Source: Escherichia phage FFH2. Taken from it: a stretch of 64,000 nucleotides of DNA. Below are positions 1 to 64,000 of the stretch, one piece after another. Position numbers and translations under genes: made by a program. Below the pieces are notes generated by a model. The model worked only from the letters and a program-made list of their open reading frames with translations, did no database searches and was not told the origin of the DNA. Where the stretch lies: sequence record KJ190158; one strand, written 5' to 3'. How positions within the stretch are numbered: position 1 is the stretch's first letter; each line of letters starts with the position of its first letter.

Positions 1-1983
1 TTATTTGATGTTATTCTTTGTATCGATCAGTTCACGGTATTCAATCATAGCAGGAGTGTCCCAATATTTCAAGCCTACATGCTTCAAAAGTGGGTATTTC
101 TTTTCCAATCTTGCAATATAGGCCTTCCCGCATTTAACTCGGTTGGCGATTAAGATTTTGGCACGATGATTTAGCTCACTATGCTTCCACGCGGTGTTAC
201 CTTCCCACTTGTGGAAATGTGGCCGATAATTTCCAAAATCTTGCATGGGAATAATTTTCCCTAATTGTCTATACAGGCTGTCATATGAAGTTTCATTTGC
301 TGCGCGAGTCAGTAAGAATTTCCAAGCATCCTCTTTCAACAAATGTTCCACACTCTTCTCTGTAACATACTGGCAATCAGGATCAGTCCAAAGCAGACGA
401 GATTCTGATACCAGGTACAGATCTTCCCCTTCAGGAATCTGGAGTGCCGCACGCACACGGTCATAATTTTGCTGGTAGATGTTACTCAGCTGTCCCAGCC
501 AACAACTTCCACGTTGGATATCACCCTCATAAGGAATGCAGTGCTTAATCTTCTTGAACTCTGCCTTAGTAATACGCTCACGACGGAAGTAACCATCCTT
601 CTCAAGTTTTTTAACCCAATACCCTGGCTCATAGTGAGTTTTTGTTTCACCTTTCTTTACAGGACGGCGAGGGAGCTCTGATAACAATTTGACCGTATCT
701 GCAAAGAACGGGTGGTGTGCCGCTTCTTTAAACTCTTCCACCCGATCCGTGTTACGGCAATAGAAAACGTTGCGTCCGGTGATCTCGCTTAAGTAGTTAC
801 ACTTATTTCGGTTATATTTGCCGTCTCCGTCGTTAAATACAAGGTATACACCTCGTAAGAACTCCGACTTTCCGTAACGAGCATAGCCTATGCGGCCTTT
901 ATTTAAGCCGCCAGCGAAAATTTCACAATCGCCTAAGTCGCCAAGCCCTGTTTCTTCCCAACGGTTCCACATAAAGTTTTTGCCGAAGATGTGTCCGAAC
1001 ACTCCACTGTTCTTCATCATCTCACGTGCTTCTGAGGATGTTTTTGCTGTCTCCAATTCCGCAACAACTTCTGCCCCACGAAGACGTATACCTTCTTTGA
1101 CAAAGGCCTCCAGGCGATCCTGGAATCCACCATCGTCGTGCCCCTCTATGGTCCATTCGCGCCCAGGGTTAATATTGCAATCCCCGATAGGGATCTCTAC
1201 ACAGATTGCAGGGTAGTCTGTCAATGTTTCCAGAAACTTAGAGCGGTAAGGTTGGTGTCCCATCACCACACGGCTCTCATCAGAGCTGGTATAACCTTTC
1301 AGGATAGTCATTTTCCAACCATCTTTCTCGTAATGATACTGTGCCTCAACCTTGTCACCTTCTAACATCTTACTGGTCATGGGATCGGTGACGATGAACG
1401 GAAACTTCGCATAGCGTAAGCACGATGCAATAGCAGTGCGATATTTCAGGACATGCTCTTTCTTAACATGGAACTGAACTTTTACCCCGTTGTGCTCTTC
1501 AGTCTTCCGCTCGCGGATCTTGGTAACGTTTGGGATACCCTGATCCAAGAACAATAGATATGTGCTTTCAATACCATTGTGCACACTGATAACATCGAAA
1601 GTGTCCACCATGCTGAACGGAGCCTTTGAACCAACACCTTTATTGCCAACCAGAGCGTTGCTGTTGCGCTTGGTTGACTCACCGAGGTTCATGAAAGTGT
1701 TGCGGACCATCTCTTCTGACATGCCCAATCCAACGTCCTGCACAAAGAAGTATGGTTCAAGGTCTGTAGGAGAGTGAATAATGATCGGCACATCACCCCG
1801 TCCAGACTCAACATGAGAGTCCACAGCATTGAAGATTGGTTCACGGCAGCTTGCCAGCACCTTATCTTCGTAAATCCCTTTAATGATTAGCCCAAAAGTC
1901 TCTTTGTTAAGAGAAATTGAGCCCCTGGTGACCTCCATATTTCCGGTTAGCACTGCTTTAGTTTCATTACTGTTTACAATCAT
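1..1983 (-). CDS. GHKL-superfamily (Bergerat-fold) ATPase domain protein, 660 aa, with ~400-aa uncharacterized C-terminal region
   Basis: Complete ORF (stop at 1-3). N-terminal motifs in GHKL order: EPIFNAVDS (ExxxNAxD), QDVGLGMS (DxGxG), GNKGVGSKA (Gly loop). Start overlaps stop of gene 1980-2480 by 4 nt (ATGA). Confidence 0.6.
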   Translation of the reverse strand: MIVNSNETKAVLTGNMEVTRGSISLNKETFGLIIKGIYEDKVLASCREPIFNAVDSHVESGRGDVPIIIHSPTDLEPYFFVQDVGLGMSEEMVRNTFMNLGESTKRNSNALVGNKGVGSKAPFSMVDTFDVISVHNGIESTYLLFLDQGIPNVTKIRERKTEEHNGVKVQFHVKKEHVLKYRTAIASCLRYAKFPFIVTDPMTSKMLEGDKVEAQYHYEKDGWKMTILKGYTSSDESRVVMGHQPYRSKFLETLTDYPAICVEIPIGDCNINPGREWTIEGHDDGGFQDRLEAFVKEGIRLRGAEVVAELETAKTSSEAREMMKNSGVFGHIFGKNFMWNRWEETGLGDLGDCEIFAGGLNKGRIGYARYGKSEFLRGVYLVFNDGDGKYNRNKCNYLSEITGRNVFYCRNTDRVEEFKEAAHHPFFADTVKLLSELPRRPVKKGETKTHYEPGYWVKKLEKDGYFRRERITKAEFKKIKHCIPYEGDIQRGSCWLGQLSNIYQQNYDRVRAALQIPEGEDLYLVSESRLLWTDPDCQYVTEKSVEHLLKEDAWKFLLTRAANETSYDSLYRQLGKIIPMQDFGNYRPHFHKWEGNTAWKHSELNHRAKILIANRVKCGKAYIARLEKKYPLLKHVGLKYWDTPAMIEYRELIDTKNNIK

Positions 1984-2480
1984 TTATTGCGCTCCTTGTA
2001 GTAGATATGGCTCCCGAATTGAGCTGTCCTCTGCATCTTTTTTGCCCATTTCGGTCGTACTTTGGTTGTATGGTAGTGTGTTGCTCCACCTGTTATGTCC
2101 ATAGCCATGTATGCAACATGGTTGTTATTATAGACCTTTAGAAGCATCTTTGCAAGACTTTTAGCGTGATCCCATGAATCTTTTTCTGTCACCTTAAAAG
2201 TTTTGCCGTGGTTTGTCCACGAAAACTGGTTAGGTTGGTAGACAATCTTTCTTATGGTGTCTGGGTATTTGGGGTGAGATTTCCTGTTTAGGGTGGCAAA
2301 CCCAGATGCCAGCATACCCATCGTGCCATCCCCTCTAGCTTCCCTGTAGATATTGCATGCCAGAATGTTTTCCTTAGTATCTGAGGGCTTGCAAGTATGA
2401 TATACTTTTTGTTTTGGTGCTGCAACAACAGGCAGCGATAAAAATGCGCTCAAAATAATAGCAAAGATCTTAATTTTCAC
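1980..2480 (-). CDS. Secreted cell-wall hydrolase, SleB/CwlJ-like; candidate endolysin
   Basis: N-terminal signal-peptide-like segment MKIKIFAIILSAFLSLPVVAAP; motif NIYREARGDG resembles the SleB-family signature; GGAG RBS 7 nt upstream of ATG. Confidence 0.5.
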   Translation of the reverse strand: MKIKIFAIILSAFLSLPVVAAPKQKVYHTCKPSDTKENILACNIYREARGDGTMGMLASGFATLNRKSHPKYPDTIRKIVYQPNQFSWTNHGKTFKVTEKDSWDHAKSLAKMLLKVYNNNHVAYMAMDITGGATHYHTTKVRPKWAKKMQRTAQFGSHIYYKERNK

Positions 2481-2490
2481 AATAACTCCA

Positions 2491-2516
2491 AATAGAAAAT
2501 CCCCGCCGAAGCGGGG
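2491..2516 (-). terminator. UUCG-tetraloop hairpin (CCCCGC-UUCG-GCGGGG) with U-tract, minus strand
   Basis: Between gene 2530-2910 and the hydrolase gene; hairpin is followed directly by the hydrolase RBS, so it may act as attenuator or processing site. Confidence 0.5.
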
Positions 2517-2529
2517 GAGGTCTTAGAAA

Positions 2530-2910
2530 TTAATCGTAGTGTGCCAAAATCTCTCCATCGTTGCAAGTTCCCTCTACAAAGTTATGAAGATTCATGCACT
2601 CATCTTGATAGAAGAATTTACCGCTTTTCAGCCGTAAGCCAAACAACTCCGCATCTCCACGATGGCAAGCCTCTACAAGTTCATAGATTTCATACGGCAA
2701 CTCTCCGTCGTCATGGAAGAACCCAGCCTTATCGTTGACATAGATGAAGAAATAATCACTGCTATCGCAAGCGTCCAATATTTTAAACCAGATTTCATCT
2801 ACATCTTTTTCTCGGATATCGATCACGCAAGTGGAGCTGCATTCGTACTCCTTCTCCGGCTCCTCGGTCAATACCACCCGGTAATTTCCCCGCTTACCTA
2901 CTTTAGCCAT
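2530..2910 (-). CDS. Hypothetical protein (126 aa)
   Basis: ORF in operon context, followed by UUCG-loop hairpin; no recognisable motif. Confidence 0.45.
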   Translation of the reverse strand: MAKVGKRGNYRVVLTEEPEKEYECSSTCVIDIREKDVDEIWFKILDACDSSDYFFIYVNDKAGFFHDDGELPYEIYELVEACHRGDAELFGLRLKSGKFFYQDECMNLHNFVEGTCNDGEILAHYD

Positions 2911-2919
2911 ACAACCCCC

Positions 2920-4104
2920 TTAAGCTTTAGCTAAAATGGCGCTAAACTCTTCACCAAACTCTTTTACAATCTTCATCAGGTTTGGGTACGCTTTGATCAG
3001 TTGAGCAACGATCTTGTCACGCCCTTTACCGATAAGCAAGGCATTTCCTAAGGCATTAGGTTTCATCATCGCCATAAAGACTGAGAATACAAAATCTCGG
3101 TTCTCGTCCTTGAAGTTTTCCCAAAGGAAATCGAGGAAGTTTGCCACGCAGCTGACAAGATCTTCATCTGAGATACTTGCATTTTCCATCATATTACGAA
3201 TAGCGATACAACCTTCAGATCCAAGAATCCACAAGATGTCTGGCTGTTTAGGACCTACGTATTCTTTGCAACCCCCTGCCATAATCCGACCGATTTCCGG
3301 TAAGTTGCGTTTCTTGGTGTGGTAGGTCCAGATCTCTACCGCTGCAGTGTGACCAATAGCACCTTGCAGAAGAACACGGGCCATAGCGTCAGAAATAATA
3401 CCGCTGTCAAAATCGTGCAAGATGTCAGATGCAGCAACCCAAGATCGTGGTGTGGCAAAAGATGGACAATTAATCTCAGCCATAGCCTCATAATTATCAA
3501 TAGCTGATGGAACTCTTTTCAGATACCCAATCACAGAGGAGTGAACCCCGTTGAGGAATGCGTAGTCCTCAATAAACACCTCTGCATTGCTTGTAACCTC
3601 TACAATGATAAAGCGGTTAGCCAGAGGGGCTTCGAGCGCCGAAAGAACCGCACCATCTGTAGAACGGTTACCAGCAGCCACAAAAACAGAACCTTTAGGG
3701 AATGCATAGGTACCGCACTTGTGGTCAAGCATAATTTGCATTGCAACCTTTTGCAGGTAGTTATCTGCATGAGTGAGCTCATCCAGAAAGATAATTCCGC
3801 TCCAGTTCGGATCTGCAGGCCAAAATTCTGGAATTGCAAACACTGTACGTGTAGTTCCATCAGCTTCTACAGGGATAGGTAGCCCAGATAAGTCGGCAGG
3901 ATCTTTATCTGACAGTCGCACGTCAACAAGGTTGTCATCTCGCTCACCGAACATATTATCAGCGATCTGCTTCATCACCTGGCTTTTACCCACACCCATT
4001 GGTCCCAAAATTAGGACAGATCGGCTATGACGTTGGGCAAACTGAATAATAGCTGGCAACTCACGGACAGTGATTTGACCACTTTCGAATACGTTTCTTG
4101 ACAT
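2920..4104 (-). CDS. MoxR/CbbQ-like AAA+ ATPase (AAA_5-type)
   Basis: Walker A GPMGVGKS and Walker B IIFLDEL in the translation; size and layout typical of MoxR-family ATPases. Confidence 0.7.
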   Translation of the reverse strand: MSRNVFESGQITVRELPAIIQFAQRHSRSVLILGPMGVGKSQVMKQIADNMFGERDDNLVDVRLSDKDPADLSGLPIPVEADGTTRTVFAIPEFWPADPNWSGIIFLDELTHADNYLQKVAMQIMLDHKCGTYAFPKGSVFVAAGNRSTDGAVLSALEAPLANRFIIVEVTSNAEVFIEDYAFLNGVHSSVIGYLKRVPSAIDNYEAMAEINCPSFATPRSWVAASDILHDFDSGIISDAMARVLLQGAIGHTAAVEIWTYHTKKRNLPEIGRIMAGGCKEYVGPKQPDILWILGSEGCIAIRNMMENASISDEDLVSCVANFLDFLWENFKDENRDFVFSVFMAMMKPNALGNALLIGKGRDKIVAQLIKAYPNLMKIVKEFGEEFSAILAKA

Positions 4105-4373
4105 TAGTAAAAGTCCTCTACTTGTGTGTAAGTGTTTTCAAAGTTTTCCAAAACAGATATCACATCGAATCTGTCAATATCATACGTGACTCTCCAGTTG
4201 TACGCAACCCTTTCTGCTGTTGCCTCTTCTGGCGCTAGTCGTCTGCTGGCATAAAAGAGTGTTGGAGTACACTTTCTTGCTTGCCCTCTAACTTTCCCAT
4301 AATAATATCTGTGAATATCTTTGTCAAAATTTAACTCTTTTTCTGCACGAAGTTCATATTGCTGGTACAACAT
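4104..4373 (-). CDS. Hypothetical protein (89 aa)
   Basis: ORF tightly packed in minus-strand operon. Confidence 0.4.
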   Translation of the reverse strand: MLYQQYELRAEKELNFDKDIHRYYYGKVRGQARKCTPTLFYASRRLAPEEATAERVAYNWRVTYDIDRFDVISVLENFENTYTQVEDFY

Positions 4374-4417
4374 CTCTACTACTCCTTAAGCAGCATCCTT
4401 GCCGCCATTCCTGCCCA

Positions 4418-4798
4418 CTAAAATGCAGTCCGAATCCAGACAAGGTTCTTATCTGCCCAATCATAGAGGCAAGTCATTGCACTATTGAATTGCTCACACG
4501 GAGGATAATCTTCTTCCATCTGGCGCATAGCAGAGCCTTGTGGGTAAAGCTCCCGTGCTGCAAACCACGCATCGTAGTCATCCACGGTATCGAAGTAGTA
4601 TACAACATCCTCCAACTCAGGATCGAACTTTGAACTATCAGGATCCAGTTGTTCAGGGAACTTGGAGCGTAACTTGCCAGCCACAATACTTGCCAACTCG
4701 CTAACATGCTTATTGTCCCACTCCACTAGCTTCCCGTCTTCAGTGATGCGTCCTAACCACTGATCATGAAGGTCAACTGTTGTCTTCCACTGAGCCAT
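4418..4798 (-). CDS. Hypothetical protein (126 aa)
   Basis: ORF in operon context. Confidence 0.45.
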   Translation of the reverse strand: MAQWKTTVDLHDQWLGRITEDGKLVEWDNKHVSELASIVAGKLRSKFPEQLDPDSSKFDPELEDVVYYFDTVDDYDAWFAARELYPQGSAMRQMEEDYPPCEQFNSAMTCLYDWADKNLVWIRTAF

Positions 4799-4800
4799 TA

Positions 4801-5058
4801 TCAGTCCACCTCTTCTTCTCGTTGTAGTTCAAGATACCCGTAGGTCTGGACATCTTGAAGGGTGTGGAACTCCCCCTCTGCCGCTAAGGCACGAACAACT
4901 TGGCACAAAACCTTATGAGGAACTTCATCCAAACCTAGATTCAGTGCAGGAAACACCTTATCTAAGTCAACAAAATAAACGAACTGTAGCTCACCAGCTT
5001 CAAAAGGTGTATCTTCAATAAACATCTTCTCGGCATTAGTCAAGATCTGCACTTTCAT
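4801..5058 (-). CDS. Hypothetical acidic protein (85 aa)
   Basis: ORF in operon; 1-nt overlap with upstream gene. Confidence 0.4.
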   Translation of the reverse strand: MKVQILTNAEKMFIEDTPFEAGELQFVYFVDLDKVFPALNLGLDEVPHKVLCQVVRALAAEGEFHTLQDVQTYGYLELQREEEVD

Positions 5059-5414
5059 TATTCTACCTCCTCTTCTTTTTCTTCGGCATTAGTTTCATGG
5101 CTACTCCACTCGGGAGTTTCCACCTCGATAGTAAACTCACGCACTACACGGTAATTGCCCATGAAGCGCTCTACTTCGTCAAGGCTTATGGAGAGGCCAT
5201 TGGCAACCAGGTCTGCAGCACCCTCTTCTACCAGGTAGTCCAGATTGGCCTCCAGAGCCTCAGGTTCAAACCCTGTCAATGCAATCAGATAACCTTCCCC
5301 TTCATCAGGGAGGACAATACAGCCCAATTGATTTTCTTTAAAAAGGCAGTGACCATCATTATTGATTGGGTGTTCATTGCAGTAAATAGCTGCACGATAA
5401 GTAACTTTAGACAT
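5058..5414 (-). CDS. Hypothetical protein; start revised to ATG at 5414 (MSKVTYRA...)
   Basis: AAGGAG RBS 9 nt upstream of ATG at 5412-5414; track start at 5435 lies inside the upstream gene end. First 29 nt shared with an internal site of the plus-strand ORF at 7253-7281. Confidence 0.5.
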   Translation of the reverse strand: MSKVTYRAAIYCNEHPINNDGHCLFKENQLGCIVLPDEGEGYLIALTGFEPEALEANLDYLVEEGAADLVANGLSISLDEVERFMGNYRVVREFTIEVETPEWSSHETNAEEKEEEVE

Positions 5415-5427
5415 CGGTAAGGTCTCC

Positions 5428-5706
5428 TTAGGCAATTGTCATTTTACATTCTTGAAATTTTAACACAAGACGGTGATTGTGTCTAGTGTCTAAAAAGATT
5501 TTTTCAACCATCAGGCACACGGTATAACCGTCCATCTTGTTGACAACAAAATCTCCAGGATGAGGGAGGATGTCTCCCGGATTGGGGAAACATAGTTCAC
5601 TCAGAAAGGCATCGTCAGTGGTGGACTTAATAGATTTCCACACACTGTCTGCCTGAACATGTTCACCGACGTAATATACATTACCACATGCCTTCATCAT
5701 AGTCAA
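5428..5706 (-). CDS. Hypothetical protein (92 aa)
   Basis: ORF in operon, 4-nt overlap with upstream gene. Confidence 0.4.
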   Translation of the reverse strand: MTMMKACGNVYYVGEHVQADSVWKSIKSTTDDAFLSELCFPNPGDILPHPGDFVVNKMDGYTVCLMVEKIFLDTRHNHRLVLKFQECKMTIA

Positions 5707-6602
5707 ACCCTCGCATAAATTAAACTTGTATCAGTATACTTCTTTAATGGGTAAATATCCTGTCCATAGATGCAATCATTAAACACCTCATCTACCCAAA
5801 GGCTACACTTATATCCCATCATTTCTAAAACACCCATCTCTTCTTCGGTAAACTTATCACCGCTCTTGCAAGATGTCAATACCTCATTCTGAACTCTTGC
5901 CACCTCGAAGCGGTTATTGGCAATATCGCTATTGGCGATCAAATACTCACCTAAAGGGTGTGCGGCATTAAAGATGCACAGTGGACGGCTGACGTAATAG
6001 TCTCCGGGTGTATAAAAATTGTTGAGGTCTTTCACTAGAACATTCTTATCAGTCACTTCATTTATAACATCATGCATATCGCACATCTTTATATGTTTGA
6101 GGATTCCATCCCCCATCACAAAATAAAAACTTGCTGAGACACTTTCGGCATAGATCTTACTAGATCCGTTGTAGTTGTATTCTACTCGGATGCTAACGGG
6201 GGTTTTTCCTGTCGCGTTAGCCATCATCCAAAGAAATGGCAGCTCATACTTCTCCTCTGAGGAAACAAAAGGTGAGGTAGCCAGAGATCGAAAACCTCCA
6301 GAGAAGTTGAAAGTTACAGAACCGCTCCGGCGGTATGATACCGCGTATTCTACTTTTATATCGACGTACCCATTGGAATAGGTGTGTCCTTCATTATCTA
6401 AATATGTCCACTTATCAGACCCAGATACCAATCTACGCTCAATAACCTTCATCACTACAGGAATTAGTGGGTTGGTACAAACCGCTTTTGAAGTAGCTTT
6501 ATCATCTAAAGCCTCGTAAATTGCAGAAAGGATGTCCCCAGCTGAAAGATTGGTTGTTATGTCCTGTTTCCACCGCGTACTAAAACTGTTAAGATTTGCC
6601 AT
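5703..6602 (-). CDS. Hypothetical protein (299 aa), first gene of minus-strand early arm
   Basis: AGGAG RBS about 10 nt upstream of ATG; sigma70-like promoter immediately upstream. Confidence 0.55.
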   Translation of the reverse strand: MANLNSFSTRWKQDITTNLSAGDILSAIYEALDDKATSKAVCTNPLIPVVMKVIERRLVSGSDKWTYLDNEGHTYSNGYVDIKVEYAVSYRRSGSVTFNFSGGFRSLATSPFVSSEEKYELPFLWMMANATGKTPVSIRVEYNYNGSSKIYAESVSASFYFVMGDGILKHIKMCDMHDVINEVTDKNVLVKDLNNFYTPGDYYVSRPLCIFNAAHPLGEYLIANSDIANNRFEVARVQNEVLTSCKSGDKFTEEEMGVLEMMGYKCSLWVDEVFNDCIYGQDIYPLKKYTDTSLIYARV

Positions 6603-6642
6603 AAGTAAGTGCTCCTATGTTAGTTTTCTTTCGAATGGGTGC

Positions 6643-6671
6643 ACTATATTGTGGAGTTAGAGTAAAGTCAA
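6643..6671 (-). promoter_or_regulatory. Sigma70-like promoter for minus-strand early arm (-35 TTGACT, 17-nt spacer, -10 TATAGT)
   Basis: Read on minus strand; about 40-nt leader with AGGAG before ATG 6602. Confidence 0.5.
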
Positions 6672-6678
6672 CACGTTT

Positions 6679-7722
6679 TTGATGTTGACATCTGTTGAGA
6701 CAATTGATACGATTTCTTCACTTACAGAGCACGAGAGACGACTCATGAATCTTGAAAAATATTATACACCAGAAGAGTTAGAGCGCTTGCTCAAAAAATA
6801 TAGACGCAAACAGAATAACGCACGGAAACGAGATATAGAGTTCGACCTGTCATGGGAAGAATACCTCCTATTTGGTAAAAAACTTTTAGGAGATGGAGTA
6901 TGCGACTATACCCTTATACCTTTTGACATGCACACAGATGAAAACGGGCTGGGAAATCCTTTCTACCCATCTCTGGAGCGGATAGATGATGAAGGTCCTT
7001 ATGCGGTTGATAACTGTTGTGTGGTGGGATTGAGATGCAACTCTCTAAAGGACTGTCTGGTAGATAAAAAGACTGCAGTCTTGATTAAAGACGAAACTGA
7101 TCGAAAAATTGTCCAGCAGATGATGCTCCACCTGAGCGAAGAGCGTATGGAGAAATTGAAAGGTGATTATACTTTTGAAGATTTCATCTTGCAATATGGA
7201 ACGGAAGAGGATAAACTAGCACTCTTTGACGAAGAAGAGGAGGAAGATATGCTACCGATGTCTAAAGTTACTTATCGTGCACCCAAGAAGCACATTTCCG
7301 ACATTGTAAACGAGCCTATCACAGAAGAGATTGAAGAAATGACGCAACAGGTGCATGAAGAGGAAAAAGAGACTCAGGAGGTCGAAGAGGAGCTTACAGA
7401 AGAGGTTCCTGCACTACCTGATGATGTTGAGATTGCCAAAGCTTACACTTTCTATTGTCAAACGTTCTACGATGTAGGTATGAAAGTTGATCTGTCGTTC
7501 AGCCAATTTAAGAGTTCGTATATTCGCAAATGCTGTGCTTTAACTGGTGAACGTCTTGGAGCTGGACTTAAACCTCTGTTGGTGACCGACTGGAATAAAG
7601 GTTTCACTAAAGGAAACTTTATGGTAGTATCTCCAATTATGGAGAAAGCTATGACAGATCTTATGAAGACCACCCGCATGACAATGACCGAGTTGGCAGG
7701 TATTTTCAAACACGTTAAATAA
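6679..7722 (+). CDS. Hypothetical protein with Cys-containing N-terminal module and acidic linker; real start possibly ATG 6745
   Basis: Track start is TTG inside the -35 element of the predicted plus promoter; first ATG downstream of promoter is 6745. Segment ...IDDEGPYAVDNCCVVGLRCN... weakly recalls a His-Me-finger nuclease core (unverified). Internal in-frame MSKVTYRA shared with gene 5058-5414. Confidence 0.45.
   Translation: MMLTSVETIDTISSLTEHERRLMNLEKYYTPEELERLLKKYRRKQNNARKRDIEFDLSWEEYLLFGKKLLGDGVCDYTLIPFDMHTDENGLGNPFYPSLERIDDEGPYAVDNCCVVGLRCNSLKDCLVDKKTAVLIKDETDRKIVQQMMLHLSEERMEKLKGDYTFEDFILQYGTEEDKLALFDEEEEEDMLPMSKVTYRAPKKHISDIVNEPITEEIEEMTQQVHEEEKETQEVEEELTEEVPALPDDVEIAKAYTFYCQTFYDVGMKVDLSFSQFKSSYIRKCCALTGERLGAGLKPLLVTDWNKGFTKGNFMVVSPIMEKAMTDLMKTTRMTMTELAGIFKHVK
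6685..6713 (+). promoter_or_regulatory. Sigma70-like promoter for plus-strand early arm (-35 TTGACA, 17-nt spacer, -10 TACGAT)
   Basis: -35 elements of the two divergent promoters form inverted repeat GTCAACA-N9-TGTTGAC at 6667-6689. Confidence 0.45.
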
Positions 7723-7727
7723 TAACA

Positions 7728-7742
7728 GGGGCCAATGGCCCC
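7728..7742 (+). terminator. GC hairpin GGGGCC-AAT-GGCCCC, weak terminator or attenuator
   Basis: Between plus-strand genes; U-tract poor; overlaps upstream ATG of vWA ORF. Confidence 0.3.
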
Positions 7743-9216
7743 TTCTGGAGTTTTAATGGATAGCAGAAGTTCAGAAATCATTGCCTCGCAGAAAGATGAT
7801 GCCCTGAGAATGTTGCAGGCTGCACGTATGTATCTCCTTGAAAAGCTGCCGTTCTATGGCACACTACTGTCAGGGTTGCAGTTCGTAGAAAACCACACAT
7901 GGTGCTCCACCATGGCAACCGACCATAAACGCATCTATTACAGTCCTGAGTTCATTATGGGATTGGCTGATGAACGCAAGGCTATTCTTAAGGCTTCTCT
8001 AACTGACGAGCAGTTTGAGATGGCTGAAGTTTTCTATTCCCCAAAATCTGTGAAAGAGGTGGCCTTCCTTCTGTCACATGAGGTGGGGCATATTATCTGT
8101 GATCACCTAGTCCGTGGTAAAAGCTTTGAGCCGGAACTGTTCAATATTGCTTGTGATCACGTTATCAACACAGGCCTTGTGGTTGACTTTAGCAAACCTC
8201 CTTGTGTTTTCTTCCCGAAGGGGAAAAGCACTACGTTCGTGAAAGGTAAGCCTTTTGGATTCTTAGCCAGCTGCTACTGCGACATGAAGTTTCATGGATG
8301 GATTGCTGAGAACGTCTATGCAGTTCTTGATAAGCAAAGAGATCAGAATAACGGTAAAAGTAAGAGCGGTAAAGGTGAGAACTCTCAAGGAGATAAGCGA
8401 CAAACCGATGATCACATGAGTGGTAACGGTGGCACCAGTGATGATCTTGGAAAGGCTATGGGGTATGATCAGCCACAACCTGTAATCAGTCAATCTGATA
8501 AAGATCAGGCCATGCAGGACTCTGGTGACATGCTGGAGGCAGCAATGCAAGCTTCCGGAGGCCGTTGCCCTGAGGCGGTGCGTGAGTTTGTCAAGAACAG
8601 AGGTAAGCCTGTAATTAATTATATAGACATCATCAAGCAACGCATGTTGTCTAAACGAAAGGCTGAACTGACCTACAGAAAACCTGGTCGCCGATCTGGG
8701 TCTTTGACCAGCACAATGCGAAAAGTTGGGGCTATAAACAAGAACCAGCACGTTATTGTTCCTGGTCGTAATCCGGAAAACACCATAGATATTGTGGTAG
8801 CTTTAGACGTTTCTGGCTCGATCTCTCAAAGAACTTTAAAGAAAATGTTCAATGAAATCACCGGATTGTGCAATCTGTATAAAGAGTTTAAGGTTACAAT
8901 GTTCTGTTGGTCAACTGAAGTCGGAGAGGTTAAAGTATACACTCGCGGCAACATAGACGAGATGATCAATTATGAGGTCCACTCAACATGGGGCACAACA
9001 GCTGCTTGCGTGTTCGAGTATCTGGATGCTAACATACCGAATGCAAAAGATGTCATCGTCCTGACCGACCTATACTTTGAGCATAACTTTGAACAAAAGG
9101 CTGTTGACAACAAGTGGAAAAAGTACGATACTCTATGGGTTCTCACCGAAGGGTATAATAAAAATTATATTCCGAGCTTTGGGAAAACTGTGGAATTAAT
9201 CGAGTACGCTAAGTAA
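7735..9216 (+). CDS. vWA-domain protein with N-terminal HExxH metallopeptidase-like motif; likely start ATG 7756
   Basis: HEVGHIICDH (HExxH) in N-terminal half; vWA MIDAS motif VVALDVSGS with downstream STWGTT and VIVLTDL. ATG 7735 lies inside a GC hairpin; ATG 7756 has GGAG 7 nt upstream. Confidence 0.65.
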   Translation: MAPSGVLMDSRSSEIIASQKDDALRMLQAARMYLLEKLPFYGTLLSGLQFVENHTWCSTMATDHKRIYYSPEFIMGLADERKAILKASLTDEQFEMAEVFYSPKSVKEVAFLLSHEVGHIICDHLVRGKSFEPELFNIACDHVINTGLVVDFSKPPCVFFPKGKSTTFVKGKPFGFLASCYCDMKFHGWIAENVYAVLDKQRDQNNGKSKSGKGENSQGDKRQTDDHMSGNGGTSDDLGKAMGYDQPQPVISQSDKDQAMQDSGDMLEAAMQASGGRCPEAVREFVKNRGKPVINYIDIIKQRMLSKRKAELTYRKPGRRSGSLTSTMRKVGAINKNQHVIVPGRNPENTIDIVVALDVSGSISQRTLKKMFNEITGLCNLYKEFKVTMFCWSTEVGEVKVYTRGNIDEMINYEVHSTWGTTAACVFEYLDANIPNAKDVIVLTDLYFEHNFEQKAVDNKWKKYDTLWVLTEGYNKNYIPSFGKTVELIEYAK

Positions 9217-9222
9217 GAGAGG

Positions 9223-9489
9223 ATGTTATTTATGGCAACAGAGGTAGTAATCAAAGCTGAACGCCCAGTTAAAAAAGCTATCAACACGTTCCCTGTAGGA
9301 ACCATTGTGAGCATGATCACGGAGTCAGGCCGTATATCTACGCTGCTGATTGTGAAATCTGCATGTTCTTCTTGTGTGTGGGCTTACGATCTGGACGAGA
9401 AAGAACTAAAAGATTTTGTTGGGGAGCTGAAAGCAACCGAGCTCGATGCTCGTATCGAAGTATTTGGTGAAACTATGGAGGAAGAGTAA
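9223..9489 (+). CDS. Hypothetical protein (start may be ATG 9232)
   Basis: ORF; GAGAGG RBS. Confidence 0.4.
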   Translation: MLFMATEVVIKAERPVKKAINTFPVGTIVSMITESGRISTLLIVKSACSSCVWAYDLDEKELKDFVGELKATELDARIEVFGETMEEE

Positions 9490-9752
9490 TGACCACAAAA
9501 ATCACTATCGCAGAACCGAAAGCCAACACTCAACCTATCGAAAAGTTTAAGTGCGGTGAGGTGGTAACATTCACACCAGATAATGAAGATGCTAAGATTT
9601 TCGCAATGGTCACAGCTGAGTGGATGTGTGACAACACCACACAGGTTCTGCGTTTTGACACCTACCTCACAGATGAGATCCGAAACGATAAGATCGTGAC
9701 AGGTGTGGACACTGAAATTATTTTCTACAAGAGCTTTTTAGAGGGTTTCTGA
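9489..9752 (+). CDS. Hypothetical protein (87 aa)
   Basis: ORF with start overlapping previous stop. Confidence 0.4.
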   Translation: MTTKITIAEPKANTQPIEKFKCGEVVTFTPDNEDAKIFAMVTAEWMCDNTTQVLRFDTYLTDEIRNDKIVTGVDTEIIFYKSFLEGF

Positions 9753-9753
9753 T

Positions 9754-9987
9754 ATGGCAAAAATTCGTAAATTATCCAGCAATCAGGTTGTGAAAGACTT
9801 TGAATCTGGAGAGATTCTGTATGTTCGTGATGCAGATGACGAAGGTGAAGATCTTGTTATGTTGGTGGGGCACGCTGAGGACGGATGCATCCAAGCTGTT
9901 TTTCTTGAAACAGCTATGGTGCACTGGATAGAGCTGGACCTGAAAGCACGAAAACCTAAAGCAGAAATCCTGATTTACGAAGATTAA
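9754..9987 (+). CDS. Hypothetical protein (77 aa)
   Basis: ORF in plus-strand operon. Confidence 0.4.
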   Translation: MAKIRKLSSNQVVKDFESGEILYVRDADDEGEDLVMLVGHAEDGCIQAVFLETAMVHWIELDLKARKPKAEILIYED

Positions 9988-10002
9988 CAAAAGGAGAGAG
10001 CC

Positions 10003-10452
10003 GTGTTGAGCAAACGTGAATGCGACAGCATTAGCCTGAATTCTTATAAGAAACAATGGTTTGGGGTAGAAGTTTGCCGACTGCGGCTAGGCTCCTACCT
10101 GAACTTCGTTTATTATGAGAGCGATAGTCGTATCGTTTCTTATGAAGTGTTCTACACTAAGAACACCTTCGAACTGCGCCGTAAAGTGGATGGCGGGAGA
10201 ACTACCCCCCAGAATAATTGGGAAACTATCCTCCCTACAGATGTTATAGGAAGTCCCCTGAATGTATCTGAAGATGAAAATCTTATGGTTCATGCTATGA
10301 TGGGACTTGACAGCTTAGAGCTGGCGATCTATGATATGTCCATCGAAGCAGTTAAGCTGGACTACATCGAAAACACTTTAGAGGAAGGTATCAAGAAGTT
10401 TCTCAGTGAGAAATTAAAAGACTACTTTCATAAGGAGCTATACCTGTTATGA
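10003..10452 (+). CDS. Hypothetical protein (149 aa), GTG start
   Basis: AAGGAGAGAG RBS upstream of GTG at 10003. Confidence 0.45.
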   Translation: MLSKRECDSISLNSYKKQWFGVEVCRLRLGSYLNFVYYESDSRIVSYEVFYTKNTFELRRKVDGGRTTPQNNWETILPTDVIGSPLNVSEDENLMVHAMMGLDSLELAIYDMSIEAVKLDYIENTLEEGIKKFLSEKLKDYFHKELYLL

Positions 10453-10694
10453 AGACCCGTAAAGAACGTAACAAAATTTTACCAGGAGCTCTCGAACACC
10501 TGATGAAGTGCAGGTCTATCTGGCACTCTGCCAAGGAAGGGCAGAAGGTGGTTGTGGTTAGTGACAATACCAACCCGTTTGGAGATTATACTACTATGAT
10601 GGCCCCATATGTCCGTGATGGCGTTGTGGAAGTGGTCCCTTACAACGGTCTGCATGAACGGCACTTTGAAAGCACTTTGCTAGTGGAGCTATAG
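10449..10694 (+). CDS. Hypothetical protein (81 aa)
   Basis: 4-nt overlap with previous gene. Confidence 0.4.
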   Translation: MKTRKERNKILPGALEHLMKCRSIWHSAKEGQKVVVVSDNTNPFGDYTTMMAPYVRDGVVEVVPYNGLHERHFESTLLVEL

Positions 10695-10696
10695 TC

Positions 10697-11263
10697 ATGG
10701 CGGTCAATGTGGCTTACAACACAGGAAAGCTTGACAGAGACATTGGGTGTCTTGTCCTTTCAGATACAGAAGAGTATTGGGGTTACGGGTTGCTGTCAGA
10801 CCCACACCCGAGCAACCTTGTATCAACAGTGCTATACCGCTACGACCCTGTGCCAACGGTACACGACAAAGACATTCACGACCTTCGGATCAAGTGTCTG
10901 GAAGATCTGCTGAACAATGGTTGCAACGATCTGCGGGTAGCCAAAGAGAAGCTTACAAACATTCACAAAGAGGAAGTGATGAGCACCCTCAGTAAGAGAT
11001 CAGTGCACAAAAAGATGATGCTGAACTTTGCAATGGGTATCTACATGGACGGGTATAAGGGAGGTGATCCGGTCCTCAAGCTTCGCTGCCCGACACTGTG
11101 GGAAAGAGTGGTTGACAGTAAGGACGGCACTGCCCTGCTCGAACTCCACACCGCAGGTTGGATTTGGCGGTATGTAGACGGATACCCTCTGTGGGCATGT
11201 GGACCTGGGGAATTTGTTGACAGACCTAGCGCGGTGGTGGACTTACTATTGCAGTTTGAATAA
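10697..11263 (+). CDS. Hypothetical protein (188 aa)
   Basis: ORF in operon. Confidence 0.45.
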   Translation: MAVNVAYNTGKLDRDIGCLVLSDTEEYWGYGLLSDPHPSNLVSTVLYRYDPVPTVHDKDIHDLRIKCLEDLLNNGCNDLRVAKEKLTNIHKEEVMSTLSKRSVHKKMMLNFAMGIYMDGYKGGDPVLKLRCPTLWERVVDSKDGTALLELHTAGWIWRYVDGYPLWACGPGEFVDRPSAVVDLLLQFE

Positions 11264-11321
11264 AAAAGGTGAGTTATAAGGTATTCATACACCTACCAAC
11301 AATACAACAGGAGAGACTGAG

Positions 11322-11597
11322 ATGACGAAAGAAGAGGCCGACGTATTAGATTTTGCACTAGAGGATACGCAGGAGGCTTTGGTGTTAGCTTGGAAAATGA
11401 ACCAGCGTGCTGCAGAATGCAACCGTCGCATCAATGAGATTCTGGGCATGTCTATGTATGATTTCACTATGCATGCCGGAGAGATTCCTGAATTAACTGC
11501 AGAGATGAATGATCTTGACAATAAGATTAATATCATTCTGAAGACAGCAGAAACAACTCACCAAACCGCCCGTAAATTTATCAACGAGAAGGTGTGA
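11322..11597 (+). CDS. Hypothetical protein (91 aa)
   Basis: GGAGAGACTGAG leader directly before ATG. Confidence 0.45.
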   Translation: MTKEEADVLDFALEDTQEALVLAWKMNQRAAECNRRINEILGMSMYDFTMHAGEIPELTAEMNDLDNKINIILKTAETTHQTARKFINEKV

Positions 11598-11599
11598 AT

Positions 11600-12064
11600 A
11601 TGGACTACAGTTACTGCGGGGAAGAAGTTCCTTTTAACTGCAGCAATCTTACCACAAGCAATCCATACGAGACTCGCCACGGCACACACATCATTGCCAT
11701 TGACTTTGATGGAACGTTTAACGCGAGCCCTTTCATCTTCTCCCGCCTGATCAGGGACCTGAAGAAGGAGAGGTGGACAGTATACCTTGTGACTTTCCGA
11801 TTCATTACTCAAGACAATGTGGACATTGAGTATTGGCGCAAGGAGCTCGATGTCGGTGTGTTTTATACTGGAGGTATTCAGAAGGCAGCCTATCTGGCGC
11901 AGTTTGATATCTACCCAGATATTTGGATTGATGATTCTCCGGCATGTATTCCGGCTAAAAATCAGTTAGAGTTTGCAATGAAGGAGATCGAGTATAAGTC
12001 TGAGGCTAAGCGGAACGGATGGCCCTTTATTATTGAAGATTACCCAGATCCTGAACCGGAGTAA
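11600..12064 (+). CDS. HAD-superfamily phosphatase-like protein
   Basis: Motif IIAIDFDGT (HAD motif I, DxDGT) near N-terminus; start taken as ATG 11600 rather than track GTG 11594. Confidence 0.45.
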   Translation: MDYSYCGEEVPFNCSNLTTSNPYETRHGTHIIAIDFDGTFNASPFIFSRLIRDLKKERWTVYLVTFRFITQDNVDIEYWRKELDVGVFYTGGIQKAAYLAQFDIYPDIWIDDSPACIPAKNQLEFAMKEIEYKSEAKRNGWPFIIEDYPDPEPE

Positions 12065-12069
12065 GAGCC

Positions 12070-12240
12070 ATGAGGCGAAGATATCATCACCTGATGTGGA
12101 AGTTATATCATGGTGCTGCTAAAGCTTACCGCACCGTGTTTGGTAATGACAATCACTGCATTATGTTACACCTTACCGCCATTGAACATCACAATGAGTG
12201 GATTCGTGCAATCGTAATAGGTGACAAAGATTTTAAGTAA
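12070..12240 (+). CDS. Small His-rich ORF (56 aa), below ORF-track cut-off
   Basis: ATG 12070 preceded by GGAG; reads MRRRYHHLMWKLYHG...DKDFK; fills an otherwise empty 200-bp gap. Confidence 0.3.
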   Translation: MRRRYHHLMWKLYHGAAKAYRTVFGNDNHCIMLHLTAIEHHNEWIRAIVIGDKDFK

Positions 12241-12270
12241 AGTATTGCTTTCTAGATGGAGACTGATTAA

Positions 12271-12651
12271 ATGTGCAAGTGTAAATCCTATAATTGGAAA
12301 GTGAAAGGTGCCAAGCATCAAAATGTTATCGTTGATGTGCCTAAAAAGCTCCGTGACGGCAAAAAACGTGTGTGCCTTGATAAGTGCATGGCTAAGCCTA
12401 TCATGAGTCTATGGGCGGCAGGATTGAAAACTCTAAACTGCTGCTGTGGTCATAACAAAGATGTTCCAAGTATCATTATCCCAGAAGATGCAGACCCTAA
12501 AGCTTATGCCAAAATACTGACCCGCTACCCCAGCACCTTCCTGATCGGAAAATGGTGTCACGATGAACTTCAATGGTGGGTAGCATACGGTAGTATAGGT
12601 ACTGCTTTTGGCTTTCCAGCTTTGTCAGAGCGCTACGTCAAAGTGTCATAA
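12271..12651 (+). CDS. Cys-rich hypothetical protein (126 aa)
   Basis: Several Cys clusters (CKCK, CLDKC, CCCGHN); leader motif ATGGAGACTGAT upstream. Confidence 0.45.
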   Translation: MCKCKSYNWKVKGAKHQNVIVDVPKKLRDGKKRVCLDKCMAKPIMSLWAAGLKTLNCCCGHNKDVPSIIIPEDADPKAYAKILTRYPSTFLIGKWCHDELQWWVAYGSIGTAFGFPALSERYVKVS

Positions 12652-12660
12652 TCGATTTTA

Positions 12661-12678
12661 AGGCCTCAAAAGAGGCCT
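12661..12678 (+). terminator. Hairpin AGGCCTC-AAAA-GAGGCCT
   Basis: Perfect 7-bp stem after gene 12271-12651; no clear U-tract. Confidence 0.3.
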
Positions 12679-12756
12679 GTGCCTTCAATAGCTCCACCCT
12701 CTCTTGTGATTACACCCACCTTTCAAAAAACTTCCCCAAAACGCTTAAAAATGTTG

Positions 12757-12786
12757 TTGACAGCACACACCCCAGTTTGCTATTCT
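12757..12786 (+). promoter_or_regulatory. Sigma70-like promoter (-35 TTGACA, 18-nt spacer, -10 TATTCT)
   Basis: Upstream of ATG 12819, after hairpin 12661-12678. Confidence 0.45.
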
Positions 12787-12818
12787 CATTATCACAGATA
12801 CAGAACGGAGTAACAAAA

Positions 12819-13148
12819 ATGGCACATGTGAATATTAAACTACATTATCATGGTAGAAAACCAAAATATCCAATGCATAAAGTATTTTGGGGATTGCATA
12901 TCCAAGAAAAAGAAGGTATTGGTTACTGGTTTTGTGACCACGATAGACAATGGCATACCCATGAAGAAGTGAGCACTATGATGGAGCAGGGTATTAAATT
13001 TAATTTCTCAAACTATGATCATGGTGTTAATTGCATTCGAAAATTGAAACGATTTCTTAGAAAGAATCCTGAACTTAAAGGGCTTACATTCTTTATGTCT
13101 CATAACTACATGGGGTATAGCGCTACTGTAACTGCAAGGATTAAGTAA
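12819..13148 (+). CDS. His-rich hypothetical protein; start revised to ATG 12819
   Basis: Sigma70-like promoter at 12757-12786 and GGAG 8 nt upstream of ATG 12819; track start 12777 is TTG inside the promoter. Confidence 0.45.
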   Translation: MAHVNIKLHYHGRKPKYPMHKVFWGLHIQEKEGIGYWFCDHDRQWHTHEEVSTMMEQGIKFNFSNYDHGVNCIRKLKRFLRKNPELKGLTFFMSHNYMGYSATVTARIK

Positions 13149-13149
13149 T

Positions 13150-13368
13150 ATGAGCAAAGTAAAATTTGTTAAATTTAAAAATCCTAACGGAATAACAGCC
13201 CTTATGATGGGTGTACACTTTACACCGGGCAAAGAGTATGAGGCAGATGTATACAATGGGATAGATGGTAAAGTTGGGATAGGTGTGTGGACAAACCGTG
13301 GAGAAAGATACTTTATCAAGGATATAGATGCTCACTGGGGTATTTGGGAAGTTGTTGGAGATCTGTGA
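13150..13368 (+). CDS. Hypothetical protein (72 aa)
   Basis: ORF in operon. Confidence 0.4.
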   Translation: MSKVKFVKFKNPNGITALMMGVHFTPGKEYEADVYNGIDGKVGIGVWTNRGERYFIKDIDAHWGIWEVVGDL

Positions 13369-13437
13369 TGATGAAATGAAATACTGTTTCTTCGGCAATA
13401 TGTAATATAGATTGGTTAAATATGGAGACTGATAGAG

Positions 13438-13638
13438 ATGGCTGATTTTTGTAAAGACTGTTCTGAAGAGTTGTTTGGTCGTGACTGCGGAGATCTGAAA
13501 GGATTGATCACTGAGGATCAGTGGAAGGAAGGCTATGCAGCACCTGTTATTTGTGAAGGCTGTGGTTACACCTATGTCGATCATGAAGGTAAGCGTGTCC
13601 AGCCGTCTGAAGATGGGTCGTGTTGGGAATATTACTAA
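13438..13638 (+). CDS. Small zinc-ribbon-like protein
   Basis: Paired Cys motifs CKDC ... CEGC; followed by bidirectional terminator. Confidence 0.45.
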   Translation: MADFCKDCSEELFGRDCGDLKGLITEDQWKEGYAAPVICEGCGYTYVDHEGKRVQPSEDGSCWEYY

Positions 13639-13651
13639 TTATAAAAAGAAA

Positions 13652-13677
13652 GGGGCCGTTTGGCCCCCTTTTTATTT
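13652..13677. terminator. Bidirectional intrinsic terminator (GGGGCC-GUUU-GGCCCC flanked by T-runs on both sides)
   Basis: Sits between convergent plus-strand early arm and minus-strand fibre gene. Confidence 0.65.
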
Positions 13678-13685
13678 GCCTCCTG

Positions 13686-16600
13686 TTAACTAGGGAAGTT
13701 TGTATAAGCTTCGAGATGGTATTGCTGGTTACCAGGTAGCATAATACCTATACTTGCAAGACCTAATGTTCTACCACCAGGGTACCACTGGAACTTAAAT
13801 CCAATCCAGCCCGAGCTTCTGGCTGCATCGATGTTGTCACTGTACCCAAAGGTGGCTAGACCATCAACACCTGCTCCGAAAAGCAGTTGTATCTGGTTCC
13901 TTGGTAGGCCAATAATTTCAGGTATGTAAGCACCAAAAAATGTAGGGTTGGTGGTTGTGGTCGGATTGTCCATGACCGGACCGGTAAAGACCCTCATATT
14001 GGACGTTCCTGCAGGTCTAGGGTAAGCCCCGTCAAGAGGATTTCCTTCCCAAATAAACCACTGAGGTGCCATCTGTCTGACAGTAAACGATGTTGAAGAC
14101 GTTTTGCGGCCTGCATCATCTCTAACTACAAACTTTATGGTGACATTCCCAGTAGCTTTAAATGTTACCAGCCCTGTGGTGGCATCCACTGTTGCAATGT
14201 TGGTATTACTACTTTCCCAAGTCTTTCTAATCCCGGATACGTTGGAAGGGGTGATAGAAGGTTCCTGCATCTGCAGTTTACCGCCCACAATCCCTATGCC
14301 GTTGCCCGGATTATACAGCACACCGACCTCGTCTATAATGTTCCCTGCTTTGAGACTATACTTCCTTGAGAAGTTGTAAGTTCCGTTATAAGTGTGTGTC
14401 CCTGAGAATGTGACATCTGCCTTCCCGTAAGAGATGCAAACCAACGCATACTTCCTGTCAGGCAACGTTTCTCCAGTCTCTGGGTGAGTTTTACCTACCT
14501 GGAACACACTCGGGTCAGTAGAGTCGTGACTATCACTAACGGAGCTTGGACCGCCCATCAATTGTGACAAACAATTCCTTACCCATGTCCAGTTATTATC
14601 GCTGGAGAAGTCCACAGTCAAATCAAACACAACCCACTCATTTGGCTTCCACACAGGTGTTGCAATGGACTTGCCTACACCACCTCCTTGGAGTGTTGCC
14701 GACTGCTCGGTGATCAGGGCCGCATAGGCCAGAGTTCCTAAACTCAGAGTCTGGCTTGCTGTCCTCACTACCTTAGAATCAGCATCTGTGAAGTTGTTGA
14801 TGATTTGGAATGTGCCATAAGTGTTTTTACAGGTAATTCTGGCGTTCAGCGTGTCAATCTTCCTCACATCTGCCATAGCAGTGTTAGACACAGAGAAGTC
14901 AGAAGCTTTAGCTGAGTTTGCCGCAACAGCAGGATCAACGTTAAGAGTTGCGTTGAACTGACAGGCAGGGGTAACCAGCAGCTTGTTATCACCTATTTGC
15001 TTCCATGAAATACTTTGGACAGGTAGATTCCATTTAATACCTGAGAAAACTTTAGCAACCCTTGGCCCCAAAGCTCCAGTCCTGTTGTCTTTACAGCACA
15101 TAGACATGGTGATCGTTGACGGAGTTGCCTGACCAAATAATTGCTGTGCTTTTGCAGAGGACATAGTGTAGAAATTGTCCTTAACAAACTCATCAGCAGC
15201 TAAAGATCCATCAGCTCTCCACCACTGAACCTGGTACCCTGTTTTGTCCCAACCACCGACCTGCTTCAAGTCCTCCCAGGAGATTTCTAGATCCCCAGTG
15301 GTAGGGTTGATTGCAGCAGTTCCCGGTGTTCCGGGTGACCACAATGGAATATCGAACCACGCTGGTTTAACCGACTGCACTGCGCTGGGACCTATTGCGG
15401 CAGCAAGTTGCTGGCCCATCAATACGCGAGCATCTTTCACCAGACCCCACTCGATCATAGACCCAGAGTAACCTTCTTTCTTGTAGGCTGAGGATCCGTT
15501 CAAATGGATGAGTCGGCTTGTGCCAAAGTTATATGCCCCGCCACCATTATCATCTGCAAAATTGTATATGATTCTATCTCGGATATCTTTCCATGCTCTA
15601 CCGCCAATCTCGTAGTCATGGTCATAACATCTTTGCAGTGTTGTCCAGCAGATGATCGCCATCCTTCTGCCGTTACTAAAGCCAAAGGCCTGATCGTTGA
15701 GCTCTCTCCACAAGTAGCAGTTGGTAGTCCACATAGCTCTGTGAATGTTGAACCAATTTATAGACCTGGCTGCATTGTTGTAGGCAGTTCCTTCTAGCGT
15801 AGGCCACACTGCATTAACCAGCATGTCCTCTGTTCCTGCATCTATCAGGAATCCTCTCACTTTCTTACCCATACCTACTCTATCCTTGGCAATCCATGCG
15901 CCGAATAATTTCAGTTTAGGACCGATTACGGCATCCTCTGGATGCTCAAGAGAGACATACTTCAAGTATACTGTAGGATCACCGTAGGTGCCATCACAAA
16001 CAGCTTTGTGCATGTTCTCACCAAGATCCAGACGGATACCTGTGAGAGTCTTGGTATCATCTGTGAACTTATCTGTTAAATCAAACTCGTACCACCACCA
16101 CCCGGCTCCAAGTAAAACTTTCTTACAGCGCTTAGAGTCTGTGTCGGAGATTCTTTTATCTCCCGCATATGGTGAGTCTGCAAACTGGTAGTGCAGAGCA
16201 ACTTCAAAAGGATGTGTGGATGTTCCGTTTTCTGCAAGAACTTGCTTTCCGATCAGATCGCATTTAATAATCATCACGACACGTCTGTACCCATTGGCAA
16301 CTGGAACGTCGAACGGATACCTTGCACCATCCATATTCGCATGCAAAGCTGCGAAATTTATGTATGGGTCAACAGCGTTACCTAAAGTTTCAGGCCCTGG
16401 GATCATCTTGTACTTCTTGACCTGTCCCATGATATAGTCGCTGCCGTAGGTTGCAGCCTCGAAGCAAGAACCGCTGTCAGGCAGTTCAGCAGGCCCCCAA
16501 AAGTATGCCCCGTAACAATTATAGAACCACTTGTTAGGGTCATAGGTATTCTTGAAGGTCTGAACCTCGTTTGCCTGTTTTGTCAAGAAAACCTGAGTAT

Positions 16601-19313
16601 CTGTAAAGATTGCAGGATTTACCCTTGCCTGACGCGGAGGGTAACCTGTAGTTTGGTTAAACCACAGATTGCAAGAGTAATCCCTCATATAGTCATAATC
16701 AGAGTATTTGTTTACATCTTCGTTCCAACACATGTTCAGGTTGGTACCGCCCATGCATACAATATATTCTGCGACATACTTATCACTTCTGGTAGGAATA
16801 CCTATGAACCATCTGTTAACAGGCTCATCCCAAGCTGTGCGCTCATCTTTAACGCAGATAGCAATCCAGTCATGTGTTCCTGTTTTCTTGCACACATCTC
16901 GCTTCATACCATAGTAGAACTCTTTAGTATTCGGCTCAGGTGCATTTATCAGGTAACTCCATGCCTGATTTGCATAAGTCCCATTGGTGCGCGGATCATG
17001 ATCAAAGGCATACATGATGATCCTTTCCCCACCAAGATGTTCGCCAAGAGTAACTTTGACATTCACATCGCCGTAACCGTTGCGAACAACATCCATATTG
17101 TCAATAGAGATGCCTCTAGGAGTGTAGGCAATTTTCAGTGAGTTATTCTCATTAGCGCCACCAAGAGTGACCCCTATGTTGTTTGTTGTCCCGTCGGCAT
17201 ATCTTACTGTAGCTTCCCAGCGTATTCCGAAATATCCTGCATCATGGCTGACAATTTTCAGTGTACGAGCTCCCGGGTGAGGTTTTCCAGGATCAGGCCA
17301 AGGGTCTGGGTGTTCGTGAACAGTCAACGACGTTCCGTTCTGCTCATTAACCTGCAACATTTTACCACCCTTGCCATTAGGATTGAACTCCCACAAGGCT
17401 TGTGTTTTCACAATATTGTCATACGTGGCGCGTCTTTGATCGTAGATCTCTTGGGTCACATCATAAGTGACTGATCCAGCATCCATTCTGTAGAGTCTGA
17501 CCATATACGATGTATCCCCTTCTACTGCAGGCTGGGTCCCATTCAGCCCAAAGTATACAGTATCGTTAACATGGAACTGCTTGTTTCTACCAACGGTATG
17601 CCACTTGCCGTTGGACGGATACGCAGGAACTATAGTGTTCCAGTTCAAAGTCCTTGTCGTATAGGTTCTTCCAGTGCCATGCTTGTCATGGTAGGTGATC
17701 TTGATAGAATACAAACCACGTCTGTTGATGTTACGGTTATACTGGGTGACCACAACTTCGTTAGCACCACCATGGTTCCAGTTAGTGGAGAACTGATAGT
17801 TTGCATCTGTAACAACAGTGCCTGCAGCATTTACCAACTCAATCTTGTCAATAATGAACGTAGCACCCTCCGGCTGAGGTTTCAATTTCATCTTGACAGT
17901 ATCTCCGATGTAAATGTTGCTAACATTGCTCACACCATTGACATCAAAGATGTCTTCGATACCCCAGCTATCTACCGGGACATTTTTATACCAATTCTCC
18001 GGAATCTCTGTGAACCCTTGGCTGTTAAGTCTGCCGCCAAAGAGGTTATTAGATCCTGAAAAACTACCACGTGGTATTCCTGACCACCAAAGCTTTCCAT
18101 TTACCACACAGAATGTGCCTAAGAAACCTTCCCTGTGGATCCCTTGAAAATAAACGCTTTCTGTCCAGCTTACTGGCTCTGTCTGTTCAACAAACTTAGC
18201 TGTTGCCAGCGCTCTGTAATGAATAAAATTGGCCCTAGGACTATTATTAGCAGATTGAGCACCAATATCGTTACACAGGTTTCTGGAGAAACCACGGTAC
18301 TGTTTTGTACCATTATTGAAGAAAATTCCACTAGTCCCGTACCCGCGAGCCATAATTACTTCATGGGTATAGGTGATGTTAAGGCTTCTCCACGTGTCGT
18401 CACCCCAAACATCCTGACCATAAAACACATTAACAAGCTGTTGGTCATCAGGTTTGTGCATCCTTTCTGTGGCTATAATTGCACCATTAGGTCCACACAT
18501 GAACCCTTTCCATGTCTCGCCCACCGGGATGCCTTTAAACTGGTCAAGAGTCACATGCTCGGCTGGATAAACTAGTGTGTTTTTGCTGTTATTTCTTAAG
18601 AAATCGTAACCTGCAATCCAGAATCCGTTAGGACCACCAAAAATAACCGAGTTGTCATGAACTTCACAATTAATTCTTGGATTTTTCCAAGGACCTGTCT
18701 CTGGACTTTCAGATGTTTCACCGATCTTAACTGGAGTAGCGTGTTGACTTTTGTCAACATGAAGAGAGCCGTAAGTATTATTGCCAGAGCCGTACAGGTG
18801 AAGCATACCATCAGCCTCTGGTGCAGCAATTACCCACACTGTATTGTTTACGCCACCCATTACTTCAACAAGTCTCTCAGGATGGGTGTCCAAATGCAAC
18901 CCTGTTACGATCTGTTCCGGCAAAGGTGTCCACTCTCTGACACAAACATCGTTTCCACCTGCTGCCTCCGATCCGATAAGACCAGCTGTGCAACCAATAT
19001 AGAAAAATTTATTATCGAATGTGCGGATTACAAATGCACGGTCAGCTCTCCAAACATGGTCTACGTTCCAAGCTGCCTCATTAGGATAGTTTATTGTATC
19101 AAGATCTCCAGTCCGACACTCTCCGAACCTATTATAGCCAGTAATATTAAGCTGACCATCATCAAAAAGTATAGCTAAGCTATTTACATAGGATACTGTG
19201 TTGCTTGTACCATCACTGTTGTCTATTGGGTATGACAGAACAGCAAGTTCCTTAATTCCACCCCTCTTATCGAGGAAATGACGACCAAGTTTTAGCAAAG
19301 GGATTGGAAGCAT
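13686..19313 (-). CDS. Giant tail fibre or tailspike-like structural protein (1875 aa)
   Basis: Size and position in the fibre block; Ig-like segment TGLVTFKATGNVTIKFVV near C-terminus; Gly/Asn/Thr-rich repetitive composition. Confidence 0.55.
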   Translation of the reverse strand: MLPIPLLKLGRHFLDKRGGIKELAVLSYPIDNSDGTSNTVSYVNSLAILFDDGQLNITGYNRFGECRTGDLDTINYPNEAAWNVDHVWRADRAFVIRTFDNKFFYIGCTAGLIGSEAAGGNDVCVREWTPLPEQIVTGLHLDTHPERLVEVMGGVNNTVWVIAAPEADGMLHLYGSGNNTYGSLHVDKSQHATPVKIGETSESPETGPWKNPRINCEVHDNSVIFGGPNGFWIAGYDFLRNNSKNTLVYPAEHVTLDQFKGIPVGETWKGFMCGPNGAIIATERMHKPDDQQLVNVFYGQDVWGDDTWRSLNITYTHEVIMARGYGTSGIFFNNGTKQYRGFSRNLCNDIGAQSANNSPRANFIHYRALATAKFVEQTEPVSWTESVYFQGIHREGFLGTFCVVNGKLWWSGIPRGSFSGSNNLFGGRLNSQGFTEIPENWYKNVPVDSWGIEDIFDVNGVSNVSNIYIGDTVKMKLKPQPEGATFIIDKIELVNAAGTVVTDANYQFSTNWNHGGANEVVVTQYNRNINRRGLYSIKITYHDKHGTGRTYTTRTLNWNTIVPAYPSNGKWHTVGRNKQFHVNDTVYFGLNGTQPAVEGDTSYMVRLYRMDAGSVTYDVTQEIYDQRRATYDNIVKTQALWEFNPNGKGGKMLQVNEQNGTSLTVHEHPDPWPDPGKPHPGARTLKIVSHDAGYFGIRWEATVRYADGTTNNIGVTLGGANENNSLKIAYTPRGISIDNMDVVRNGYGDVNVKVTLGEHLGGERIIMYAFDHDPRTNGTYANQAWSYLINAPEPNTKEFYYGMKRDVCKKTGTHDWIAICVKDERTAWDEPVNRWFIGIPTRSDKYVAEYIVCMGGTNLNMCWNEDVNKYSDYDYMRDYSCNLWFNQTTGYPPRQARVNPAIFTDTQVFLTKQANEVQTFKNTYDPNKWFYNCYGAYFWGPAELPDSGSCFEAATYGSDYIMGQVKKYKMIPGPETLGNAVDPYINFAALHANMDGARYPFDVPVANGYRRVVMIIKCDLIGKQVLAENGTSTHPFEVALHYQFADSPYAGDKRISDTDSKRCKKVLLGAGWWWYEFDLTDKFTDDTKTLTGIRLDLGENMHKAVCDGTYGDPTVYLKYVSLEHPEDAVIGPKLKLFGAWIAKDRVGMGKKVRGFLIDAGTEDMLVNAVWPTLEGTAYNNAARSINWFNIHRAMWTTNCYLWRELNDQAFGFSNGRRMAIICWTTLQRCYDHDYEIGGRAWKDIRDRIIYNFADDNGGGAYNFGTSRLIHLNGSSAYKKEGYSGSMIEWGLVKDARVLMGQQLAAAIGPSAVQSVKPAWFDIPLWSPGTPGTAAINPTTGDLEISWEDLKQVGGWDKTGYQVQWWRADGSLAADEFVKDNFYTMSSAKAQQLFGQATPSTITMSMCCKDNRTGALGPRVAKVFSGIKWNLPVQSISWKQIGDNKLLVTPACQFNATLNVDPAVAANSAKASDFSVSNTAMADVRKIDTLNARITCKNTYGTFQIINNFTDADSKVVRTASQTLSLGTLAYAALITEQSATLQGGGVGKSIATPVWKPNEWVVFDLTVDFSSDNNWTWVRNCLSQLMGGPSSVSDSHDSTDPSVFQVGKTHPETGETLPDRKYALVCISYGKADVTFSGTHTYNGTYNFSRKYSLKAGNIIDEVGVLYNPGNGIGIVGGKLQMQEPSITPSNVSGIRKTWESSNTNIATVDATTGLVTFKATGNVTIKFVVRDDAGRKTSSTSFTVRQMAPQWFIWEGNPLDGAYPRPAGTSNMRVFTGPVMDNPTTTTNPTFFGAYIPEIIGLPRNQIQLLFGAGVDGLATFGYSDNIDAARSSGWIGFKFQWYPGGRTLGLASIGIMLPGNQQYHLEAYTNFPS

Positions 19314-19320
19314 TGTGTTC

Positions 19321-19354
19321 TCCAGATAAGAAAACCGCCCCGTCAGGAGCGGTT
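19321..19354 (-). terminator. Hairpin AACCGC...GCGGTT with U-rich tail, copy 1
   Basis: Inside duplicated unit. Confidence 0.45.
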
Positions 19355-19361
19355 AGATATA

Positions 19362-19649
19362 TTAACGTTGTGCAATTACTACGTCTACAATATCACCAAC
19401 ACCACAATACGTTAATTGCAGCAAGGTAACACTGTTAGCCTTGTTGTTAATAACAGGTGTTGCCGACAGGATAGCATACTTATCGTGCAAAGTCACGTTG
19501 TGACCTAGTACTGGGCTATTTACATAGGATACTGTGTTGCTTGTACCATCACTGTTGTCTATTGGGTATGACAGAACAGCAAGTTCCTTAATTCCACCCC
19601 TCTTATCGAGGAAATGACGACCAAGTTTTAGCAAAGGGATTGGAAGCAT
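19362..19649 (-). pseudogene. Chimeric ORF made by tandem duplication: N-terminus of the 1875-aa fibre fused to C-terminus of the 581-aa protein
   Basis: First 45 aa identical to start of 13686-19313 product; last ~43 aa identical to end of 19698-21443 product; lies within duplicated copy. Confidence 0.45.
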
Positions 19650-19656
19650 TGTGTTC

Positions 19657-19690
19657 TCCAGATAAGAAAACCGCCCCGTCAGGAGCGGTT
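19657..19690 (-). terminator. Same hairpin, copy 2 (after the 581-aa gene)
   Basis: Identical to copy 1, offset 336 bp. Confidence 0.45.
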
Positions 19691-19697
19691 AGATATA

Positions 19698-21443
19698 TTA
19701 ACGTTGTGCAATTACTACGTCTACAATATCACCAACACCACAATACGTTAATTGCAGCAAGGTAACACTGTTAGCCTTGTTGTTAATAACAGGTGTTGCC
19801 GACAGGATAGCATACTTATCGTGCAAAGTCACGTTGTGACCTACAGCATCCTGAATGACATAGATAACTGCAGTGAATGGATAAGGTTTATCTTCCGCTG
19901 ATGTCCCAGGCCACTGTCCTATTGTAAAATCCCCTTTCGCGTGGACAACATACATGCTGGCCTGCCCGTTAGGTGTCCATGTCCCACTGGACGCGTCAAC
20001 CTCCTCTAAGTCAAAATCTACCTTTCCTGCGTGGAAAGTAGGGGCAGTAATGGTTTTACCCGCCTCAATTTCTTGAGAGGTGGTTATCTTACCACTGGAG
20101 TTAATGCCATTACAGACAAAGTTGACATTAGAGAAGTCTGGCAGCCACCCGGTCACTGTGCCGGATATTTCAAGGTTGTGAAGGTGGGTGGTGCCAGTCC
20201 CTGCGGCGTTTAAACTAACATCTCCATTTACCTGCAAGTTTCTGGTAATGTTGCAGTTTTCAGAGTTTGCAGTTGTTGCAGTTAAAGTGGTGGTGGTTAG
20301 CTCGGTAATTGTACCTTTATTGGCTGTAAGCCCTTCTCCTTCAAAAGTTGCACGCTCATTGACTCTTAGAGTATTCAGAGCTATATTTTGGATAGAGGCT
20401 GTACCTCGAATAACTACAGACCCGCCAACCTCCAAATCGCCATTTATCAATGCATCACCCGTGCTTTCAATATAGCTAGGGTAGATCATGGTGCCATCGA
20501 CAGAGTATGTTATCCCTGTAACGGTACCTGTCACCTCAAGGTTCTTAACCCTGGTGGTCCCATCGACCTGCAATGTCGGTTCGGTTGCTGCCTTCATGGC
20601 ATTACCACGAATGTACACGTAGTCAAAAAAGTTATTACCCAGACCATCAAAATGCACATCGTTATTATTAGCCACTGGTTTCCCAGAAGTTATAGTGTCA
20701 GCTATAACCCTGTGGGTGGACACTTCATGAGGTTGCAGCTCTGTACTTCTCCAGTCTGCATGCTTAGGATCGCTCCACGCAAAAGTAAGTGTAGAAGTAT
20801 TTGCCGTGAGGATTAGATTCCTAAAGCGTGCAGTAGAATCTGCCCCATTAACAGGTCCATGTAAGGTAAGGGTGCCACCAACTATAGTGTTAGCGAGTTC
20901 TGTAAGACCTTTTACCACCAAAGACCCTACAGTAACTTTCATCCCCTCCATGGCTTTAAATATGCTATCAACATAGTCAACAACAAACTCTGTGTTTGCT
21001 ATGGACTCTGACTTATCGTCCATTGGAGGTGTAGGTACTCGTGGGTCACCTTCGAACCTCGGGCTGTTAAGTTTTGCGTAGTATTTTGCCATTACTGCAG
21101 AGTCGGTATATAATCTCCAGTTTGGAGATTGTGAAGGATCTGCTGGCATTCTAACCGGGTTAGATTTTGATGCTGCGGGAGCGTACCACCACTGGGGGCC
21201 TGTGTCCCCTTTAAACTCGTACAGCTGGTTAAAAACTGTTGTGGATGCACCATACGCCCAAGGGATCGGTGGCGTTTTAAAATAAAGGTTGTCAAGCATG
21301 GCTTTTCGTACCGTAGGGATGGTGGTCCCATCCTCTACGACAACTTCATCCACAGCGTTACCGTTGACAACCAAGTGCAAACGTTCAGAATCAACAATTA
21401 CTTGATCTACCGCCTGCTCAAAGCTTGTCATGTCTTGCGCCAT
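19698..21443 (-). CDS. Tail fibre or tailspike-like protein (581 aa)
   Basis: Position in fibre module; Thr/Gly/Asn-rich repetitive beta-type composition. Confidence 0.5.
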   Translation of the reverse strand: MAQDMTSFEQAVDQVIVDSERLHLVVNGNAVDEVVVEDGTTIPTVRKAMLDNLYFKTPPIPWAYGASTTVFNQLYEFKGDTGPQWWYAPAASKSNPVRMPADPSQSPNWRLYTDSAVMAKYYAKLNSPRFEGDPRVPTPPMDDKSESIANTEFVVDYVDSIFKAMEGMKVTVGSLVVKGLTELANTIVGGTLTLHGPVNGADSTARFRNLILTANTSTLTFAWSDPKHADWRSTELQPHEVSTHRVIADTITSGKPVANNNDVHFDGLGNNFFDYVYIRGNAMKAATEPTLQVDGTTRVKNLEVTGTVTGITYSVDGTMIYPSYIESTGDALINGDLEVGGSVVIRGTASIQNIALNTLRVNERATFEGEGLTANKGTITELTTTTLTATTANSENCNITRNLQVNGDVSLNAAGTGTTHLHNLEISGTVTGWLPDFSNVNFVCNGINSSGKITTSQEIEAGKTITAPTFHAGKVDFDLEEVDASSGTWTPNGQASMYVVHAKGDFTIGQWPGTSAEDKPYPFTAVIYVIQDAVGHNVTLHDKYAILSATPVINNKANSVTLLQLTYCGVGDIVDVVIAQR

Positions 21444-21452
21444 GATTTCTCC

Positions 21453-21719
21453 TTAAGCTTTTTGCTCTTCGTTTTTAACGTGGTCAGGGTGCTGGCAACC
21501 CCACCGGAGCGAGATGAATTTGCTAATAAGCTGGGGGCAAGCTACTGAAGGCGCGTATATCCACGCATACCATTCAGGAAGCGTATCATTATACCCCATA
21601 TGAATAAACACCCCAGTCATCACCGCCATGCCTATGTTCGACCATAGCTTAGTTTGGGACACTTTCGTAGGGTCATCAGATGCCGCAACCAGTCCCCATA
21701 AAAACTGAGTTAGTTTCAT
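21453..21719 (-). CDS. Small hydrophobic protein (88 aa), membrane-associated
   Basis: Hydrophobic stretches FLWGLVAA and IGMAVMTGVFIHMG; immediately downstream of RBP paralogue 2. Confidence 0.35.
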   Translation of the reverse strand: MKLTQFLWGLVAASDDPTKVSQTKLWSNIGMAVMTGVFIHMGYNDTLPEWYAWIYAPSVACPQLISKFISLRWGCQHPDHVKNEEQKA

Positions 21720-21730
21720 TTACCCTCTTT

Positions 21731-22774
21731 TTAAGCATAAGATATAGTGATCCATTGACCATTTACAAGTTTTTGGATAGCACCTGTCCAGTAATCACCT
21801 TGATAAGGGTGTTTATAAGCGTAGTTACCAGAGCACATCACATGTCCAGGGTAGACTCTTGACTCTCTGTAGGTGGTTTTGAAACGGTTTGCTATCCTTA
21901 CATCATCAACCCCTCTGCTGGGCATAGGGATAGTAAGGTTACCACTACTGTCTGCGCCGTTACCATTTACCCTGCGGACCACGTTTCTTCCACCAACTGT
22001 TGCATATTGACCCCTGACTGTTTCATTGTTACAATCAACTCTTCCACCTATTTGAGCGCTTCCGCAGGATTGTTGTCCGTTAACAGTGGCTCTTGGTATC
22101 GTGACCGCATTGGCATTTGCAGAGGAACTTTTTGCATCGTTGCATTCAAGATTTCCTTGGATGGCCAGTCTTGCACGGTTGGCAGTTATAGCATTGAGCT
22201 TCATAGCCGAAAACACAGGCTGCCCACCAGAAGGTTGAAATCTCCAACGGAACCCGTCTATTTGGTGAGAAGGATCATCAAGGTCTGTGCCGTCAGCACC
22301 ACCGATGTTGTCCATAATCCAGAAATCCATCGTCGTCTTGTCTGGAGTTATGGTGGTATATATTGCCGCATTGTCTGTTGACGCAGATGCAAACTCGATT
22401 CTTTGAAGACCTAAAGTTTGAGTCTGAGTCATTATGTCTCCAGACTTGTCAACATACAGATCGTCCATTTCTTCAGGCGAGTATACATTGAGAACTTGAC
22501 GTGCAGCAGCTTTGTCTGGAACGTCTGCTAGATTATTAGTGACCCTTAAGAATCTATTATCCCATCCTGGGACAACATCTTCTGTTAGATGCTTTAACCA
22601 CGCAGAAAGCATGTGAAGTTCAAAGTTAACAACTTCACATGCCACTCTTTGTGTCATATCCCAACCTTTCAATCTCTCTTCTTTTTTTGGTTGAGACTTA
22701 TTCAACTCTCCCGTATTTTCAAGCACAACATCCTGATTGGCCCAAATATCAAGAGGGATAACTGGTTTAGTCAT
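21731..22774 (-). CDS. Receptor-binding tail fibre protein, paralogue 2 (347 aa)
   Basis: Conserved termini with 23789-24829 product (N-terminal PLxIWA, central RWRFQP and LNAITANRA, C-terminal QKLVNGQWITxxYA); divergent centre. Confidence 0.55.
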   Translation of the reverse strand: MTKPVIPLDIWANQDVVLENTGELNKSQPKKEERLKGWDMTQRVACEVVNFELHMLSAWLKHLTEDVVPGWDNRFLRVTNNLADVPDKAAARQVLNVYSPEEMDDLYVDKSGDIMTQTQTLGLQRIEFASASTDNAAIYTTITPDKTTMDFWIMDNIGGADGTDLDDPSHQIDGFRWRFQPSGGQPVFSAMKLNAITANRARLAIQGNLECNDAKSSSANANAVTIPRATVNGQQSCGSAQIGGRVDCNNETVRGQYATVGGRNVVRRVNGNGADSSGNLTIPMPSRGVDDVRIANRFKTTYRESRVYPGHVMCSGNYAYKHPYQGDYWTGAIQKLVNGQWITISYA

Positions 22775-22814
22775 CGCGTTCTCCTGAGAAAATTCCTTAG
22801 GACTATTTTAACAC

Positions 22815-22854
22815 TTTAGAGAACAAAATGCAAGAACGGAGTCCTTTCCGTTCT
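22815..22854 (-). terminator. Intrinsic terminator, 8-bp stem AGAACGGA/TCCGTTCT plus U-tract
   Basis: After gene 22864-23178, before RBP paralogue 2. Confidence 0.5.
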
Positions 22855-22863
22855 GACCTTTGT

Positions 22864-23178
22864 TTACCTTTTACTATGCTCTACGAGCATGTGCAAAATC
22901 TTTTGTACATCAGCTCGGATACCGGAGACATCTGTCCTGACATCCTGCTTAAGGTCGTTAATATCGGCCTCTAGCTTGCTTAACCGGGTCTCGATAACGG
23001 AATCAAGTTTATCTTTTGTAACCATGCTGTTTTTCACTAAGATGAGGTCTTTCTCCAGTTCATCCAACCTCTTGGAAATGCCTTTCCATTTGGTGTGCCA
23101 CTGGTTGAAAGCCCATACACAGATCGGGACAACGGTACCCATGCAGATACCGTACAATGCCGCCAAATCCAACTCCAC
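22864..23178 (-). CDS. Membrane-anchored coiled-coil protein (104 aa); holin or other function unresolved
   Basis: N-terminal hydrophobic helix LAALYGICMGTVVPICVWAF followed by heptad-like charged region. Confidence 0.35.
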   Translation of the reverse strand: MELDLAALYGICMGTVVPICVWAFNQWHTKWKGISKRLDELEKDLILVKNSMVTKDKLDSVIETRLSKLEADINDLKQDVRTDVSGIRADVQKILHMLVEHSKR

Positions 23179-23189
23179 AACACCTCCTC

Positions 23190-23774
23190 TTAGAGGGTAG
23201 GTCGCTCCGGGAAGAAAATGTCAGGGGCTTTAGATGTATCTATTTCAAGAAGTTTTACCCTGTACATTTTCAAATCTCTGATGTTACGTTTCTGGTCATC
23301 AGTAAGATCATATTCAAGGTCAATCATGTCTTGATAGGCACCAATTCTAGCAGTAGCCCAAGCAAGTTCTGTCTCTATGACACCCTCTGCCTGTTGAACA
23401 AAGAATTCATTATCTGTGACAAATTCATCACCAACTAAACGCAAAGCGTCGTGGTGAAGCATAATGTTTTCTGGTACCTCTTCTTTTTTGGCGATAACCA
23501 CACGAAGACCTGGAGCAGGCCATAAGGCATCAGGTTCTTCTGTAGATGTCTTAAGAATTCCCTTCTCGTCAACAAGTAGGAAGATACAACCCGGATTTTC
23601 TTGTCGTAATGTTCGTGACTGCACATACCAATCGCCATCATCATTACGTAAAAAATACCCAGTGTATGCGGTGTAATCCTCAACCTCTTGAGGGGTCAGC
23701 TCCTTGGTTTCCTTGTTGGAGTGGTATTCGCCAGATCCCGGTTGGTAAAGTTTAAACTCTTGAAGTATTTTCAT
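23190..23774 (-). CDS. Putative tail fibre assembly chaperone (194 aa)
   Basis: Immediately downstream of RBP paralogue 1; C-terminal KLLEIDTSKAPDIFFPERP resembles the conserved tail of tail-fibre-assembly proteins. Confidence 0.45.
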   Translation of the reverse strand: MKILQEFKLYQPGSGEYHSNKETKELTPQEVEDYTAYTGYFLRNDDGDWYVQSRTLRQENPGCIFLLVDEKGILKTSTEEPDALWPAPGLRVVIAKKEEVPENIMLHHDALRLVGDEFVTDNEFFVQQAEGVIETELAWATARIGAYQDMIDLEYDLTDDQKRNIRDLKMYRVKLLEIDTSKAPDIFFPERPTL

Positions 23775-23788
23775 GCTAGTCCTCCGAT

Positions 23789-24829
23789 CTATGCATAATT
23801 AACAGTGATCCATTGACCATTTACAAGTTTTTGTAAAGGTCCTGCCCAGTAGGTTGAACCACGCATCTCTTTTTTGTCACCGAAATGCCAGCCTGTGACA
23901 ACGTAGCCGTTGCGGATTGGAGATTCAGAAACGCCGTCCACAAGTCTTGCACCGATTCTGATGTCTTGCACACCTGTCTGCGGGATAGTGATCGTTACAT
24001 CACCGTTACCGTTAGCCGTCACTCCATTCACGGAGCGCACCACATTTCTGTTACCGACAACACAGTGCTGGCTTCTTACAACCATACTGTCACAACTTGC
24101 ACCACCATTAACATATACTGACCCAGCCGTCAACTGACTAGCCACATTACAGTTGGTGAATGTTGCTGTATTGCTGATAGTAAGGTTATTGCACCTCATG
24201 TTATCGACAACTTCAACATTGCCTACCACTTTCAACAGCGCACGATTAGCCGTGATCGCGTTAAGGTACATCAAAGTGAACTCTGGATTAATATCCGGCT
24301 GAGTTGGCTGGAATCTCCAACGAAACGCATCTACCGTAGATGTACCACCATCATCAAACGACCCAGCATTATCACTTAACCCAAAGTCGAGAGTTGTCTT
24401 ATCCGGGCCAATAGTTGTCTCTATCCAAGCCTTATCTGTCTCGGCAGCTTTAAAGTTGATACGTTGCAAACCCAATGGGCCTGTCATTGTATCACCTGTA
24501 ACTTTTACATACCTGGCGTCTGCCTCTTCCTTAGTAATAATCCCAAGGTTTCTACGGGCAACAGGAATGTTCAAAAGATCACTCAAGTTATTATCACGTA
24601 CCAGATAACGGCCTTCTTGAGCGGGGATCTGCTCGTCAGCAATGTATTTTGCCCAAGTTCCGAGCATATTGAAAATATAGTTAAGTTCTTCACATGAGGG
24701 CTTTTGACCAAGATCCCAACCTTTTCTCCACAAATCATCAATCGGGCGTAGCCTGTTCTGTCTGTGGGTGTTAGGCAGAACCTGATCCTCCTCTGCCCAA
24801 ATCTCTAATGGAAAACTAGGTTTTGACAT
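23789..24829 (-). CDS. Receptor-binding tail fibre protein, paralogue 1 (346 aa)
   Basis: Paralogue of 21731-22774 with shared termini and divergent centre. Confidence 0.55.
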   Translation of the reverse strand: MSKPSFPLEIWAEEDQVLPNTHRQNRLRPIDDLWRKGWDLGQKPSCEELNYIFNMLGTWAKYIADEQIPAQEGRYLVRDNNLSDLLNIPVARRNLGIITKEEADARYVKVTGDTMTGPLGLQRINFKAAETDKAWIETTIGPDKTTLDFGLSDNAGSFDDGGTSTVDAFRWRFQPTQPDINPEFTLMYLNAITANRALLKVVGNVEVVDNMRCNNLTISNTATFTNCNVASQLTAGSVYVNGGASCDSMVVRSQHCVVGNRNVVRSVNGVTANGNGDVTITIPQTGVQDIRIGARLVDGVSESPIRNGYVVTGWHFGDKKEMRGSTYWAGPLQKLVNGQWITVNYA

Positions 24830-24841
24830 TTTATCTCCTGA

Positions 24842-26914
24842 TTATGAGAAGTCTGGCGGGACAACATCCTCTACATACCCTTTCAGAGCAACCTGCCCCA
24901 TATGAAGCACGGTAGAATCTCTAGCGGTAACAGTGATGCTGTCAGACATTACTTGCGGGTATGCCCACACATACTGTTTTACCTCAGGGTATCTATACTC
25001 TATAGTTGCCATGTTTCCGCAAATACATCTCCATAAAAATTCTTGGTAATTCCTAGTTGGGTCGTATCCATATACCGGAGCAAGCTCTTTACTAGGAACG
25101 AACCCTGCAAGGTATTGTATTTCAGACGGTTGCCAACCTAACTTAACGATAGGTATGTTTACAGACTCTTTTGCCTTTTCAATACCTCCCTGCATCACCC
25201 AATCGTAGCACTCGGTGCAGAAGAAATCAAGAGCACCTGCTTCTTTTTTATATTGGTCGGCAAGGTTCAGCTTTTGCGTAAGCTCGGTTTCCATAATAGT
25301 TGGGAAAAACAGTAAAGCTGTCATCTGAGCTGATGCAGCGTGTGCCTTTATTGCCTTTGAAATAGCCGCAATACGAGCGCCAAGCTTACCACGACAAAAT
25401 GCTACATACTTGTCGTAAACACCGCCAGTTTTAGGATCGTCAATAGTCCCAATATCTAATGCATACTCACCTGTCTCATCATAAAACGCCTGCTTTGTAG
25501 GGTAATCATAAATACAAGGTCTACGAGTATCGGTATTGTACCACCACCACGGTTCACCAACCTGCATAATCACTGGCAGGTTGTTTCTCATAGCGGCTGA
25601 TGCAAAATTCTTAAATACTGCAGTAAGGAAATTCATACCCTCTTCAATGGTTGGAGACAGGAGGTAGCTACAGGGTGTATACCCTGTTTTAGCGTAGTTA
25701 TCGTTCCAGTCTCTTTGGGTCCATTCCAACGGGCAGGCATCGCTGAAAAGCTCAAAACTTACAGATTGCATAACGTCGAAGTTATGTCGTTTGGCATTGT
25801 ACATAAAATCATCGTGCCATTTATAAGCTGCAGCGTTTAGCGCCCCTGTTCTGTTTATAGACCATTGGGTTCCTGACCATGTGTAGTCATAATAATGACT
25901 CATACCAACATAATGGTTTATGGTTCCGGTATAGCCCAGACGCTTGATATTGTTCAACACCCTTAAAGGAGATACGTTCCACATATCGTCATATGCGGTG
26001 CAGATCCCGACGTCGTGCTCTTTAACCTGAATATTGTTAAGTTGCATCATTTTCCAGCCCGTGTCTGGCTGAAGCAGATCTAGGCGCAACTCACACTCTA
26101 CATTTTCCGTTCTCGGGTCTGTGCTATTACTTACCCAGTCTTTAGGCATAAGCGGTATTAAAATCCTTCTCACCTGCCGAGGATCAACACCCATCATGTT
26201 GTTGTTCTGATCCATCCCGACGCAGTCCTCGAAATCAATATGAATCTCTGCAACATTCTTATCCTCTGAGATGCTGACAGCATATTGAGCTAAAGGAACA
26301 TAGATGATTGTGCCATCAACAAGGTCTACAGTCATAATCATCTTTTCAGGAGTGGAGAAGTTGCTGGCATTGGTTATTGACATTCTGAACCAAAGCTTGG
26401 TGTTTCTCATCTCATAGTGATCATCAAACCCAATACCGAAATGGTCATACTTGTCAACTGTTTCCCAAATGCACCCAGCCATACCTCCATATGTTCTTGA
26501 CACTAAACGGTTAATACAACAGTTGTCGTCTGCAACAATACAGGTACTTTCAGTCTGCTGAGTGGTTGTAACCCAATACCTTGGGTGAAACATTCTCTCC
26601 TCAACAGTATCCCAAGATATCCTGTCAAGATTCTCATCTGAAACTATTGTACATTTCGCCCTTTGTGTTCCAATCATCACCCCTTGAGATTTTGATGAAA
26701 ACTCCATAAAGAAGCTTCTTGGCAACCTGTTGGGTAATTTGTCAACAATTTCTACGGGGATCTCAATACTGGTTGCCCCAATTGGGATAGTTACATCTCC
26801 CTCAACATGATTATAATCCCTACCAGGAACGGCAGTATCCTGAACTGTTCGGTAATGAAACTGTGCAGCCATTGTAGAGTAATCACGGTAAGGTTTAAAA
26901 ACAGCTGTTGCCAT
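24842..26914 (-). CDS. Tail-associated protein (690 aa), possibly enzymatic
   Basis: Large ORF between baseplate genes and RBPs; Trp/Tyr-rich globular composition unlike the fibrous neighbours. Confidence 0.4.
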   Translation of the reverse strand: MATAVFKPYRDYSTMAAQFHYRTVQDTAVPGRDYNHVEGDVTIPIGATSIEIPVEIVDKLPNRLPRSFFMEFSSKSQGVMIGTQRAKCTIVSDENLDRISWDTVEERMFHPRYWVTTTQQTESTCIVADDNCCINRLVSRTYGGMAGCIWETVDKYDHFGIGFDDHYEMRNTKLWFRMSITNASNFSTPEKMIMTVDLVDGTIIYVPLAQYAVSISEDKNVAEIHIDFEDCVGMDQNNNMMGVDPRQVRRILIPLMPKDWVSNSTDPRTENVECELRLDLLQPDTGWKMMQLNNIQVKEHDVGICTAYDDMWNVSPLRVLNNIKRLGYTGTINHYVGMSHYYDYTWSGTQWSINRTGALNAAAYKWHDDFMYNAKRHNFDVMQSVSFELFSDACPLEWTQRDWNDNYAKTGYTPCSYLLSPTIEEGMNFLTAVFKNFASAAMRNNLPVIMQVGEPWWWYNTDTRRPCIYDYPTKQAFYDETGEYALDIGTIDDPKTGGVYDKYVAFCRGKLGARIAAISKAIKAHAASAQMTALLFFPTIMETELTQKLNLADQYKKEAGALDFFCTECYDWVMQGGIEKAKESVNIPIVKLGWQPSEIQYLAGFVPSKELAPVYGYDPTRNYQEFLWRCICGNMATIEYRYPEVKQYVWAYPQVMSDSITVTARDSTVLHMGQVALKGYVEDVVPPDFS

Positions 26915-27600
26915 TAACCCTCCTGTCTAGTTGCGTTTACTGTAATACTTTCACAATAAATGGTTGTGGTGTCCCAATCAGGTCTTACGTCAGGAACATA
27001 TAGCAAAGTAGCCAGCCCACCAACTCCGAATTGGTTTTCTTCCCACACTGATCCGAAGCCAAGAGCTGTAGAGTCCCCTTCAAAACCAAAAGCTTGCCCT
27101 TGCGATTCTGTAAGACGCAAATGACAAGGCAATGGTAGCATATCTAAGATCTGATCGATAGACTGCAGTATGTCAAAGCAAGTTTTTCTAATATTTATGT
27201 CAAACCTGAAGTTGTCTCCTTTCCACGTATCGAAATTGTCTCTTCCGAACAATTGTCGCAAGGTGGAGATGACATCTTCGCGAGTCCCGCCCCTTGATGC
27301 TGCGGCCTGCTGAATAATCAGTGTGGCACGAAAATCAGCATCTGAAAGTCCATTCCTAAGAATACCAAGTTGATTACCAACTTCGTCAAGGTATCTTCCG
27401 CTGGCATTGTTAAGCAATCTTCCTTCAGCCAAACCTACCAGCATCTTATCAACATCCTCCAACCTTTTAAGGTATACGGTTAAGAATGTGACTAAATTAA
27501 CCTTCTCAGCCAGAAAATCTCCAGGTAGGTAGTCAAGACCTCCCTGAACAAAATCTGGCAGAGTGTGGATGTGGTTAACATCCGACTTAATCTCTGCCAT
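26914..27600 (-). CDS. Putative baseplate protein (228 aa)
   Basis: Start overlaps stop of baseplate-J-like gene; position only. Confidence 0.35.
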   Translation of the reverse strand: MAEIKSDVNHIHTLPDFVQGGLDYLPGDFLAEKVNLVTFLTVYLKRLEDVDKMLVGLAEGRLLNNASGRYLDEVGNQLGILRNGLSDADFRATLIIQQAAASRGGTREDVISTLRQLFGRDNFDTWKGDNFRFDINIRKTCFDILQSIDQILDMLPLPCHLRLTESQGQAFGFEGDSTALGFGSVWEENQFGVGGLATLLYVPDVRPDWDTTTIYCESITVNATRQEG

Positions 27601-27611
27601 ATCTCGCCGCC

Positions 27612-29102
27612 TTAAATAGTTTGTTGGAAAGTTATATTACTTTCGTCGAGGTCAAACACCTCGGTCATGTTCGCAACAATATCGTTTGTAGTGTAAGCTT
27701 CATCAGAAGCTCCTACGGATTTAACTTGAATTACCAGTCTATTAAATCTACCTATTGACACAGCAGCAGATGCAGCACCTACCAATTGGATATTATACAA
27801 CGTATCTGCAACATCCAGTCCGTTAACAACCTGCAAAAGAGCCTCTATAATGGCATCTTTTTCGGTTGTAGAAAGCGCAGCACCGGAGTAGGTAATTCTT
27901 ACATCTAGGCGGTAGGTGTTTGCCTTGGAGTAATAAATTCTTTCAGTTTGACCGTCAGATGTAGTGACATCGTAGAAAATATTACCATAAGTCCTGTTCG
28001 TACAGGCTATAGTTTGGTAAAGTGCTTGGCAAATGTCTTCCGTTGCACCACCAAACACAACCACTTGGAACTTGTAAGGAGGTATACCTTTAGCATCAGT
28101 TTTATCGGTGTTGTTGGAGAACACTCTCACTTTCTCAACACCTTTCACCTCGCTTACAGCGCTAAGGATTGCAGGACGGGTAGCCTTAGATGTTAACTGT
28201 TTTGTGCTGGAAGCTCTTAAGCGATACTCTGAGTCTTTCTCAACATCCCTGCCCTCATTGAATCTTTCTCGGTTGGTAAGCTTGATGAATCCACTGGGAG
28301 TAGGTGACATTGTTGTCACGGTTTCTGCCTCTCTTGACAGCTCACCAGCCTCGTTAGCGATAACATCCAGTGTGATAGTTCTTTCCCCTACAATCGGGGA
28401 TACTCTGAAATCTACCCTGCTATTAAGTCCAACTTGATCAAGATTCGAATTGTACCCTATCCACAACGTTCCTGTCAACATATCGATCTGAATCAAATCG
28501 TCGTTCAACAGGGTTGTATTATCGACAATGAATTGCTTAATCTCTCCGTAAAAGCTTGGCAAATCAGAAGAGTCCAGAGACTTATCTGTTAAAACCAGGC
28601 TTTTTGTTTTGATACTTCCATCTGTCTGGTTGGTAATTTGAAAGTTGTATTTACCAATCCTTAGGTCCGGAGCATTTATTCTGTGAGCAATAAGATTCCC
28701 TGCTACTTGCACATCATTACTAAGAACAAAGTTGCCACTGTCCAGCGTATAAGTTTTGGAATCATAAATCATATTGTACGGCACAGTTGTGTTGATTGTC
28801 AACTGGCAGGTACCTGATGATTTAGAACGGCCTCTTCGGTAAATACCCTGTCTTCCAAGAAGCTCATCTAGGTAAATACCTTCTGCCCCATACAGCGTCT
28901 GTGATGCGTATACAGATGCTGCCATAAGAATAAGTTGATACTCTCGCTCGTTGAAGATAGTGGTCAGCTTATCTGCAACGGAGTTACTCTGTACGTTGAA
29001 GTTTTCGCCAAAAGCACGGATCAGGCTTTGCTTAGTTTCAACGATTAGGTCATTTAGGGTTGGTATAACGAAACCAGCCTCTGTCAATCCATACTTAGCC
29101 AC
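27612..29102 (-). CDS. Baseplate J-like wedge protein (496 aa), GTG start
   Basis: N-terminal pattern resembles baseplate-J family; GGAGGAG RBS 6 nt upstream of GTG; sigma70-like promoter upstream. Confidence 0.45.
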   Translation of the reverse strand: MAKYGLTEAGFVIPTLNDLIVETKQSLIRAFGENFNVQSNSVADKLTTIFNEREYQLILMAASVYASQTLYGAEGIYLDELLGRQGIYRRGRSKSSGTCQLTINTTVPYNMIYDSKTYTLDSGNFVLSNDVQVAGNLIAHRINAPDLRIGKYNFQITNQTDGSIKTKSLVLTDKSLDSSDLPSFYGEIKQFIVDNTTLLNDDLIQIDMLTGTLWIGYNSNLDQVGLNSRVDFRVSPIVGERTITLDVIANEAGELSREAETVTTMSPTPSGFIKLTNRERFNEGRDVEKDSEYRLRASSTKQLTSKATRPAILSAVSEVKGVEKVRVFSNNTDKTDAKGIPPYKFQVVVFGGATEDICQALYQTIACTNRTYGNIFYDVTTSDGQTERIYYSKANTYRLDVRITYSGAALSTTEKDAIIEALLQVVNGLDVADTLYNIQLVGAASAAVSIGRFNRLVIQVKSVGASDEAYTTNDIVANMTEVFDLDESNITFQQTI

Positions 29103-29134
29103 GTCACTCCTCCGGTATGAAAATCTCTACAAGG

Positions 29135-29163
29135 TATTTTACCAAATTTTGTAACAATAGTCA
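29135..29163 (-). promoter_or_regulatory. Sigma70-like promoter (-35 TTGACT, 17-nt spacer, -10 TAAAAT)
   Basis: Immediately downstream of terminator 29169-29199; upstream of baseplate-J-like gene. Confidence 0.5.
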
Positions 29164-29168
29164 ATCTG

Positions 29169-29199
29169 AGCATAAAAATAAACCCCGCCGAAGCGGGGC
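29169..29199 (-). terminator. UUCG-tetraloop terminator (CCCCGC-UUCG-GCGGGG plus UUUAUUUUUAU)
   Basis: After J-like gene; promoter follows. Confidence 0.6.
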
Positions 29200-29207
29200 T
29201 TTAAAGG

Positions 29208-32200
29208 TTAGTCGTGAGACTCGTTCCAAGGTCCCTGGAAGCTAGAGTTTGAACGACTTACTATCACAGTAGGACAGGAGATTGTGACACCTGTCACGCT
29301 CGACGTTGACCACGGTGTGTAAATCTCGATAACAATGTCTATAGTTTGTTCACCCAGACCTGTTATCCCTACCGCACACATGCCGTTGTTGTCGTTAAAA
29401 TACTTCTTGCCAGCAAGGATCTGATGACCAGCTATCCATGCATTCAGTTGGGAGCTGGCAAGAGTACCATTCAGTTTAAAGAAGAATGTTACGTTCTTAC
29501 CCTGACCTGAAACGTTATCTACGTATCTCCACCTCCAACGGCAAACCCTTTGCTGGGAGTTATATACTGGGGCACAATCCCCGTAAGTCCTGTGTGCAAC
29601 AATTGCACCTTCGAACTGGTTAGCGCGGATAACAGAAGCTTCTACACGACCACGGAAGGTACCTCCGGTTGCATCTATGGTGCCTCTAAAGCTACCATTA
29701 TTGGCATAAACATCCCCACGGAAGGTACCACTAGTGGCGTTAACTGCCCCTGTGAAGTTACCAGAACTGGCGTTGATGTTGCCTTTCACCCACACATCCA
29801 TGAATTGGGCGTGCCCGTTCTTGTTAATATACCAACCGTATTTATGGTACCCGTTGCCGTCGTAGTTGTTTGACGAAATTTCTTGTGCGATCTTGGCAGA
29901 GGAGATCGTGCCATTCTCTATAAAAGCGTCTTTCAAGAACGCTTGGTTGTTCTTGATTGCGAAAGCAAGGGTTGCTGTTCCATTTCCGGGGTTGTATACC
30001 GCAAAATTGTTTGCACTAACCATGAAGTAGGATTGAACTTGGCCCCCAGACCCTTCCATCCCCAGCTGGATACCTGCAACATATTTATTCCCTGCGGAGT
30101 CTACCTGAATCTTAGCTCCCCACTGAGCATCTATTTTACCCTCAAGTGTTGTTACAGCTTTAGAGGTATTAGATACTGTAGCCCTGAGCTCATCAATATT
30201 ACCCATTTCGTCAACAATTTCTTGTTTTGCAGAGGTAAGTTCTTGACGGATCGCTGTGGCTGTATTATTAACAAGATCAACTGTTGTACTATTAGTTTCT
30301 TGAATAGATGCTTGCAGATTGGCAACCTCTTTCTGCACATCATCTTCCAGCTTGGTGATCTTCCCTGTAGCTGCCACCAGATCCTGCTTAATAGCTTCCG
30401 TTGTCTTATTTAGCAGATCGGTTGTTGCCTTGTTGGTTTCTTGAATAGAGGAGTTAAGTTTGCTCTCAGTGTTCTTCAACTCTTCCCGCAGAGTACCTTG
30501 AGTTGCAGTTATTTGCTCACTCAATGCTTGAGTTTTACGATTAACAAGATCAACGGTTGATCTATTTGTTGTCTCGATTAGTGACCCAAGCCTACCAGAC
30601 TCTGCTGCAAGTTTATCGTCAAAGGATTGCTGAGCTGCTACCAGCTTACTGTTAAGGGCAGAAATTTCTCCATTAACCCCTGTAAATTTTTCTGTCGTCT
30701 CTCTGACAACACCCTCTATTGTATCCCCAAGCTCTTCAAAAATGCTAGTAACACGGTCATTGACTGCACCAACATTTTTATCCATTTCCTTGACTGCATT
30801 ATCAAGATTGGCGGTAAGCTCTTTATAAGTCTCTGTCTTTTTGAACTCCGCATCAATCTGTGGCATAAGATCTTCTATGGATGTGTAACAGTGGGCTGCA
30901 CACTCCACAAAAGCAGATGAACCAAAAGCATTTGTTGTCCTGATATACCAGTAATAAATCTTATCGTTCTGCAGACCTTCAGATGTCCAAGTTGAACCAA
31001 CACCCATACGAGTGGCTTTTGAAGTAACGGTTGCATCACTGGTATCTGGCAATCTTGTCATCCCAGATGTCCAAAAGTCGTACTGGGTGCTTACACTAGC
31101 CAAGTCTCTGCTGTGCGGGATCAGGGTAATAGCAAAGTATCCCTGTTTAACCTCCACAGAAACAGGAGCTTCAGGTGCCTGAATGTTGAACTCACAATAT
31201 GCTTCCGGAGATACGCCACCTTTATAAGATGTTGCAACCACGGTTGCTGTGTATGACCCTTTGGTCAAGCCTTCTACTCGGACAAACTGCTCAACTGTTT
31301 GTGCTGTCCAAACAATCTCTCCGTTCTTTCTTACCTGCACAATATTTTGAGCGTAGGTACCAACGTTGTCCCAAGCCAAAACACCGTGAGTTACTTCTCC
31401 AGCTTGGAGAACGGAATATCTGAAGTTTTGCGGTTGAGCTACACCAGATGGAGATATTGGAATATCTACATCGCCAGAATCCGGAAGTTGTCCTGTGGCA
31501 TCATTCCACTCTTTAGCATCTTGACGAAGTTTTACCTTGACACCACCCTTTTTGGTAAACTCCCATTCAAGAACTCTCATTTCTTGGCCCACTATACCAA
31601 TACTTGGGAGGTCCATTGTAACGTAACGACCAGGTTTGAATTTGAAACCTCGCATATTGCAGGTGACTTCAATAATCCTGCCAGCTCTGGCACGTCTTAG
31701 GAAGATTGCAGAAACACGCTGAGCTTGATAAGGACTGGTAACAAAGCGATAGTCTATATCGATTATCTTTCTTTCTCCATCCTTCTCTATCCACTCTGGG
31801 ACAAACACTGATGGAAAATCTGTTTCAGAATACCCTTTGGTAGGACTGGTGAATCTGCCAGTTATTGTGTTGGATCTTTTGTCAAATGAGGCTTCCGGAT
31901 AGATCTTGACCTCACCACAGACACAATCCTCACTCAGTGTCATTGTTGCCGGGCCATAGTATGCACCAACCAGCAAACCATACTTACCAGCTACATAGCT
32001 GAGATCTGCACCACAAGCTTTCAGCATTTCTGCCATAATGCTTGCTGGGGCCTCATCCATGTCAAACTCACCGTTAATGGTGTAACGTCGCTCACTGGTT
32101 CCGTCAGCGTTTTTTACCGCCTCGTCGCATATGTTGGCAGCCTCCTTGAAGGACTCCCAGTTAATGGTTTCGTCAGGACATTTAAGGTACGTTCTTAAAT

Positions 32201-32807
32201 AGTCTAGGATCACCAAGGCCGCGTTATTGGTATACACCTCTTTACTGATACGAGGATCATAGCATTTTTTACCAACCTTGACAAGTGTAACGTTTGGCAA
32301 CCCAAAAGGAAACTTGTTAGGGTCAAACCTGAAGCTGGCACGTAGCCAACTGATCCCTCTACCTATCATGTCGGGTGACCATGATGGGCAGTGTGTACCC
32401 ATGAAAGGATCAGATGTTTTTCTGTCGTTATGTAGCTCCCACGATACCAGATCTCCATACGAGGAAATAGGATTACCGTCGATAAGTATATCTTCTACAC
32501 CTTCCAGAGGGTGATTGGCAAGAACAATAGCACAATGGAGGGTTCTGTCTCTGTCCTGCTCCAAAAACGCAAGCAATCCAGACGTACGTGTCTTACCATA
32601 CACTACAGAGCAAGGTGCAGCAGAAGATCTGAGAAGCTTTTGTCTATCTTGCTGACTTCTGTAAGATTTGTTGCCCTCAAAAATCTTATCCAGAGTTCTG
32701 GTGGTAACAGTGTTCAGGCTGTCAGCCAGAGCTGCCTTGGATGCGTTCCAGTCATAACTTGAAGATCTTGCAGAAGCAACGATGTTATCAATCATTGCAA
32801 TTGGCAT
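29208..32807 (-). CDS. Central fibre or host-specificity J-like protein (1199 aa)
   Basis: Globular N-terminal half, long heptad coiled-coil region, C-terminal GxFxG repeats (TSGTFRGDVYANNGSFRGTIDATGGTFRG); follows three small tail genes in a lambda M-L-K-J-like order. Confidence 0.5.
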   Translation of the reverse strand: MPIAMIDNIVASARSSSYDWNASKAALADSLNTVTTRTLDKIFEGNKSYRSQQDRQKLLRSSAAPCSVVYGKTRTSGLLAFLEQDRDRTLHCAIVLANHPLEGVEDILIDGNPISSYGDLVSWELHNDRKTSDPFMGTHCPSWSPDMIGRGISWLRASFRFDPNKFPFGLPNVTLVKVGKKCYDPRISKEVYTNNAALVILDYLRTYLKCPDETINWESFKEAANICDEAVKNADGTSERRYTINGEFDMDEAPASIMAEMLKACGADLSYVAGKYGLLVGAYYGPATMTLSEDCVCGEVKIYPEASFDKRSNTITGRFTSPTKGYSETDFPSVFVPEWIEKDGERKIIDIDYRFVTSPYQAQRVSAIFLRRARAGRIIEVTCNMRGFKFKPGRYVTMDLPSIGIVGQEMRVLEWEFTKKGGVKVKLRQDAKEWNDATGQLPDSGDVDIPISPSGVAQPQNFRYSVLQAGEVTHGVLAWDNVGTYAQNIVQVRKNGEIVWTAQTVEQFVRVEGLTKGSYTATVVATSYKGGVSPEAYCEFNIQAPEAPVSVEVKQGYFAITLIPHSRDLASVSTQYDFWTSGMTRLPDTSDATVTSKATRMGVGSTWTSEGLQNDKIYYWYIRTTNAFGSSAFVECAAHCYTSIEDLMPQIDAEFKKTETYKELTANLDNAVKEMDKNVGAVNDRVTSIFEELGDTIEGVVRETTEKFTGVNGEISALNSKLVAAQQSFDDKLAAESGRLGSLIETTNRSTVDLVNRKTQALSEQITATQGTLREELKNTESKLNSSIQETNKATTDLLNKTTEAIKQDLVAATGKITKLEDDVQKEVANLQASIQETNSTTVDLVNNTATAIRQELTSAKQEIVDEMGNIDELRATVSNTSKAVTTLEGKIDAQWGAKIQVDSAGNKYVAGIQLGMEGSGGQVQSYFMVSANNFAVYNPGNGTATLAFAIKNNQAFLKDAFIENGTISSAKIAQEISSNNYDGNGYHKYGWYINKNGHAQFMDVWVKGNINASSGNFTGAVNATSGTFRGDVYANNGSFRGTIDATGGTFRGRVEASVIRANQFEGAIVAHRTYGDCAPVYNSQQRVCRWRWRYVDNVSGQGKNVTFFFKLNGTLASSQLNAWIAGHQILAGKKYFNDNNGMCAVGITGLGEQTIDIVIEIYTPWSTSSVTGVTISCPTVIVSRSNSSFQGPWNESHD

Positions 32808-33244
32808 TAATACCTCCAGACATCAACAACGATAGAATCTTTCATGTCGAACATAAAGACCCCTTTATCACCTTTCGCCCAAATCTGGTTGTTCCAGAAC
32901 ACACCAGCGGTGAGCCCGTTCAGACCTTCGAAAATGACAATATCTCCACGCTGAACCTGTTTAGGAGTATCCAGCCGAGTCATAAAGAGATCAAAAATAG
33001 TAGGCAGGTGTGTAGTTTTGAAACGAAGCATGCACCATCTTTTGCTTTCCAACTCTGTTTTATACGTTCCTTCGAAGTTGGAAAGAAAATCTGTTCCGTA
33101 TTGGGCATCAACACACTTAGCCGCAAAGGTGCAACAATCGTGGAATCCCCATTCAAAAGGTATGGTGGCCTCTTCGTCAAACACTTTCCACAATCTTTCT
33201 TGCCAATCAACTAAACGAGGGTGTGTGCTCATTAAACCTCCCAA
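32807..33244 (-). CDS. Small tail protein, possible NlpC/P60-like peptidase fold
   Basis: Position upstream of J-like gene; FHDCCTFAAKC segment with Cys/His; weak. Confidence 0.3.
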   Translation of the reverse strand: MGGLMSTHPRLVDWQERLWKVFDEEATIPFEWGFHDCCTFAAKCVDAQYGTDFLSNFEGTYKTELESKRWCMLRFKTTHLPTIFDLFMTRLDTPKQVQRGDIVIFEGLNGLTAGVFWNNQIWAKGDKGVFMFDMKDSIVVDVWRY

Positions 33245-33798
33245 ATGATCGGGCGGCTCGCCACCTGATCCACATATTTAAAAAATCTGTCATTATCGTT
33301 TCTTGAGCTGTGGCTTTCCTCCGTGTACCGATAAGGAAAACCTCTTAACCAACTGTTGAAGATGGAAGAGATGGATATTGACAAAGCACTATTCTCACCT
33401 GTCTGAATAGCCATATCTGTTATAAGGCCGTCAAACAAGCCATTAGTTGTGACAGGTAGACCATTCTCCATAGCGGTAATGTACAACGTGGCACGACAAC
33501 CAGAATACTCCGTCTTCAGCAGATCACCCACATACTTAGGATCAAACCCGTTCAATGTTGCTACCACAGATCCGAAGTTGGTGGCATCTTTCTCAGACAC
33601 AGCAGTTAATGTTGCTGATCCCCCTATCCCTATAAAATGTTGCCCCTCAATTACTACAACACCAGTGCCTGAGCACACCCTGACAGTTCCTGTCGGTAGC
33701 TCCAGCTTTGCAGCAATTAAGATCTCAACACCATCAAGCTCCAGCTTTTCAAGAAATAAATTATCTAATGGCGCTCTGATCATCTTAGAAATCCTCAA
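33232..33798 (-). CDS. Tail protein (188 aa)
   Basis: Gene order only. Confidence 0.35.
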   Translation of the reverse strand: MRISKMIRAPLDNLFLEKLELDGVEILIAAKLELPTGTVRVCSGTGVVVIEGQHFIGIGGSATLTAVSEKDATNFGSVVATLNGFDPKYVGDLLKTEYSGCRATLYITAMENGLPVTTNGLFDGLITDMAIQTGENSALSISISSIFNSWLRGFPYRYTEESHSSRNDNDRFFKYVDQVASRPIIWEV

Positions 33799-34375
33799 AG
33801 AAGTTGATAACTATATTATCACCTTTTTGCATAGCATCGACTTTTTGCTTAATTTTATAAATATCTCTGATATGAAACCTACCCTTCGGGGATTGAGTTA
33901 TTATCTTCATAGTGTCCCCTGCGGCAATAGGTTTTCTAAGTCTTGGAGATATGCTTATAACAGCAGACCCAACACCATCGCTACGCACTGGAGCTGTTAC
34001 CACTTTCAATTCATCATTGACAGATATTTTATCCCCAGCTCTAGCTATGTCTCTGTTTGGCTCCCACCCAACCGTCTTCAAAAAATCGTCGTTACCAGTA
34101 GGCCCAAGGGCGATTGGCTCATTAGCTGTAACTGAGTGACCGTAAGTTTTAATAAGAAAGATGTTTCCATCTTTATACACCTGATCAACAAAGCTCTTAA
34201 GCTCCAGCAACTGTGACTCGCTGATATTGGAAACCGTCAGAGTGCCTTTCCAATTAGGTGTGGCATAGGTTACTTTTTGCGTTTTACCTGTAAACGGACT
34301 TTTAAACGTAACAATATCTGCCAGCAGCTCCAATCTAATATCCGGAAGGTATCTAGGCCTTTCCCATAAAAACAT
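33785..34375 (-). CDS. Tail protein (196 aa)
   Basis: Gene order; preceded by terminator plus sigma70-like promoter. Confidence 0.35.
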   Translation of the reverse strand: MFLWERPRYLPDIRLELLADIVTFKSPFTGKTQKVTYATPNWKGTLTVSNISESQLLELKSFVDQVYKDGNIFLIKTYGHSVTANEPIALGPTGNDDFLKTVGWEPNRDIARAGDKISVNDELKVVTAPVRSDGVGSAVISISPRLRKPIAAGDTMKIITQSPKGRFHIRDIYKIKQKVDAMQKGDNIVINFFEDF

Positions 34376-34406
34376 TGTGCCTCCAGGTTAAACAATCATG
34401 ATAGTT

Positions 34407-34435
34407 ATTTTACCAGATTTTAAGTTAATACGCAA
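34407..34435 (-). promoter_or_regulatory. Sigma70-like promoter (-35 TTGCGT, 17-nt spacer, -10 TAAAAT)
   Basis: Follows terminator 34436-34467; upstream of gene 33785-34375. Confidence 0.4.
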
Positions 34436-34467
34436 TACAAACAAAAAGCCCCCGCCGAAGCGAGGGC
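34436..34467 (-). terminator. UUCG-tetraloop terminator (GCCCUCGC-UUCG-GCGGGGGC plus UUUUUGUUUG)
   Basis: After gene 34474-34806; promoter follows. Confidence 0.6.
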
Positions 34468-34473
34468 AATACT

Positions 34474-34806
34474 TTAAAGTGCTTCCAAGGTGGATACTGA
34501 TGGGTCGAACATGTTCAACCTTATCGGATCTACAACTTTTCCGCTTTTAGAGACGATGTTTTCTGCATCCTCGTCCAGAGCCAGAACGTTAACATAAAAC
34601 AATTCACTTTTCTCGCAAACCTGGTAGACAACCATGTTGCCAAATTCATCTTCGGCCTCATAAGTGTCTCCAGTCTCTGTGTAAATGAACCCGACAACCT
34701 CTACAAGAAGGGTGTTTTGCAACACCTCATTCTCGTAAAAGCCGATTTCGTCCATGAAACCGTTAAAATCCTCCCTGTCAGTAAACCCAAGGGTAAAAGT
34801 ATTCAT
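34474..34806 (-). CDS. Acidic hypothetical protein (110 aa), possible fibre chaperone
   Basis: Start overlaps stop of the 1479-aa fibre gene; strong UUCG terminator follows. Confidence 0.35.
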   Translation of the reverse strand: MNTFTLGFTDREDFNGFMDEIGFYENEVLQNTLLVEVVGFIYTETGDTYEAEDEFGNMVVYQVCEKSELFYVNVLALDEDAENIVSKSGKVVDPIRLNMFDPSVSTLEAL

Positions 34807-37800
34807 TATTCAACACTCTCCATCATAAGCTGGGTGTCTGTCAGTGCAGAGTTCCAAACTCTTATGTCCTTAATATGACCAAATAAGTGTCTTTCACCTG
34901 TCGCCGTTTGACCACCAATGCGGATGAAAGCGCCTCCTGCTAGGAATTCCCAAGAAGACTGCGTTTCCGTGCTCACCAGTCCGTTAGCAAAAGAGCAGGT
35001 TTTACCGTCATCTTTTATCCTGAACCCAATTTTCAATTTACGGGCTTTAGCCATCTCGTAAACACGTCTGTTTGACCCTCCAATATCACAGTATGGATAA
35101 CCGTCCTCCGCAATATTTGTTGCAGAGCCAAACCCCATGATAAATGAAGCACCGGATTGATGACCCTCTGTATCAATAACCCTAGGGGCTGCGTTAGGAG
35201 CTTTGCCCCAGCCTCTCCAGTTGGCATCAACCGTAGCGGCGATAGTGAATGGTCTGGGAGCTAGGTTATCCGTCATTGGGAATTTACAAAGATCTGCCGC
35301 CCTGGTTACAGGTGAAGACCCTGTAGGGATAAACGAGGACTCACAGGACCCTAACTCAAATTGAGGTATTGCAACATCAACCCAATCTCCTACGGCATGT
35401 TGAGCACCTTCTGGTGGAGCAATTTGGAACTGGCACCCGATCTTATTGTCAGAGGCCACTGCTTCAAACGTAGCAGCAATCCTTATCCAAGCAGGACCTG
35501 CTGTTTGCCATCTCTCAGCTTTTACTTTAATTCTCCCAGCTGCATCCCCTGTTGTTTTAACTTCAAGTGTTGACAGGTTAACATAAGCGTCACCTTGGAA
35601 CACCGTGGTGGATCCATTGTACATGTCGAATCTTACACGCAGTCTCTGGTGGGCTTTACCACCTCTTGCAATAATAGACCCAGTACAGAATTTCTCAGCA
35701 CCTGTCACATCGGCACCCCTGGTGGCTGGAACAGTGGCAAGGTTTAACGCTGTTGTTTCTACACCGGATGTGGTGTTTACTGTAAATCTTGCGCCTTTTG
35801 TGCCGTTAGTATTTGTTACAGTGCTACCGACAGTAATCGCTTGCTGTGCACCCCACTTGCTTGGGTCCTCACTGTTGAGCATGAGGTTTGTCCTTTGCCC
35901 CTCGATAAGCAACCCATCTCTTTCAAAACGTGGTTGGTTTGCTTGTGCAACAGCCATAACACCCCGCTTAGTGAAATAGGTTGCTGTAGAAGGTCTGGAA
36001 AATACCATCTCTCCCTCACCAAGTGCAGGTTTTAAGTTGGAGGTCAAAGGTAACCAAAGATCAGGCATAACTGGGGCTGTTGTGCTTTCCGGGAAGCTTG
36101 TCCTCTTCCAAGGACTCCAAGCCATTCCACTACCAGTGTTATTATAATACCTTTCCCATGTTCCACCAAGGTACATCTTATAGATCTGAATACAGCCCGT
36201 GCCTTCGTTAGCAGAGTTTCTAAGCACAATTAGCGTACCAGCCATCTGCTGTCCAGGCGGGTAATGTCTTTCAGCTGTAGCATTAGCATTCGCCTCTTGA
36301 TGGTAGATACCTTCACGATCTGCTTTATAATCGTTAAGGTCGCTATTCCCCAGTCCTTGACCACGGTGCTGAATAACCTTGTTCCACGCTCTGTGATTTC
36401 CCTGCTCTATGGAACGAGTATACAGCTGATCTAAGCGACCTGCTATCTGGAAAGCATAGTTCCCAGAGAATGCCACAGACAACCCGCCAACAACCATCGA
36501 ACCTTCAGGCCCGTTAACATTACCAGCCATTATTTTAGAAGGGTTGTTATTCCCGAACTGGTTGTTCCAGTCTGCACCTGTGTGGCATACAAAACCACCC
36601 GGTGCTGAGAAAGTACCATCCTTGTTGAAGTTGTAGAATCTATGAGCTGTGCCTACAACATCGCGAACAATAACTTGACCCGCTTCCGGAGTAGATCTGA
36701 ACTCTGCCTGACCTTTGAGACCAGCACCATTACCGCATTTAGAGGTAAACGTACCGTTAGTCAGATCCTCTGTCCCATCGGATGCACACTGGAATCCTGC
36801 ATTAGAGAATAACGCCTTTCTAGGACTGCCGTAGCACAAATAGTCAAGACCGTCTGCCCATAGCTCGACTTTTGGCATATTCATTTTGCTCATCACAGCA
36901 TAGCGTTCAGCAGAACCTATATAGTGCCACTGTGTGCCGCCACCAGTGTAGAATCCTGAAGTACCTTTGAAGTCAACAATAGGTCTGGTATTGGTGTTGT
37001 TATCTCCAAGAATAGCAAGATTCAAATCTGCTGATTGAAGAGGTGCAACGAACTTAACCCCATCCTGATTGTTTGTTACAGAGCCGACTTGATAATCTTG
37101 CTCTCTGGTAAACACTTCGACAACATTTCTACTTGCGTATATGCTGACAGGGAAAGCACGAGCCTCTGCATAGAAAGCAACATACTCTTGTTTACCCCTT
37201 GTTGGAGCAACCATCCCAAGAAGTGCTTTTTCATTCTGGTAGAAATTTACTACCCCGTAGAAAGAGTCTCCCCTGTCCGTCCAGCCGCCAGTTCTATAGT
37301 GACACTGCAGGGTGGCACAGTTCATAGGGTCATTTCCAGATGAAGACCTGGTGACTATAGTAATATCTGTACCTGTCGAAGGGGCGTAATACGGATCTGT
37401 TCTAACGATGATTGGGTAGTATTTCCCATCTTCCATTCCTGCAGTTCTTGGCAGTGTTAAGAAGTCTTTTACACCTGCTGCTATAGGAACTTTGAACAGA
37501 TTCTGAGCATCTGCTAAAGTTGTAGCCCCGGTGCCACCTGCGGCTTGAGGTAGAGGTTCCCACTTGGCCTTCCGGTTGTTATAAACACCCCATTCCAGAG
37601 CGCCGTTACCGGATTCGTCCATCCCACCATCCCAGATAACCATCTTGGCGGCTTTCTTGGACCCCCAGAAGCCTCTTTCTGCTCCTGAACTACGAATCCA
37701 CTCTCCAAGTCCCCAGTTTGTCAGCTGACCAGTAAGATCCCCAACCTGCATGTATTTAGGACAGTCTAACACGCCGTCTTCGCGGAAACCTAAATATCTA

Positions 37801-39245
37801 TGGGTTTCAGATCCTTTTGCACCTTTGTGCAGGTGGATTGTCAACCAAGCCTTATTGTCGTTTCTTACCTCAGAGTAGATCCTATATCCATGCTCAAGGA
37901 CACCGTCAGCGCTGTATTTGTCCCCGTTAACAATACCTGATGCTGACTTAACATCAGCAGAACTTTGAGACAGGTAAAGGTGCCCGAAGGTAGGGGAGTT
38001 TCTAGACCCGAGACCGATGTGCGATCTAAAGGTATCATCGTTACGAGGTCTGACCATTGGCTGCCATGCAGTCCACTGGTTTGTGTTGGCCTGATAGGTT
38101 CTCAAATACCAAACATCCACGTTAGAGAATGGATAGTATTCCTGACGACAACCTGTACCGCCGTTAGCATTGTTCTGCCAAACAATCAAGTGACCAGCAC
38201 CAGAACCTGCAGGGTAACCATTTGCCTCAGTTGCATAAGCAGTCATCGGCTGGTAGTATACACCATCCTGATTACCAGTCAAGTTATTGATATTGAAATT
38301 TGACTCAAGAGCTGCACGTTGCTTATAGAAAGCCCCTAAGTTAATGCGTGCACCTGCGGCATCTCTGGCCCCCGTACCGCCTTGCTCTATAGCAAGAGGC
38401 TGCCACGAGGCTGTTTGTTGGTTCCACATGCCCCAACGGCCTGTTGCGTCAAGCTGCAAGTACCCTGCCGTGTTTAAATCATCTCCAGCACGGATAACTG
38501 TTCTTGTTGGGGTGTTTGCCTCCAGGCGTTTAAATTCATCACGAAGTGCTATTCTTTTTGTTGTTGCTACACCGTTGGTTACTGCAATGGTATACATGGC
38601 TCCGGATGTAGCGCCACGGAAAATACCATCAACAGTTGTAGTATCACGACGAGATACCACACCGTTCAGAAATTTTTCACCAGCTGCTACAGAAGGGTAG
38701 TTGGTGGTTCTTCCCTCTTCAATAACTGCAGGACCCACAAAGTTATCAAGGTGAATAACATCACCTACAGTGTGCACCGTACCAAAATCTACACGCTGTG
38801 CAAGTGCTTTAGCATCGTTAGCTGTCTGAACAGTAACATCCATTACATCCTGGACAGACTGCCCTTCGGCTGTCATGATCATAGATGCGCCAATGGTAGA
38901 TTCCAGCTCCTCCCTTAGGGACGGGTCAGTATATACCATCCATGCAGCGTCAGTAATCCCACCATCGGAGTACGGTGAAGATAGTGCAGGAACAGTGTGT
39001 GGAAATTCGCCTTTCCAACGCAGGTAGAGATCTTCCTCTTCGAAATAGGCAAAATCCATTGGGCCGTTTAACTTACCACCTTCCTTAAAGGAGATTACAT
39101 GAGAAACAGTCCCATCCACATGGACAACATCGCCAATTTTTACACGACGGGTCAGGTCTGGTTGTTGAACAACCAGGTAATCATCCTCTGTCACTGCGGT
39201 AGTGGCAGGAAGAGATTCGATTCTGACAACTTTAATATCAGCCAT
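34806..39245 (-). CDS. Giant tail fibre protein (1479 aa) with N-terminal anchor domain
   Basis: First ~95 aa paralogous to 41880-42548 product (DDYLVVQQPDLTRRVKIGDVV, EGGKL, DFAY, WKGEFP); Gly/Asn/Thr-rich remainder. Confidence 0.55.
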   Translation of the reverse strand: MADIKVVRIESLPATTAVTEDDYLVVQQPDLTRRVKIGDVVHVDGTVSHVISFKEGGKLNGPMDFAYFEEEDLYLRWKGEFPHTVPALSSPYSDGGITDAAWMVYTDPSLREELESTIGASMIMTAEGQSVQDVMDVTVQTANDAKALAQRVDFGTVHTVGDVIHLDNFVGPAVIEEGRTTNYPSVAAGEKFLNGVVSRRDTTTVDGIFRGATSGAMYTIAVTNGVATTKRIALRDEFKRLEANTPTRTVIRAGDDLNTAGYLQLDATGRWGMWNQQTASWQPLAIEQGGTGARDAAGARINLGAFYKQRAALESNFNINNLTGNQDGVYYQPMTAYATEANGYPAGSGAGHLIVWQNNANGGTGCRQEYYPFSNVDVWYLRTYQANTNQWTAWQPMVRPRNDDTFRSHIGLGSRNSPTFGHLYLSQSSADVKSASGIVNGDKYSADGVLEHGYRIYSEVRNDNKAWLTIHLHKGAKGSETHRYLGFREDGVLDCPKYMQVGDLTGQLTNWGLGEWIRSSGAERGFWGSKKAAKMVIWDGGMDESGNGALEWGVYNNRKAKWEPLPQAAGGTGATTLADAQNLFKVPIAAGVKDFLTLPRTAGMEDGKYYPIIVRTDPYYAPSTGTDITIVTRSSSGNDPMNCATLQCHYRTGGWTDRGDSFYGVVNFYQNEKALLGMVAPTRGKQEYVAFYAEARAFPVSIYASRNVVEVFTREQDYQVGSVTNNQDGVKFVAPLQSADLNLAILGDNNTNTRPIVDFKGTSGFYTGGGTQWHYIGSAERYAVMSKMNMPKVELWADGLDYLCYGSPRKALFSNAGFQCASDGTEDLTNGTFTSKCGNGAGLKGQAEFRSTPEAGQVIVRDVVGTAHRFYNFNKDGTFSAPGGFVCHTGADWNNQFGNNNPSKIMAGNVNGPEGSMVVGGLSVAFSGNYAFQIAGRLDQLYTRSIEQGNHRAWNKVIQHRGQGLGNSDLNDYKADREGIYHQEANANATAERHYPPGQQMAGTLIVLRNSANEGTGCIQIYKMYLGGTWERYYNNTGSGMAWSPWKRTSFPESTTAPVMPDLWLPLTSNLKPALGEGEMVFSRPSTATYFTKRGVMAVAQANQPRFERDGLLIEGQRTNLMLNSEDPSKWGAQQAITVGSTVTNTNGTKGARFTVNTTSGVETTALNLATVPATRGADVTGAEKFCTGSIIARGGKAHQRLRVRFDMYNGSTTVFQGDAYVNLSTLEVKTTGDAAGRIKVKAERWQTAGPAWIRIAATFEAVASDNKIGCQFQIAPPEGAQHAVGDWVDVAIPQFELGSCESSFIPTGSSPVTRAADLCKFPMTDNLAPRPFTIAATVDANWRGWGKAPNAAPRVIDTEGHQSGASFIMGFGSATNIAEDGYPYCDIGGSNRRVYEMAKARKLKIGFRIKDDGKTCSFANGLVSTETQSSWEFLAGGAFIRIGGQTATGERHLFGHIKDIRVWNSALTDTQLMMESVE

Positions 39246-39280
39246 TCTTTCTCCTGAAAGGGGGCAAACAGCCCCCTATG

Positions 39281-41878
39281 TTAAAGGTACAATCCACGGT
39301 ATTGAGCATAAAGGCCCAAACCGCGAAGGATTTCGCCAGAGTGGTAGCCCACCGGATCAGAAACTGCCCAGCAGCCGTTTAAAACATTATCCCCATTAAT
39401 GAAGTGGTGCTTTTGCAGCAGCTTCACACAGGCTTCTACAACAATATCTATTTGGGGTATTGTCTCCGAATACCCGCACAGACCTAGCCAGCAGCAGCCT
39501 GCAAGCCATTCACCTACCACCCACATCCTGTCTCCTCTGTCCTGATAAGAATATCCCCCAGAGGTGTTAAAGTCTGTAGGTAGATTTCCTGAATGAGATG
39601 ACTGGAATCTGTTGAGGAACCATGCCCATTTCTGGCAGAACAGGAACAGTCTTTCATCAACAGGTTCTTTATGTTTCTTGAGCTCATATATTGTGCGGCA
39701 CGCAGCAACAAAAGATCTTGACTGGAGCTTAGAGTTATCTACCATCTCCCACCAACCAGTCAACCCCTCATTACCTCTCTGCCATACATAACGTGAGGCA
39801 ACTGGACCCTCTGTCTTAAATGTATTGTTATACCAGACTTGAGCGTCATACAGAAAGCCTATTGTATTTGACAATCTATGGCGATCTATGTTTTCTGCAC
39901 CCATGCAGTATACTGCTGGGTATTGCATGCCAGGGTAGGGCCAATTTGGCTTTTCCTCTAAGAGATAGTTTTCCTTATCTATCACCTTTCCGGCAGGGAA
40001 CACACCTGGTGTGTGCCTGTATGCACCTTGCTTGTAGTTTCTGACATAGCAATCACCAACCTTAGCGGTTGATTCTGTCTTGCTTGCCATCCATACGCTA
40101 AACCATATTAGATAAGCATCCCTATCTGCAATATAGAACTGCGGCAGCGTGTTTACGCAGTACAGATCAAACAAGCCATTACCTATCTGCCTGTCGCTTA
40201 GGCTGAAATCTACAGAGGTGAGCCCCTTAGGATTAGCAAAGAAAGGTTTAATCTCTTCTTCGGTGTGATGAGGTTGTGTCGGATCTAGTTTGAAATCTCC
40301 TAGAGTAAGAGTTTCTGTTATCCATTGTCCATTAGTGGCATATAGATCAGCATACCATAACCACCTATCTTTGTCAAGAAATTTGACCCTTACCATCTCG
40401 TCATCTGATCGATAAGTTACTGAGTTTAAAGAAATCTCTCTCCCAAAATTGAAAGTTACTTTACCTCTTGCTATATTACAACGGGTGAAGTTGTCAGAGT
40501 GGTTGTAAATGTCGGTATCATACTGCATACTAACACTAGCGCCACCGCTTACGACAATGTTTTCCTCTTTAGGTAAGAGATACGGATTACCGTCTTTACC
40601 AACTACCTCTACGAAATCAGTAACCTTGGCAACTATTTCTGTTACCTCTGCCCCTCCAAAAGGAACCCCTATCCTGTACTGTTTTTTGTTATTGTTGCCA
40701 TCATTAAGGATGAAATGTGGCTGGAACAGAACCCCTTCTCCTCCGAAATTCATAACAATTTCAGCATCTCTGCCTATTTTGTATGTAGTCCCTTTTTGAA
40801 TTATTTCGCAAGGCTGGCGTGCGTTCATTCTAAAATTGATATACCCGTCACTGTCCCTGCTCATGGCAGGAACTGTTCCTGCAACAAGGCAAGTACCATC
40901 TGTAAACGGTGCCTTAATCAACGTGGTCTTCCTAAACAGTTTGTCGTAGGCGTTTATATCACTGAAATTAAGCAATTTGTTGTAAGACTGTTTAAACGCG
41001 GTGTAATACTTTTCCTCACCTGTCAAGGTGTAGAGTTGATAACAAGCGTCACACCACATTTCTTCCCCGTCCAACTCTGGGGCCTGATTATCTGCAACCA
41101 CGTTTATAGGATTTACAATTACAGGGGATCCTGCAGGTATCACCGATCCGCCCTGCTCTTGAGGTAATCTTACACAATAGGTCACCTTGTGGCTGCCTGT
41201 AACACCCTTATCTTGTAATTGGATTGTGCCGAACTCTACAGACGTATGACCACTGTCGGCTATGCTACCGTTAGCCCAATAGCGGTTACCATCCCATGCT
41301 ATGTACCACTCAACCCACCAACTTAATCCGGATGTTGTCCAATCTGGGTTAGCATCTGTGCCACCGTAAACATCAGAGTCTACAGTGTTTCTTCCTAACA
41401 CACCGTTATACGCTTGGAATGCCTTGTCAAGGTATTCCCCCCATGTCGGAGATCCAGCTGGGATTTTTCCTCTACCGTTGGTAAAAGACACCACCACATC
41501 TTTAAACCCACCATGTGATGGAACCCCATCTGTGGATAGAGGGTAGTGGGACAATCTTTGCATTTTACTTTCTACTGCATATGCACCCAGAAGATGGCTA
41601 TTGTAAGCTTCCCAAGCATCTTTTGCCCTATCCAGATAAAAATCGCTTTTCGATGCCCTGTATGCTTCAATGTATCCCAGAATCAACACAGCTTGGGACT
41701 CATGCATTGCCCAATCATTATTTATCTTATTACCTGCCCACCCTGCAGCTATAAGACCATCAGGGTTTACTAGCTTATTTTGTGTAGAGGTGTTGGTAAT
41801 ACCTGTGTTGTTATCGAGGCACTTCCTGTGCCCCTCAATCATCTGAAATACGTTATCAATGTTATGTTGAATACGCAT
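39281..41878 (-). CDS. Large Trp/Tyr-rich globular protein (865 aa), putative glycan-degrading tailspike partner
   Basis: ATG 1 nt after stop of the 222-aa anchor gene (TAAGATG) with no own RBS; enzyme-like rather than fibrous composition. Confidence 0.4.
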   Translation of the reverse strand: MRIQHNIDNVFQMIEGHRKCLDNNTGITNTSTQNKLVNPDGLIAAGWAGNKINNDWAMHESQAVLILGYIEAYRASKSDFYLDRAKDAWEAYNSHLLGAYAVESKMQRLSHYPLSTDGVPSHGGFKDVVVSFTNGRGKIPAGSPTWGEYLDKAFQAYNGVLGRNTVDSDVYGGTDANPDWTTSGLSWWVEWYIAWDGNRYWANGSIADSGHTSVEFGTIQLQDKGVTGSHKVTYCVRLPQEQGGSVIPAGSPVIVNPINVVADNQAPELDGEEMWCDACYQLYTLTGEEKYYTAFKQSYNKLLNFSDINAYDKLFRKTTLIKAPFTDGTCLVAGTVPAMSRDSDGYINFRMNARQPCEIIQKGTTYKIGRDAEIVMNFGGEGVLFQPHFILNDGNNNKKQYRIGVPFGGAEVTEIVAKVTDFVEVVGKDGNPYLLPKEENIVVSGGASVSMQYDTDIYNHSDNFTRCNIARGKVTFNFGREISLNSVTYRSDDEMVRVKFLDKDRWLWYADLYATNGQWITETLTLGDFKLDPTQPHHTEEEIKPFFANPKGLTSVDFSLSDRQIGNGLFDLYCVNTLPQFYIADRDAYLIWFSVWMASKTESTAKVGDCYVRNYKQGAYRHTPGVFPAGKVIDKENYLLEEKPNWPYPGMQYPAVYCMGAENIDRHRLSNTIGFLYDAQVWYNNTFKTEGPVASRYVWQRGNEGLTGWWEMVDNSKLQSRSFVAACRTIYELKKHKEPVDERLFLFCQKWAWFLNRFQSSHSGNLPTDFNTSGGYSYQDRGDRMWVVGEWLAGCCWLGLCGYSETIPQIDIVVEACVKLLQKHHFINGDNVLNGCWAVSDPVGYHSGEILRGLGLYAQYRGLYL

Positions 41879-41879
41879 C

Positions 41880-42548
41880 TTAGATAGCTCCTGCGATAAT
41901 CAGTGCCCCGTACCAAGTTAACCCGTTGTCGTAGGTTTCCAACTTGAAAATATCTGTTGCACCAGCTGTAAATGTTAGGATAGGATCTCTTCCGTAGGAC
42001 CATTTAACATTACCAGGCCAATAGACTTTGTTGCCGCCAGAGGTCTGAGTAATGCATACGGTTATAGTTCTCGCCACCCCTTCAAGACCTTCTGTTTGAT
42101 TTTCAAAAGAGATTGTGGTATTTGAAGTTAGTCGAACCTTAAAGGTATCCGCAACTTCAAGATCCATATCAAGCTGACCACCGATAGATCCGTAATCAAC
42201 TATTCTGCCAGAAGAAGTTGCAGCAAGCTCACCAAAAACAGACCAGGCATTTGCAGACACGCCCCCAGCACCCTCTACGGTGGAGTCTGGGAGGATTATT
42301 TTAGGATAATCCCCGTTCCACGTGTAGTAGCGCTTAGTCTCTGGGTCATAAGCAAAGTCCTTCTTGCTCTTAAGATAACCACCCTCTGTGAAATAGACTA
42401 TCTTAGTAATACTAAGATCGTTGACAACATCGTCAATCTTAGCCTTTCTTGTCCCATCAGTCTGGTTGACAACCAAGAAGTCATCACTCAGGACTGTTTC
42501 TGCATCTTCAAGATCTGGAATTGGTATTGTAGGATAAGCTACAGCCAT
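41880..42548 (-). CDS. Anchor or adaptor domain protein (222 aa)
   Basis: N-terminus paralogous to that of the 1479-aa fibre. Confidence 0.45.
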   Translation of the reverse strand: MAVAYPTIPIPDLEDAETVLSDDFLVVNQTDGTRKAKIDDVVNDLSITKIVYFTEGGYLKSKKDFAYDPETKRYYTWNGDYPKIILPDSTVEGAGGVSANAWSVFGELAATSSGRIVDYGSIGGQLDMDLEVADTFKVRLTSNTTISFENQTEGLEGVARTITVCITQTSGGNKVYWPGNVKWSYGRDPILTFTAGATDIFKLETYDNGLTWYGALIIAGAI

Positions 42549-42557
42549 GATTTCTCC

Positions 42558-43274
42558 TTAGTTAACATCAATAGCACGACCAGACTGGTTGGCAATAGCC
42601 TCATCATTGGAGGTAGCAATAACACCAGAGTATTCGCGCTCATCTGGAGCAAGCGTCCAGGTATTGCGGTTAATGGTTTGTTCTGCCTCAGTCATCAGCA
42701 GATCTTTATCCTGAGTCAACAGAGAGCCTACAGGGATCGGATTTTCCATCTCAGGGCCAGCATACTGGTTCCACCATGTGGCATCTCCTGTTCTAGGCAA
42801 TCTGAAGTTGATCAGATAGTACAGTTTATTAGCCCACTTAATCCAACCCTCATCATCACAGAGAGAGGTTGTCCCAGAATCAGGCTGTGGGTAGGTGAAC
42901 TGATCAAGACCTACGAAAGCCAGCCTTACAATCTCGTTCTCTTTGGTAACAACCTCAAAGAACGCTTGGTATGTTCTCGATCTTCGATCCATGGTAGACT
43001 GGAAGTTTATGATGTTTAGCACATCCGGCTCTTGTCTTGCCACTTCCATGATCTTGTTATCAAGAACAGTCTTCATGACCTTCTTACTGAGAAAGTCCAT
43101 ATAAGGGAAGCCAAACAACTCGTCAAAGTACCAGCTCCCCTTCCACGTATTAAACCTCATCCACAAGCGCTGGCGCAGACTTACCTGGTTTGAATCTATC
43201 AACTCAAGACCTTTGTCTATTGCCAAATCGCCTGTTTGTGGGTCCATCAATATATCACTATAAAGCGTAGCCAT
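42558..43274 (-). CDS. Putative baseplate protein (238 aa)
   Basis: Gene order. Confidence 0.35.
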   Translation of the reverse strand: MATLYSDILMDPQTGDLAIDKGLELIDSNQVSLRQRLWMRFNTWKGSWYFDELFGFPYMDFLSKKVMKTVLDNKIMEVARQEPDVLNIINFQSTMDRRSRTYQAFFEVVTKENEIVRLAFVGLDQFTYPQPDSGTTSLCDDEGWIKWANKLYYLINFRLPRTGDATWWNQYAGPEMENPIPVGSLLTQDKDLLMTEAEQTINRNTWTLAPDEREYSGVIATSNDEAIANQSGRAIDVN

Positions 43275-43286
43275 GAAAGCCCTCTA

Positions 43287-43964
43287 TTAGTGCGGTCCAC
43301 TTGTCTCGCCATCAGGGCAAGAGTGGGTATGACCTTTATATTCTGCATAGAATGAATCCAAATCCACACCAGCAGCAGTTATAATTCTACCAGATGGGTC
43401 TATTGTGGCACCATTCATTCTGATATTTCCATCCACAGCAGCTCGCAAATTGGCAGCCCCGTTAGTGAAAGAAAACTCCCCGCTGCTGTCGCACCGTAAT
43501 GTCCCACCAGGTGTTTGAAGCTCAAAATCGCCAGAAGGTGTCAGTTTAAAATAAACCCTATCATTCCATAACTCTACGTTATCAGGATCGATCTGTAAAG
43601 CGTTTGAGTCTGAATGGACAGAGGTGATTGCCCACCCTGGAAACAGGCCGTGAGTTTGTTGATCGTCGTTATTGTTTTCATTTCTCTCTGAAAACTGTAA
43701 TCCTACAACATCTCCAGCCTTGATAGGAAGTGTTAACCTTGCCTTTCCGCTGTTTGCAGACATCACCTGAATTGGAACGTCATAGATAAGAGGGTATCTC
43801 TCCACATCTCCGTCATCAAACGTGGTTTCAGCTATTGGCTGCACGGCTGCAGAAGGGATACTGTAGTCTACACTGACAACTCTGGCCCTGATACTGGTGT
43901 GGTAGTCCCTCATTATTTTTTCTATGAAGGATCTTACAGCAGCATCTTTCCTATTTATTGCCAT
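43287..43964 (-). CDS. Putative baseplate spike, gpV-like (225 aa)
   Basis: Size, position, C-terminal GHTHSCPDGETSGP apex-like His/Cys motif; weak. Confidence 0.35.
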   Translation of the reverse strand: MAINRKDAAVRSFIEKIMRDYHTSIRARVVSVDYSIPSAAVQPIAETTFDDGDVERYPLIYDVPIQVMSANSGKARLTLPIKAGDVVGLQFSERNENNNDDQQTHGLFPGWAITSVHSDSNALQIDPDNVELWNDRVYFKLTPSGDFELQTPGGTLRCDSSGEFSFTNGAANLRAAVDGNIRMNGATIDPSGRIITAAGVDLDSFYAEYKGHTHSCPDGETSGPH

Positions 43965-44968
43965 TATACCTCCTCAGTTTTGTCAACAACTCCACCCACT
44001 GTTTCCCCAAGGCCAAGCTCTGTAGTGTAATCACCACCTTCTATGGTGCCCTTATGATGTACCGTGATCACCTTATAGAAGCCTGTATATTGCTTGCTTT
44101 TAAGATAAATAGTGGACTCTGGGAGGATAGCTCCGTTAAGGCATGTGGTTACAGTAAGGCCAACATCCTCTCTCGGGTTTTTCTTTTTCTTTTTAGATGT
44201 CGAACCACCTTTGGCAGCAGCTTTAGCTTTTCGTTTTTTAGCAGGTTCTGGGTTTTTAGGGGTAGGAGATCCGTGCATCCCAGACTCTGCACTTATTTCA
44301 AACACAGAGTCCTTGAACCTTTTTCCAACCTTGGTCCAATACAAAGCCCCATCCTGAACGCTAAATGTTGAGTTGGTCAGCCTTGCAAACCTGCGGAGGT
44401 TCTCTGCAGTGTTTCCAGAGAAAGCCATAGAGTATTGCAAAGTCTGGTTTCCAAAACCAACAACCCTACCTTTTGGCAAGTTCATATCCTTCAGTAAGTC
44501 ATTAAGCACAGAGTTCAGAGGTGTGCCTTTCTGATAAGATCTTGTGCTTTGGCACTTAATGATGTTCTCAGTACCATCCCCAAAGATGAACTTAGTTTTT
44601 CTGGTCGGACCTTCCCATCTGTCTTCAACAAACTCCACAGTTCCGGAGAATATCAACTGGTTCTCATTATCATAGCCAGCTTCAAACATAACTGCAAGGG
44701 CATCAGCCTGATGCATATCCAAATAGTTAACTGTATCGTCAGACAGGTTGTAAACTGTCACATAACCTTTGTTTGGCTCTTTGGTATTGTCCTTTTGTAT
44801 GTCAAACTCTATATTGGCAGCACCAGTGTCTGAGCTAACTTCATAAACTCCGGAATCACTCTCCCCTTTCTTTTCAACAGATTTTGGGATATTGGTTTTT
44901 GATTTACCGCCATGTTCTACAGGACGACCAAACAATAATCGCCATGTTCTACGTCTGTACTCTGCCAT
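43964..44968 (-). CDS. Putative baseplate or hub protein (334 aa)
   Basis: Gene order; Lys-rich low-complexity segment KKRKAKAAAKGGSTSKKKKK. Confidence 0.35.
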   Translation of the reverse strand: MAEYRRRTWRLLFGRPVEHGGKSKTNIPKSVEKKGESDSGVYEVSSDTGAANIEFDIQKDNTKEPNKGYVTVYNLSDDTVNYLDMHQADALAVMFEAGYDNENQLIFSGTVEFVEDRWEGPTRKTKFIFGDGTENIIKCQSTRSYQKGTPLNSVLNDLLKDMNLPKGRVVGFGNQTLQYSMAFSGNTAENLRRFARLTNSTFSVQDGALYWTKVGKRFKDSVFEISAESGMHGSPTPKNPEPAKKRKAKAAAKGGSTSKKKKKNPREDVGLTVTTCLNGAILPESTIYLKSKQYTGFYKVITVHHKGTIEGGDYTTELGLGETVGGVVDKTEEV

Positions 44969-45348
44969 TATTCTAACCCTTGCTGTTCCTTGTAAAGATC
45001 AACCGGGGTGCCGTATACAAGTTGTAGCTCAGATCTCGCCCCAAGGTTATATCTTCCAACCCTACCCCAATATTGATCGTCTTTAAACGACAGCGCCATC
45101 AGTCTACCTTTCGGTAAATCATCTCTGTAATGCAGTCCGTCTAAAATATCTTGACAAGCTGTTACTTTTCTGGTTACTAAAGGGCTGTCACCTACTGGAC
45201 CAAGAGATAACCACCAGGACTCATCCCTCTCATTCCATTGCATACGCATTTCATACGTTTCATTGTCTAAAACAACACGCATGGTTTGATCAGGAAAGCC
45301 GTCAATGTCCCACACAAAGGTGATTATGCACCAATCTTTAAGCTCCAT
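44968..45348 (-). CDS. Tail or baseplate protein (126 aa)
   Basis: Gene order; start overlaps previous stop. Confidence 0.35.
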   Translation of the reverse strand: MELKDWCIITFVWDIDGFPDQTMRVVLDNETYEMRMQWNERDESWWLSLGPVGDSPLVTRKVTACQDILDGLHYRDDLPKGRLMALSFKDDQYWGRVGRYNLGARSELQLVYGTPVDLYKEQQGLE

Positions 45349-45359
45349 TATACTCTCCC

Positions 45360-46271
45360 TTATTTCCCGTTAACTTTGTCGTAGTTTCCCTGCTCAGATG
45401 GGACTATGGTAGAAGGTCTTCCATATTCCTGATAATACCAATCCGCAGCCGATTGGGTAACACCGTTTTCATCTGTCCACATCATGGATTTGTATGGCTG
45501 CCACTCTTCTGCAGCATTTGTGGATGCAGTGTCTGCGAATGCTCCTGTGTCCCTCTTGTTACCTACGTTACTACCATTCTTACAGTCGTTGACAGCACCT
45601 TTTTGTTGGGTCTTGCCTACTTTCTTAGGATTGCTGTATACAGTTGCATTAACAACCTTATTCAAGTAGAATGTGCGGAACTCTGTAAGTTCTACATCAA
45701 ACACCATTGCAGCGCCTTCACCAACAGACTTGCTGGCAGAAAGACTGGTTATGATGTAGTTCTCAAGAAGTTTCTCCTCGGTAACCAAAGAAACCAACTG
45801 TCGCTTATTGATAATCTCAGTCAAAGCCTCCAATGCAGCGCCTGGTCGCATAGATGCTGCAGGGTTTTTAGAGTCAGTATTCCTATCAATGTAGTTTTGC
45901 TCATAAATTATATGTGGGGATGTATTTACCCTACCAGTAAAAGAAAATACACCATCTTTAATTACAGCGTGGTCTGACAGGGTAGATTTATCTTCCACCG
46001 CAAAATCAGTCTTATCAACAGAATGTTTGAAAGAGTAGTTCTCAATCTGATCGAAGATGATGGCAAGATCGTTGGTAAAGTTTTTACCCTTCATCTCCGT
46101 ATTGCGACCACCATAGTTAAGACCGCTGACAAACATAGTGTACTTTACATCGCTTTCAGTTTGCTGCTCTGCCTTTTCAGCCTTTGGAGATTTAACCTCT
46201 TGAGGCTTGTACAGGTCTTTTTCATCAACTATATTGCTTGGCATAACCTCTCCAGGACACTCCGATACCAT
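45360..46271 (-). CDS. Tail protein downstream of tape measure (303 aa); alternative start ATG 46244
   Basis: Gene order; GGAGAGG RBS precedes internal ATG 46244. Confidence 0.4.
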   Translation of the reverse strand: MVSECPGEVMPSNIVDEKDLYKPQEVKSPKAEKAEQQTESDVKYTMFVSGLNYGGRNTEMKGKNFTNDLAIIFDQIENYSFKHSVDKTDFAVEDKSTLSDHAVIKDGVFSFTGRVNTSPHIIYEQNYIDRNTDSKNPAASMRPGAALEALTEIINKRQLVSLVTEEKLLENYIITSLSASKSVGEGAAMVFDVELTEFRTFYLNKVVNATVYSNPKKVGKTQQKGAVNDCKNGSNVGNKRDTGAFADTASTNAAEEWQPYKSMMWTDENGVTQSAADWYYQEYGRPSTIVPSEQGNYDKVNGK

Positions 46272-46277
46272 CTAGAT

Positions 46278-46306
46278 ATTGTATCATAAAATAGCCGTTT
46301 TTACAA
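46278..46306 (-). promoter_or_regulatory. Possible promoter (-35 TTGTAA, 17-nt spacer, extended -10 TGaTACAAT)
   Basis: Only 6 nt from track ATG 46271, so it fits only if the true start is ATG 46244. Confidence 0.3.
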
Positions 46307-46307
46307 C

Positions 46308-46337
46308 ACCGATAAAATAAAGGGGGCCGGAGCCCCC
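46308..46337 (-). terminator. Intrinsic terminator (GGGGGC-UCCG-GCCCCC plus UUUAUUUUAU)
   Basis: Directly after tape measure gene. Confidence 0.55.
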
Positions 46338-46348
46338 TGCACAGTTTA

Positions 46349-48685
46349 TTACCAAAGGTCGGTAGACATGAAGTTGATATCTTTATTGTTCTCCCACTCA
46401 AGTTTTGCATCAAATATTTTGTTAAACTCACCCTCATCTATTGAAATCGTGATTTTCCCATCACTGATCTCTAAAGGTAGCATTTCCATAGTCCTTAATT
46501 GAGAAGCAAAACCAGGGCCACCTGGCAACGGAAGAGTCCCTCCCGGTAAGGTGTCCAAAGGATTAACAAATCCGTTACCTCCCGATATGATATCTTTGCG
46601 AATCATATCGCTGATAGTATCCAGCTGCTGATTTCTTTCACTTAGGGGGTTGTAACGGTCATTAAATAATTCCCCGGCGCTTAGTATTGTACCGATAATG
46701 CCCAGCTTACCGAGCAGACCAACTTTGCCACCAGGTGTCTTGAGGCCACCTCCACCTTTTCCTGCCGGAGCTCCACCACCAGACCCTTCTGTAGTAGCGG
46801 CACCCGCTGCTCCAGCTGCACCCCTTAGAGAGTTAAGGAATTTAAAGGTTTTTACAAGCATGGATGCCATGACAAAACCTTTTGTTAGGGCGTTGACTAC
46901 CAGCATGATGGCAGCAGCAAACCCTGCCCATTTAGCATAACTAAAGGTGTCATGAAGCTCTTCAGAATATTCCTTCGTCTTAGCTGTTATGAATCCCCAT
47001 TTAATCCCCCATTCAAGGAAAAACATGCGGATCTTGACTATAGTGTTGTTTAGTTCACCAACTACCCAGTTAAGACCTCTCACAAACCCGCTAACAAAAT
47101 CACCAGAGGCATCCCACACAAATTGCAAAGTCTCACCTGTGCGGATCAGTGTATAATAGAACTCTGTTAGTTCGTCAGACCAACGGGTGAACAGTTTCTG
47201 ACGAGTCAGTTCGATAAAGGTTTTCAGTCTGTTTTCTGCCAGCACGTTAGACTTCTGCATTCTTTCATAACCAGCTGCAGATGCCTCGTTCATGTACTTA
47301 GCCACATACTTCATGATCTTGGCTGTTTTAACCTCACCTTTCTTCATCATGTCCATGAACTGATCCATGGAGAGTTCAGAAAGACCAAAAGCCTCTTTGG
47401 TGGCCTTGATAAAAGGTTCGTATGCACCAGGCAATGCTTCAGCAAGTTGTTGCTTCAGTTCTTCGGACATTACTTGCCCTTTACCGAGCATTTGCTGGAT
47501 TGCCATAATACCGCGCTGGTATTTTACCTCATCGGCACCATAAGCAGCAGCATACTGGGAGTATGCAGAAAACAGCTCATGCACTTCCTGATTTGTCATC
47601 TGGTTTTTGGCGTTTACCGACATCTGGGCGTAACCTTGAAGACCAGATTTGAGATCAAAACCAAGACGCATAGCCTCTTGCTGGACAAACGCAACCTCAC
47701 TGTTGGCTTTGTTTGGATCTCCAGTAACAGCAGTAAGAGCAGCACTTGCCCCCTCCATCATGTGACCGGATCTGTTAACCGCAGCAAATCCAGAAAAAGC
47801 TGTATACGCAGCTGTTGCATTAATAACAGATCTACGTAAGTCTCTCATGGCATCGCCTAGTGTAAGCGTTTGGCTGGTGGCGCTTTTAAACCCAGACTGC
47901 AGCGCTGACAGGTGGGCGTTAAAGGTTGACTTTTTCATCTCCCCGCGAGCAAACCTAGACTCTAACTCTGAGTATCCTGGCAAGCTTCCACGGAATCCGG
48001 CCCCATACTTGGCAGAAAGTCTTATCGCGGAGTTGTAGAGGTGGGTTCTTCTTGCCTCACGATCCGACATAAGCCTATTATCCATACCAGCTTTACTGTC
48101 TCTTCTTAGCTGTCTATGATAACGATTCATAGCGGCTGTCTGAGCTTTCACAAGGTTAGGGTCGGAAGCCACACCACCCATATTAGGGTTACCGGGAATA
48201 TATTTGAAAGCTTTGGCATTAGCCAAAACTCTTGCCTTAGGTGCCTTATAACCGCCGTAAGATACTGGTGCAGATTTGGCAGCCTTTTTGGCCTCTTTAG
48301 CTTGCTGCTGGTAGAACTTACGCATCCTAGCCATTTCTGGATTTTTAGCGGTAAGATTACCTACAGCTTGTTTACGTCTCGCATTCTCCCTACGTTCTAT
48401 TGCAGCCCTTACTGCAGCCTCTTTCTTGGCCTGTGCTACGCTCTCCCTGTGCAGCTTGGCATTTGCCTGAGATTGCTGTCTGGCAACCCGCTGCATTGTC
48501 TGCTGGGTTTTAACAGCTACCGCCTGCCATCTGCTCATGGGGTTGGCTGAGTTAAAATCTTCGCCCAGTTTCCTGAACTCCCTCCCAATACTGCGAATTT
48601 TCTCTACAGCTTTTTTGTAGGAGGAGTTCTCTATCTCAAAGCCAATCTTGTTGACTGTTGTGGCAACTATTTTGTTTGTAGCCAT
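46349..48685 (-). CDS. Tail tape measure protein (778 aa)
   Basis: Ala/Gln/Lys-rich helical N-terminal half, hydrophobic segments, Gly-rich tract GAAGAAGAATTEGSGGGAPAGKGGGG; sits after the chaperone pair. Confidence 0.75.
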   Translation of the reverse strand: MATNKIVATTVNKIGFEIENSSYKKAVEKIRSIGREFRKLGEDFNSANPMSRWQAVAVKTQQTMQRVARQQSQANAKLHRESVAQAKKEAAVRAAIERRENARRKQAVGNLTAKNPEMARMRKFYQQQAKEAKKAAKSAPVSYGGYKAPKARVLANAKAFKYIPGNPNMGGVASDPNLVKAQTAAMNRYHRQLRRDSKAGMDNRLMSDREARRTHLYNSAIRLSAKYGAGFRGSLPGYSELESRFARGEMKKSTFNAHLSALQSGFKSATSQTLTLGDAMRDLRRSVINATAAYTAFSGFAAVNRSGHMMEGASAALTAVTGDPNKANSEVAFVQQEAMRLGFDLKSGLQGYAQMSVNAKNQMTNQEVHELFSAYSQYAAAYGADEVKYQRGIMAIQQMLGKGQVMSEELKQQLAEALPGAYEPFIKATKEAFGLSELSMDQFMDMMKKGEVKTAKIMKYVAKYMNEASAAGYERMQKSNVLAENRLKTFIELTRQKLFTRWSDELTEFYYTLIRTGETLQFVWDASGDFVSGFVRGLNWVVGELNNTIVKIRMFFLEWGIKWGFITAKTKEYSEELHDTFSYAKWAGFAAAIMLVVNALTKGFVMASMLVKTFKFLNSLRGAAGAAGAATTEGSGGGAPAGKGGGGLKTPGGKVGLLGKLGIIGTILSAGELFNDRYNPLSERNQQLDTISDMIRKDIISGGNGFVNPLDTLPGGTLPLPGGPGFASQLRTMEMLPLEISDGKITISIDEGEFNKIFDAKLEWENNKDINFMSTDLW

Positions 48686-48739
48686 GGTTTCCTCATAATA
48701 AAAAGGGCCAGATCCCAGAAAAGGAATCCGGCCCTTAGA

Positions 48740-48988
48740 TTATCCTCTCCTGCGCTTAGCTTTCGCAGCAGCTGCGGCAGCCTTCTGCTCCCGCTCCATT
48801 TCCCTGTTTTGGACGGTATCTAGGAATTCTTCGATATCAAGATACTCACAGAGCTTCAGGAAATACGCCATATCTGCAAGATTTAGCGATTCAAAATTTT
48901 CCCCTTTGAAATTCTTGAGCACCCTGCACCAAAGAAAGTCGAACCAGTTGAGTGAACTGTTCTTGGCTGCCCACTCACTGGCCCTCAC
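48740..48988 (-). CDS. Tail assembly chaperone, -1 frame extension (GT-like)
   Basis: In -1 frame relative to 49000-49473; that frame is open from slippery heptamer T_TTT_TTC at 49099-49105; ORF has no ATG of its own. Confidence 0.5.
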   Translation of the reverse strand: MRASEWAAKNSSLNWFDFLWCRVLKNFKGENFESLNLADMAYFLKLCEYLDIEEFLDTVQNREMEREQKAAAAAAKAKRRRG

Positions 48989-48999
48989 AACAACCTTGC

Positions 49000-49473
49000 T
49001 TATTCCTGCTCTTCCGGAGTCTGATCCAGGTTGTTCACCTGCTGAATCATACCCATCTGCTGTAACATTTCCAGAAGGCTTCCTAAACCGTCTTGTGTGA
49101 AAAAACAGCCGTAGTTAACCTCCAGAACCTTACCTGCCAGCTTAATCATCTCCAGCAGATGCCCTGCAAACACAACATCCGGGTTAAGCTTATCCACACC
49201 ATCTACGGTAATATCTTCGAACAAGATTTTAAATAGCTCTTCAATAGAGGTATCATCAAGTTCTTGGAACAGGTAAGCCAGAGCTGTAGGAAGGACCTCT
49301 GCCATATTCTGACCACCAGAGATAATAGATCCACCGATAGCACCTAGCGGGACAGCCACAATCTTACCGATTTTAGGCATGTTTTTCATTGCTTTCATCG
49401 GTCCCCAGTGGGTGATCACAAAGTTGTGCCCTGCTAAATCAATCTCTGTTGTAGGTCTAAAGTTTATAGCCAT
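49000..49473 (-). CDS. Tail assembly chaperone (G-like, 157 aa)
   Basis: Directly upstream of tape measure; contains candidate slippery site; sigma70-like promoter with palindrome upstream. Confidence 0.5.
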   Translation of the reverse strand: MAINFRPTTEIDLAGHNFVITHWGPMKAMKNMPKIGKIVAVPLGAIGGSIISGGQNMAEVLPTALAYLFQELDDTSIEELFKILFEDITVDGVDKLNPDVVFAGHLLEMIKLAGKVLEVNYGCFFTQDGLGSLLEMLQQMGMIQQVNNLDQTPEEQE

Positions 49474-49500
49474 TTTATAGCATCCTTATTAGTCATGTTG

Positions 49501-49545
49501 TGCACCATATTTGTGTATTTTACCATGATTATGGTGCATTGTCAA
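49501..49545 (-). promoter_or_regulatory. Sigma70-like promoter (-35 TTGACA 49540-49545, 17-nt spacer, -10 TAAAAT 49517-49522) with palindromic operator-like inverted repeat
   Basis: Inverted repeat TGCACCATA (49501-49509) / TATGGTGCA (49530-49538) centred on the -10; upstream of chaperone-tape-measure unit. Confidence 0.5.
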
Positions 49546-49570
49546 TTTAACCTTTCAAGCAATTCAAGAA

Positions 49571-49608
49571 CGTGTGTCAAAACCATAAAAGCAAAAAGCC
49601 CCACCCGA
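49571..49608 (-). terminator. UUCG-tetraloop terminator (9-bp stem with one G-U, U-rich tail)
   Basis: After tube gene; promoter 49517-49545 follows. Confidence 0.6.
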
Positions 49609-49635
49609 AGGTGAGGCTTATGCTAAAGTGTGCCC

Positions 49636-50109
49636 TTAGATAATACCTGCAAGACCTGCTAGGCCAGTAAGAGCACCAGTGATGTTATCACGGTTGAGCC
49701 ATGCATCCAGAATACCGATATCCCAGTCCAGTTGACCTACTTCGGTTCCGTAAGTCAGGTCAGGCTGTTTCTGGATCCAACCGATTGTGGAAATACCAGG
49801 ACCCTGGCTACCTTCCAGCAGAACCGGGAAGAATACCAGACCAGTAATCGATGCCTGTTTCTGCCAGTCAGAAAGGTAAGCGTTCCATACAGAAGTGTTC
49901 TGCAAAGATACAGTCATAACACCAGATTGGTTACGAGACAGGGCCGCAGACATTTCGCCATCCACACCAACGTGAGGGTAGATGTTGTCTTCGTTTCTTG
50001 AAACAACGATCTTGGTGTCAGCAGCGAAGCCAGTGACACGCTGCTGCATCAGGTACAGTTTGACCTTTTTAGGATCATAAGCATAAGGAGTTAAAATTTG
50101 AGTTTCCAT
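49636..50109 (-). CDS. Tail tube protein (157 aa)
   Basis: Between sheath candidate and chaperones; strong terminator directly after. Confidence 0.5.
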   Translation of the reverse strand: METQILTPYAYDPKKVKLYLMQQRVTGFAADTKIVVSRNEDNIYPHVGVDGEMSAALSRNQSGVMTVSLQNTSVWNAYLSDWQKQASITGLVFFPVLLEGSQGPGISTIGWIQKQPDLTYGTEVGQLDWDIGILDAWLNRDNITGALTGLAGLAGII

Positions 50110-50119
50110 CTAGTCTTCC

Positions 50120-51496
50120 TTATTCAGTCATTGCAACAGCATTGGTGGATTTAGAACCAACTTTGTCCAGAAGGACGTTGATCCGGATACGAACGAAGTG
50201 CAGGGCGTTGTTATACACCAGTTCTACTTTCACACCTTCCAGAACACGAGCAGCCAACTGATTGGTTGGAATCTCTGCACGTTTAGGAACTGTGATGATC
50301 GGGTCGTAGAACACATTGTTGTCTTCGTCAAAACCTGTCAGGATCGCACCATTCTTAATGCCAGTGTTGATTGGGTTGTTCATCAGGACAGACTTGATAA
50401 CCGGAAGATCATCATCAGACATCTTCATGCTTAAACCCATGTTGGAGCGACGATGCATGTACCCAAACATAGATTCTTCAGATCTGAACTTGATCCAGTG
50501 TGCAAAACGAATAGCGTCTGCATACTGACCTGAAGCACACTTACCTTCCCAGAAAGCACCAACACCGTTAATCATTCTGTAGAAGTTAACGTGGTTTTCC
50601 CAAATAGCCATACGCTGAGTTAAAGTCAGAGACGGTGCAATCACACCTGGCATCTGTTTTAAGTGCAAGCTGTCGCCGTAAGACGGATCGTTGGATGCCA
50701 TAGCACCTATGATACCACCCTCCGGGAAGTCCTTATCTGCACGAGGATCGTACATGCCGACACTGTCATATTGTGCAGCTTTCAGTTTGGTGGCGATGTT
50801 ATTATCTTTACCCGTCACATCTTCTGCAGTAGAGTAGACATGCAGCTTGTAGTTAGCCTGAGCCCACTTAGCACATGCTTCAATATCGGTGTGGTCTTCA
50901 TGGCACAGGAAGTACCAATTGTCACGCTCAGCATTGATCTTATCAACTACTGTAGAAGGTTTTTCAGCATTGGCGATATTTTTGATTGTATAGTTACCAG
51001 TATGGTAACCAACAGTACAGTCACCAGTGATGGTGAGAACACCTTCAGAAGCCTCTACAGTGATATCGTCCAAGTTATCATCTGCTTCGATTTTAGTCTT
51101 CATTGACTCTGCAATCTGAGTTGCAGCTGTTCCACCAGAGATAGGGACTATCAAAGAGGTATTGTAGCTACCTTTTGCAATAGTCATTACGACATCGGTA
51201 TCAGCTGCGGCAGCAATACCTTTAAAATCTACAGTGGTCTTTTCTTTGGCCTGTCTGCCGATCATAACGTATTGTGGAGGGAATACACCACCAAAAGCTT
51301 TTGCTGCAAACTCATACGCTGCAGAGCCTTGTGCGAAACCATCTTCCACCATCTGATCCAGCTCTGCATATACGCGAGCTCGCTCAGTAAAGTTGTTGTG
51401 GATAGCGATGAACAGGGGAGTTTCGAAACCTACAGTGTCAATAGGCTGGGTTCCGAGGTTAACTGTAACATCTACCACTTTATCTAAATATGGCAT
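50120..51496 (-). CDS. Tail sheath protein (458 aa), provisional
   Basis: Size and position upstream of tube-chaperone-tape-measure; not confirmed by search. Confidence 0.5.
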   Translation of the reverse strand: MPYLDKVVDVTVNLGTQPIDTVGFETPLFIAIHNNFTERARVYAELDQMVEDGFAQGSAAYEFAAKAFGGVFPPQYVMIGRQAKEKTTVDFKGIAAAADTDVVMTIAKGSYNTSLIVPISGGTAATQIAESMKTKIEADDNLDDITVEASEGVLTITGDCTVGYHTGNYTIKNIANAEKPSTVVDKINAERDNWYFLCHEDHTDIEACAKWAQANYKLHVYSTAEDVTGKDNNIATKLKAAQYDSVGMYDPRADKDFPEGGIIGAMASNDPSYGDSLHLKQMPGVIAPSLTLTQRMAIWENHVNFYRMINGVGAFWEGKCASGQYADAIRFAHWIKFRSEESMFGYMHRRSNMGLSMKMSDDDLPVIKSVLMNNPINTGIKNGAILTGFDEDNNVFYDPIITVPKRAEIPTNQLAARVLEGVKVELVYNNALHFVRIRINVLLDKVGSKSTNAVAMTE

Positions 51497-51568
51497 TTGT
51501 TTCCTCTTAATATCTGTGCACGGATATCAAACACGCAGTGTAATCATTACACTACACAATTATAACGA

Positions 51569-52120
51569 TTACTGACCACTGTCTGTAACCGCTTTACCAG
51601 AATTGGGTGAAGGGAAGTGTGTGGTTATTTCAGCCTTAATTCCCTGAAGATCCTCAAAAGCCCCAATGTCTGTTTCAACAAACCTTACGTTAAATGTCAG
51701 CATCACAGTGGCTCTATTTTCATACGTCTGCTTATTCAACGGCACTCTTTGAGGTGAGATTGTTGAATTGTTAGAGTAGGCAAAGCACGATCCCAGAGGG
51801 AAATACTTGTCATAAAACATTGGAAGGTTTATTGCTTGCAATACTCTGCTAAGTGCAGCATATGCCCTGCCACGATAAGCTGTTAACAGATAAGTAACAG
51901 TGTAGCTGTGGGTGACGTAAGCATTACCCTCCGCATCTTGAAACTCATTATCTTCCCAAGTGGTGGGATTGATCGCCAAGGTTTGTAAAAGCACAAACTC
52001 ACCTTCCGGCTTCGGTATGGTAGAGCTTTCTGCCAGAACTACAGTTCTTCCTGTGGCAACCTTGACAAGCTTAGCAATGGTTGTTTCAAGATCAGAAAAA
52101 ACTTTTTCGAAAGCTTCCAT
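51569..52120 (-). CDS. Head-tail joining or tail completion protein (183 aa)
   Basis: Gene order between capsid and sheath. Confidence 0.35.
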   Translation of the reverse strand: MEAFEKVFSDLETTIAKLVKVATGRTVVLAESSTIPKPEGEFVLLQTLAINPTTWEDNEFQDAEGNAYVTHSYTVTYLLTAYRGRAYAALSRVLQAINLPMFYDKYFPLGSCFAYSNNSTISPQRVPLNKQTYENRATVMLTFNVRFVETDIGAFEDLQGIKAEITTHFPSPNSGKAVTDSGQ

Positions 52121-52545
52121 CAGTCTTCTCCTTCAGGCTCTTCTACCACAAAAAATCTATATCTCCCACCACCAGAGGTAACATATGCATCGCATTTTAA
52201 AACGGTAAACCATTTCAAGTCACCACGGATGTCAGGCAGCTGAATTTGATCAGCCATTGCATATGTTCCTTCATCTGGACTATACAACTTGGTTGAGGAG
52301 TAGACTGTAAAAGCCTCGTACTGTCTGTCACCTTCTGGATTTATTTGAGAGGAGTAATCTTTAGCTGCCCTTCCTGTCAACGGCTGCACAACACACTCTA
52401 AGACATCAAACTCTTCATACTCAAGTTCTAACCCCTCGTTAGCAAAAGGACCACCAACTGTTTTGTTATACACTCTGTGGCGACCTTTGAATGTTTTACG
52501 GGGTATTAGCCTGTTCTTTCCTATCAGCTTATAACCTGCTGCCAC
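52120..52545 (-). CDS. Head-tail joining protein (141 aa)
   Basis: Gene order. Confidence 0.35.
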   Translation of the reverse strand: MAAGYKLIGKNRLIPRKTFKGRHRVYNKTVGGPFANEGLELEYEEFDVLECVVQPLTGRAAKDYSSQINPEGDRQYEAFTVYSSTKLYSPDEGTYAMADQIQLPDIRGDLKWFTVLKCDAYVTSGGGRYRFFVVEEPEGED

Positions 52546-52554
52546 TCAACCCCC

Positions 52555-53031
52555 TTATTTTTGCTGTCCAATTTTAAAGGTTGCAGATTCCAGCAGCACA
52601 TCGTAATGCCGCATAGCCTCGTTGAAGCCCTTCTCTTGTGCCCACTGCTCACTAACAGTAGGGTTACTAAACTGACCAGCCTCAATAACAAACTGGATAG
52701 CTTTGGCCCCTGTGTCCCCCATCTGCTTAAGAATAGCCTCTGCACTTAATCCTCTAGCCATAGCTCTCAACAATTTTTCTGTCAAGGTCTGTAGTTGAGT
52801 GCTGTGAAATGCAAAAGCTGTCTCCATGAAATTGCGAACAGGCAGCCCGTTCCAACCGAAGTTGTGAATGGCTGCCAATGTTGCCATATTTAAGCCTGAC
52901 GGGTGAGGTTCGTCATAAAAGCCGTAGGTTATTGTTTTACTTTCAAGTCTCACAAGTTCTTTGTAGAAGCGATCTAAACGCTTTAGGTTGAACCTTGTTT
53001 GACATTTAACCTTTAGCATTATATCCCTCAC
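52555..53031 (-). CDS. Head-tail connector or neck protein (158 aa)
   Basis: Gene order. Confidence 0.35.
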   Translation of the reverse strand: MRDIMLKVKCQTRFNLKRLDRFYKELVRLESKTITYGFYDEPHPSGLNMATLAAIHNFGWNGLPVRNFMETAFAFHSTQLQTLTEKLLRAMARGLSAEAILKQMGDTGAKAIQFVIEAGQFSNPTVSEQWAQEKGFNEAMRHYDVLLESATFKIGQQK

Positions 53032-53072
53032 TAATGTATTTTACCACAAAGATACATCAAAAGCAACAATTT

Positions 53073-53750
53073 TTAAAAACTGCGTTTGCGTCTTGGGTGG
53101 CGAGGAGGTTGGTTATTTAGACCGCTGATAGGTGTAATCCCCTGGACATCGAACGGTCCGTTGCTGTTTTCATTAAATTTAACCCGAATTCCTTCGTCTA
53201 CACGAACACCACCAATGATAATCATTCTGCTGTAAGCATCTAGCTCAGAATCTACATAGTCTGGGTGTGCCAGCAGCCAATCAAGGAAATCCTTCCATTG
53301 GGCGTAGGAAGATCCACCACGAATCTCTATGGTCTCATCACCTATTTTTTCCAGACGGGAAGTTATACTTGCATTACCGCTGGACACTTCCTGCATCATC
53401 AGCCACCGCACAAGCTGCACAAGCACATTATACTTAAGTAGAGGTAGCTTATCAGGATCTGCCGGATAATTTAGTTTCAACTTCTCCATGTCAAGGAATG
53501 TTTTAATTACCTCATCAGGGAGGGTTTCCTCATCAACATTGCCAAGCAACAACCTCATAATATTAATAAGAGGTTGGTCTGGATCAGGTTCCGGAGGTAC
53601 AGGATCTTCTTTTGGTGGTTCTTCTGGGGTATCGACTACACCATCATGGTTAGGCGGTGACGGGATAATCTCTTCATCTTCATACCATGCCATTTGAAAA
53701 TACCTCGTAAAAATAAAGCCCCATTCCTGATTTGGAAGGGGCCTTAACAA
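53073..53750 (-). CDS. Hypothetical virion protein with Pro/Glu-rich linker
   Basis: ORF; PEEPPKEDPVPPEPDPDQP low-complexity region. Confidence 0.35.
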   Translation of the reverse strand: MLRPLPNQEWGFIFTRYFQMAWYEDEEIIPSPPNHDGVVDTPEEPPKEDPVPPEPDPDQPLINIMRLLLGNVDEETLPDEVIKTFLDMEKLKLNYPADPDKLPLLKYNVLVQLVRWLMMQEVSSGNASITSRLEKIGDETIEIRGGSSYAQWKDFLDWLLAHPDYVDSELDAYSRMIIIGGVRVDEGIRVKFNENSNGPFDVQGITPISGLNNQPPRHPRRKRSF

Positions 53751-53752
53751 AA

Positions 53753-54598
53753 TTATGCCAGTGCAGCCTCAAAATCTTTCATCATATTTTGGAAAGTTTT
53801 TGCCTTACTTAAGATAACACCGTGCTCTTTGGCGAAGGTTTGGAGTGCATCTTTTGAACCACTTTTGTCATCTTCGTTGTTAAGAGCTGCGGCCTGCTGC
53901 AGTATGGCATCAACATCACTGCGAGAAGATCTTGATTCTTGTGCCTGTTCAGGATCCTGCTCAGTGCCTCCCGGTGCAGCCGGATCTGGGGATTCTTCAC
54001 CGCCACCACCTGGTTCAGTAGGACCTACAGGTGGCTCCGGCTCTGGTTCAGGCAGTGGAGCTACCGTAGAAACCAGCCCAAGATTTACAACCTGAGAACG
54101 TTTCTTAGGCCACTCGATGGTGAAAGTTTGGGTATCTTCTTCATAAACAATGTTGCATTGCTCATCGTTTATGGTCACTTTTTTAGGCATACCTTCAGGG
54201 TCCCACAGATGGCCCTCTGCCACGGAAACTTTGAAAGCAGCATCTACCTCTTTAAACACTGACGGAGTGAGTGTAATATTGACATCCCCGCTTTGCAGTG
54301 TTAAAGTGCTTTCATCAAGGTTCTCTGTGAAGAACAGAAGAATAACACCCATACGGATAGTTGAAATACCAGTATCAATTGGCAGGCCTGTGTGTTTTGC
54401 AATCTTCTCGAAGAAGTCTACAATCGTTCTGCATGGATAGTGAACACTGCCAATAACGAACTCTGTTGGTGGCAGCAGGGCTGATAAACCAACATTGATT
54501 TCTGGATTATATTGTGCTAAAAATTGATAAAAACTTAACTGATTGTTGAAAACTCTTAATAGAGGATCATACTCAACTGGATATACGGCTCTCTTCAC
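53753..54598 (-). CDS. Hypothetical virion protein (281 aa), GTG start
   Basis: AGGAG RBS 7 nt upstream of GTG 54598; Pro-rich linker PLPEPEPEPPVGPTEPGGGG. Confidence 0.4.
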   Translation of the reverse strand: MKRAVYPVEYDPLLRVFNNQLSFYQFLAQYNPEINVGLSALLPPTEFVIGSVHYPCRTIVDFFEKIAKHTGLPIDTGISTIRMGVILLFFTENLDESTLTLQSGDVNITLTPSVFKEVDAAFKVSVAEGHLWDPEGMPKKVTINDEQCNIVYEEDTQTFTIEWPKKRSQVVNLGLVSTVAPLPEPEPEPPVGPTEPGGGGEESPDPAAPGGTEQDPEQAQESRSSRSDVDAILQQAAALNNEDDKSGSKDALQTFAKEHGVILSKAKTFQNMMKDFEAALA

Positions 54599-54618
54599 GG
54601 GACACTCCTGTTAAACCC

Positions 54619-54654
54619 TAATAAATAAAAAGGGGAGGGGAGAACCCCCTCCCC
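54619..54654 (-). terminator. Intrinsic terminator (9-bp stem GGGGAGGGG/CCCCTCCCC, U/A-rich tail)
   Basis: Directly after major capsid gene; next gene RBS follows with no promoter room. Confidence 0.6.
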
Positions 54655-54678
54655 ATATGGGATGAATCACCTTAGTGA

Positions 54679-55686
54679 TTATTCACCTTTCAGAGTTGCT
54701 TTAACAACCAGCTCTGGACGGGTGTTAACTGCCAGCATGGAAGTTTCAGATTCAATCTTCTCTTCACGCAGGTATGCAGAGTGTTTATACCACATGTACA
54801 GTTCCTGTGCTGGAGTGTTTGCTTCGTTAACATCGTCTGCCGGAGCAAAGTGCAGCTGGAACATCTGATCAATACCCATCGGCAGAATGCGAGCTTCTTT
54901 CTTAGGAATATTGCCAGAGATATCTTCGATAAAGGTGATACCTTTATGCTCAAACACACGGTATACGCTGTCTTGACCGCCAGCACCCAGACGGCGACGC
55001 AGAGGTTCCTGAGCAGAGCCGTAATAGGTGTATGCCAGTTCTACCAGCGGGTGATGAGTAACAGCACTGAAGAACTCCGGTGAGCACAGAGCTACAATGC
55101 GATAGCCAGCTGCGTTATCACCAGCTTGCAGTGCGATGTGCAGACGAGCTTCTTCCAGAACCTCCATAGGATCCTGATCTGCTTTTGCAGGGTCGATCTC
55201 AACAGACTTCTGAGACACACCCCACAGAGTGTAGTAATCATACTGACAGGTGGTGTCACCAGGTGCATAGGATTTACCCAGAATAGCCTGGAACAGCGCT
55301 TTCTCACGCAGTGCTTCATGAGAAACACGGATACGGCGAACAACGCGGGTTACTACGTCCTGAACAGTTTTCGGAGCATCAGGAGTGAAGTAACGACGGA
55401 AGTTCTGAACATCTGCGGCAGTGATGCCTTTGTCCAGAGGGAAGAACGGGATGTTCAGGTTTTTAACCTGAGCACGTTCACTACCAACGTAGTTACGCTC
55501 ACCACCACGACGGCGTGCCGGAATGTCGGTTACAACTTCATCAACACGCTCAATCTGAGCAATTGTTGAGGTGCCGAGACGGGTTTCGAACAGATCCATA
55601 CCAGTAATCAGGCGGAATTGACGTGGAACAAGGTCCAGAGTAGCACCTAAATCAACAATGCCAAATTCATCTTTACGAGTAATCAT
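54679..55686 (-). CDS. Major capsid protein, lambda gpE-like (335 aa)
   Basis: Size and position after scaffold and small decoration-like gene; strong terminator right after it. Confidence 0.65.
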   Translation of the reverse strand: MITRKDEFGIVDLGATLDLVPRQFRLITGMDLFETRLGTSTIAQIERVDEVVTDIPARRRGGERNYVGSERAQVKNLNIPFFPLDKGITAADVQNFRRYFTPDAPKTVQDVVTRVVRRIRVSHEALREKALFQAILGKSYAPGDTTCQYDYYTLWGVSQKSVEIDPAKADQDPMEVLEEARLHIALQAGDNAAGYRIVALCSPEFFSAVTHHPLVELAYTYYGSAQEPLRRRLGAGGQDSVYRVFEHKGITFIEDISGNIPKKEARILPMGIDQMFQLHFAPADDVNEANTPAQELYMWYKHSAYLREEKIESETSMLAVNTRPELVVKATLKGE

Positions 55687-55734
55687 TTATTTCTCCAAAG
55701 TAAAACTTAAATATTTTCCCGAACAATTTAGGAC

Positions 55735-56124
55735 TTACTCTTCACCAAGAGTCTGGACGTGAACTTTGTTACCCAGAGCTTCCAGCTTTTCAAGAACAGC
55801 CTGCTTAGCTGCTTCACCGTTAGACCCCAGCAGCTTATCTTTTGCAAAGGTAACACCGTGAACTGCAACAACCAGTTTATATTTCTGACCTGTTTGCAGA
55901 GGCTCAGCAAGATGAACTTTTCCTGCATCTTTTACCAAAGCTCGGTCTACAAGAACACCATAAACGTCTGAGCCATCATCGTTAGCGATAGTGCCAGTTT
56001 TTGTTACAACAGTACCCGCATGGTGGTGCTCTGTCAGTGTAATTTCCATCTCTTTAAAATTGTAGCCAGCATCGCTAGAATCAACTTTGCCGAGCACGAT
56101 ATCAGAATATTGAGCGGTAATCAT
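55735..56124 (-). CDS. Putative head decoration protein (129 aa)
   Basis: Small gene between scaffold and capsid, as for gpD-type proteins. Confidence 0.4.
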   Translation of the reverse strand: MITAQYSDIVLGKVDSSDAGYNFKEMEITLTEHHHAGTVVTKTGTIANDDGSDVYGVLVDRALVKDAGKVHLAEPLQTGQKYKLVVAVHGVTFAKDKLLGSNGEAAKQAVLEKLEALGNKVHVQTLGEE

Positions 56125-56144
56125 TTATTTCCCCCGTTAATGTC

Positions 56145-57122
56145 TTATTTGTTAGATTCTGCACGTGCACGAGCAAGTGCTTTTGCAACGTTTTCAGCAA
56201 GAATTTCTTCTGCGGATTTTGCAATATCATCCACAACAGGTTCGCCATCATTACCATGTTCAGTGGTGGCAAACTCTTCTTTAGTTTTATGCACCTCTGC
56301 TTCCAGCTCTTCAATTTTTGCTTGAGCTTTCTCCAGCATAGCTACGATAGGTTCGTTAGCTTTTTCCAGCATGAAGTCAACCAGGGTTGCGTGATCTTCT
56401 TCACCAACAAAGCTCAAAGCTTGAGCCTTAGTCAGCATTTTAGCTTTTTCAACTTCAACCTGGGCCTTGATGATTTCTTCAGCTTTACTCTGGGTTGCTT
56501 TCAGCTCTTCTACTTGCTTCAGCAGATCCAGATACTCTTTAGTTTTGGTTACGTCCACCGGATTCTCCTCGGTATTTGCGGATTTTGCAACATCATCCAC
56601 CTCGGTAGTTTTACCCACCTCAGCAGGTTCCTGTACCGCCTTGATCAGGTTCCCTTCTTTATCGAAGAGATCAGCGGTTACTTGTTCAAAAATCTGTTGT
56701 GTTTTTAACAGGCTGTACTGATCTACCACGCTAAGCTGCTTACCTTCTTTTGCAGCTTTATGGATGGTCACGTTATCACAACGCTCTTCCAGCCATGCAA
56801 TACAAGACTCTGCGTCAGCTTGCGCCCATTCCCAATCAGGATGCTCTTTAGCCCAAGCCTCCTCTTCAATCTCAAAACCAAGCATGTGTGCAAGTGCTTT
56901 AGCATCATCATACCACATATCGAAGAAACGACGCAGGTATTCTTCAAAACTAAGCTCCACAGTAACTTGGCGAAGTGCCTTAACAATATCGTCTGTTAAC
57001 TGCTCAGGATTAAGATCACTCTTCATCAAAAGAGATACAGGTCTGTTGTTAGCGCTATAGCCTTGCGCCTTATGGCACAGGGCAATCCCCTTCTCTTTAA
57101 TAGTAATCGTTTTTTCAGACAT
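56145..57122 (-). CDS. Scaffolding protein (325 aa)
   Basis: Glu/Lys/Ala-rich coiled-coil composition; between portal and capsid. Confidence 0.55.
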   Translation of the reverse strand: MSEKTITIKEKGIALCHKAQGYSANNRPVSLLMKSDLNPEQLTDDIVKALRQVTVELSFEEYLRRFFDMWYDDAKALAHMLGFEIEEEAWAKEHPDWEWAQADAESCIAWLEERCDNVTIHKAAKEGKQLSVVDQYSLLKTQQIFEQVTADLFDKEGNLIKAVQEPAEVGKTTEVDDVAKSANTEENPVDVTKTKEYLDLLKQVEELKATQSKAEEIIKAQVEVEKAKMLTKAQALSFVGEEDHATLVDFMLEKANEPIVAMLEKAQAKIEELEAEVHKTKEEFATTEHGNDGEPVVDDIAKSAEEILAENVAKALARARAESNK

Positions 57123-57553
57123 TATTCATTGCCCTCTTCTACAACACTGATCCCGAAGTTTACGTTGGTAATTTCACCAGTTTCTTCATCAACATTACCT
57201 GTTGCCTGAATGCTTAGGCCACCAACAATGCCAGCCTTCTTAGCTTCCCATAATTCAGGATTATTGTATTTAACTTTAGCAACCCAAGAGCCAGCCTTGA
57301 TGACCTGCTCAGTGCCAATTACTACAACATCAAACTCTTCTTGAATCCACGTCTTTTCAATAGTGAAAGCATCTGTAGAGGTCAAGTGGAAAAGGTTTTC
57401 AGAAACTAGGCCTGCGGCGTATGCTGCGTCCCAGTTATCTTTAGCCTTTTTGATGGTGTCTTTACTCATCCACTCACCGTGAGCATCTTTAGTGTCAGGC
57501 TCGTAGATGATTTCGTAGGAAATCATTTCTTCCTGTGGCATCTTATTCCCCAT
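57122..57553 (-). CDS. Head morphogenesis protein, possibly prohead protease; trimmed
   Basis: Track ORF 57122-57697 overlaps portal by 89 nt; internal ATG near 57553 removes most overlap. Function from position only. Confidence 0.3.
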   Translation of the reverse strand: MGNKMPQEEMISYEIIYEPDTKDAHGEWMSKDTIKKAKDNWDAAYAAGLVSENLFHLTSTDAFTIEKTWIQEEFDVVVIGTEQVIKAGSWVAKVKYNNPELWEAKKAGIVGGLSIQATGNVDEETGEITNVNFGISVVEEGNE

Positions 57554-57608
57554 GTGGATTATTTTATCACGCCAAAGGAGGTTTTGCAACCCCCTGTGTT
57601 GATAATTT

Positions 57609-59165
57609 TTAATTTTCCATGTTGGATATGGAATTATCTCTGGTTGATGACATCTTAGAAGTGCCGTTACCAGTGGATCCTGCAGCCATTCCATCACCAG
57701 CCCTACTGATGTCTTGGCCCAAGAGCTTCATCAGCTCTTCCTGATCCATGTCCTCGTCAAATCTTTCATCAAACCCGCCTACTTCAAGAATCTTATTAAT
57801 TACTGCAGGAGTTTTTGGCAAGTAACCTACAGCACCGATCCTCTGGACAAACTTGGAGAAGCTCTCCATGTCCACTTCTTCAATCAGACCAGGTTTCAGT
57901 TTAGGCATATCATCATCTTCAAGGATGATACCATTCAATGCCAGAAGCTGTGGAATAAGATCTTTATTGAAGGCCTCAGTGATAATATCTATATCACGCT
58001 GAACAAAATGACCATGGATAGACTGTTTTGACTCAGACAGGGAGAAGGATCCAACGTTATCGTTACCGAGGTTAATAAAGCCAGCACCGAAACGGTCAAG
58101 AATCGCCTTCTTACGGGCATCAATCAAATCTTTAGTGGAATACTGCTTACCCATACCGTCAACCCCCTTCAGGGTCATGGAGTAAAGCTCTTTACCAGAC
58201 TTATCTCTATCAGACGGAAGTATAAAGAAACTTTGCTCACCACTATGGGCGTTTGCTGCGTCAAGCATAAGGTCTGCAACCATTCTCCCTTCCATTGAAT
58301 TCGGGTCAATGCTGGCCTTGTTCAAAATATTGGAAGGAATTTTCAGCTCAAGCACACCACCAAGGTCTTTGGAACAGCCAACAACCTCAAGGTTTTCAAT
58401 CAGAACTTTCTCACGGAAAGATCTGTAGCAACCTATCATAGGTGACACACCTGCAGGGTTAGATTCTGTTCCTGACAGGGTCATGAGCATAAGCTTTTTA
58501 GCAGGGATGAAAATTTCAGGCTCATTAAATCCTTTTGAAGGCATTGCAGCAAGAGGTCCAGCCCAGCGTGCATTCTGAGTGTTTAGAAATGCATTAGGTG
58601 ACTGATAAATACCTGTCAGTGTTCTACTATTCTTGTCAAAGACAAACGGCTCTGATCTGGACAGACTGGCCTGAGGTCGGAATGCAATTTTATCAATAAG
58701 AAGCATCCCGGCATATTTACCTTCTTTCTCTCTGCGGTATACTTTCTCAAACAGTGAAAAACCATACTCGTTAAAGGTAGCTGCGCTTCTTGCAATATCC
58801 CGAAGGGTTTGTTGGTTTGCCAAATTACGCAAAGAATACTCTATAAGCTCGGCAGCTTTCTTAGAGTCTTCACTTTTAACATTATAAAGGATCTTAAAAT
58901 CATTGAATGCTTTCGTGATGAAAACATATTTTGTATCTAAGGCAGTAGCAACTGTGGAATCACATTTCATAGTCTCCACTGTGGCAATCAGCTGAGGCCA
59001 ACGCAATTCCTCAACCATCATAGATTGCGATTCTGCCATAATTTGGGAAAGTGCGCCAGAACCGATCTCACTCATACGAACATTATGAGTTGGTGCGCCT
59101 GCGTTCCCAGATTTATTCACAGTTTTGGCTGTGGCGTTGTGTTTCCTGCGGTTCTTTTTGGACAC
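57609..59165 (-). CDS. Portal protein (518 aa), GTG start
   Basis: Directly downstream of large terminase; GAGGGG RBS 8 nt upstream of GTG. Confidence 0.7.
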   Translation of the reverse strand: MSKKNRRKHNATAKTVNKSGNAGAPTHNVRMSEIGSGALSQIMAESQSMMVEELRWPQLIATVETMKCDSTVATALDTKYVFITKAFNDFKILYNVKSEDSKKAAELIEYSLRNLANQQTLRDIARSAATFNEYGFSLFEKVYRREKEGKYAGMLLIDKIAFRPQASLSRSEPFVFDKNSRTLTGIYQSPNAFLNTQNARWAGPLAAMPSKGFNEPEIFIPAKKLMLMTLSGTESNPAGVSPMIGCYRSFREKVLIENLEVVGCSKDLGGVLELKIPSNILNKASIDPNSMEGRMVADLMLDAANAHSGEQSFFILPSDRDKSGKELYSMTLKGVDGMGKQYSTKDLIDARKKAILDRFGAGFINLGNDNVGSFSLSESKQSIHGHFVQRDIDIITEAFNKDLIPQLLALNGIILEDDDMPKLKPGLIEEVDMESFSKFVQRIGAVGYLPKTPAVINKILEVGGFDERFDEDMDQEELMKLLGQDISRAGDGMAAGSTGNGTSKMSSTRDNSISNMEN

Positions 59166-59176
59166 AAGCTTTACCC

Positions 59177-59218
59177 CTCAAAACAGTATAACAAAATAGC
59201 CCTCGTGTTAGAGGGCTA
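59177..59218 (-). terminator. Hairpin AGCCCUC-N6-GAGGGCU with U-rich tail, in portal leader
   Basis: Downstream of candidate promoter 59236-59264 and upstream of portal RBS. Confidence 0.45.
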
Positions 59219-59235
59219 GTATCTCCGATTACTCT

Positions 59236-59264
59236 ATTCTACCACATCTAATTAAGATTGGCAA
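59236..59264 (-). promoter_or_regulatory. Sigma70-like promoter (-35 TTGCCA, 17-nt spacer, -10 TAGAAT) upstream of portal
   Basis: Lies between terminase stop and hairpin 59197-59218. Confidence 0.4.
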
Positions 59265-59267
59265 CAC

Positions 59268-60815
59268 TTAGATAAAACGCTTGAACATAGAAGGTGATGA
59301 GATTGATGGAATCACACAAGGAAGTGCTACCTCCTCTTTCTCCAGGAAATTAATCGCAGAAGCTACACAGTCTGCCCAGTCGTCTTTTCTGTTAAATGTT
59401 GATCTTTCCCCGTTGAATTTTTCAAGTTCAGTCAGAAATGCTTCCAGAGTATCAGGATGGAAACTGGATTTTACAATCCTCACCATTCCTTGTTGTGCAA
59501 GATTGGCAAAAGGTGAGAACCTTGTCAGTTTAGATTTGTTGGAAGGCATTGGGTCTTCTTCAACCCTGAACCCTTCGGCGAGCAAGGATCTGGATGAGGT
59601 TAAGAACTCACTCTTACCTGCCTGACCAGGGTCCACAGAGAATACGATTATGCAATCATCACCATCAAACTGCGCCTGTTTCCTGATGATCACATCTCGT
59701 TCACCAGCCTTTTTACAGAACTTGCCTTCCAGACCTGTGGAATACCTCCCGTCATCCACGTTCTCAGGACAATAATCACCGGACAGGTAATAAAAGCCGT
59801 CGCTATCTTTACTTACCTTAATACTGGCGGTAAAGTCAGGAAATTTATTACCGGAAGTTCTCTCGGTTCCTGCCTTATCCCATGCCCTGCAAGATACTGA
59901 TCCAAGGGGTACTCTATCGGCATCACGAAGGAAAGATCTTTGAAAATAGTTTGCACCCTCAGGCTTTGCAAACCAGTTACCATGAAGAAGCTGAGCTTTT
60001 TCCAGTTCCGGCAGACCTTCAAGGAAAGCAAGGTATTCTGGGTTGTCTCTTAAGCAGACAGGATTATCGAATATTGTTGCGCCTATAAACGAGAATGACA
60101 ACGGTCTTGGCTTGATCTCCACACCCAGTCCGTTAACCGTGGTGTATTTCTCTATCAACTCTTCTTTAGAGTCTCCCCATATAAATTCACCGTCGCGTCG
60201 GATAAAATATCTTTTCTTACCGCATTTCTCCGGATCTGGATACCCTTCATCGTCCAACCACCATCTAACCAGTTTGGCAAGCATGTGTTCTGAATCGGGG
60301 TTACAGCTGATAACCATTCTTGATGGATACTTTGACTGAGATCGCAGACGAGACATCAGATAGTCTATCTGCTCCCATTCGAACTGCGTGCCCTCATCGA
60401 AGCAAACCATGGTGTACTCAAGCCCCTGATGGTTAAGCTTATCTTGTACATACTCCATGTGGCAGTATTTTACAACAGCTCCCTTTTTGCTTCTATCCCA
60501 CTTGCCAGTGCTCGGATCAAACCGTGGAAAAATGAACTTATGATCCTTCTCTCTAAACTTTGGCTTAATGTTTTCAGGCAGATCACTATAAATAGCTACT
60601 GCTTTAGGCCATAGTCCACCCTCACCTTCCAACTGCGGGGTTGTTCTTCGGAACATAACCACAGAGCTGTGGGGGTCATCAATAATTTTAAGCGGCATCA
60701 ACTGCAAGAGGAACGACTTGCCAGACCCTGCGGCACCGCCGATTACCAAAATATCTGCATCGTTTTCTAGGATCATCTTCTGCTTTTCAGAACACGGTCC
60801 GTAAATCTTAGACAT
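59268..60815 (-). CDS. Terminase large subunit (515 aa)
   Basis: Walker A VIGGAAGSGKS and Walker B-like MVCFDEGTQ in N-terminal ATPase half; Asp-rich C-terminal nuclease-like half. Confidence 0.85.
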   Translation of the reverse strand: MSKIYGPCSEKQKMILENDADILVIGGAAGSGKSFLLQLMPLKIIDDPHSSVVMFRRTTPQLEGEGGLWPKAVAIYSDLPENIKPKFREKDHKFIFPRFDPSTGKWDRSKKGAVVKYCHMEYVQDKLNHQGLEYTMVCFDEGTQFEWEQIDYLMSRLRSQSKYPSRMVISCNPDSEHMLAKLVRWWLDDEGYPDPEKCGKKRYFIRRDGEFIWGDSKEELIEKYTTVNGLGVEIKPRPLSFSFIGATIFDNPVCLRDNPEYLAFLEGLPELEKAQLLHGNWFAKPEGANYFQRSFLRDADRVPLGSVSCRAWDKAGTERTSGNKFPDFTASIKVSKDSDGFYYLSGDYCPENVDDGRYSTGLEGKFCKKAGERDVIIRKQAQFDGDDCIIVFSVDPGQAGKSEFLTSSRSLLAEGFRVEEDPMPSNKSKLTRFSPFANLAQQGMVRIVKSSFHPDTLEAFLTELEKFNGERSTFNRKDDWADCVASAINFLEKEEVALPCVIPSISSPSMFKRFI

Positions 60816-61102
60816 TAACCTCTCTCCTTTGGAAACAGTGTTCTAATATAGTCTTGCAAAATGATCAATTTAGCTCTATCATTGCTACAAGACAGATTAT
60901 TATCCCTCATAATGCCAGAATTCACCGCATCTGGCGCACCCTTCTTTAAAGGTATAGCTTTAGCAGGTGGTTTCATGGCACCTTCCGGGGGTTTAACAAT
61001 CAACCTTCCTACATCTGGAGGGTCAATCTTGTATTCTCTCTCAACGCTGGTTGCACACCCACACAATAACAAGCACACAATAAACAGTGCAGCAACTCTC
61101 AT
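60815..61102 (-). CDS. Outer-membrane spanin (o-spanin, Rz1-like)
   Basis: Lipoprotein-type signal with Cys cluster (FIVCLLLCGCATS), Pro-rich mature region; immediately follows i-spanin with 4-nt overlap. Confidence 0.5.
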   Translation of the reverse strand: MRVAALFIVCLLLCGCATSVEREYKIDPPDVGRLIVKPPEGAMKPPAKAIPLKKGAPDAVNSGIMRDNNLSCSNDRAKLIILQDYIRTLFPKERG

Positions 61103-61497
61103 CGACCCTCCTGATTAATACTCTCATTATAAATATCTATAAGCTGATCAGGGAGTGTTGACTTCTTACCCTCAGGTGATTGGAGGTAAATAATCTGCTT
61201 TTCTTTACCTGCCTTCTCAGCCATATTTAATTTATCCTGCAGGTCAGAAAGGGATTTTTCAAGGTTTTTAACCTCCTCTGCGTGGCCCATTTTAATTTTG
61301 TCGGCCTGCTTTTGTTGCTGATCAAGGATCCGTTCCCACTTTAACTCTGTTGCTGACACACCTTCTTGGTAGGCATCATTAAGCTTAGAGTTAAACCAAT
61401 ACACGGCTCCAAGATAAGCTGTACCTATCGCAGCTGCAAAAACTAAACCTTTTATGATCCCTCTATACCTACTCAGCCATGTTAAAACTGAAATCAT
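61099..61497 (-). CDS. Inner-membrane spanin (i-spanin, Rz-like)
   Basis: N-terminal TM helix GLVFAAAIGTAYLGAVYWF, then periplasmic coiled-coil region. Confidence 0.55.
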   Translation of the reverse strand: MISVLTWLSRYRGIIKGLVFAAAIGTAYLGAVYWFNSKLNDAYQEGVSATELKWERILDQQQKQADKIKMGHAEEVKNLEKSLSDLQDKLNMAEKAGKEKQIIYLQSPEGKKSTLPDQLIDIYNESINQEGR

Positions 61498-61511
61498 TTT
61501 AAGGCTCCAGA

Positions 61512-61546
61512 AACGAAAAAACCCCGCAGCTATACAGCTAACGGGG
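61512..61546 (-). terminator. Two-tier hairpin (CCCCG...CGGGG enclosing AGCU-GUAU-AGCU) followed by UUUUUU
   Basis: Between gene 61603-61872 and i-spanin. Confidence 0.5.
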
Positions 61547-61602
61547 CGGGTTAAAATTGAGTAACCTAAATAGATCGAAACTAACTAAAAGGAGACTAAT
61601 AC

Positions 61603-61872
61603 TTATCGAGGCACTCGGTGGATGATTCTAACAGTAACTGCATTTTCATTCATCAAGTATGCATCTACATCTCTGTAAATATAAAACTTCTGCTCACTAT
61701 CAACAACACAAGCTACCGCCCCTTCAGAGTTGTCTTCAAAAAAGACCACCACTGCATCGCAGCTGAGTTCATGATATGACTCTCGAAGATTTACAGCCAG
61801 AGGATTGAAATCGTCACGAAAATCTACGGTATGAGTTGGATTTACACGCTCTACAATTTTAAGTGTATACAT
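61603..61872 (-). CDS. Hypothetical protein; start trimmed to ATG 61872
   Basis: Track ORF overlaps tRNA-Pro; ATG 61872 has AGGAA RBS and removes the overlap. Confidence 0.4.
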   Translation of the reverse strand: MYTLKIVERVNPTHTVDFRDDFNPLAVNLRESYHELSCDAVVVFFEDNSEGAVACVVDSEQKFYIYRDVDAYLMNENAVTVRIIHRVPR

Positions 61873-61918
61873 TTTAAAGGTTCCTTTTGTTTGTATATGT
61901 TTAAAGTATAACTGAAAG

Positions 61919-61995
61919 TGGTCTCCACGGAGTGATTCGAACACTCGACCTCCTGATCCCAAATCAGGCGCTCTACCAAGCTGAGCTACGCGGAG
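61919..61995 (-). tRNA. tRNA-Pro (anticodon UGG)
   Basis: Hand-folded cloverleaf: acceptor CTCCGCG/CGTGGAG (C1-G72), anticodon stem CCTGA/TCAGG, loop TTTGGGA, T-loop TTCGAAT, encoded CCA. Confidence 0.75.
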
Positions 61996-62006
61996 TATTT
62001 ACTATT

Positions 62007-62081
62007 TGGTGGCCCTGGGTGGAATTGAACCACCGTCTGGCGATTATGAGTCGCTTGCTTGAACCTTCCAGCTACAGGGCC
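62007..62081 (-). tRNA. tRNA-Met (anticodon CAU; elongator or Ile-lysidine type)
   Basis: Acceptor GGCCCTG/CAGGGCC, anticodon loop CTCATAA, T-arm GGTGG TTCAATT CCACC, encoded CCA. Confidence 0.7.
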
Positions 62082-62082
62082 T

Positions 62083-62158
62083 TGGTGCTGATGGCAGGAC
62101 TTGAACCTACAACCTATTGATTACAAATCAATTGCACTACCGATTGTGCTACATCAGC
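62083..62158 (-). tRNA. tRNA-Thr (anticodon UGU)
   Basis: Acceptor GCTGATG/CATCAGC, D-stem GCAC/GTGC, anticodon loop TTTGTAA, T-loop TTCAAGT, encoded CCA. Confidence 0.75.
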
Positions 62159-62163
62159 AAAAA

Positions 62164-62262
62164 GGTGCTAGGTGATGGAATCGAACCACCTATGTATTCA
62201 ACGACTACCTCGTCTATTTTCAGGATTAAAAATCCTCGCCCTTGCCAAAGGGCTTACCTAGC
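62164..62262 (-). tRNA. Atypical 99-nt tRNA-like gene (anticodon loop UUUUUAA, possibly Lys-UUU) with ~31-nt insertion
   Basis: Perfect 7-bp acceptor pairing GCTAGGT/ACCTAGC, D-arm GCCC/GGGC, T-arm GGTGG TTCGATT CCATC, but only 4-bp anticodon stem, long extra arm, CCA not encoded. Confidence 0.4.
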
Positions 62263-62360
62263 TCAGTATGTTGACCATGTTGCTAGTCGGCGATGACGAC
62301 TGTAACATTTGATAATCCGGTTCTGCTTCCGGCTTTCGCTTAATTACAAGGTCAACAATG

Positions 62361-62451
62361 TGGCGGAGAGTAATGGAATCGAACCATCATCGAGTCATCC
62401 TCAACGGGACGGTTTTCAAGACCGCTTGAGCACCATTGCTCCCTACCCTCC
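62361..62451 (-). tRNA. tRNA-Ser (anticodon UGA), class II
   Basis: 91 nt; acceptor GGAGGGT/ACTCTCC, anticodon stem GCGGT/ACCGT, loop CTTGAAA, long variable arm, encoded CCA. Confidence 0.7.
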
Positions 62452-62458
62452 TTTATAA

Positions 62459-62487
62459 ATTATACTGATAATGACACTGATTTTCGA
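62459..62487 (-). promoter_or_regulatory. Possible internal tRNA promoter (-10 TATAAT, weak -35 TCGAAA)
   Basis: Perfect -10 placing +1 at the 5' end of tRNA-Ser; -35 is weak. Confidence 0.3.
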
Positions 62488-62565
62488 GCAGTTAGTGACT
62501 AGTATAAACGACGATAAATATCAATGCCATTATCTGTATTATTTATGCATCTAAAAATATAAATT

Positions 62566-62652
62566 TGGTGGGGAGTGGTGGAGTCGAACCACCCGAGTCG
62601 CAATGACAATAGATTTACAGTCTACACCGCTACCTCTACGGGATAACTCCCC
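62566..62652 (-). tRNA. tRNA-Tyr (anticodon GUA), class II
   Basis: 87 nt; acceptor GGGGAGT/ACTCCCC, anticodon loop CTGTAAA, T-arm GGTGG TTCGACT CCACC, encoded CCA. Confidence 0.7.
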
Positions 62653-62656
62653 AATT

Positions 62657-62731
62657 TGGCACCCCGTACTGGACTCGAACCAGTGTCAACGGCTTAGAAG
62701 GCCGCTGCTTTATCCACTAAGCTAACAGGGC
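62657..62731 (-). tRNA. tRNA-Arg (anticodon UCU)
   Basis: 75 nt; acceptor GCCCTGT/ACGGGGT, D-stem GCTT/AAGC, anticodon loop CTTCTAA, encoded CCA. Confidence 0.7.
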
Positions 62732-62789
62732 ACTGGGTGGCTTTCTTTTACACCTTAGCCGCCAGAAAAGGTGGGAGACCATGTTTACA

Positions 62790-62818
62790 ATATTACACTG
62801 TTAAGCAAAGTTTGTCAA
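62790..62818 (-). promoter_or_regulatory. Sigma70-like promoter for tRNA cluster (-35 TTGACA, 17-nt spacer, -10 TAATAT)
   Basis: About 50 nt upstream of tRNA-Arg 5' end. Confidence 0.5.
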
Positions 62819-62827
62819 GAAAATATT

Positions 62828-63166
62828 TTAGCTATTGCTAACAGGCTGTATTTCTGTAGTAAATGGCATAAAAGGTGCTGGTTTTTCAGCCTCTTCCACT
62901 ACCACCTCTTCCTCTTCACCAAACATCTCATCATATTCTTCCTGCATTCGGTCTGCCTTATCAAGAACATACTCTGCAATGCTTTGACGAATATTTTGTT
63001 TGGTTTTCGGGTCCAACATCAGCTCTCTTAAAACTTTGTGAGCTTCTGGAACCATCGCTATAAAAGATTCCTTCATATCAAGGATGTTCTTCTCTAGCTG
63101 AATGGCGTTGGACTCCTCTTTCATAGGTCTGCCTCTACGGCGACGCTTTTTAGTTGTATCCGCCAT
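62828..63166 (-). CDS. Small basic-N / acidic-C protein with AT-hook-like motif; start revised to ATG 63166
   Basis: GGAGG RBS 5 nt upstream of ATG 63166; N-terminus KKRRRRGRP; C-terminus EEEEVVVEEAE; consensus promoter immediately upstream. Confidence 0.45.
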   Translation of the reverse strand: MADTTKKRRRRGRPMKEESNAIQLEKNILDMKESFIAMVPEAHKVLRELMLDPKTKQNIRQSIAEYVLDKADRMQEEYDEMFGEEEEVVVEEAEKPAPFMPFTTEIQPVSNS

Positions 63167-63178
63167 GTTTCCTCCATT

Positions 63179-63223
63179 ATCACGTGATAGGTGGATTTTA
63201 TCATAGCAAATACTGATTGTCAA
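63179..63223 (-). promoter_or_regulatory. Sigma70-like promoter (-35 TTGACA 63218-63223, 17-nt spacer, -10 TAAAAT 63195-63200) with palindrome ATCACGTGAT (63179-63188) in the leader
   Basis: Consensus hexamers; 10-bp perfect palindrome between +1 and RBS of gene 62828-63166. Confidence 0.5.
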
Positions 63224-63512
63224 GTTCGCCGCAGGGTGGTATTCCCTGCGACTTGTCCAGCGTCCTGGACCAGCAAGACCCAACAAGTGGGTTACCAGAG
63301 GCCTATTACCAGCGCTTCGGCTCGACCTTGTTACAGGTTGGCTGGGGTCACATCGTCATGTGCTGGCTGCCCCTACCATTTTAAGTGTGGTGCACTATCA
63401 AGCCCTCTAAGGGGAACTCAGCCTTCTCCGAACCCTGTTTCAAAGCATCCAGAGATAAAGCCATCAAATTCATCTTTAAATTGGATATTCATCATGATAC
63501 ACGAAAACAACC

Positions 63513-63755
63513 TCATTGTAAAGCACAAATAAATAAAACATACTTAATTTGTTTGTTATCAGGCTCAGGGTAGAAGTAGAAGATCTTGCTATCACCGATC
63601 TGAACACCACCATCCCAACAACATAGCCCATAACCTGTATTCATACAAGCTAAGTCGTTGGCAAAATCTATTGCATCATCCAGTGCACGAAATTCACCTT
63701 CATCTTCTAAATAATCCTCATTCATGGAACGAAAAACGAGCTTAACCTTAAACAT
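63513..63755 (-). CDS. Hypothetical protein (80 aa)
   Basis: ORF with GAGG upstream and sigma70-like promoter at 63807-63835. Confidence 0.4.
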   Translation of the reverse strand: MFKVKLVFRSMNEDYLEDEGEFRALDDAIDFANDLACMNTGYGLCCWDGGVQIGDSKIFYFYPEPDNKQIKYVLFICALQ

Positions 63756-63806
63756 AGCATTACCTGTAGACCTCGTAAGTTAAAATTGTATCACATCATA
63801 TTGCAG

Positions 63807-63835
63807 ATCTTATCAGGTAACATTATTTTTGTCAA
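63807..63835 (-). promoter_or_regulatory. Sigma70-like promoter (-35 TTGACA, 17-nt spacer, -10 TAAGAT)
   Basis: Upstream of gene 63513-63755; -35 overlaps stop of the partial upstream CDS. Confidence 0.45.
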
Positions 63836-64000
63836 CAGATTCCGGCCTTATCTCGCCTGTCTGTGTATTCTTTAATCGCAACCTCATCTGCATTAGTGAC
63901 CAGGTCTTCAAAGTAACTCTCAAGCTCCTCGTCAATGTCAGGAGACCAGCCCTTTTTCCTGTCAGTGTGAATCGCAGACTTGTTAAACTTAGTACAGTTC
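63832..64000 (-). CDS. Partial CDS, C-terminal 56 codons (N-terminus beyond window end)
   Basis: Open minus-strand frame from window edge to TGA at 63832-63834. Confidence 0.3.
   Translation of the reverse strand, partial: NCTKFNKSAIHTDRKKGWSPDIDEELESYFEDLVTNADEVAIKEYTDRRDKAGIC

Follow-up and report, generated by a model that had tools for sequence, protein, structure and literature searches.

A perfect 329-bp tandem repeat between two lateral tail fibre genes in an rV5-like Escherichia coli phage record: probably an artefact of genome finishing

The first part of a Vequintavirus genome, that of an rV5-like E. coli phage, carries a perfect 329-bp tandem repeat across the junction of two lateral tail fibre genes, and this repeat stands alone among the more than 130 related genomes and assemblies compared. 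We analysed a stretch of 64 kb (referred to below, at its full length, as the window). The repeat is not a conserved fusion gene, its junction being present in no other known genome, and we consider it probable that it is an artefact of genome finishing: an overlap of contig ends that was left untrimmed together with 7 nt of end junk and was internalised when the record was rotated, an assembly history that we infer.

The original prediction described two 329-bp direct copies with a period of 336 bp, and both the exact identity and the period hold: 329 of 329 nt are the same in a script comparison, and TRF returns a period of 336, 2.0 copies, 100% matches and a score of 1330. The copies are direct and stand head-to-tail, as a duplication would place them; the 64-kb window contains no other long exact direct repeat, and a perfect match of 329 nt cannot have arisen by chance. 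The 336-bp period, made up of the 329-bp unit and a 7-nt filler, corresponds to 112 codons. The parts of the repeat, in window coordinates, are as follows.

19179-19507, no strand: copy 1 of the 329-bp unit, 100% identical to 19515-19843; in minus-strand order, a gp28-type gene copy contributes its final 146 nt, the intergenic region 48 nt and the authentic 1875-aa gene its first 135 nt.
19508-19514, no strand: filler GTACTGG, 7 nt, between the copies.
19515-19843, no strand: copy 2 of the 329-bp unit (from repeat detection and identity comparison); here it is the 3' end of the 581-aa gene that is authentic, followed by the intergenic region and a duplicate of the 135 nt with which the 1875-aa gene begins.

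As had been proposed, the terminator in each copy thus stands between the 3' end of the 581-aa gene and the 5' end of the 1875-aa gene. All genes of the locus, including the three open reading frames (ORFs) listed here, lie on the minus strand.

19698-21443, minus strand: 581-aa lateral tail fibre gene, intact; an ORF, orthologue of rV5 gp28 and bas54_0040.
19669-19690, minus strand: native intrinsic terminator-like hairpin that follows the 581-aa gene, AACCGCTCC-TGAC-GGGGCGGTT with a T-rich tail.
19362-19649, minus strand: 95-aa chimeric ORF, in frame; not on record as a protein.
19333-19354, minus strand: duplicate of the terminator hairpin, immediately upstream of the 1875-aa gene.
13686-19313, minus strand: 1875-aa lateral tail fibre gene, intact, with an Ig-like/intimin domain; an ORF, orthologue of rV5 gp27 and bas54_0041.

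The repeat leaves both fibre genes intact, and their ORFs are unaltered relative to those of single-copy relatives. The 581-aa protein, whose orthologue is labelled “with glycosidase domain” in the BASEL records, is homologous to the phiTE tail fibre 9cuy_g (E = 2e-77, with the alignment at the C-terminus), and an identical protein is present in 72 blocks of the searched collection; in the 1875-aa protein, Pfam matched a Big_2 domain. The hairpin has a fold energy of -17.8 kcal/mol (z = -2.9) in RNA folding, and the HdK5 and Murica records annotate a terminator at this hairpin. Its duplication, noticed at the outset, is borne out by its presence at both 19690-19669 and 19354-19333.

Translation of the 95-aa ORF confirmed the proposed in-frame chimera of one fibre's N-terminus with the other protein's C-terminus: 45 N-terminal residues of the 1875-aa protein are joined to 47 C-terminal residues of the 581-aa protein through a PVL linker, for which the filler and the copy edge code. 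The C-terminal part was first given as 48 aa, which holds only if the stop codon is counted. The chimera is in frame because the period happens to be divisible by 3, a 1-in-3 chance. The 59 nt upstream of its ATG (terminator plus GGAGAA ribosome-binding site) are the same as those upstream of the 1875-aa gene, and its tryptic junction peptide would be ELAVLSYPIDNSDGTSNTVSYVNSPVLGHNVTLHDK. The in-frame ORF, the strong ribosome-binding site ahead of it and the terminator after it speak for a stable fusion gene kept by selection for some function, such as regulating fibre docking or competing with it. We nevertheless regard such a gene as extremely improbable. The two copies show zero divergence, which leaves no evolutionary time under selection; a Pfam search of the chimera found no match; and AF2 gave a pLDDT of 38.6, which, coming from a single sequence and no alignment, is weak evidence. 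The 47 C-terminal residues appear to begin about halfway into a conserved C-terminal domain of roughly 100 aa, with limits judged from the 9cuy_g alignment, so that the C-terminal half of the chimera would be a truncated domain. With the flanking genes unchanged, this domain apparently cut and the pLDDT low, the repeat shows no sign of function.

About 112-120 GenBank Vequintavirus records match the locus either minus 336 bp or as two pieces on both ends of one 329-bp unit, and none of them crosses the junction. In 10 independent NCBI, ENA and Logan assemblies that carry the identical 581-aa protein, the next fibre gene begins 48 nt downstream, in single copy, and among the fetched loci the 21 that span the 329-bp unit, 3 of them IMG/VR contigs, each have it exactly once. 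A 32-nt junction sequence had 0 matches in viral, genome and metagenome contig collections and none in a phage collection, and the 95-aa chimera had no exact match in a collection of about 15 billion proteins. The suggestion of a stable fusion gene is effectively excluded by this absence of both the junction and the 95-aa protein from every relative and collection searched. Exact look-ups of the 1875-, 1479- and 1199-aa proteins and of the chimera, aimed at the same phage in another assembly, returned no match, and a literature search on fibre duplications in Vequintavirus found nothing relevant.

At this locus the window equals the genomes of isim, MaxBurger, L005 and L006 plus exactly 336 bp, and its flanks are 100% identical to MaxBurger, L005 and L006 across 17500-21500. 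These comparisons bear on a further possibility, that two co-infecting Vequintaviruses underwent an unequal crossover at the conserved block formed by the 3' end of gp28 and the 5' end of gp27 during a swap of distal fibre modules. The unit itself is highly conserved (92-100% identity in all relatives), with almost no variation in the intergenic region or in the ~50 codons that open the 1875-aa gene, whereas its left flank is only 65-85% identical in FV3, EmilHeitz, Murica and NHEP1; the left breakpoint falls within this conserved N-terminal part of the 1875-aa gene, 20-50 bp from a conserved-to-variable (mosaic) boundary. Moderate allelic variation in the large fibre gene has also been reported by the BASEL authors (PMC8594841). 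Against these points, flanks and copies are all 100% identical to one genotype (MaxBurger, L005, L006), with no second parent detectable, the right breakpoint stands at no mosaic boundary, and homologous exchange in a conserved block would leave neither a duplication nor a filler. We therefore consider modular exchange very improbable, and a two-parent recombination was rejected, the MaxBurger/L005/L006 genotype matching both flanks at 100%. The footprint of fibre swapping proposed earlier keeps weak support in the mosaic boundary near the left breakpoint; with the flanks matching a single genotype, no swap is shown.

The contexts of the two breakpoints (AGCTAA/GCTATT and GACCTA/CAGCAT) have no common microhomology, and the copies are instead separated by 7 untemplated nucleotides; in the single-copy relative isim, which lacks the filler, GACCTA is followed directly by CAGCATC. 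The filler GTACTGG matches neither native flank, and no template with matching flanks was found in the 64-kb window, where the 7-mer has 3 further occurrences (about 8 are expected) that have at most 1-2 flanking G's in common with the junction. The junction-spanning string across the filler is CCTAGTACTGGGC, and longer strings containing the filler, such as CTAGTACTG, occur in the window only at the junction. In a list of common Illumina, Nextera, 454, Ion, ONT and PacBio adapters there was no exact 7/7 match to the filler, the best being 6/7 (to Ion P1); this comparison is uninformative. When duplications arise in vivo in phages and bacteria, the join is normally made at microhomology, whereas junk bases are common at contig ends.

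The filler also creates an AGTACT (ScaI) site, as a scar of deliberate engineering might. With so many recognition sequences known, a single 6-cutter site at the junction is nothing out of the ordinary. This origin, and likewise that of a misplaced direct terminal repeat marking the genome ends, seems to us scarcely credible. A tandem identical pair does have the look of an internalised terminal repeat (PMC8785237); rV5, however, is reported to be circularly permuted rather than terminally repeated with fixed ends, the records of its relatives begin at many positions and pass the locus in single copy, and a terminal repeat would carry no 7-nt filler.

The preferred reading, a finishing artefact, starts from this same genome structure. 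Genomes of rV5 are circularly permuted (PMC3606486), and repeats placed in the middle of a record are a recurrent problem according to the Phage Annotation Guide (PMC8785237). The first genes of the window stand at rV5 coordinates (1..1983, 1980..2480, 2920..4104 and 5703..6602), so the assembly must have been cut and re-joined and the record rotated to the rV5 start. The record belongs to a circularly permuted genus and was re-oriented after assembly, its copies are identical and adjacent, and the remaining region is collinear with single-copy relatives. Events probably ran as follows. A circularly permuted genome gives a contig with arbitrary ends whose termini overlap; here the overlap would have measured 329 bp, with one terminus carrying 7 nt of low-quality junk, GTACTGG. 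This junk would defeat an exact check for overlapping ends, so that the overlap would be left untrimmed, and when the contig was cut and re-joined to begin at rIIA, as in rV5, the overlap would become an internal tandem repeat. Both the second terminator and the chimeric ORF would then be by-products of the chance position of the contig ends. Of the three alternatives put forward in the original prediction, assembly artefact is the best supported, by the singleton occurrence, the perfect identity, the untemplated filler and the permuted, rotated genome.

In other respects the quality at base level is good, and no frameshift interrupts the large structural genes. Poor assembly quality was considered as a support for the artefact and dropped: no frameshifts were found, and the short gp37 homologue owes its length to an in-frame indel of 80 aa. 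The length of the overlap also sits awkwardly with the artefact, 329 bp not being among the k-mer overlaps usual for de Bruijn assembly (55, 77 or 127), and an overlap-type assembler or manual joining must therefore be assumed.

Two small palindromes lie at the breakpoints.

19171-19183, no strand: ATAGCT-A-AGCTAT, spanning the left breakpoint 19178/19179.
19829-19841, no strand: GTCAC-GTT-GTGAC, 2 nt before the right breakpoint 19843/19844; a copy lies at 19493-19505.

Both breakpoints are thus within 3 nt of a palindrome with a stem of at least 5 bp, as are about 14.8% of positions (joint chance ~0.02), and the junction 12-mer CCTAGTACTGGG is 10/12 palindromic, as against 0.45% of 12-mers in the background. 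These observations and that of the mosaic boundary, all of them post hoc, would be predicted by an in vivo event associated with secondary structure and not by random contig ends; together with the clean assembly, they count against the artefact.

They bear on its main competitor, a genuine, very recent and near-neutral tandem duplication in the sequenced stock, produced when sister genomes underwent illegitimate recombination or template switching at the two hairpin-forming palindromes, with the 7-nt filler inserted. We hold this to be possible, if rather doubtful. The palindromes favour it slightly, and further support comes from the near-palindromic junction, the sharp conserved-to-variable boundary beside the left breakpoint, the atypical overlap length and the otherwise clean assembly. 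A genuine duplication could have persisted through near neutrality: the fibre genes are intact, and only a second terminator and an anchor-only 95-aa peptide would have been added. The orthologue bas54_0041 tolerates disruptive insertions and is dispensable on E. coli K-12, and most of the gp27-type fibre gene is absent from the natural variant L011; a polar effect on this gene would therefore carry little cost. Phage fibre loci are, moreover, known to undergo real tandem duplication, as in EfV12-phi1 (PMC6365445).

On the other side stand the singleton status of the repeat, an untemplated filler at a join without microhomology, which is atypical for duplications in phages and bacteria, and the lack of any apparent selective benefit, neither fibre protein being altered. 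By our own estimate, a spontaneous duplication that became fixed in a plaque-purified isolate also has a lower prior than a finishing error. Unless it is selected, a perfect 329-bp tandem repeat would be expected to disappear rapidly from a recombination-proficient phage through homologous recombination. It is more speculative still, and we think quite unlikely, that the repeat is genuine and represents a trapped intermediate of hairpin-associated illegitimate recombination at the edge of the conserved N-terminal anchor module of the Vequintavirus lateral tail fibre, one that would tune down the dispensable gp27-type fibre through the doubled terminator and an anchor-only competitor peptide; if true, it would offer a direct snapshot of how the exchange of distal fibre modules begins.

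The main value of the finding lies in quality control of the record. If the repeat is an artefact, the host-range locus of the record contains 336 bases, a 95-aa chimeric “gene” and a second terminator that are all spurious, and such errors would spread to catalogues of fibres and receptor-binding proteins, to pangenomes and to training sets. If it is real, it is a modest, probably neutral junction-spanning duplication at a phage fibre locus, unusual for its filler and breakpoint palindromes, and the understanding of how fibres work would be unchanged.

Duplications in the gene 37 adhesin of T4 were reportedly described by Tetart et al. in 1996, a study to which PMC6365445 also refers. Like the 1.8-kb in-frame fibre duplication of EfV12-phi1 (PMC6365445), the present repeat is head-to-tail, lies in the fibre locus of a lytic myovirus and has a period divisible by 3. 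Duplications of the EfV12-phi1/T4 gene 37 type, however, lie inside one ORF, lengthen the fibre, recur under selection and vary in copy number, whereas the unit described here spans a stop codon, a terminator, a ribosome-binding site and a start codon, and lengthens no fibre. With the exchange of fibre modules described for the BASEL phages (PMC8594841) it has in common a near-invariant N-terminal anchor with variable sequence just downstream in some relatives, but the window shows no exchange, and homologous exchange makes no filler-bearing duplication. From the case in the Phage Annotation Guide, in which true terminal repeats are placed internally (PMC8785237), it differs in that the genus has no fixed terminal repeat, 329 is no standard k-mer and a 7-nt filler is present. 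It resembles the contig-end overlaps left untrimmed, or the repeats internalised on re-orientation, in assemblies of circularly permuted or terminally redundant phages (PMC8785237), with identical adjacent copies in only one record, a genome that assembles as a circle and a record that has been rotated.

The two direct copies of the repeat (19179-19507 and 19515-19843) were identical at 329 of 329 positions by script comparison, with a second repeat finder concordant, and Tandem Repeats Finder returned 2.0 copies with a period of 336 and 100% matches, as originally described; no further long exact direct repeats were found within the 64-kb window. ORF and hairpin mapping also bore out the 95-aa in-frame chimera and the doubled terminator between the fibre genes. 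The filler between the copies and, in transcription order, the elements of the locus are:

19508-19514: filler GTACTGG, separating the two copies
21443 to 19698, minus strand: 581-aa gene
19690-19669, minus strand: terminator-like hairpin
19649 to 19362, minus strand: 95-aa ORF (the chimera)
19354-19333, minus strand: second hairpin, identical to the first
19313 to 13686, minus strand: 1875-aa gene

The hairpin (fold energy -17.8 kcal/mol, z = -2.9) carries a terminator annotation in several relatives. The chimera joins the N-terminal 45 residues of the 1875-aa protein to the C-terminal 47 residues of the 581-aa protein through a Pro-Val-Leu linker specified by the filler plus the copy edge, and the 59 nt 5' of the chimera (terminator plus GGAGAA ribosome-binding site) are the same 59 nt found 5' of the 1875-aa gene. 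Because both full-length genes are intact, the duplication merely adds material between them.

Orthologues of the 581-aa gene are rV5 gp28 and, in a BASEL collection phage, bas54_0040 (“lateral tail fiber protein with glycosidase domain”); those of the 1875-aa gene, which encodes a Big_2 domain, are gp27 and bas54_0041 (“lateral tail fiber protein with intimin domain”). Homology between the 581-aa protein and 9cuy_g, a phiTE tail fibre protein of solved structure, is clear (E = 2e-77), and from this alignment, which reaches the extreme C-terminus, the C-terminal part of the chimera appears to begin about halfway into a conserved C-terminal domain of ~100 residues. The AF2 single-sequence model of the chimera was poor (pLDDT 38.6; weak evidence). 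The suggestion of a stable fusion gene was dismissed: the chimera is conserved nowhere, has no family match, and there is zero divergence between the copies.

The proposed comparison with related genomes found a single copy of the unit in every relative. Among the matches listed, just 1365 bp (1701 minus 336) of a 1701-bp query around the repeat were covered; a 151-bp junction-spanning probe never aligned contiguously, its halves falling at opposite ends of one 329-bp unit with the filler unaligned, and a 6-kb query around the locus gave the same single-copy outcome. In all 10 independent NCBI, ENA and Logan assemblies with an identical 581-aa protein, its gene is followed after 48 nt by the next fibre gene, and the unit occurs exactly once in 21 of 21 fetched loci covering it (three IMG/VR contigs included). 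The 32-nt junction was not found in viral, genome or metagenome contig collections, nor did protein look-up find a record of the chimera. In the related phage isim, CAGCATC directly follows GACCTA, so that the window equals isim plus a clean 336-bp insertion, and subtracting the 336 bp makes the window essentially 100% identical to MaxBurger and to two Logan contigs throughout 17500-21500. Since a single existing genotype thus perfectly matches both flanks, the recombination footprint first envisaged for this fibre junction is unlikely in the form of a two-parent module swap. The assembly artefact raised alongside it is now the favored reading.

In one of the independent assemblies with an identical 581-aa gene, a Logan contig (ERR13960830, 4795-5856), all that is left of the 1875-aa gene (window 13686-19313) is a 353-aa ORF with unrelated small genes after it; this natural variant has lost most of the gp27-type fibre, in keeping with its reported dispensability on K-12. 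Separately, 15-16 GenBank records titled “Campylobacter phage” (MG065635, MG065654, MG065666, MG065658 and others; stated host C. jejuni) match E. coli Vequintaviruses at 98-100% identity over the locus (window 18700-20400), which suggests mislabelled or contaminant genomes.

The source phage is an rV5-like myovirus (genus Vequintavirus), the window being its initial 64 kb; the repeat region shares 98-100% identity with a large number of E. coli phages, and the initial 20 kb ~96% with the closest records. Its first genes lie at rV5 coordinates (rIIA 1..1983, then 1980..2480, 2920..4104 and 5703..6602), and the record has therefore been rotated to the rV5 convention. The gp37 homologue (29208-32807) is 80 aa shorter than that of rV5 through an in-frame deletion inside a diverged block (rV5 29676-30543, window 30192-30819), and the gp41-type large fibre (34806-39245) has 1479 aa versus 1272 in rV5; look-ups of the exact proteins found neither of them on record, and the phage therefore has unreported fibre alleles. 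Paralogous short tail fibre genes (347 and 346 aa; homologues of rV5 gp30 and gp33) share a 62-nt direct repeat of 84% identity at their 3' ends (21732-21793 and 23790-23851). A cluster of seven tRNA genes (61919-62731) includes a 99-nt ARAGORN call (62164-62262, minus strand) with no identity given and a 4-base “anticodon” (atcc), which could be a pseudo-tRNA, an intron-containing tRNA or a frameshift-suppressor-like tRNA.

No microhomology was found between the breakpoints (AGCTAA/GCTATT and GACCTA/CAGCAT), nor does the filler match either of the native flanks; within the window no template flanked by matching sequence was found for it, and it matched none of a list of common adapters exactly. 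Untemplated filler without microhomology is generally atypical of duplications that arise in vivo in phages or bacteria. A perfect 329-bp tandem repeat is also expected to be unstable in a recombination-proficient phage, and both points weigh against a real, very recent tandem duplication, which we consider possible but rather doubtful. Such a duplication would be near-neutral, leaving both fibres unchanged; on E. coli K-12, insertions that disrupt bas54_0041 are tolerated (bioRxiv 10.1101/2025.11.20.689424), and the Logan contig ERR13960830 is a natural variant without most of the gene. If real, it would likely strengthen termination before the 1875-aa gene, because the terminator-to-ribosome-binding-site gap is too short for a promoter, and would likely yield a peptide consisting of the anchor alone, which might be a weak competitor for the site where the fibre docks.

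We lean instead toward a finishing artefact. Because rV5 genomes are circularly permuted (PMC3606486), they assemble into a contig whose ends are arbitrary and overlap, and this record has demonstrably been cut and re-joined to begin at rIIA. With some junk bases at one end of the contig, an exact end-overlap check would fail and exactly the “copy, 7 nt, copy” arrangement would result; that repeats land inside phage records is a problem known to recur (PMC8785237).

Against an artefact, the assembly is otherwise clean, with gp37 intact, and the overlap length of 329 is not a standard k-mer. Both breakpoints lie <=3 nt from small palindromes (ATAGCT-A-AGCTAT and GTCAC-GTT-GTGAC), as near as ~14.8% of window positions (joint chance ~0.02, post hoc), and the junction 12-mer CCTAGTACTGGG is palindromic at 10/12 positions, as are 0.45% of background 12-mers, with roughly ten possible registers (again post hoc). 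In the divergent relatives EmilHeitz and Murica, an identity of ~75% gives way abruptly to 100% around 19131-19161, 20-50 bp to the left of the left breakpoint (a post hoc observation). These coincidences, not expected of random contig ends, point away from an artefact with modest strength. The 1875-aa gene holds sharp mosaic boundaries (18500-19160 versus FV3, EmilHeitz, Murica and NHEP1): its initial ~50 codons are near-invariant, the following ~650 nt are 65-85% identical in one relative group, and near 18400-18500 a second switch sets apart another (isim, HdK5), a pattern typical of fibres in which the N-terminal anchor is conserved and the distal parts are exchangeable.

Most probably, then, the repeat is not a real biological feature; failing that, it is a singleton duplication, neutral and of recent origin. 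Adaptive fibre duplications are documented in T4 gene 37 and in EfV12-phi1. Those of EfV12-phi1 are 1.8-kb in-frame units of variable copy number, selected during coevolution (PMC6365445). In both phages they lie within one ORF and lengthen the fibre, whereas the present repeat lacks that defining feature; it likewise lacks the microhomology of classical illegitimate-recombination duplications and the fixed ends of terminal repeats. At the sequence level it shows every feature of an untrimmed overlap.

Follow-up and report, generated by a model that had tools for sequence, protein, structure and literature searches.

Two old paralogous short tail fibres and a putative holin at the short-tail-fibre locus of a Vequintavirus

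The stretch analysed (the window) comprises 64,000 nt of Escherichia phage FFH2 (sequence record KJ190158), a Vequintavirus that is 99.5% identical to phage SophiaRose. The region between positions 21,453 and 24,829 holds the short tail fibre (STF) genes of an rV5-like E. coli myophage, a locus that has already been published. Its two fibre ORFs, 23789-24829 and 21731-22774, are rV5 gp33 and gp30, and the window proteins at this locus are 99–100% identical to their rV5 counterparts, whose names are used here. An initial annotation, made from the sequence alone, had given correct coordinates and the minus strand for all five ORFs of the region. The features of the locus and its flanks are:

26914..29102, minus strand: baseplate proteins gp35 (228 aa) and gp36 (496 aa, wedge), from annotation in relatives
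24842..26914, minus strand: gp34, 690 aa, fibre/baseplate protein directly upstream of gp33 (PF23845, E 4e-80; PF23844, E 9e-13; PF03160, E 5e-6)
23789..24829, minus strand: short tail fibre paralogue 1, 346 aa, 100% identical to rV5 gp33
23190..23774, minus strand: tail fibre assembly (Tfa) chaperone, rV5 gp32, 194 aa (Caudo_TAP PF02413, E 9e-12; phrog_136, E 2e-36)
22864..23178, minus strand: gp31, 104 aa, N-terminal TM helix followed by a coiled coil (phrog_5345, E 1e-48, no functional annotation)
22833..22854, minus strand: terminator-like hairpin after gp31, an 8-bp stem followed by a T-rich tail
22804..22813, minus strand: late-promoter motif TGTTAAAATA before gp30, listed as P030 of rV5 (Table S4, PMC3606486)
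21731..22774, minus strand: short tail fibre paralogue 2, rV5 gp30, 347 aa, 43% identical to gp33
21732..21793, minus strand: 3' end of gp30, homogenised with the gp33 3' end (23790-23851), a 62-nt direct repeat at 84% identity
21453..21719, minus strand: gp29, 88 aa, putative holin with two weakly hydrophobic helices and a charged tail (phrog_1322, E 1e-32)
19698..21443, minus strand: lateral tail fibre gp28, 581 aa (phrog_4549, E 8e-252), annotated as a tail fibre in all relatives

Much of this was known. The paralogy of gp30 and gp33 was reported for rV5 at 42.3% identity (Kropinski et al. 2013, PMC3606486), and both fibres, together with the Tfa protein gp32, were detected in rV5 virions by mass spectrometry (PMC3606486), so that both paralogues are virion proteins, contrary to the single paralogue in virions that the initial annotation had named as refuting it. 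Maffei et al. (2021, PMC8594841) described a pair of paralogous short tail fibers with a chaperone, related by homology to Mu GpS/GpU, and found no allelic variation at this locus, unlike at the three large lateral fibre genes. Paralogy, presence in the virion, the name short tail fibre and the homology to Mu GpS/GpU are therefore prior knowledge. What goes beyond PMC3606486 and PMC8594841 concerns gp29 and gp31, the loss of a polytopic gene and the homogenisation of the fibre 3' ends.

The two fibre proteins align from end to end with 153/356 positions identical (43%; E 2e-94), and both match phrog_4465 (gp33, E 2e-171; gp30, E 3e-166). They are true paralogues, as the initial annotation had proposed, and the blocks it named (the N-terminus, RWRFQP, LNAITANRA and QKLVNGQWITxxYA) are present in both. 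Its picture of conserved termini and divergent centres does not hold, since similarity spans the full length and is highest in the middle. Over 30-column windows, identity peaks at 43–70% in columns 106–210 and falls to minima in columns 46–90 (27–30%), 211–255 (23%) and 301–345 (27–33%), with strong C-terminal conservation confined to the last ∼20 residues. The last 20 codons share 83% nucleotide identity, including 80% at third positions; outside them, third-position identity is 22–42%.

Domain searches support receptor-binding fibre proteins in both cases. Residues 1–108 of gp33 and 1–83 of gp30 match the wedge-docking domain of the phiTE STF (9CUY_c; E 1.4e-19 and E 1.4e-9, respectively), and residues 286–343 of gp33 match Mu gpS (5YVQ, E 6e-6). 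Searched alone against the PDB, gp30 gave no significant match to Mu gpS; it is collinear with gp33 in the alignment, and the fibre family profile reached E 2e-34 for 9CUY_c and E 8.6e-13 for 5YVQ. An AF2 monomer model of the fibre was poor (pLDDT 62), and the fibres are presumably trimeric. A homologous STF N-terminus sits on the baseplate wedge in the phiTE and phi92 structures (PMC11972413; PMC13450770), and LL12 gp29, the equivalent of rV5 gp30, aligns over nearly its full length with phi92 gp147 (PMC7229145). The N-terminal ∼80–110 residues of gp33 and gp30 would thus form the domain that docks a downward-pointing fibre on the wedge in phiTE and phi92, with gp35 and gp36 as its likely docking partners by analogy, and the C-terminal ∼60 residues would form a tip of the Mu gpS type. 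The gene order runs from the baseplate wedge genes through gp34, which carries Calx-beta and an N4 gp65-type TIM barrel, to gp33 and then Tfa; gp30 is displaced from this series.

Three known systems bear comparison with these fibres. The wedge-docking domain is shared with phi92 gp147 (fibre III) and the phiTE STF (PDB 9CUY/9MJN), but those phages have one such fibre each and the window phage two; the phiTE fibre is 554 aa long, with a coiled-coil shaft and an Ig-like tip, and is a proposed binder of the flagellar filament (PMC11972413). The tip is shared with Mu gpS, which works with the chaperone gpU (PDB 5YVQ, 9KI1), and here too a Caudo_TAP gene lies directly downstream of the fibre gene. 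Mu has an invertible S/S' segment, whereas the window phage has none and expresses two complete genes instead, the second of which (gp30), unlike the Mu arrangement, has no chaperone of its own. With T4 gp12 the likeness is one of proposed role, a baseplate-bound fibre for irreversible binding to the LPS core; the attachment domain differs, as does the chaperone (gp57A in T4, Tfa here). No T4 gp12 chain appeared among the PDB matches at E ≤ 1 in sequence and profile searches with the fibres, although HHpred values of 98% and 97.7% have been published (PMC3606486).

The protein following paralogue 1, described initially as tail-fibre-assembly-like, is confirmed as such by its Caudo_TAP match (PF02413, E 9e-12). 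As the sole Tfa in the locus, gp32 exists in one copy for two fibres and probably folds both tips, which would account for the near-identity of the last ∼20 residues of the two proteins.

Sequence variation bears on the initial suggestion of a duplicated, diversifying host-range cassette, which would be changing actively to keep up with variable receptors. It is true that the greatest differences between gp33 and gp30 fall in the distal tip and in a single segment of the shaft, that variability in gp30 slightly exceeds that of its neighbours (95.7% vs at least 98% amino acid identity; dN/dS 0.06–0.07 vs 0.01–0.04), and that the gp33 tip is common, at 58.6% identity, to unrelated 52-kb Salmonella phages, from which it follows that tip modules move between phages. 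Nevertheless, dN/dS is far below 1 in both copies (0.02–0.07), the fibres of the genus are at least 95.7% identical in amino acid sequence, and 110 of 118 records hold the locus at 94–99% nucleotide identity. The published absence of allelic variation, in contrast with the three large lateral fibre genes (PMC8594841), points the same way. We found no inverted repeats within the locus, only the 62-nt direct repeat at the conserved 3' ends, and saw no repeat or recombination machinery and no second Tfa. The term diversifying is contradicted by this strong purifying selection, and a duplicated cassette is too broad a description, since the fibre gene alone was duplicated, Tfa is single and neither membrane-type gene is a paralogue of the other. 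Active diversification is accordingly very improbable. Instead, gp30 would have diverged fastest in shaft segment 211–255 and distal tip 300–330 and since been frozen by purifying selection, leaving a phage with two fixed terminal-receptor specificities, presumably for LPS-core variants, rather than a rapidly changing cassette.

The origin of the second fibre can be approached through synteny. Sister genera have an STF followed by Tfa, then a 104-aa protein with a TM helix and coiled coil, a 157-aa polytopic membrane protein (X), an 88-aa protein and a fibre; the trio of gp31-like, X and gp29-like genes was seen in SSE121, Av-05, CR3, P8734, W70 and Aeromonas 2L372X. X is absent from the window. 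By position, gp33 is the orthologue of the single STF of the sister genera, and gp30, found as a second STF copy only in Vequintavirus records, holds the slot of X and has its own late promoter. This suggests that the Vequintavirus lineage obtained its second copy once, from within or from outside, and that this copy brought or gained the promoter P030 and displaced the 157-aa polytopic membrane gene within an older conserved cluster. Both gp31 and gp29 would then be leftovers of an ancient trio that lay between STF-Tfa and the next fibre in genera ranging from E. coli to Aeromonas phages, rather than accessories of the fibre paralogues. It is unlikely that gp30 is a xenologue captured with its promoter from another phage instead of an in-situ duplicate. 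Saturation of synonymous sites between gp30 and gp33, the terminator/promoter boundary of gp30, its replacement of a different gene and the exchange of tip modules among unrelated phages would all fit capture; yet the gp30 and gp33 clades were sisters and mutual closest relatives in a neighbor-joining tree, with gp30 on the longer branch (weak evidence, as the tree carried no bootstrap), and 33 homologue clusters yielded no closer lineage as donor.

The motif TGNTAAAATA occurs six times in the window, always on the minus strand, against 0.9 expected. By sequence motif alone, P030 lies upstream of a gp30-gp29-gp28 unit in which gp28 is the gene following gp29, and gp29 is therefore predicted to be expressed late.

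The two small proteins of the locus had been regarded initially as membrane-type proteins. The TM helix of gp31 (residues 3–24) is strong, with a 19-residue Kyte-Doolittle mean of 1.9, whereas gp29 is weakly hydrophobic, with a 19-residue maximum of 1.05. Both are real genes, with dN/dS of 0.00–0.04 in comparisons with FV3, JEP1 and WM. The gp31 gene starts at a GTG preceded by a GGAGGT Shine-Dalgarno sequence, and its position immediately behind Tfa is conserved in Seunavirus, Avunavirus, Certrevirus, Klebsiella and Aeromonas phages. An acidic N-terminus and K/R residues after the helix predict an N-out/C-in topology with a charged helical, coiled-coil region of ∼80 aa in the cytoplasm, so that gp31 appears to be a membrane-tethered cytoplasmic coiled-coil protein and, speculatively, a partner or regulator of gp29. 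This charge distribution rules against an i-spanin (Rz), which would be N-in/C-out; rV5 has an Rz/Rz1 pair adjoining terminase (PMC7344957). The architecture recalls the Mu gp25 releasin (DUF2730; PMC9239132), likewise ∼100 aa long, in which a very short N-terminus in the periplasm is followed by a single TMD and a helical domain in the cytoplasm, and proteins of this architecture also accompany gp29-like genes in Mu-like cassettes. An identification as releasin was rejected, however: gp31 had no Pfam match to DUF2730, hhalign against releasin-like cassette proteins gave 9.7% probability, and the rV5 endolysin has no N-terminal hydrophobic segment and hence no SAR domain to release.

The two gp29 helices have mean Kyte-Doolittle values of 0.89 and 0.87, under standard TM thresholds; weak hydrophobicity is a property of the whole family (means 1.1–1.2). 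The C-terminal tail is charged and variable, and the AF2 model is helical at low confidence. By sequence, gp29 matched no Pfam family, holin families included, and neither it nor its close relatives matched DUF2644 (PF10841) at E ≤ 10, although 4/70 distant relatives did so (best E 6.3e-5). A family search gathered 73 representative clusters. Members from lysis cassettes form a sub-family to which gp29 is related at 99.3% by hhalign (E 2.7e-20) and by reciprocal tblastn (E 2e-6).

In Mu-like and other phages, genes of the gp29 family are flanked on one side by soluble endolysins, which belong to at least six types, and on the other by Rz/Rz1 spanins. Among 39 distinct ORFs just upstream of gp29 homologues, Pfam matches were to Peptidase_M15_4 (7), GH108 (3), Amidase_2 (3), Peptidase_M15_3 (2), Amidase_3 (1) and GH19 (1), giving up to 17/39 peptidoglycan hydrolases if these families do not overlap; VanY (6) and PG_binding_3 (4) were left out of this total as companion domains. 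Most upstream ORFs long enough to be endolysins lack an N-terminal TM segment. Downstream lie Rz and LysC families: 43 of 80 gp29-homologue loci have a downstream ORF with an N-terminal TMD, and in 20 of those 43 the 1.6 kb downstream also contain a lipobox ORF, nested inside the TMD ORF where inspected. The cultured Mu-like phage Bise carries a full cassette consisting of Mor, an M15 endolysin, the gp29-like protein and Rz with embedded Rz1.

The gene neighbourhood of remote homologues thus backs the early guess that gp29 is holin-like, and opens a new lead: an unannotated family that appears to occupy the holin position in the lysis cassettes of other phages. The rV5 endolysin is soluble and lambda-R-like, and therefore a true holin is needed. 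Because its family lies between endolysin and spanins elsewhere, gp29 is probably that holin, and since the endolysins in the homologues' cassettes are mostly soluble, a large-hole holin is favoured over a pinholin. The linkage to endolysin and spanins holds for the homologues but fails in the window genome, where ∼50 kb separates gp29 from the endolysin, located at about 71.6 kb in rV5, and the spanins adjoin terminase. Other authors have proposed rV5 gp129 and BASEL bas54_0115 as holins. On sequence grounds, the most likely role of gp29 is that of a holin expressed late from the fibre operon, and we consider it probable that the locus as a whole is explained as an STF locus with two old, stable paralogous fibres and gp29 in this role. 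The gp29-like cassette protein could also be an antiholin or other lysis accessory rather than the hole-former.

Two other readings concern gp31 and gp29 together. Exclusion or masking proteins are encoded beside receptor-binding proteins in T5 (Llp) and in T1/phi80-type phages (Cor), and such genes are typically expressed early. A superinfection-exclusion or receptor-masking function beside the cognate receptor-binding proteins, similar to one raised in the initial annotation, could draw on the adjacency of both genes to receptor-binding protein genes, on the phAPEC8 counterpart of gp31 being annotated as a lipoprotein (phrog_15210) and on the PHROGs class of gp29, moron / host takeover. We found no evidence for it, and it is most improbable: gp31 has an acidic N-terminus, no lipobox and a predicted N-out/C-in topology, both genes belong to an operon of late structural genes under a late promoter, and the gp29 homologues of small phages sit between endolysin and spanins, not beside fibres. 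Improbable too is that gp31 and gp29 help to assemble or attach the short fibres and gp28, whether as chaperones associated with the membrane or as small adaptors in the virion. The order with STF-Tfa and the next fibre is strictly conserved across large evolutionary distances, and a few database records label gp31 or gp29 as structural or tail-fibre proteins. However, in mass spectrometry of Certrevirus CB7 virions, CB7_32-35 went undetected although the STF CB7_31 and the fibre CB7_36 on either side of them were found (PMC7344957), the gp29-like gene stands apart from the STF in phAPEC8, and gp29 homologues occur in phages where the neighbours are lysis rather than fibre genes.

Returning to gp29 as holin, it is conceivable, though we hold this tentatively, that gp31, X and gp29 together formed an ancient late lysis-control module in the fibre operons of all rV5-, PVP-SE1-, phiTE- and phi92-like myophages, with gp29 as holin and gp31 and X as regulators, and that Vequintavirus swapped the antiholin-like X for a second STF. 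If its role is borne out, these phages, which are in therapeutic use, would have their missing holin in gp29. It would also be the first member to be recognised in a holin family, phrog_1322 (weakly DUF2644), that has gone unannotated and works in Mu-like and other phages as well.

Class II holins and pinholins are exemplified by phage 21 S68. As in holins of that type, gp29 is small, with two predicted Gly/Ala/Ser/Thr-rich helices and a charged C-terminal tail, hole formation being putative. Lastly, T4 gene t is located downstream of the fibre gene 38, and the placement of gp29 at the end of the fibre cluster parallels it.

An 8-kb query around the fibre genes matched 117 phage records, the closest being Escherichia phage SophiaRose (99.5%), with rV5 at 99.1%; the window belongs to a Vequintavirus. 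The minus-strand ORFs of the fibre locus correspond one-to-one with rV5 genes, and the rV5 gene names are used here:

24842-26914, minus strand, gp34
23789-24829, minus strand, gp33, short tail fibre (STF) paralogue 1
23190-23774, minus strand, gp32, tail fibre assembly chaperone (Tfa)
22864-23178, minus strand, gp31, with an N-terminal TM helix
21731-22774, minus strand, gp30, STF paralogue 2
21453-21719, minus strand, gp29, weakly hydrophobic
19698-21443, minus strand, gp28

The initial annotation was correct in placing a Tfa-like protein after the first paralogue, as gp32 matched Caudo_TAP (E 9e-12); a PDB sequence search with gp32 gave no meaningful match. The adjacent gp34 (24842-26914) joins a Calx-beta domain to an N-domain and TIM barrel of the N4 gp65 ‘non-contractile tail sheath’ type (PF23845, E 4e-80). 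It fits the published description of the deacetylase-domain fibre that in Vequintavirinae and N4 has been linked to recognition of ECA/NGR, and is a candidate equivalent.

The products of 23789-24829 and 21731-22774 had been read as paralogues with conserved termini and divergent centres. Their paralogy was borne out by an end-to-end alignment of gp33 and gp30 (43% identity, E 2e-94), and the sequence motifs quoted for them were all present. The proposed distribution of conservation was not recovered: identity peaks mid-protein (43-70%, columns 106-210), falls to 23-33% at columns 46-90, 211-255 and 301-345, and in the C-terminal part conservation is limited to the final ∼20 residues. In rV5, gp30 and gp33 were reported to be 42.3% identical and both T4 gp12-like by HHpred, both were detected in virions along with gp32, and two LPS chemotypes were suggested as their targets (Kropinski et al. 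2013, PMC3606486). None of the gp29, gp31, gp30 or gp33 peptides tried turned up in a peptide search of published rV5 data; as fibres reported from virions were missed too, this absence was given no weight for gp29 or gp31. The rV5 gp30 counterpart in LL12 (gp29 in that phage) aligns over nearly its full length with phi92 gp147 (PMC7229145), which is downward fibre III, bound to wedge protein gp145 (PMC13450770). The twin-fibre observation is real, but it has been in the literature since 2013 and therefore by itself is nothing new.

In searches of solved structures, the phiTE short tail fibre (9CUY chain c) was matched by gp33 residues 1-108 (E 1.4e-19), gp30 residues 1-83 (E 1.4e-9) and an STF profile (E 2e-34); in the published phiTE model, residues 3-92 of that fibre wrap onto the wedge (PMC11972413). 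STF residues 70-117 matched a repeated shaft motif in another short fibre (9ZD7), and the Mu gpS tip was matched by residues 284-347 (profile E 8.6e-13). These sequence and profile searches, run with gp33, gp30 and the STF profile, did not return T4 gp12. Based on these matches, the baseplate-docking head is of one type in both paralogues, as is the tip. An AF2 monomer model of gp33 (32-sequence alignment, pLDDT 62), which had no Foldseek match in the PDB at E < 0.9, was discarded, a poor monomer result being expected for an obligate trimer.

The reading of the fibre locus as a diversifying cassette was not supported. Measured against FV3, JEP1 and WM, the most divergent genus members fetched (93-95% nucleotide identity), dN/dS was 0.02-0.035 for gp33, 0.063-0.069 for gp30 and 0.01-0.02 for baseplate genes, and amino-acid identity did not fall below 98.3% for gp33 or 95.7% for gp30. 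Maffei et al., who describe two paralogous short tail fibers and a chaperone with homology to Mu GpS/GpU, likewise found no appreciable allelic variation in these fibres, and reported a single STF copy in phi92-like phages and Phapecoctavirus (PMC8594841). Two STF copies occurred in Vequintavirus records only, with one copy each in Avunavirus, Seunavirus, GAP31-like, Klebsiella and Phapecoctavirus phages. The gp30 and gp33 clades are sisters in an unbootstrapped neighbor-joining tree, with gp30 on the longer of the two branches (its identity to outgroup fibres is 41-44%, against 49-51% for gp33), and synonymous sites between them are saturated (third-position identity 22-42%). The second fibre, gp30, is thus an addition that is fixed and conserved.

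An exception to this saturation is found in the last ∼20 codons of the two genes, which share 83% DNA identity and 80% identity at third positions:

21732-21793, minus strand, 3' end of gp30, similar to that of gp33 (DNA comparison)
23790-23851, minus strand, 3' end of gp33, similar to that of gp30 (DNA comparison)

Because third positions are alike here and saturated elsewhere, gene conversion or nucleotide-level constraint is suggested for these ends. The conserved fibre end probably contacts the shared chaperone gp32. Slight drift is seen at the gp30 end in members of the FV3 clade (QKFVNGQW). The gp33 tip (residues 287-344; 23789-23962) is 58.6% identical to tail-fibre C-termini of the unrelated 52-kb Salmonella phages BP63, SPLA2 and renfri, to which it is closer than to the same segment of gp30, a relationship indicating that tip modules move between phage groups.

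The idea of a duplicated cassette also required revision, as the extra fibre entered an older membrane-gene cluster. Gene order in Av-05, SSE121, CR3, P8734 and W70 runs wedge, baseplate protein, (gp34-like), STF and Tfa, followed by a gp31-like protein (104-112 aa), a polytopic membrane protein here called X (128-157 aa; phrog_7451), a gp29-like protein (86-89 aa) and a large fibre; the order in Aeromonas phage 2L372X is similar, except that an unannotated gap stands at the expected position of X. The X gene was absent from the window, and X has no similarity to gp30. In Vequintavirus, the gp31 stop codon is followed by an 89-nt spacer and then by gp30, gp29 and gp28, the spacer containing:

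22854-22833, minus strand, terminator-like hairpin 3' of gp31
22813-22804, minus strand, late-promoter motif TGTTAAAATA upstream of gp30

The promoter before gp30 is P030 of the rV5 paper (PMC3606486). Since the gp31-like, X, gp29-like order is present in single-fibre relatives, gp31 and gp29, which had been described as membrane-type proteins embedded in a fibre module, are older than the fibre duplication. The extra fibre was inserted into the gp31/X/gp29 cluster, and this anatomy of a fibre within an older trio is a new output of the analysis. The membrane-type description itself stood for gp31, which has a strong N-terminal TM helix, a charged helical remainder and a GTG start with GGAGGT in front, and less so for gp29, which is weakly hydrophobic. 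Purifying selection acts on both (dN/dS 0.00-0.04), which marks these small ORFs as genes. For both, Pfam and NCBIfam scans returned coiled-coil noise only, PDB sequence searches gave no meaningful match, and a word-indexed homologue search recovered close relatives only.

A profile built from gp29 with its near relatives, searched against 1.8 billion proteins, identified a family of at least 73 representative clusters (E < 1e-3), all of them phrog_1322, with a signature consisting of a conserved S-H-T-K-x-W motif, two small-residue-rich helices and a variable charged tail. DUF2644, of which a literature search found no mention, was weakly matched by 4 of 70 gp29 relatives (best E 6e-5), and named holin families by none of the 70. 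An AF2 model of gp29 was helical (pLDDT 59) and was not counted as evidence. One sub-group of the family (loci L056-L075) comprises proteins of 160-167 aa with an N-terminal extension relative to gp29, encoded on 26-155 kb IMG/VR contigs, several of which come from the human microbiome; directly downstream of these genes there was no same-strand ORF of at least 60 aa.

Gene neighbourhoods were surveyed using a 14-member distant subset from the 70-sequence alignment. Homology of this subset to the gp29 group was established by hhalign (99.3%, E 2.7e-20), and a tblastn search with one member gave a direct match to rV5-like gp29 (E 2e-6). The survey covered 80 IMG/VR loci that encode the subset, mostly on contigs below 60 kb. 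Among 39 distinct ORFs directly upstream of the gp29-like genes were matches to Peptidase_M15_4 (7), GH108 (3), Amidase_2 (3), Peptidase_M15_3 (2), Amidase_3 (1) and GH19 (1), i.e. up to 17 peptidoglycan hydrolases if families never overlap, with VanY (6) and PG_binding_3 (4) as companion domains; upstream ORFs of endolysin size mostly had no N-terminal hydrophobic segment. Directly downstream were Rz (4) and Rz1/LysC (2). Judged by simple rules, 43 of the 80 loci had a 90-260 aa ORF whose N-terminus holds a TMD, and 20 of these 43 also had a lipobox ORF no more than 1.6 kb downstream; in inspected cases the lipobox ORF was embedded in the TMD ORF and its mature part was rich in proline, as in classic Rz/Rz1 pairs. 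The compact cassette of Bise, a cultured Mu-like Pseudomonas phage, reads Mor, M15 endolysin, gp29-like, Rz with embedded Rz1, a TMD and coiled-coil protein, and terminase; its gp29-like ORF lies at 3001-3243 of locus L098. These counts were weighed against the expectation that an endolysin makes up about one in 50-70 genes of a phage: endolysins lay directly upstream in near-half of the distinct cases and belonged to six or more unrelated enzyme types, a standard holin-slot signature. This context argues that gp29 is probably a holin, a candidate assignment that is likewise a new output.

The rV5 endolysin, ORF 89, is soluble and lambda-R-like, and the phage therefore needs a hole-forming holin. 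Lysis genes are dispersed in the rV5-like group, with the endolysin in the replication region and the spanins beside the terminase, and the position of gp29 at the end of the fibre cluster parallels that of T4 gene t, which sits after gene 38. The rV5-like phages have no verified holin, and no record in the phage collection so names gp29. Kropinski et al. proposed gp129 as the rV5 holin from TM prediction alone, and in BASEL an early-region ORF without family support is tagged putative holin.

With ∼four residues in the periplasm, one TMD and ∼80 residues in the cytoplasm, gp31 is predicted to share the topology of Mu gp25, the releasin (PMC9239132), and proteins of this build come after the spanins in several gp29-like cassettes. 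A releasin role was nonetheless rejected, as gp31 did not match DUF2730, the gp31-family profile reached a probability of only 9.7% against the releasin-position cassette proteins, and there is no SAR endolysin to release. An i-spanin role was also rejected, and the gp31 family was not traced outside large rV5-like phages. Our guess is that gp31 is a partner or regulator of gp29. In Mu-like lysis cassettes with a gp29-like gene, the N-terminal-TMD and coiled-coil protein 3' of the spanins has 92-119 aa (locus coordinates):

L098 (Bise) 3734-4012, post-spanin TMD and coiled-coil protein
L022 6989-7345, post-spanin TMD and coiled-coil protein
L055 6842-7201, post-spanin TMD and coiled-coil protein
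L061 6981-7334, post-spanin TMD and coiled-coil protein
L085 6905-7258, post-spanin TMD and coiled-coil protein

It carries a conserved LPxxYVRREDxIR motif and resembles releasin in position and architecture; the one copy scanned, that of Bise, had no Pfam match at E <= 0.01.

The Vequintavirus/rV5-like group is widely used in therapy and biocontrol collections. Given that the second fibre is fixed and conserved, gp30 and gp33 are best handled in host-range engineering as a pair of stable terminal-receptor modules, probably with one chaperone in common. For lysis, gp29 offers a concrete and readily testable holin candidate in rV5-like phages, and the assignment, if true, would give a function to at least 73 clusters now labelled ‘membrane protein’ or ‘hypothetical’.

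A near-tandem 336-bp duplication was observed at 19179-19843: the 329 nt of 19179-19507 recur unchanged at 19515-19843, and 7 nt of filler (19508-19514) separate the two copies. The duplication takes in the start of gp27, the 3' end of gp28 and the terminator between these genes, and yields a second copy of the terminator hairpin and a chimeric 95-aa ORF (19362-19649) in which the gp27 N-terminus is fused to the gp28 C-terminus. The duplication was absent from SophiaRose and every other listed relative, the interval being 336 bp shorter there, and removal of one copy from the window left 0 mismatches in 800 nt against SophiaRose; it either arose as an artefact of assembly or is very recent. 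Lastly, 16 GenBank records (MG0656xx) named ‘Campylobacter phage’, with C. jejuni as host, are 98-99.5% identical to the window locus, and this host label looks doubtful.

Follow-up and report, generated by a model that had tools for sequence, protein, structure and literature searches.

A tail fibre and a putative adaptor for a glycosidase-like barrel protein share a docking region in an rV5-like Escherichia phage

Why should a tail fibre of 1479 residues and a protein of 222 residues begin in nearly the same way, and what might the small protein do directly upstream of a gene for an 865-aa protein? This question is raised by a locus of Escherichia phage FFH2 (sequence record KJ190158), of which a stretch of 64,000 nucleotides, here called the window, was analysed. 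The three open reading frames concerned all lie on the minus strand and were found exactly where an earlier note, made from the letters alone, had placed them, encoding the 1479-aa protein (34806..39245), the 865-aa protein (39281..41878) and the 222-aa protein (41880..42548). The source phage is a Vequintavirus, that is, an rV5-like myovirus: the region is 97–98% identical to Vequintavirus genomes, and genes for the tape measure, hub, spike and sheath initiator proteins are neighbours of the locus. The 222-aa, 865-aa and 1479-aa products are orthologues of rV5 gp43, gp42 and gp41, respectively (91–99.7%; gene numbers were equated by way of the rV5 record), and all three gene products were present in rV5 virions analysed by shotgun proteomics (PMC3606486). 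In addition, the 222-aa protein falls into PHROG 7760 (E = 8e-120) and the 1479-aa protein into PHROG 6578, 'tail fiber'.

The N-termini of the 222-aa and 1479-aa proteins had been said to align closely, and a formal alignment bears this out. BLASTP pairs residues 7–105 of one with residues 8–105 of the other at 38/99 identities (38%), 55% positives, one gap and E = 3e-18, and the motifs quoted for the two (DD[FY]LVVxQxDxTR[KR]xKIxDVV, EGGxL, DFAY and WxGxxP) are all present. An HMM built from both N-termini found no third copy in the six frames of the window. Pfam family PF18668 (Tail_spike_N, the N-terminal 'head' of TSP1/Gp66) matches residues 51–105 of the 222-aa protein with 41.0 bits and residues 46–103 of the 1479-aa protein with 40.5 bits, both above the gathering cut-off of 25 bits. 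As judged from these comparisons, the fibre and the 222-aa protein have in common a two-part docking region, in which a segment of about 45 residues (module A) is followed by a PF18668 head (module B). In the 222-aa protein, module A (residues ~1–45; 42414..42548) carries the motif ...DDFLVVNQTDGTRKAKIDDVV, aligns with fibre residues 1–45 and is a putative baseplate anchor, and module B occupies residues ~46–105 (42234..42413); in the fibre, the paralogous A and B modules span residues 1–105 (38931..39245).

Sequence matches in the PDB include, for module B of the 222-aa protein, 9occ gp13 and the CBA120 tailspikes TSP3, TSP4 and TSP1, and for the N-terminus of the 1479-aa protein tailspike heads. 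When both N-termini were sought among the chains of the solved relatives 9mjn, 9cuy and 21vq (phi92), these structures were matched only via the sheath initiator. Module A also opens phi92 gp140 (E = 6e-8) and the endosialidase phi92 gp143 (E = 4e-7), as well as two proteins of ESCO5 (157 aa and 921 aa). In CBA120, the 'head' region was shown by experiment to attach the tailspikes to an anchor protein, with TSP1 and TSP3 docking onto TSP4/TSP2 (PMC8825819). The shared N-terminus thus stands as a genuine docking-type module, since both copies pass PF18668, the CBA120 head docks tailspikes and module A opens phi92 gp143.

Beyond the docking region, the large protein matches fibre families and no beta-helix families in Pfam, PHROG or NCBIfam. 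It is an allele of rV5 gp41, to which it is 91% identical over residues 1–1049 and shows no similarity in the tip that follows. This exchanged tip (residues ~1050–1479; 34809..36098) combines a GTA/head-spike-fibre domain with a ConA-like lectin end, as judged from NCBIfam NF048003 (residues 1113–1317, E = 4e-21), PHROGs 1419 and 5939 and a weak Laminin_G_3 match.

At the junction between the 222-aa and 865-aa genes, the sequence reads ...ATC TAA G ATG..., with a single nucleotide between stop and start codons as claimed. The 865-aa gene had also been thought to lack a ribosome-binding site, and this is wrong because an AGGAG Shine-Dalgarno motif stands within the 3' end of the 222-aa gene (41888..41892, minus strand), separated by a 9-nt spacer from the ATG at 41876–41878. 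The Mangalyan record and the phi92 record (gene 141) likewise mark a ribosome-binding site at the corresponding place. Translational coupling argued from an absent site therefore fails as stated: of the two marks of a coupled pair, stop and start codons within a few nucleotides were found, and a downstream gene devoid of its own Shine-Dalgarno motif was not. Successive genes of the operon are spaced by -1, -1, 12, 9, 1, 35, -1, ... nt, so that tight spacing is ordinary here and not peculiar to this pair.

A relationship between the two proteins is indicated by the company that their genes keep. A small gene ending in the C-terminal domain of the 222-aa protein lies immediately upstream of an 865-type gene, abutting or overlapping its start, in all ten phage lineages sampled (Vequintavirus, Phapecoctavirus/phi92, Rosemountvirus, Kolesnikvirus, a Seoulvirus jumbo phage, a Vibrio myovirus, Crifsvirus, Salmonella 7-11, an SU10-like phage and Autographiviridae). 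With tblastn, the C-terminal domain was detected in 522 phage records and the 865-aa family in 523, and their counts by genus are near-identical. Adaptor N-termini vary between lineages while the C-terminal domain is kept. In the podovirus Atoyac15, an Aeromonas phage, the N-terminus is the T7 gp17 tail-binding domain PF03906 (E = 1.5e-11), and the adaptor and its 937-aa partner are the sole fibre genes of the tail module. In SU10-like phages, the pair sits where proximal and distal long-fibre genes stand, directly after the tail adaptor gene; the adaptor N-terminus of Salmonella 7-11 gave no match to SU10 gp12, and the equivalence is one of gene position only. Because the pair is kept in ten of ten lineages, the adaptor N-terminus is swapped and the database distributions are near-identical, a split into adaptor and enzyme is strongly suggested, and the most likely role of the 222-aa protein is that of an adaptor for the sugar-enzyme-like 865-aa protein. 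Of the modular system proposed in the earlier note, in which one anchor domain serves different distal modules and is here divided between an adaptor and a catalytic subunit, the docking module and the enzyme-like fold are retained and the split is strongly suggested by the pairing, but the coupling by way of a missing ribosome-binding site is not retained.

What kind of protein would such an adaptor carry? Relatives were sought with profiles and by exhaustive search, since a word-indexed protein search proved insensitive (6 matches for the 865-aa protein, 4 for the 222-aa one). An AF2 model of the 865-aa monomer (moderate confidence, pLDDT 64, six sequences) predicts an (alpha/alpha)6 barrel with helices at about residues 54–97, 269–319 and 664–862, into which beta domains are inserted at about residues 124–247 and 329–613. 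The protein had been called enzyme-like, and the fold prediction agrees with this in giving a barrel of the six-hairpin glycosidase type for a protein whose rV5 orthologue, gp42, is a virion component (PMC3606486). On the model, it belongs by fold to the six-hairpin (alpha/alpha)6-barrel glycosidase superfamily. Its sequence matched no PDB chain, and the family profile gave generic hairpin matches only. Proteins of this type normally begin at their own residue ~1–25 with no anchor domain, and the 865-aa protein likewise has no anchor of its own, just a conserved N-terminal helix (residues 1–28; 41795–41878) that is a putative docking peptide. Among distant homologues of the barrel, covalent fusions to other tail modules are seen (Phage-tail_3, Collar and the N4 gp65-like sheath protein). 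A Rosetta-stone fusion of barrel and adaptor C-domain was considered for the barrel homologues P0084, P0086, P0088 and P0131 and rejected, as the C-domain HMM reached only E = 5.6e-4 for P0086, did not match P0084 or P0088, and hhalign returned a probability of 1.9%. At the N-terminus, all four carry about 278 extra residues, and the strand that closes this extension is '...YLFFYTFDQGNTWNG'-like and similar to the last part of the adaptor C-domain.

The adaptor model could be right and the 865-aa protein nevertheless be no enzyme, its barrel and beta-sandwich inserts forming a glycan-binding (lectin-like) or structural head. No glycosidase family of Pfam or NCBIfam matched the protein above threshold, and the best sub-threshold matches, GH76 (E = 0.006) and GH47 (E = 0.24), were obtained with homologues only. 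The rV5-type member has also lost several residues that are near-invariant in the rest of the family (PNGD>INND, NAxDAE>PELDGE and HM>WV, for example), and because it departs from the family consensus, it may bind rather than cleave glycans. The near-invariance of the gene within the genus (99% identity between isolates) suits a conserved ligand and is silent on catalysis. Against a purely binding or structural role, four acidic residues (E60, D270, E272 and D277), candidate catalytic residues as far as conservation can tell, are invariant in the ten lineages, including this phage, and the closest folds of the model are all hydrolases, lyase-type hydrolases or epimerases. The TTEGQ and NAxDAExW motifs look similar to signature motifs of GH8, but no search result bears this likeness out, and it is not counted as evidence. 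Taken together, a head that is no enzyme is a possibility that deserves to be kept in mind, although we consider it rather unlikely.

The proposed contact between the two proteins would be made by the last ~105 residues of the 222-aa protein (residues ~116–221; 41886..42203), a gp9/XD1-like beta domain. Fibre-attachment proteins share its fold, and we propose that the domain acts as a platform for the 865-aa protein. The same domain might instead be a receptor-contacting tip, in which case the 222-aa protein would be a self-contained stub fibre or baseplate decoration, the 865-aa protein would be held otherwise, for example by its N-terminal helix on the baseplate or on the 1479-aa fibre, and the adjacency of the genes would reflect co-regulation only. 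In fact, very many ordinary phage fibres, long ones among them, end in this fold (240 BFVD matches), and in the C-domain homologues P0052 and P0054, which our own C-domain profile matches at E = 8e-16 and E = 1e-12, the next gene is a small Laminin_G_3 gene and no barrel gene is present; because of both observations, the domain is not exclusive to a barrel partner and could be a fibre tip. (PF26209, Phage_phiTE_241_C, a family of C-terminal domains from small fibre proteins, was absent from the output of the local Pfam-A scans even for P0052 and P0054, which have a precomputed match, and the 222-aa C-domain is tied to these two proteins through our own profile only.) Moreover, XD1 of CBA120 is regarded as a spacer rather than a docking surface (PMC8825819), and gp140 has been named by the phi92 authors as a candidate fibre itself (PMC13450770). 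However, adjacency for mere co-regulation agrees poorly with the pairing in all ten lineages and with 522 versus 523 records; in the T7-like Atoyac15, the stub with its gp17 tail-binding domain is the sole possible tether of the 937-aa partner, and in SU10-like phages the pair replaces both the proximal and the distal fibre genes. A stub fibre unconnected with the barrel protein is for these reasons improbable, and the adaptor model is preferred.

Still less probable is a strict form of the same-site docking proposed in the earlier note, in which either N-terminus could take the place of the other at a single baseplate site, so that virions would carry both proteins mixed: the closer agreement of the two module-A copies within the genome (17/44 identities, versus 11–14 of about 42 to the phi92-group counterparts) would fit co-evolution against one acceptor, but both proteins are virion components of rV5 (PMC3606486), phi92 bears its fibres in three separate sets of six, each attached at points of its own, with fibre II joining the base of fibre I (PMC8594841, PMC13450770), in Bas63 two fibres whose N-terminal binding domains are structurally conserved dock at different wedge sites, and 38% identity leaves room for site specificity. 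Global alignments of the first 45 residues of the paralogues from this phage and from ESCO5 gave no clean orthology pattern by which one shared site could be told from two.

The principle of a modular anchor and adaptor is itself already known. In the TSP1–4 complex of CBA120/Kuttervirus and in gp63.1-gp66 of G7C, docking is by XD2/XD3 jellyroll domains (T4 gp10-like), none of which was detected here. Those systems carry right-handed beta-helix tailspikes and belong to Ackermannviridae or N4-like phages, whereas this Vequintavirus has as distal units a long fibre and an (alpha/alpha)6-barrel protein, and the adaptor, unlike its CBA120 and G7C counterparts, lacks a catalytic body. A further parallel is offered by the gp37-type adaptors of K1E, K1-5 and SP6 and the branching proteins of the KP32 type, in which a small tail-binding protein tethers a separate, anchor-less enzyme; the concept of an adaptor-tethered enzyme has been described (PMC6872550, PMC13352976 and, in the phi92 paper, PMC13450770). 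The Atoyac15 homologue carries a T7 gp17 N-domain, as do K1-5/SP6-type adaptors. In contrast, the N-domain of the 222-aa protein is of the PF18668 type, its anchor is a myovirus baseplate module, its C-domain has no sequence relationship to gp37 as far as compared, and its partner is an alpha/alpha toroid and not an endosialidase or beta-helix. The 865-aa protein has no family-level sequence membership among the six-hairpin (alpha/alpha)6 glycoside hydrolases GH105, GH88, GH76 and GH8, and its barrel, interrupted by about 350 residues of beta-domain insertions, differs from these hydrolases and from the rare 'alpha/alpha toroid' phage depolymerases.

Direct homologues occur in phi92 (gp140-gp141, with gp142 and gp143, of the 'Swiss-army-knife' adsorption apparatus of rV5-like phages), where the order is likewise sheath initiator, adaptor and barrel protein. 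phi92 gp140 matches the C-domain of the 222-aa protein at E = 4e-35, and gp141 matches the 865-aa protein with 35% identity (E = 9e-178). gp140 is without module B, which lies on phi92 gp151, a protein without module A. The large module-A protein of phi92 is an endosialidase tailspike, gp143, as opposed to the 1479-aa fibre of the present phage. For gp143, this nature has been proven experimentally. In the published maps of phi92, fibre II was left unassigned and gp141 left out of account (PMC13450770).

Taking the evidence together, we think it probable, for the explanation as a whole, that the locus belongs to the module for lateral fibres in an rV5-like myovirus, encoding an appendage of adaptor and barrel protein besides a fibre with the same docking region. 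The homologies in sequence, the folds, the linkage of the genes across phages and the presence in rV5 virions are shown; the contact, docking site, trimer state, catalysis and substrate are all inferred. [quoted passage not shown] In the fibre, it would be followed by a long shaft and an exchangeable receptor-binding tip, and in the 222-aa protein by a single gp9/XD1-like beta domain as terminus, on which the product of the next gene, a six-hairpin-type barrel with inserted beta-sandwich domains, would be seated. The pair would thus form a short side appendage of adaptor and glycan-binding or glycan-cleaving head, which may work on a conserved surface polysaccharide at adsorption.

A wider reading is offered tentatively. 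The two genes might be an adsorption cassette that is portable among myoviruses, jumbo phages and T7-like and SU10-like podoviruses, with the N-terminal anchor of the adaptor alone being exchanged, and that constitutes, in the rV5 and phi92 types, the lateral 'fibre II' joining the base of fibre I; the barrel protein might then represent a previously unrecognised class of depolymerase with a conserved target. In phi92, this complex would consist of gp140-gp141 and might also include the N4 gp65-like gp142, an extension to which the natural fusion P0084 points.

Few broad-host-range coliphages are isolated as often as the rV5-like ones, and two recent papers describe it as unsettled which genes encode their lateral fibres (PMC8594841, PMC13450770). 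gp43/gp42, corresponding to phi92 gp140/gp141, offer as an adaptor-plus-barrel unit a concrete candidate for one lateral appendage. The analysis also points to a rare alpha/alpha-toroid family of enzyme-like tail proteins in more than 500 phage genomes, and the change of adaptor N-terminus between morphotypes would provide a natural 'plug' for grafting the head onto other phage chassis.

The three ORFs at the centre of the earlier note were recovered with exactly the coordinates and lengths that it had assigned: the 222-aa protein (41880-42548, minus strand), the 865-aa protein (39281-41878, minus strand) and the 1479-aa fibre (34806-39245, minus strand). Their counterparts in rV5 are gp43 (222 aa), gp42 (865 aa, 99.7% identical) and gp41 (1272 aa), and existing annotation already describes all three as tail or tail-fibre proteins. 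When compared with Vequintavirus (rV5-like) genomes, the 7.7-kb region was 97-98% identical to many of them, for example those of BASEL phage JeffSchatz (Bas55) and Mangalyan. About 23 unannotated records labelled 'Campylobacter phage' (MG0656xx; C12, C14, A12a and others) are likewise 97-98% identical here to E. coli rV5-like phages; their host label looks doubtful. All genes of the operon, which is of the classical myovirus tail and baseplate type, lie on the minus strand in the order tape measure, tube initiator, plug, hub, spike, sheath initiator, the three genes considered here, and further baseplate and fibre genes. The sheath-initiator protein (42558-43274, minus strand; 238 aa) matches solved relatives (9mjn, 177 aa; 9cuy, 163 aa; phi92 gp139, 211 aa) over residues 1-171 only, which leaves a C-terminal extension of ~65 aa encoded immediately upstream of the gene for the 222-aa protein.

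Between the genes for the 222-aa and 865-aa proteins, TAA is followed by one G and then by ATG, and the junction reads GCAGGAGCTATCTAAGATG. It had been claimed that the 865-aa gene has no RBS, but this is wrong because AGGAG is present 9 nt upstream of the ATG and an RBS is marked at the equivalent position in the annotations of Mangalyan and phi92. Intergenic gaps along the operon are -1, -1, 12, 9, 1, 35 and -1 nt; the 1-nt junction is thus the local norm and nothing peculiar to this pair, and the claim of translational coupling was over-stated. Elsewhere in the window (32807-33798, minus strand), ORFs of 188 aa and 145 aa in the mechanical list begin at TTG and show overlaps of 13-14 nt. 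In JeffSchatz the corresponding products are shorter, 183 aa and 141 aa, and the genes abut, so translation probably begins at internal ATGs. The 145-aa ORF, which lies among baseplate genes, carries the annotation CHAP / cell-wall hydrolase.

The similarity between the N-termini of the 1479-aa fibre and the 222-aa protein was confirmed by a single significant BLASTP alignment (residues 7-105 and 8-105, respectively; 38% identity, one gap, E = 3e-18), and every quoted motif was found. A search of the six-frame translation of the window with an HMM of both N-termini turned up no third copy. The shared N-terminus is made up of two modules. Module B, which covers residues ~46-105 in each of the two, exceeds the Pfam PF18668 (Tail_spike_N, TSP1/Gp66) gathering threshold and matches the "head" at the N-terminus of tailspikes with solved structures (CBA120 TSP1, TSP3 and TSP4; 9occ gp13; 9d84 Gp48); in CBA120, ultracentrifugation showed that it is through these heads that TSP1 and TSP3 dock onto the anchor proteins (PMC8825819). 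Module A, residues ~1-45, is separate, and in phi92 and ESCO5 it starts both the gp140-type small protein, a relative of the 222-aa protein, and the gp143-type tailspike, which in phi92 is an experimentally characterised endosialidase. As phi92 gp151 (locus L015, 21320-23281) possesses an N-terminal module B (PF18668 head, E = 4e-14) without module A, the two modules are independent and recombine between fibre genes. The C-terminus of gp151 also gave a marginal match (E = 0.02) to the C-domain, the gp9/XD1-like beta domain at the end of the 222-aa protein. The shared region is thus a genuine, shuffled attachment-type module, in part a known Pfam domain.

The proposal that the 222-aa protein and the 1479-aa fibre dock at the same virion site was over-stated. 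In Bas63, long and short fibres have a common N-terminal binding-domain fold, yet dock at different wedge sites, and phi92 carries three distinct fibre sets, of which fibre II joins at the base of fibre I (PMC13450770). Over the first ~1050 residues the 1479-aa fibre and rV5 gp41 share 91% identity, after which the tip differs: a GTA/head-spike-fibre domain with a ConA-like end is found here, and rV5 instead has a reported endosialidase-type chaperone tip. This difference fits the allelic variation of large fibre genes in BASEL phages (PMC8594841). A weak Laminin_G_3-like segment was seen at the C-terminal end of the fibre. The start of a 110-aa ORF (34474-34806, minus strand; PHROG 1361) lies 1 nt within the fibre gene's stop codon; JeffSchatz and Mangalyan, both with the same tip allele, carry this ORF too, and it is absent from rV5, where the different gp41 tip has an intramolecular chaperone and the gp41-gp40 gap is only 100 nt. 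Its product may be a tip-specific assembly chaperone.

The 865-aa protein has no Pfam or NCBIfam match and no sequence relatives in the PDB. An AF2 model of moderate confidence (six sequences, pLDDT 64) places helical hairpins in residues 54-97, 269-319 and 664-862, with beta domains over 124-247 and 329-613. Searching with the family profile gave weak hits to hairpins of cellobiose 2-epimerase and GH76; alpha/alpha toroids are catalogued among phage depolymerases, where they are rare (~1%) (PMC11326577, PMC12491483). Ten lineages all keep E60 and Q62, which belong to a TTEGQ-like motif, as well as D270, E272 and D277, yet the rV5-type protein is off consensus at several other conserved sites. 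The description 'enzyme-like' is thus supported at the level of fold. The refuting condition set in the earlier note, absence of the 865-aa protein from virions with a non-enzymatic fold, is answered by rV5, in whose virions gp42 was detected, along with gp41 and gp43 (PMC3606486).

Proteins of the 865 family begin with a conserved helix ([LI]xxGHxxFLxxNTGxT), without an anchor. Comparison among phages supplies the main argument for the 222-aa protein as an adaptor. The family occurs in 523 phage records and the C-domain, the only confident part of the 222-aa model (C-terminal ~105 residues, pLDDT ~90), in 522, and the two sets hardly differ in their counts per genus. In every lineage sampled (rV5-like, ESCO5/phi92, Rosemountvirus SE13, Kolesnikvirus Tian, jumbo Seoulvirus SPLA1a, Vibrio D509, Crifsvirus A24, Salmonella 7-11, an SU10-like contig and T7-like Aeromonas phage Atoyac15), a small gene ending in the C-domain abuts or overlaps the start of the 865-type gene, and the N-termini of these small proteins are mutually unrelated between lineages. 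That of Atoyac15 is the T7 gp17 tail-attachment domain (PF03906), and the pair constitutes the only fibre genes in its tail module. In SU10-like phages the pair comes after the tail adaptor gene, at the place where SU10 encodes the proximal and distal parts of its long fibre. In more remote homologues the barrel is covalently joined to another tail module, namely lambda-J-like Phage-tail_3, a Collar domain or the N4 gp65-like sheath protein, and pairwise identities of C-domain and barrel co-vary across lineages (r = 0.65). One metagenomic representative (P0084, 1795 aa) joins an 865-type barrel (278-1190) and an N4 gp65-like non-contractile-sheath module (1214-1762; NCTSP_N plus TIM barrel) in a single polypeptide. 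As the same modules are neighbouring genes in phi92 and ESCO5, this suggests that gp141, the 865-type protein, and gp142 belong to one appendage.

Some caveats apply to an adaptor role. The C-domain fold is found at the ends of many ordinary fibres, and in two more remote C-domain proteins with DUF5907 repeats (P0052, locus L010 6001-7621; P0054, locus L013 1219-3039) the next gene encodes a ~225-aa Laminin_G_3 (ConA-like lectin) protein, not a barrel. Proteins in which C-domain and barrel seemed to be naturally fused were rejected as evidence of contact, as significance was not reached.

Attachment through modular N-terminal anchors and through adaptor proteins is well established (PMC6872550, PMC13352976, PMC8825819), and the overall interpretation put forward earlier is largely reasonable. 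No description of obligate pairing of an XD1-like adaptor with an alpha/alpha-barrel protein across morphotypes was found in the literature. The BASEL paper called gene-to-fibre assignment "far from clear" (PMC8594841), and in the 2026 phi92 structure fibre II is without an assigned gene, the candidates including gp140 and not gp141 (PMC13450770). Taken together, the linkage, record counts, swapped N-termini, anchor-less 865 family, barrel fusions and co-varying identities make it the most economical reading that the 222-aa protein tethers the 865-aa protein, presumably by direct contact, in analogy to K1-5/SP6 gp37 adaptors and CBA120-type branching.
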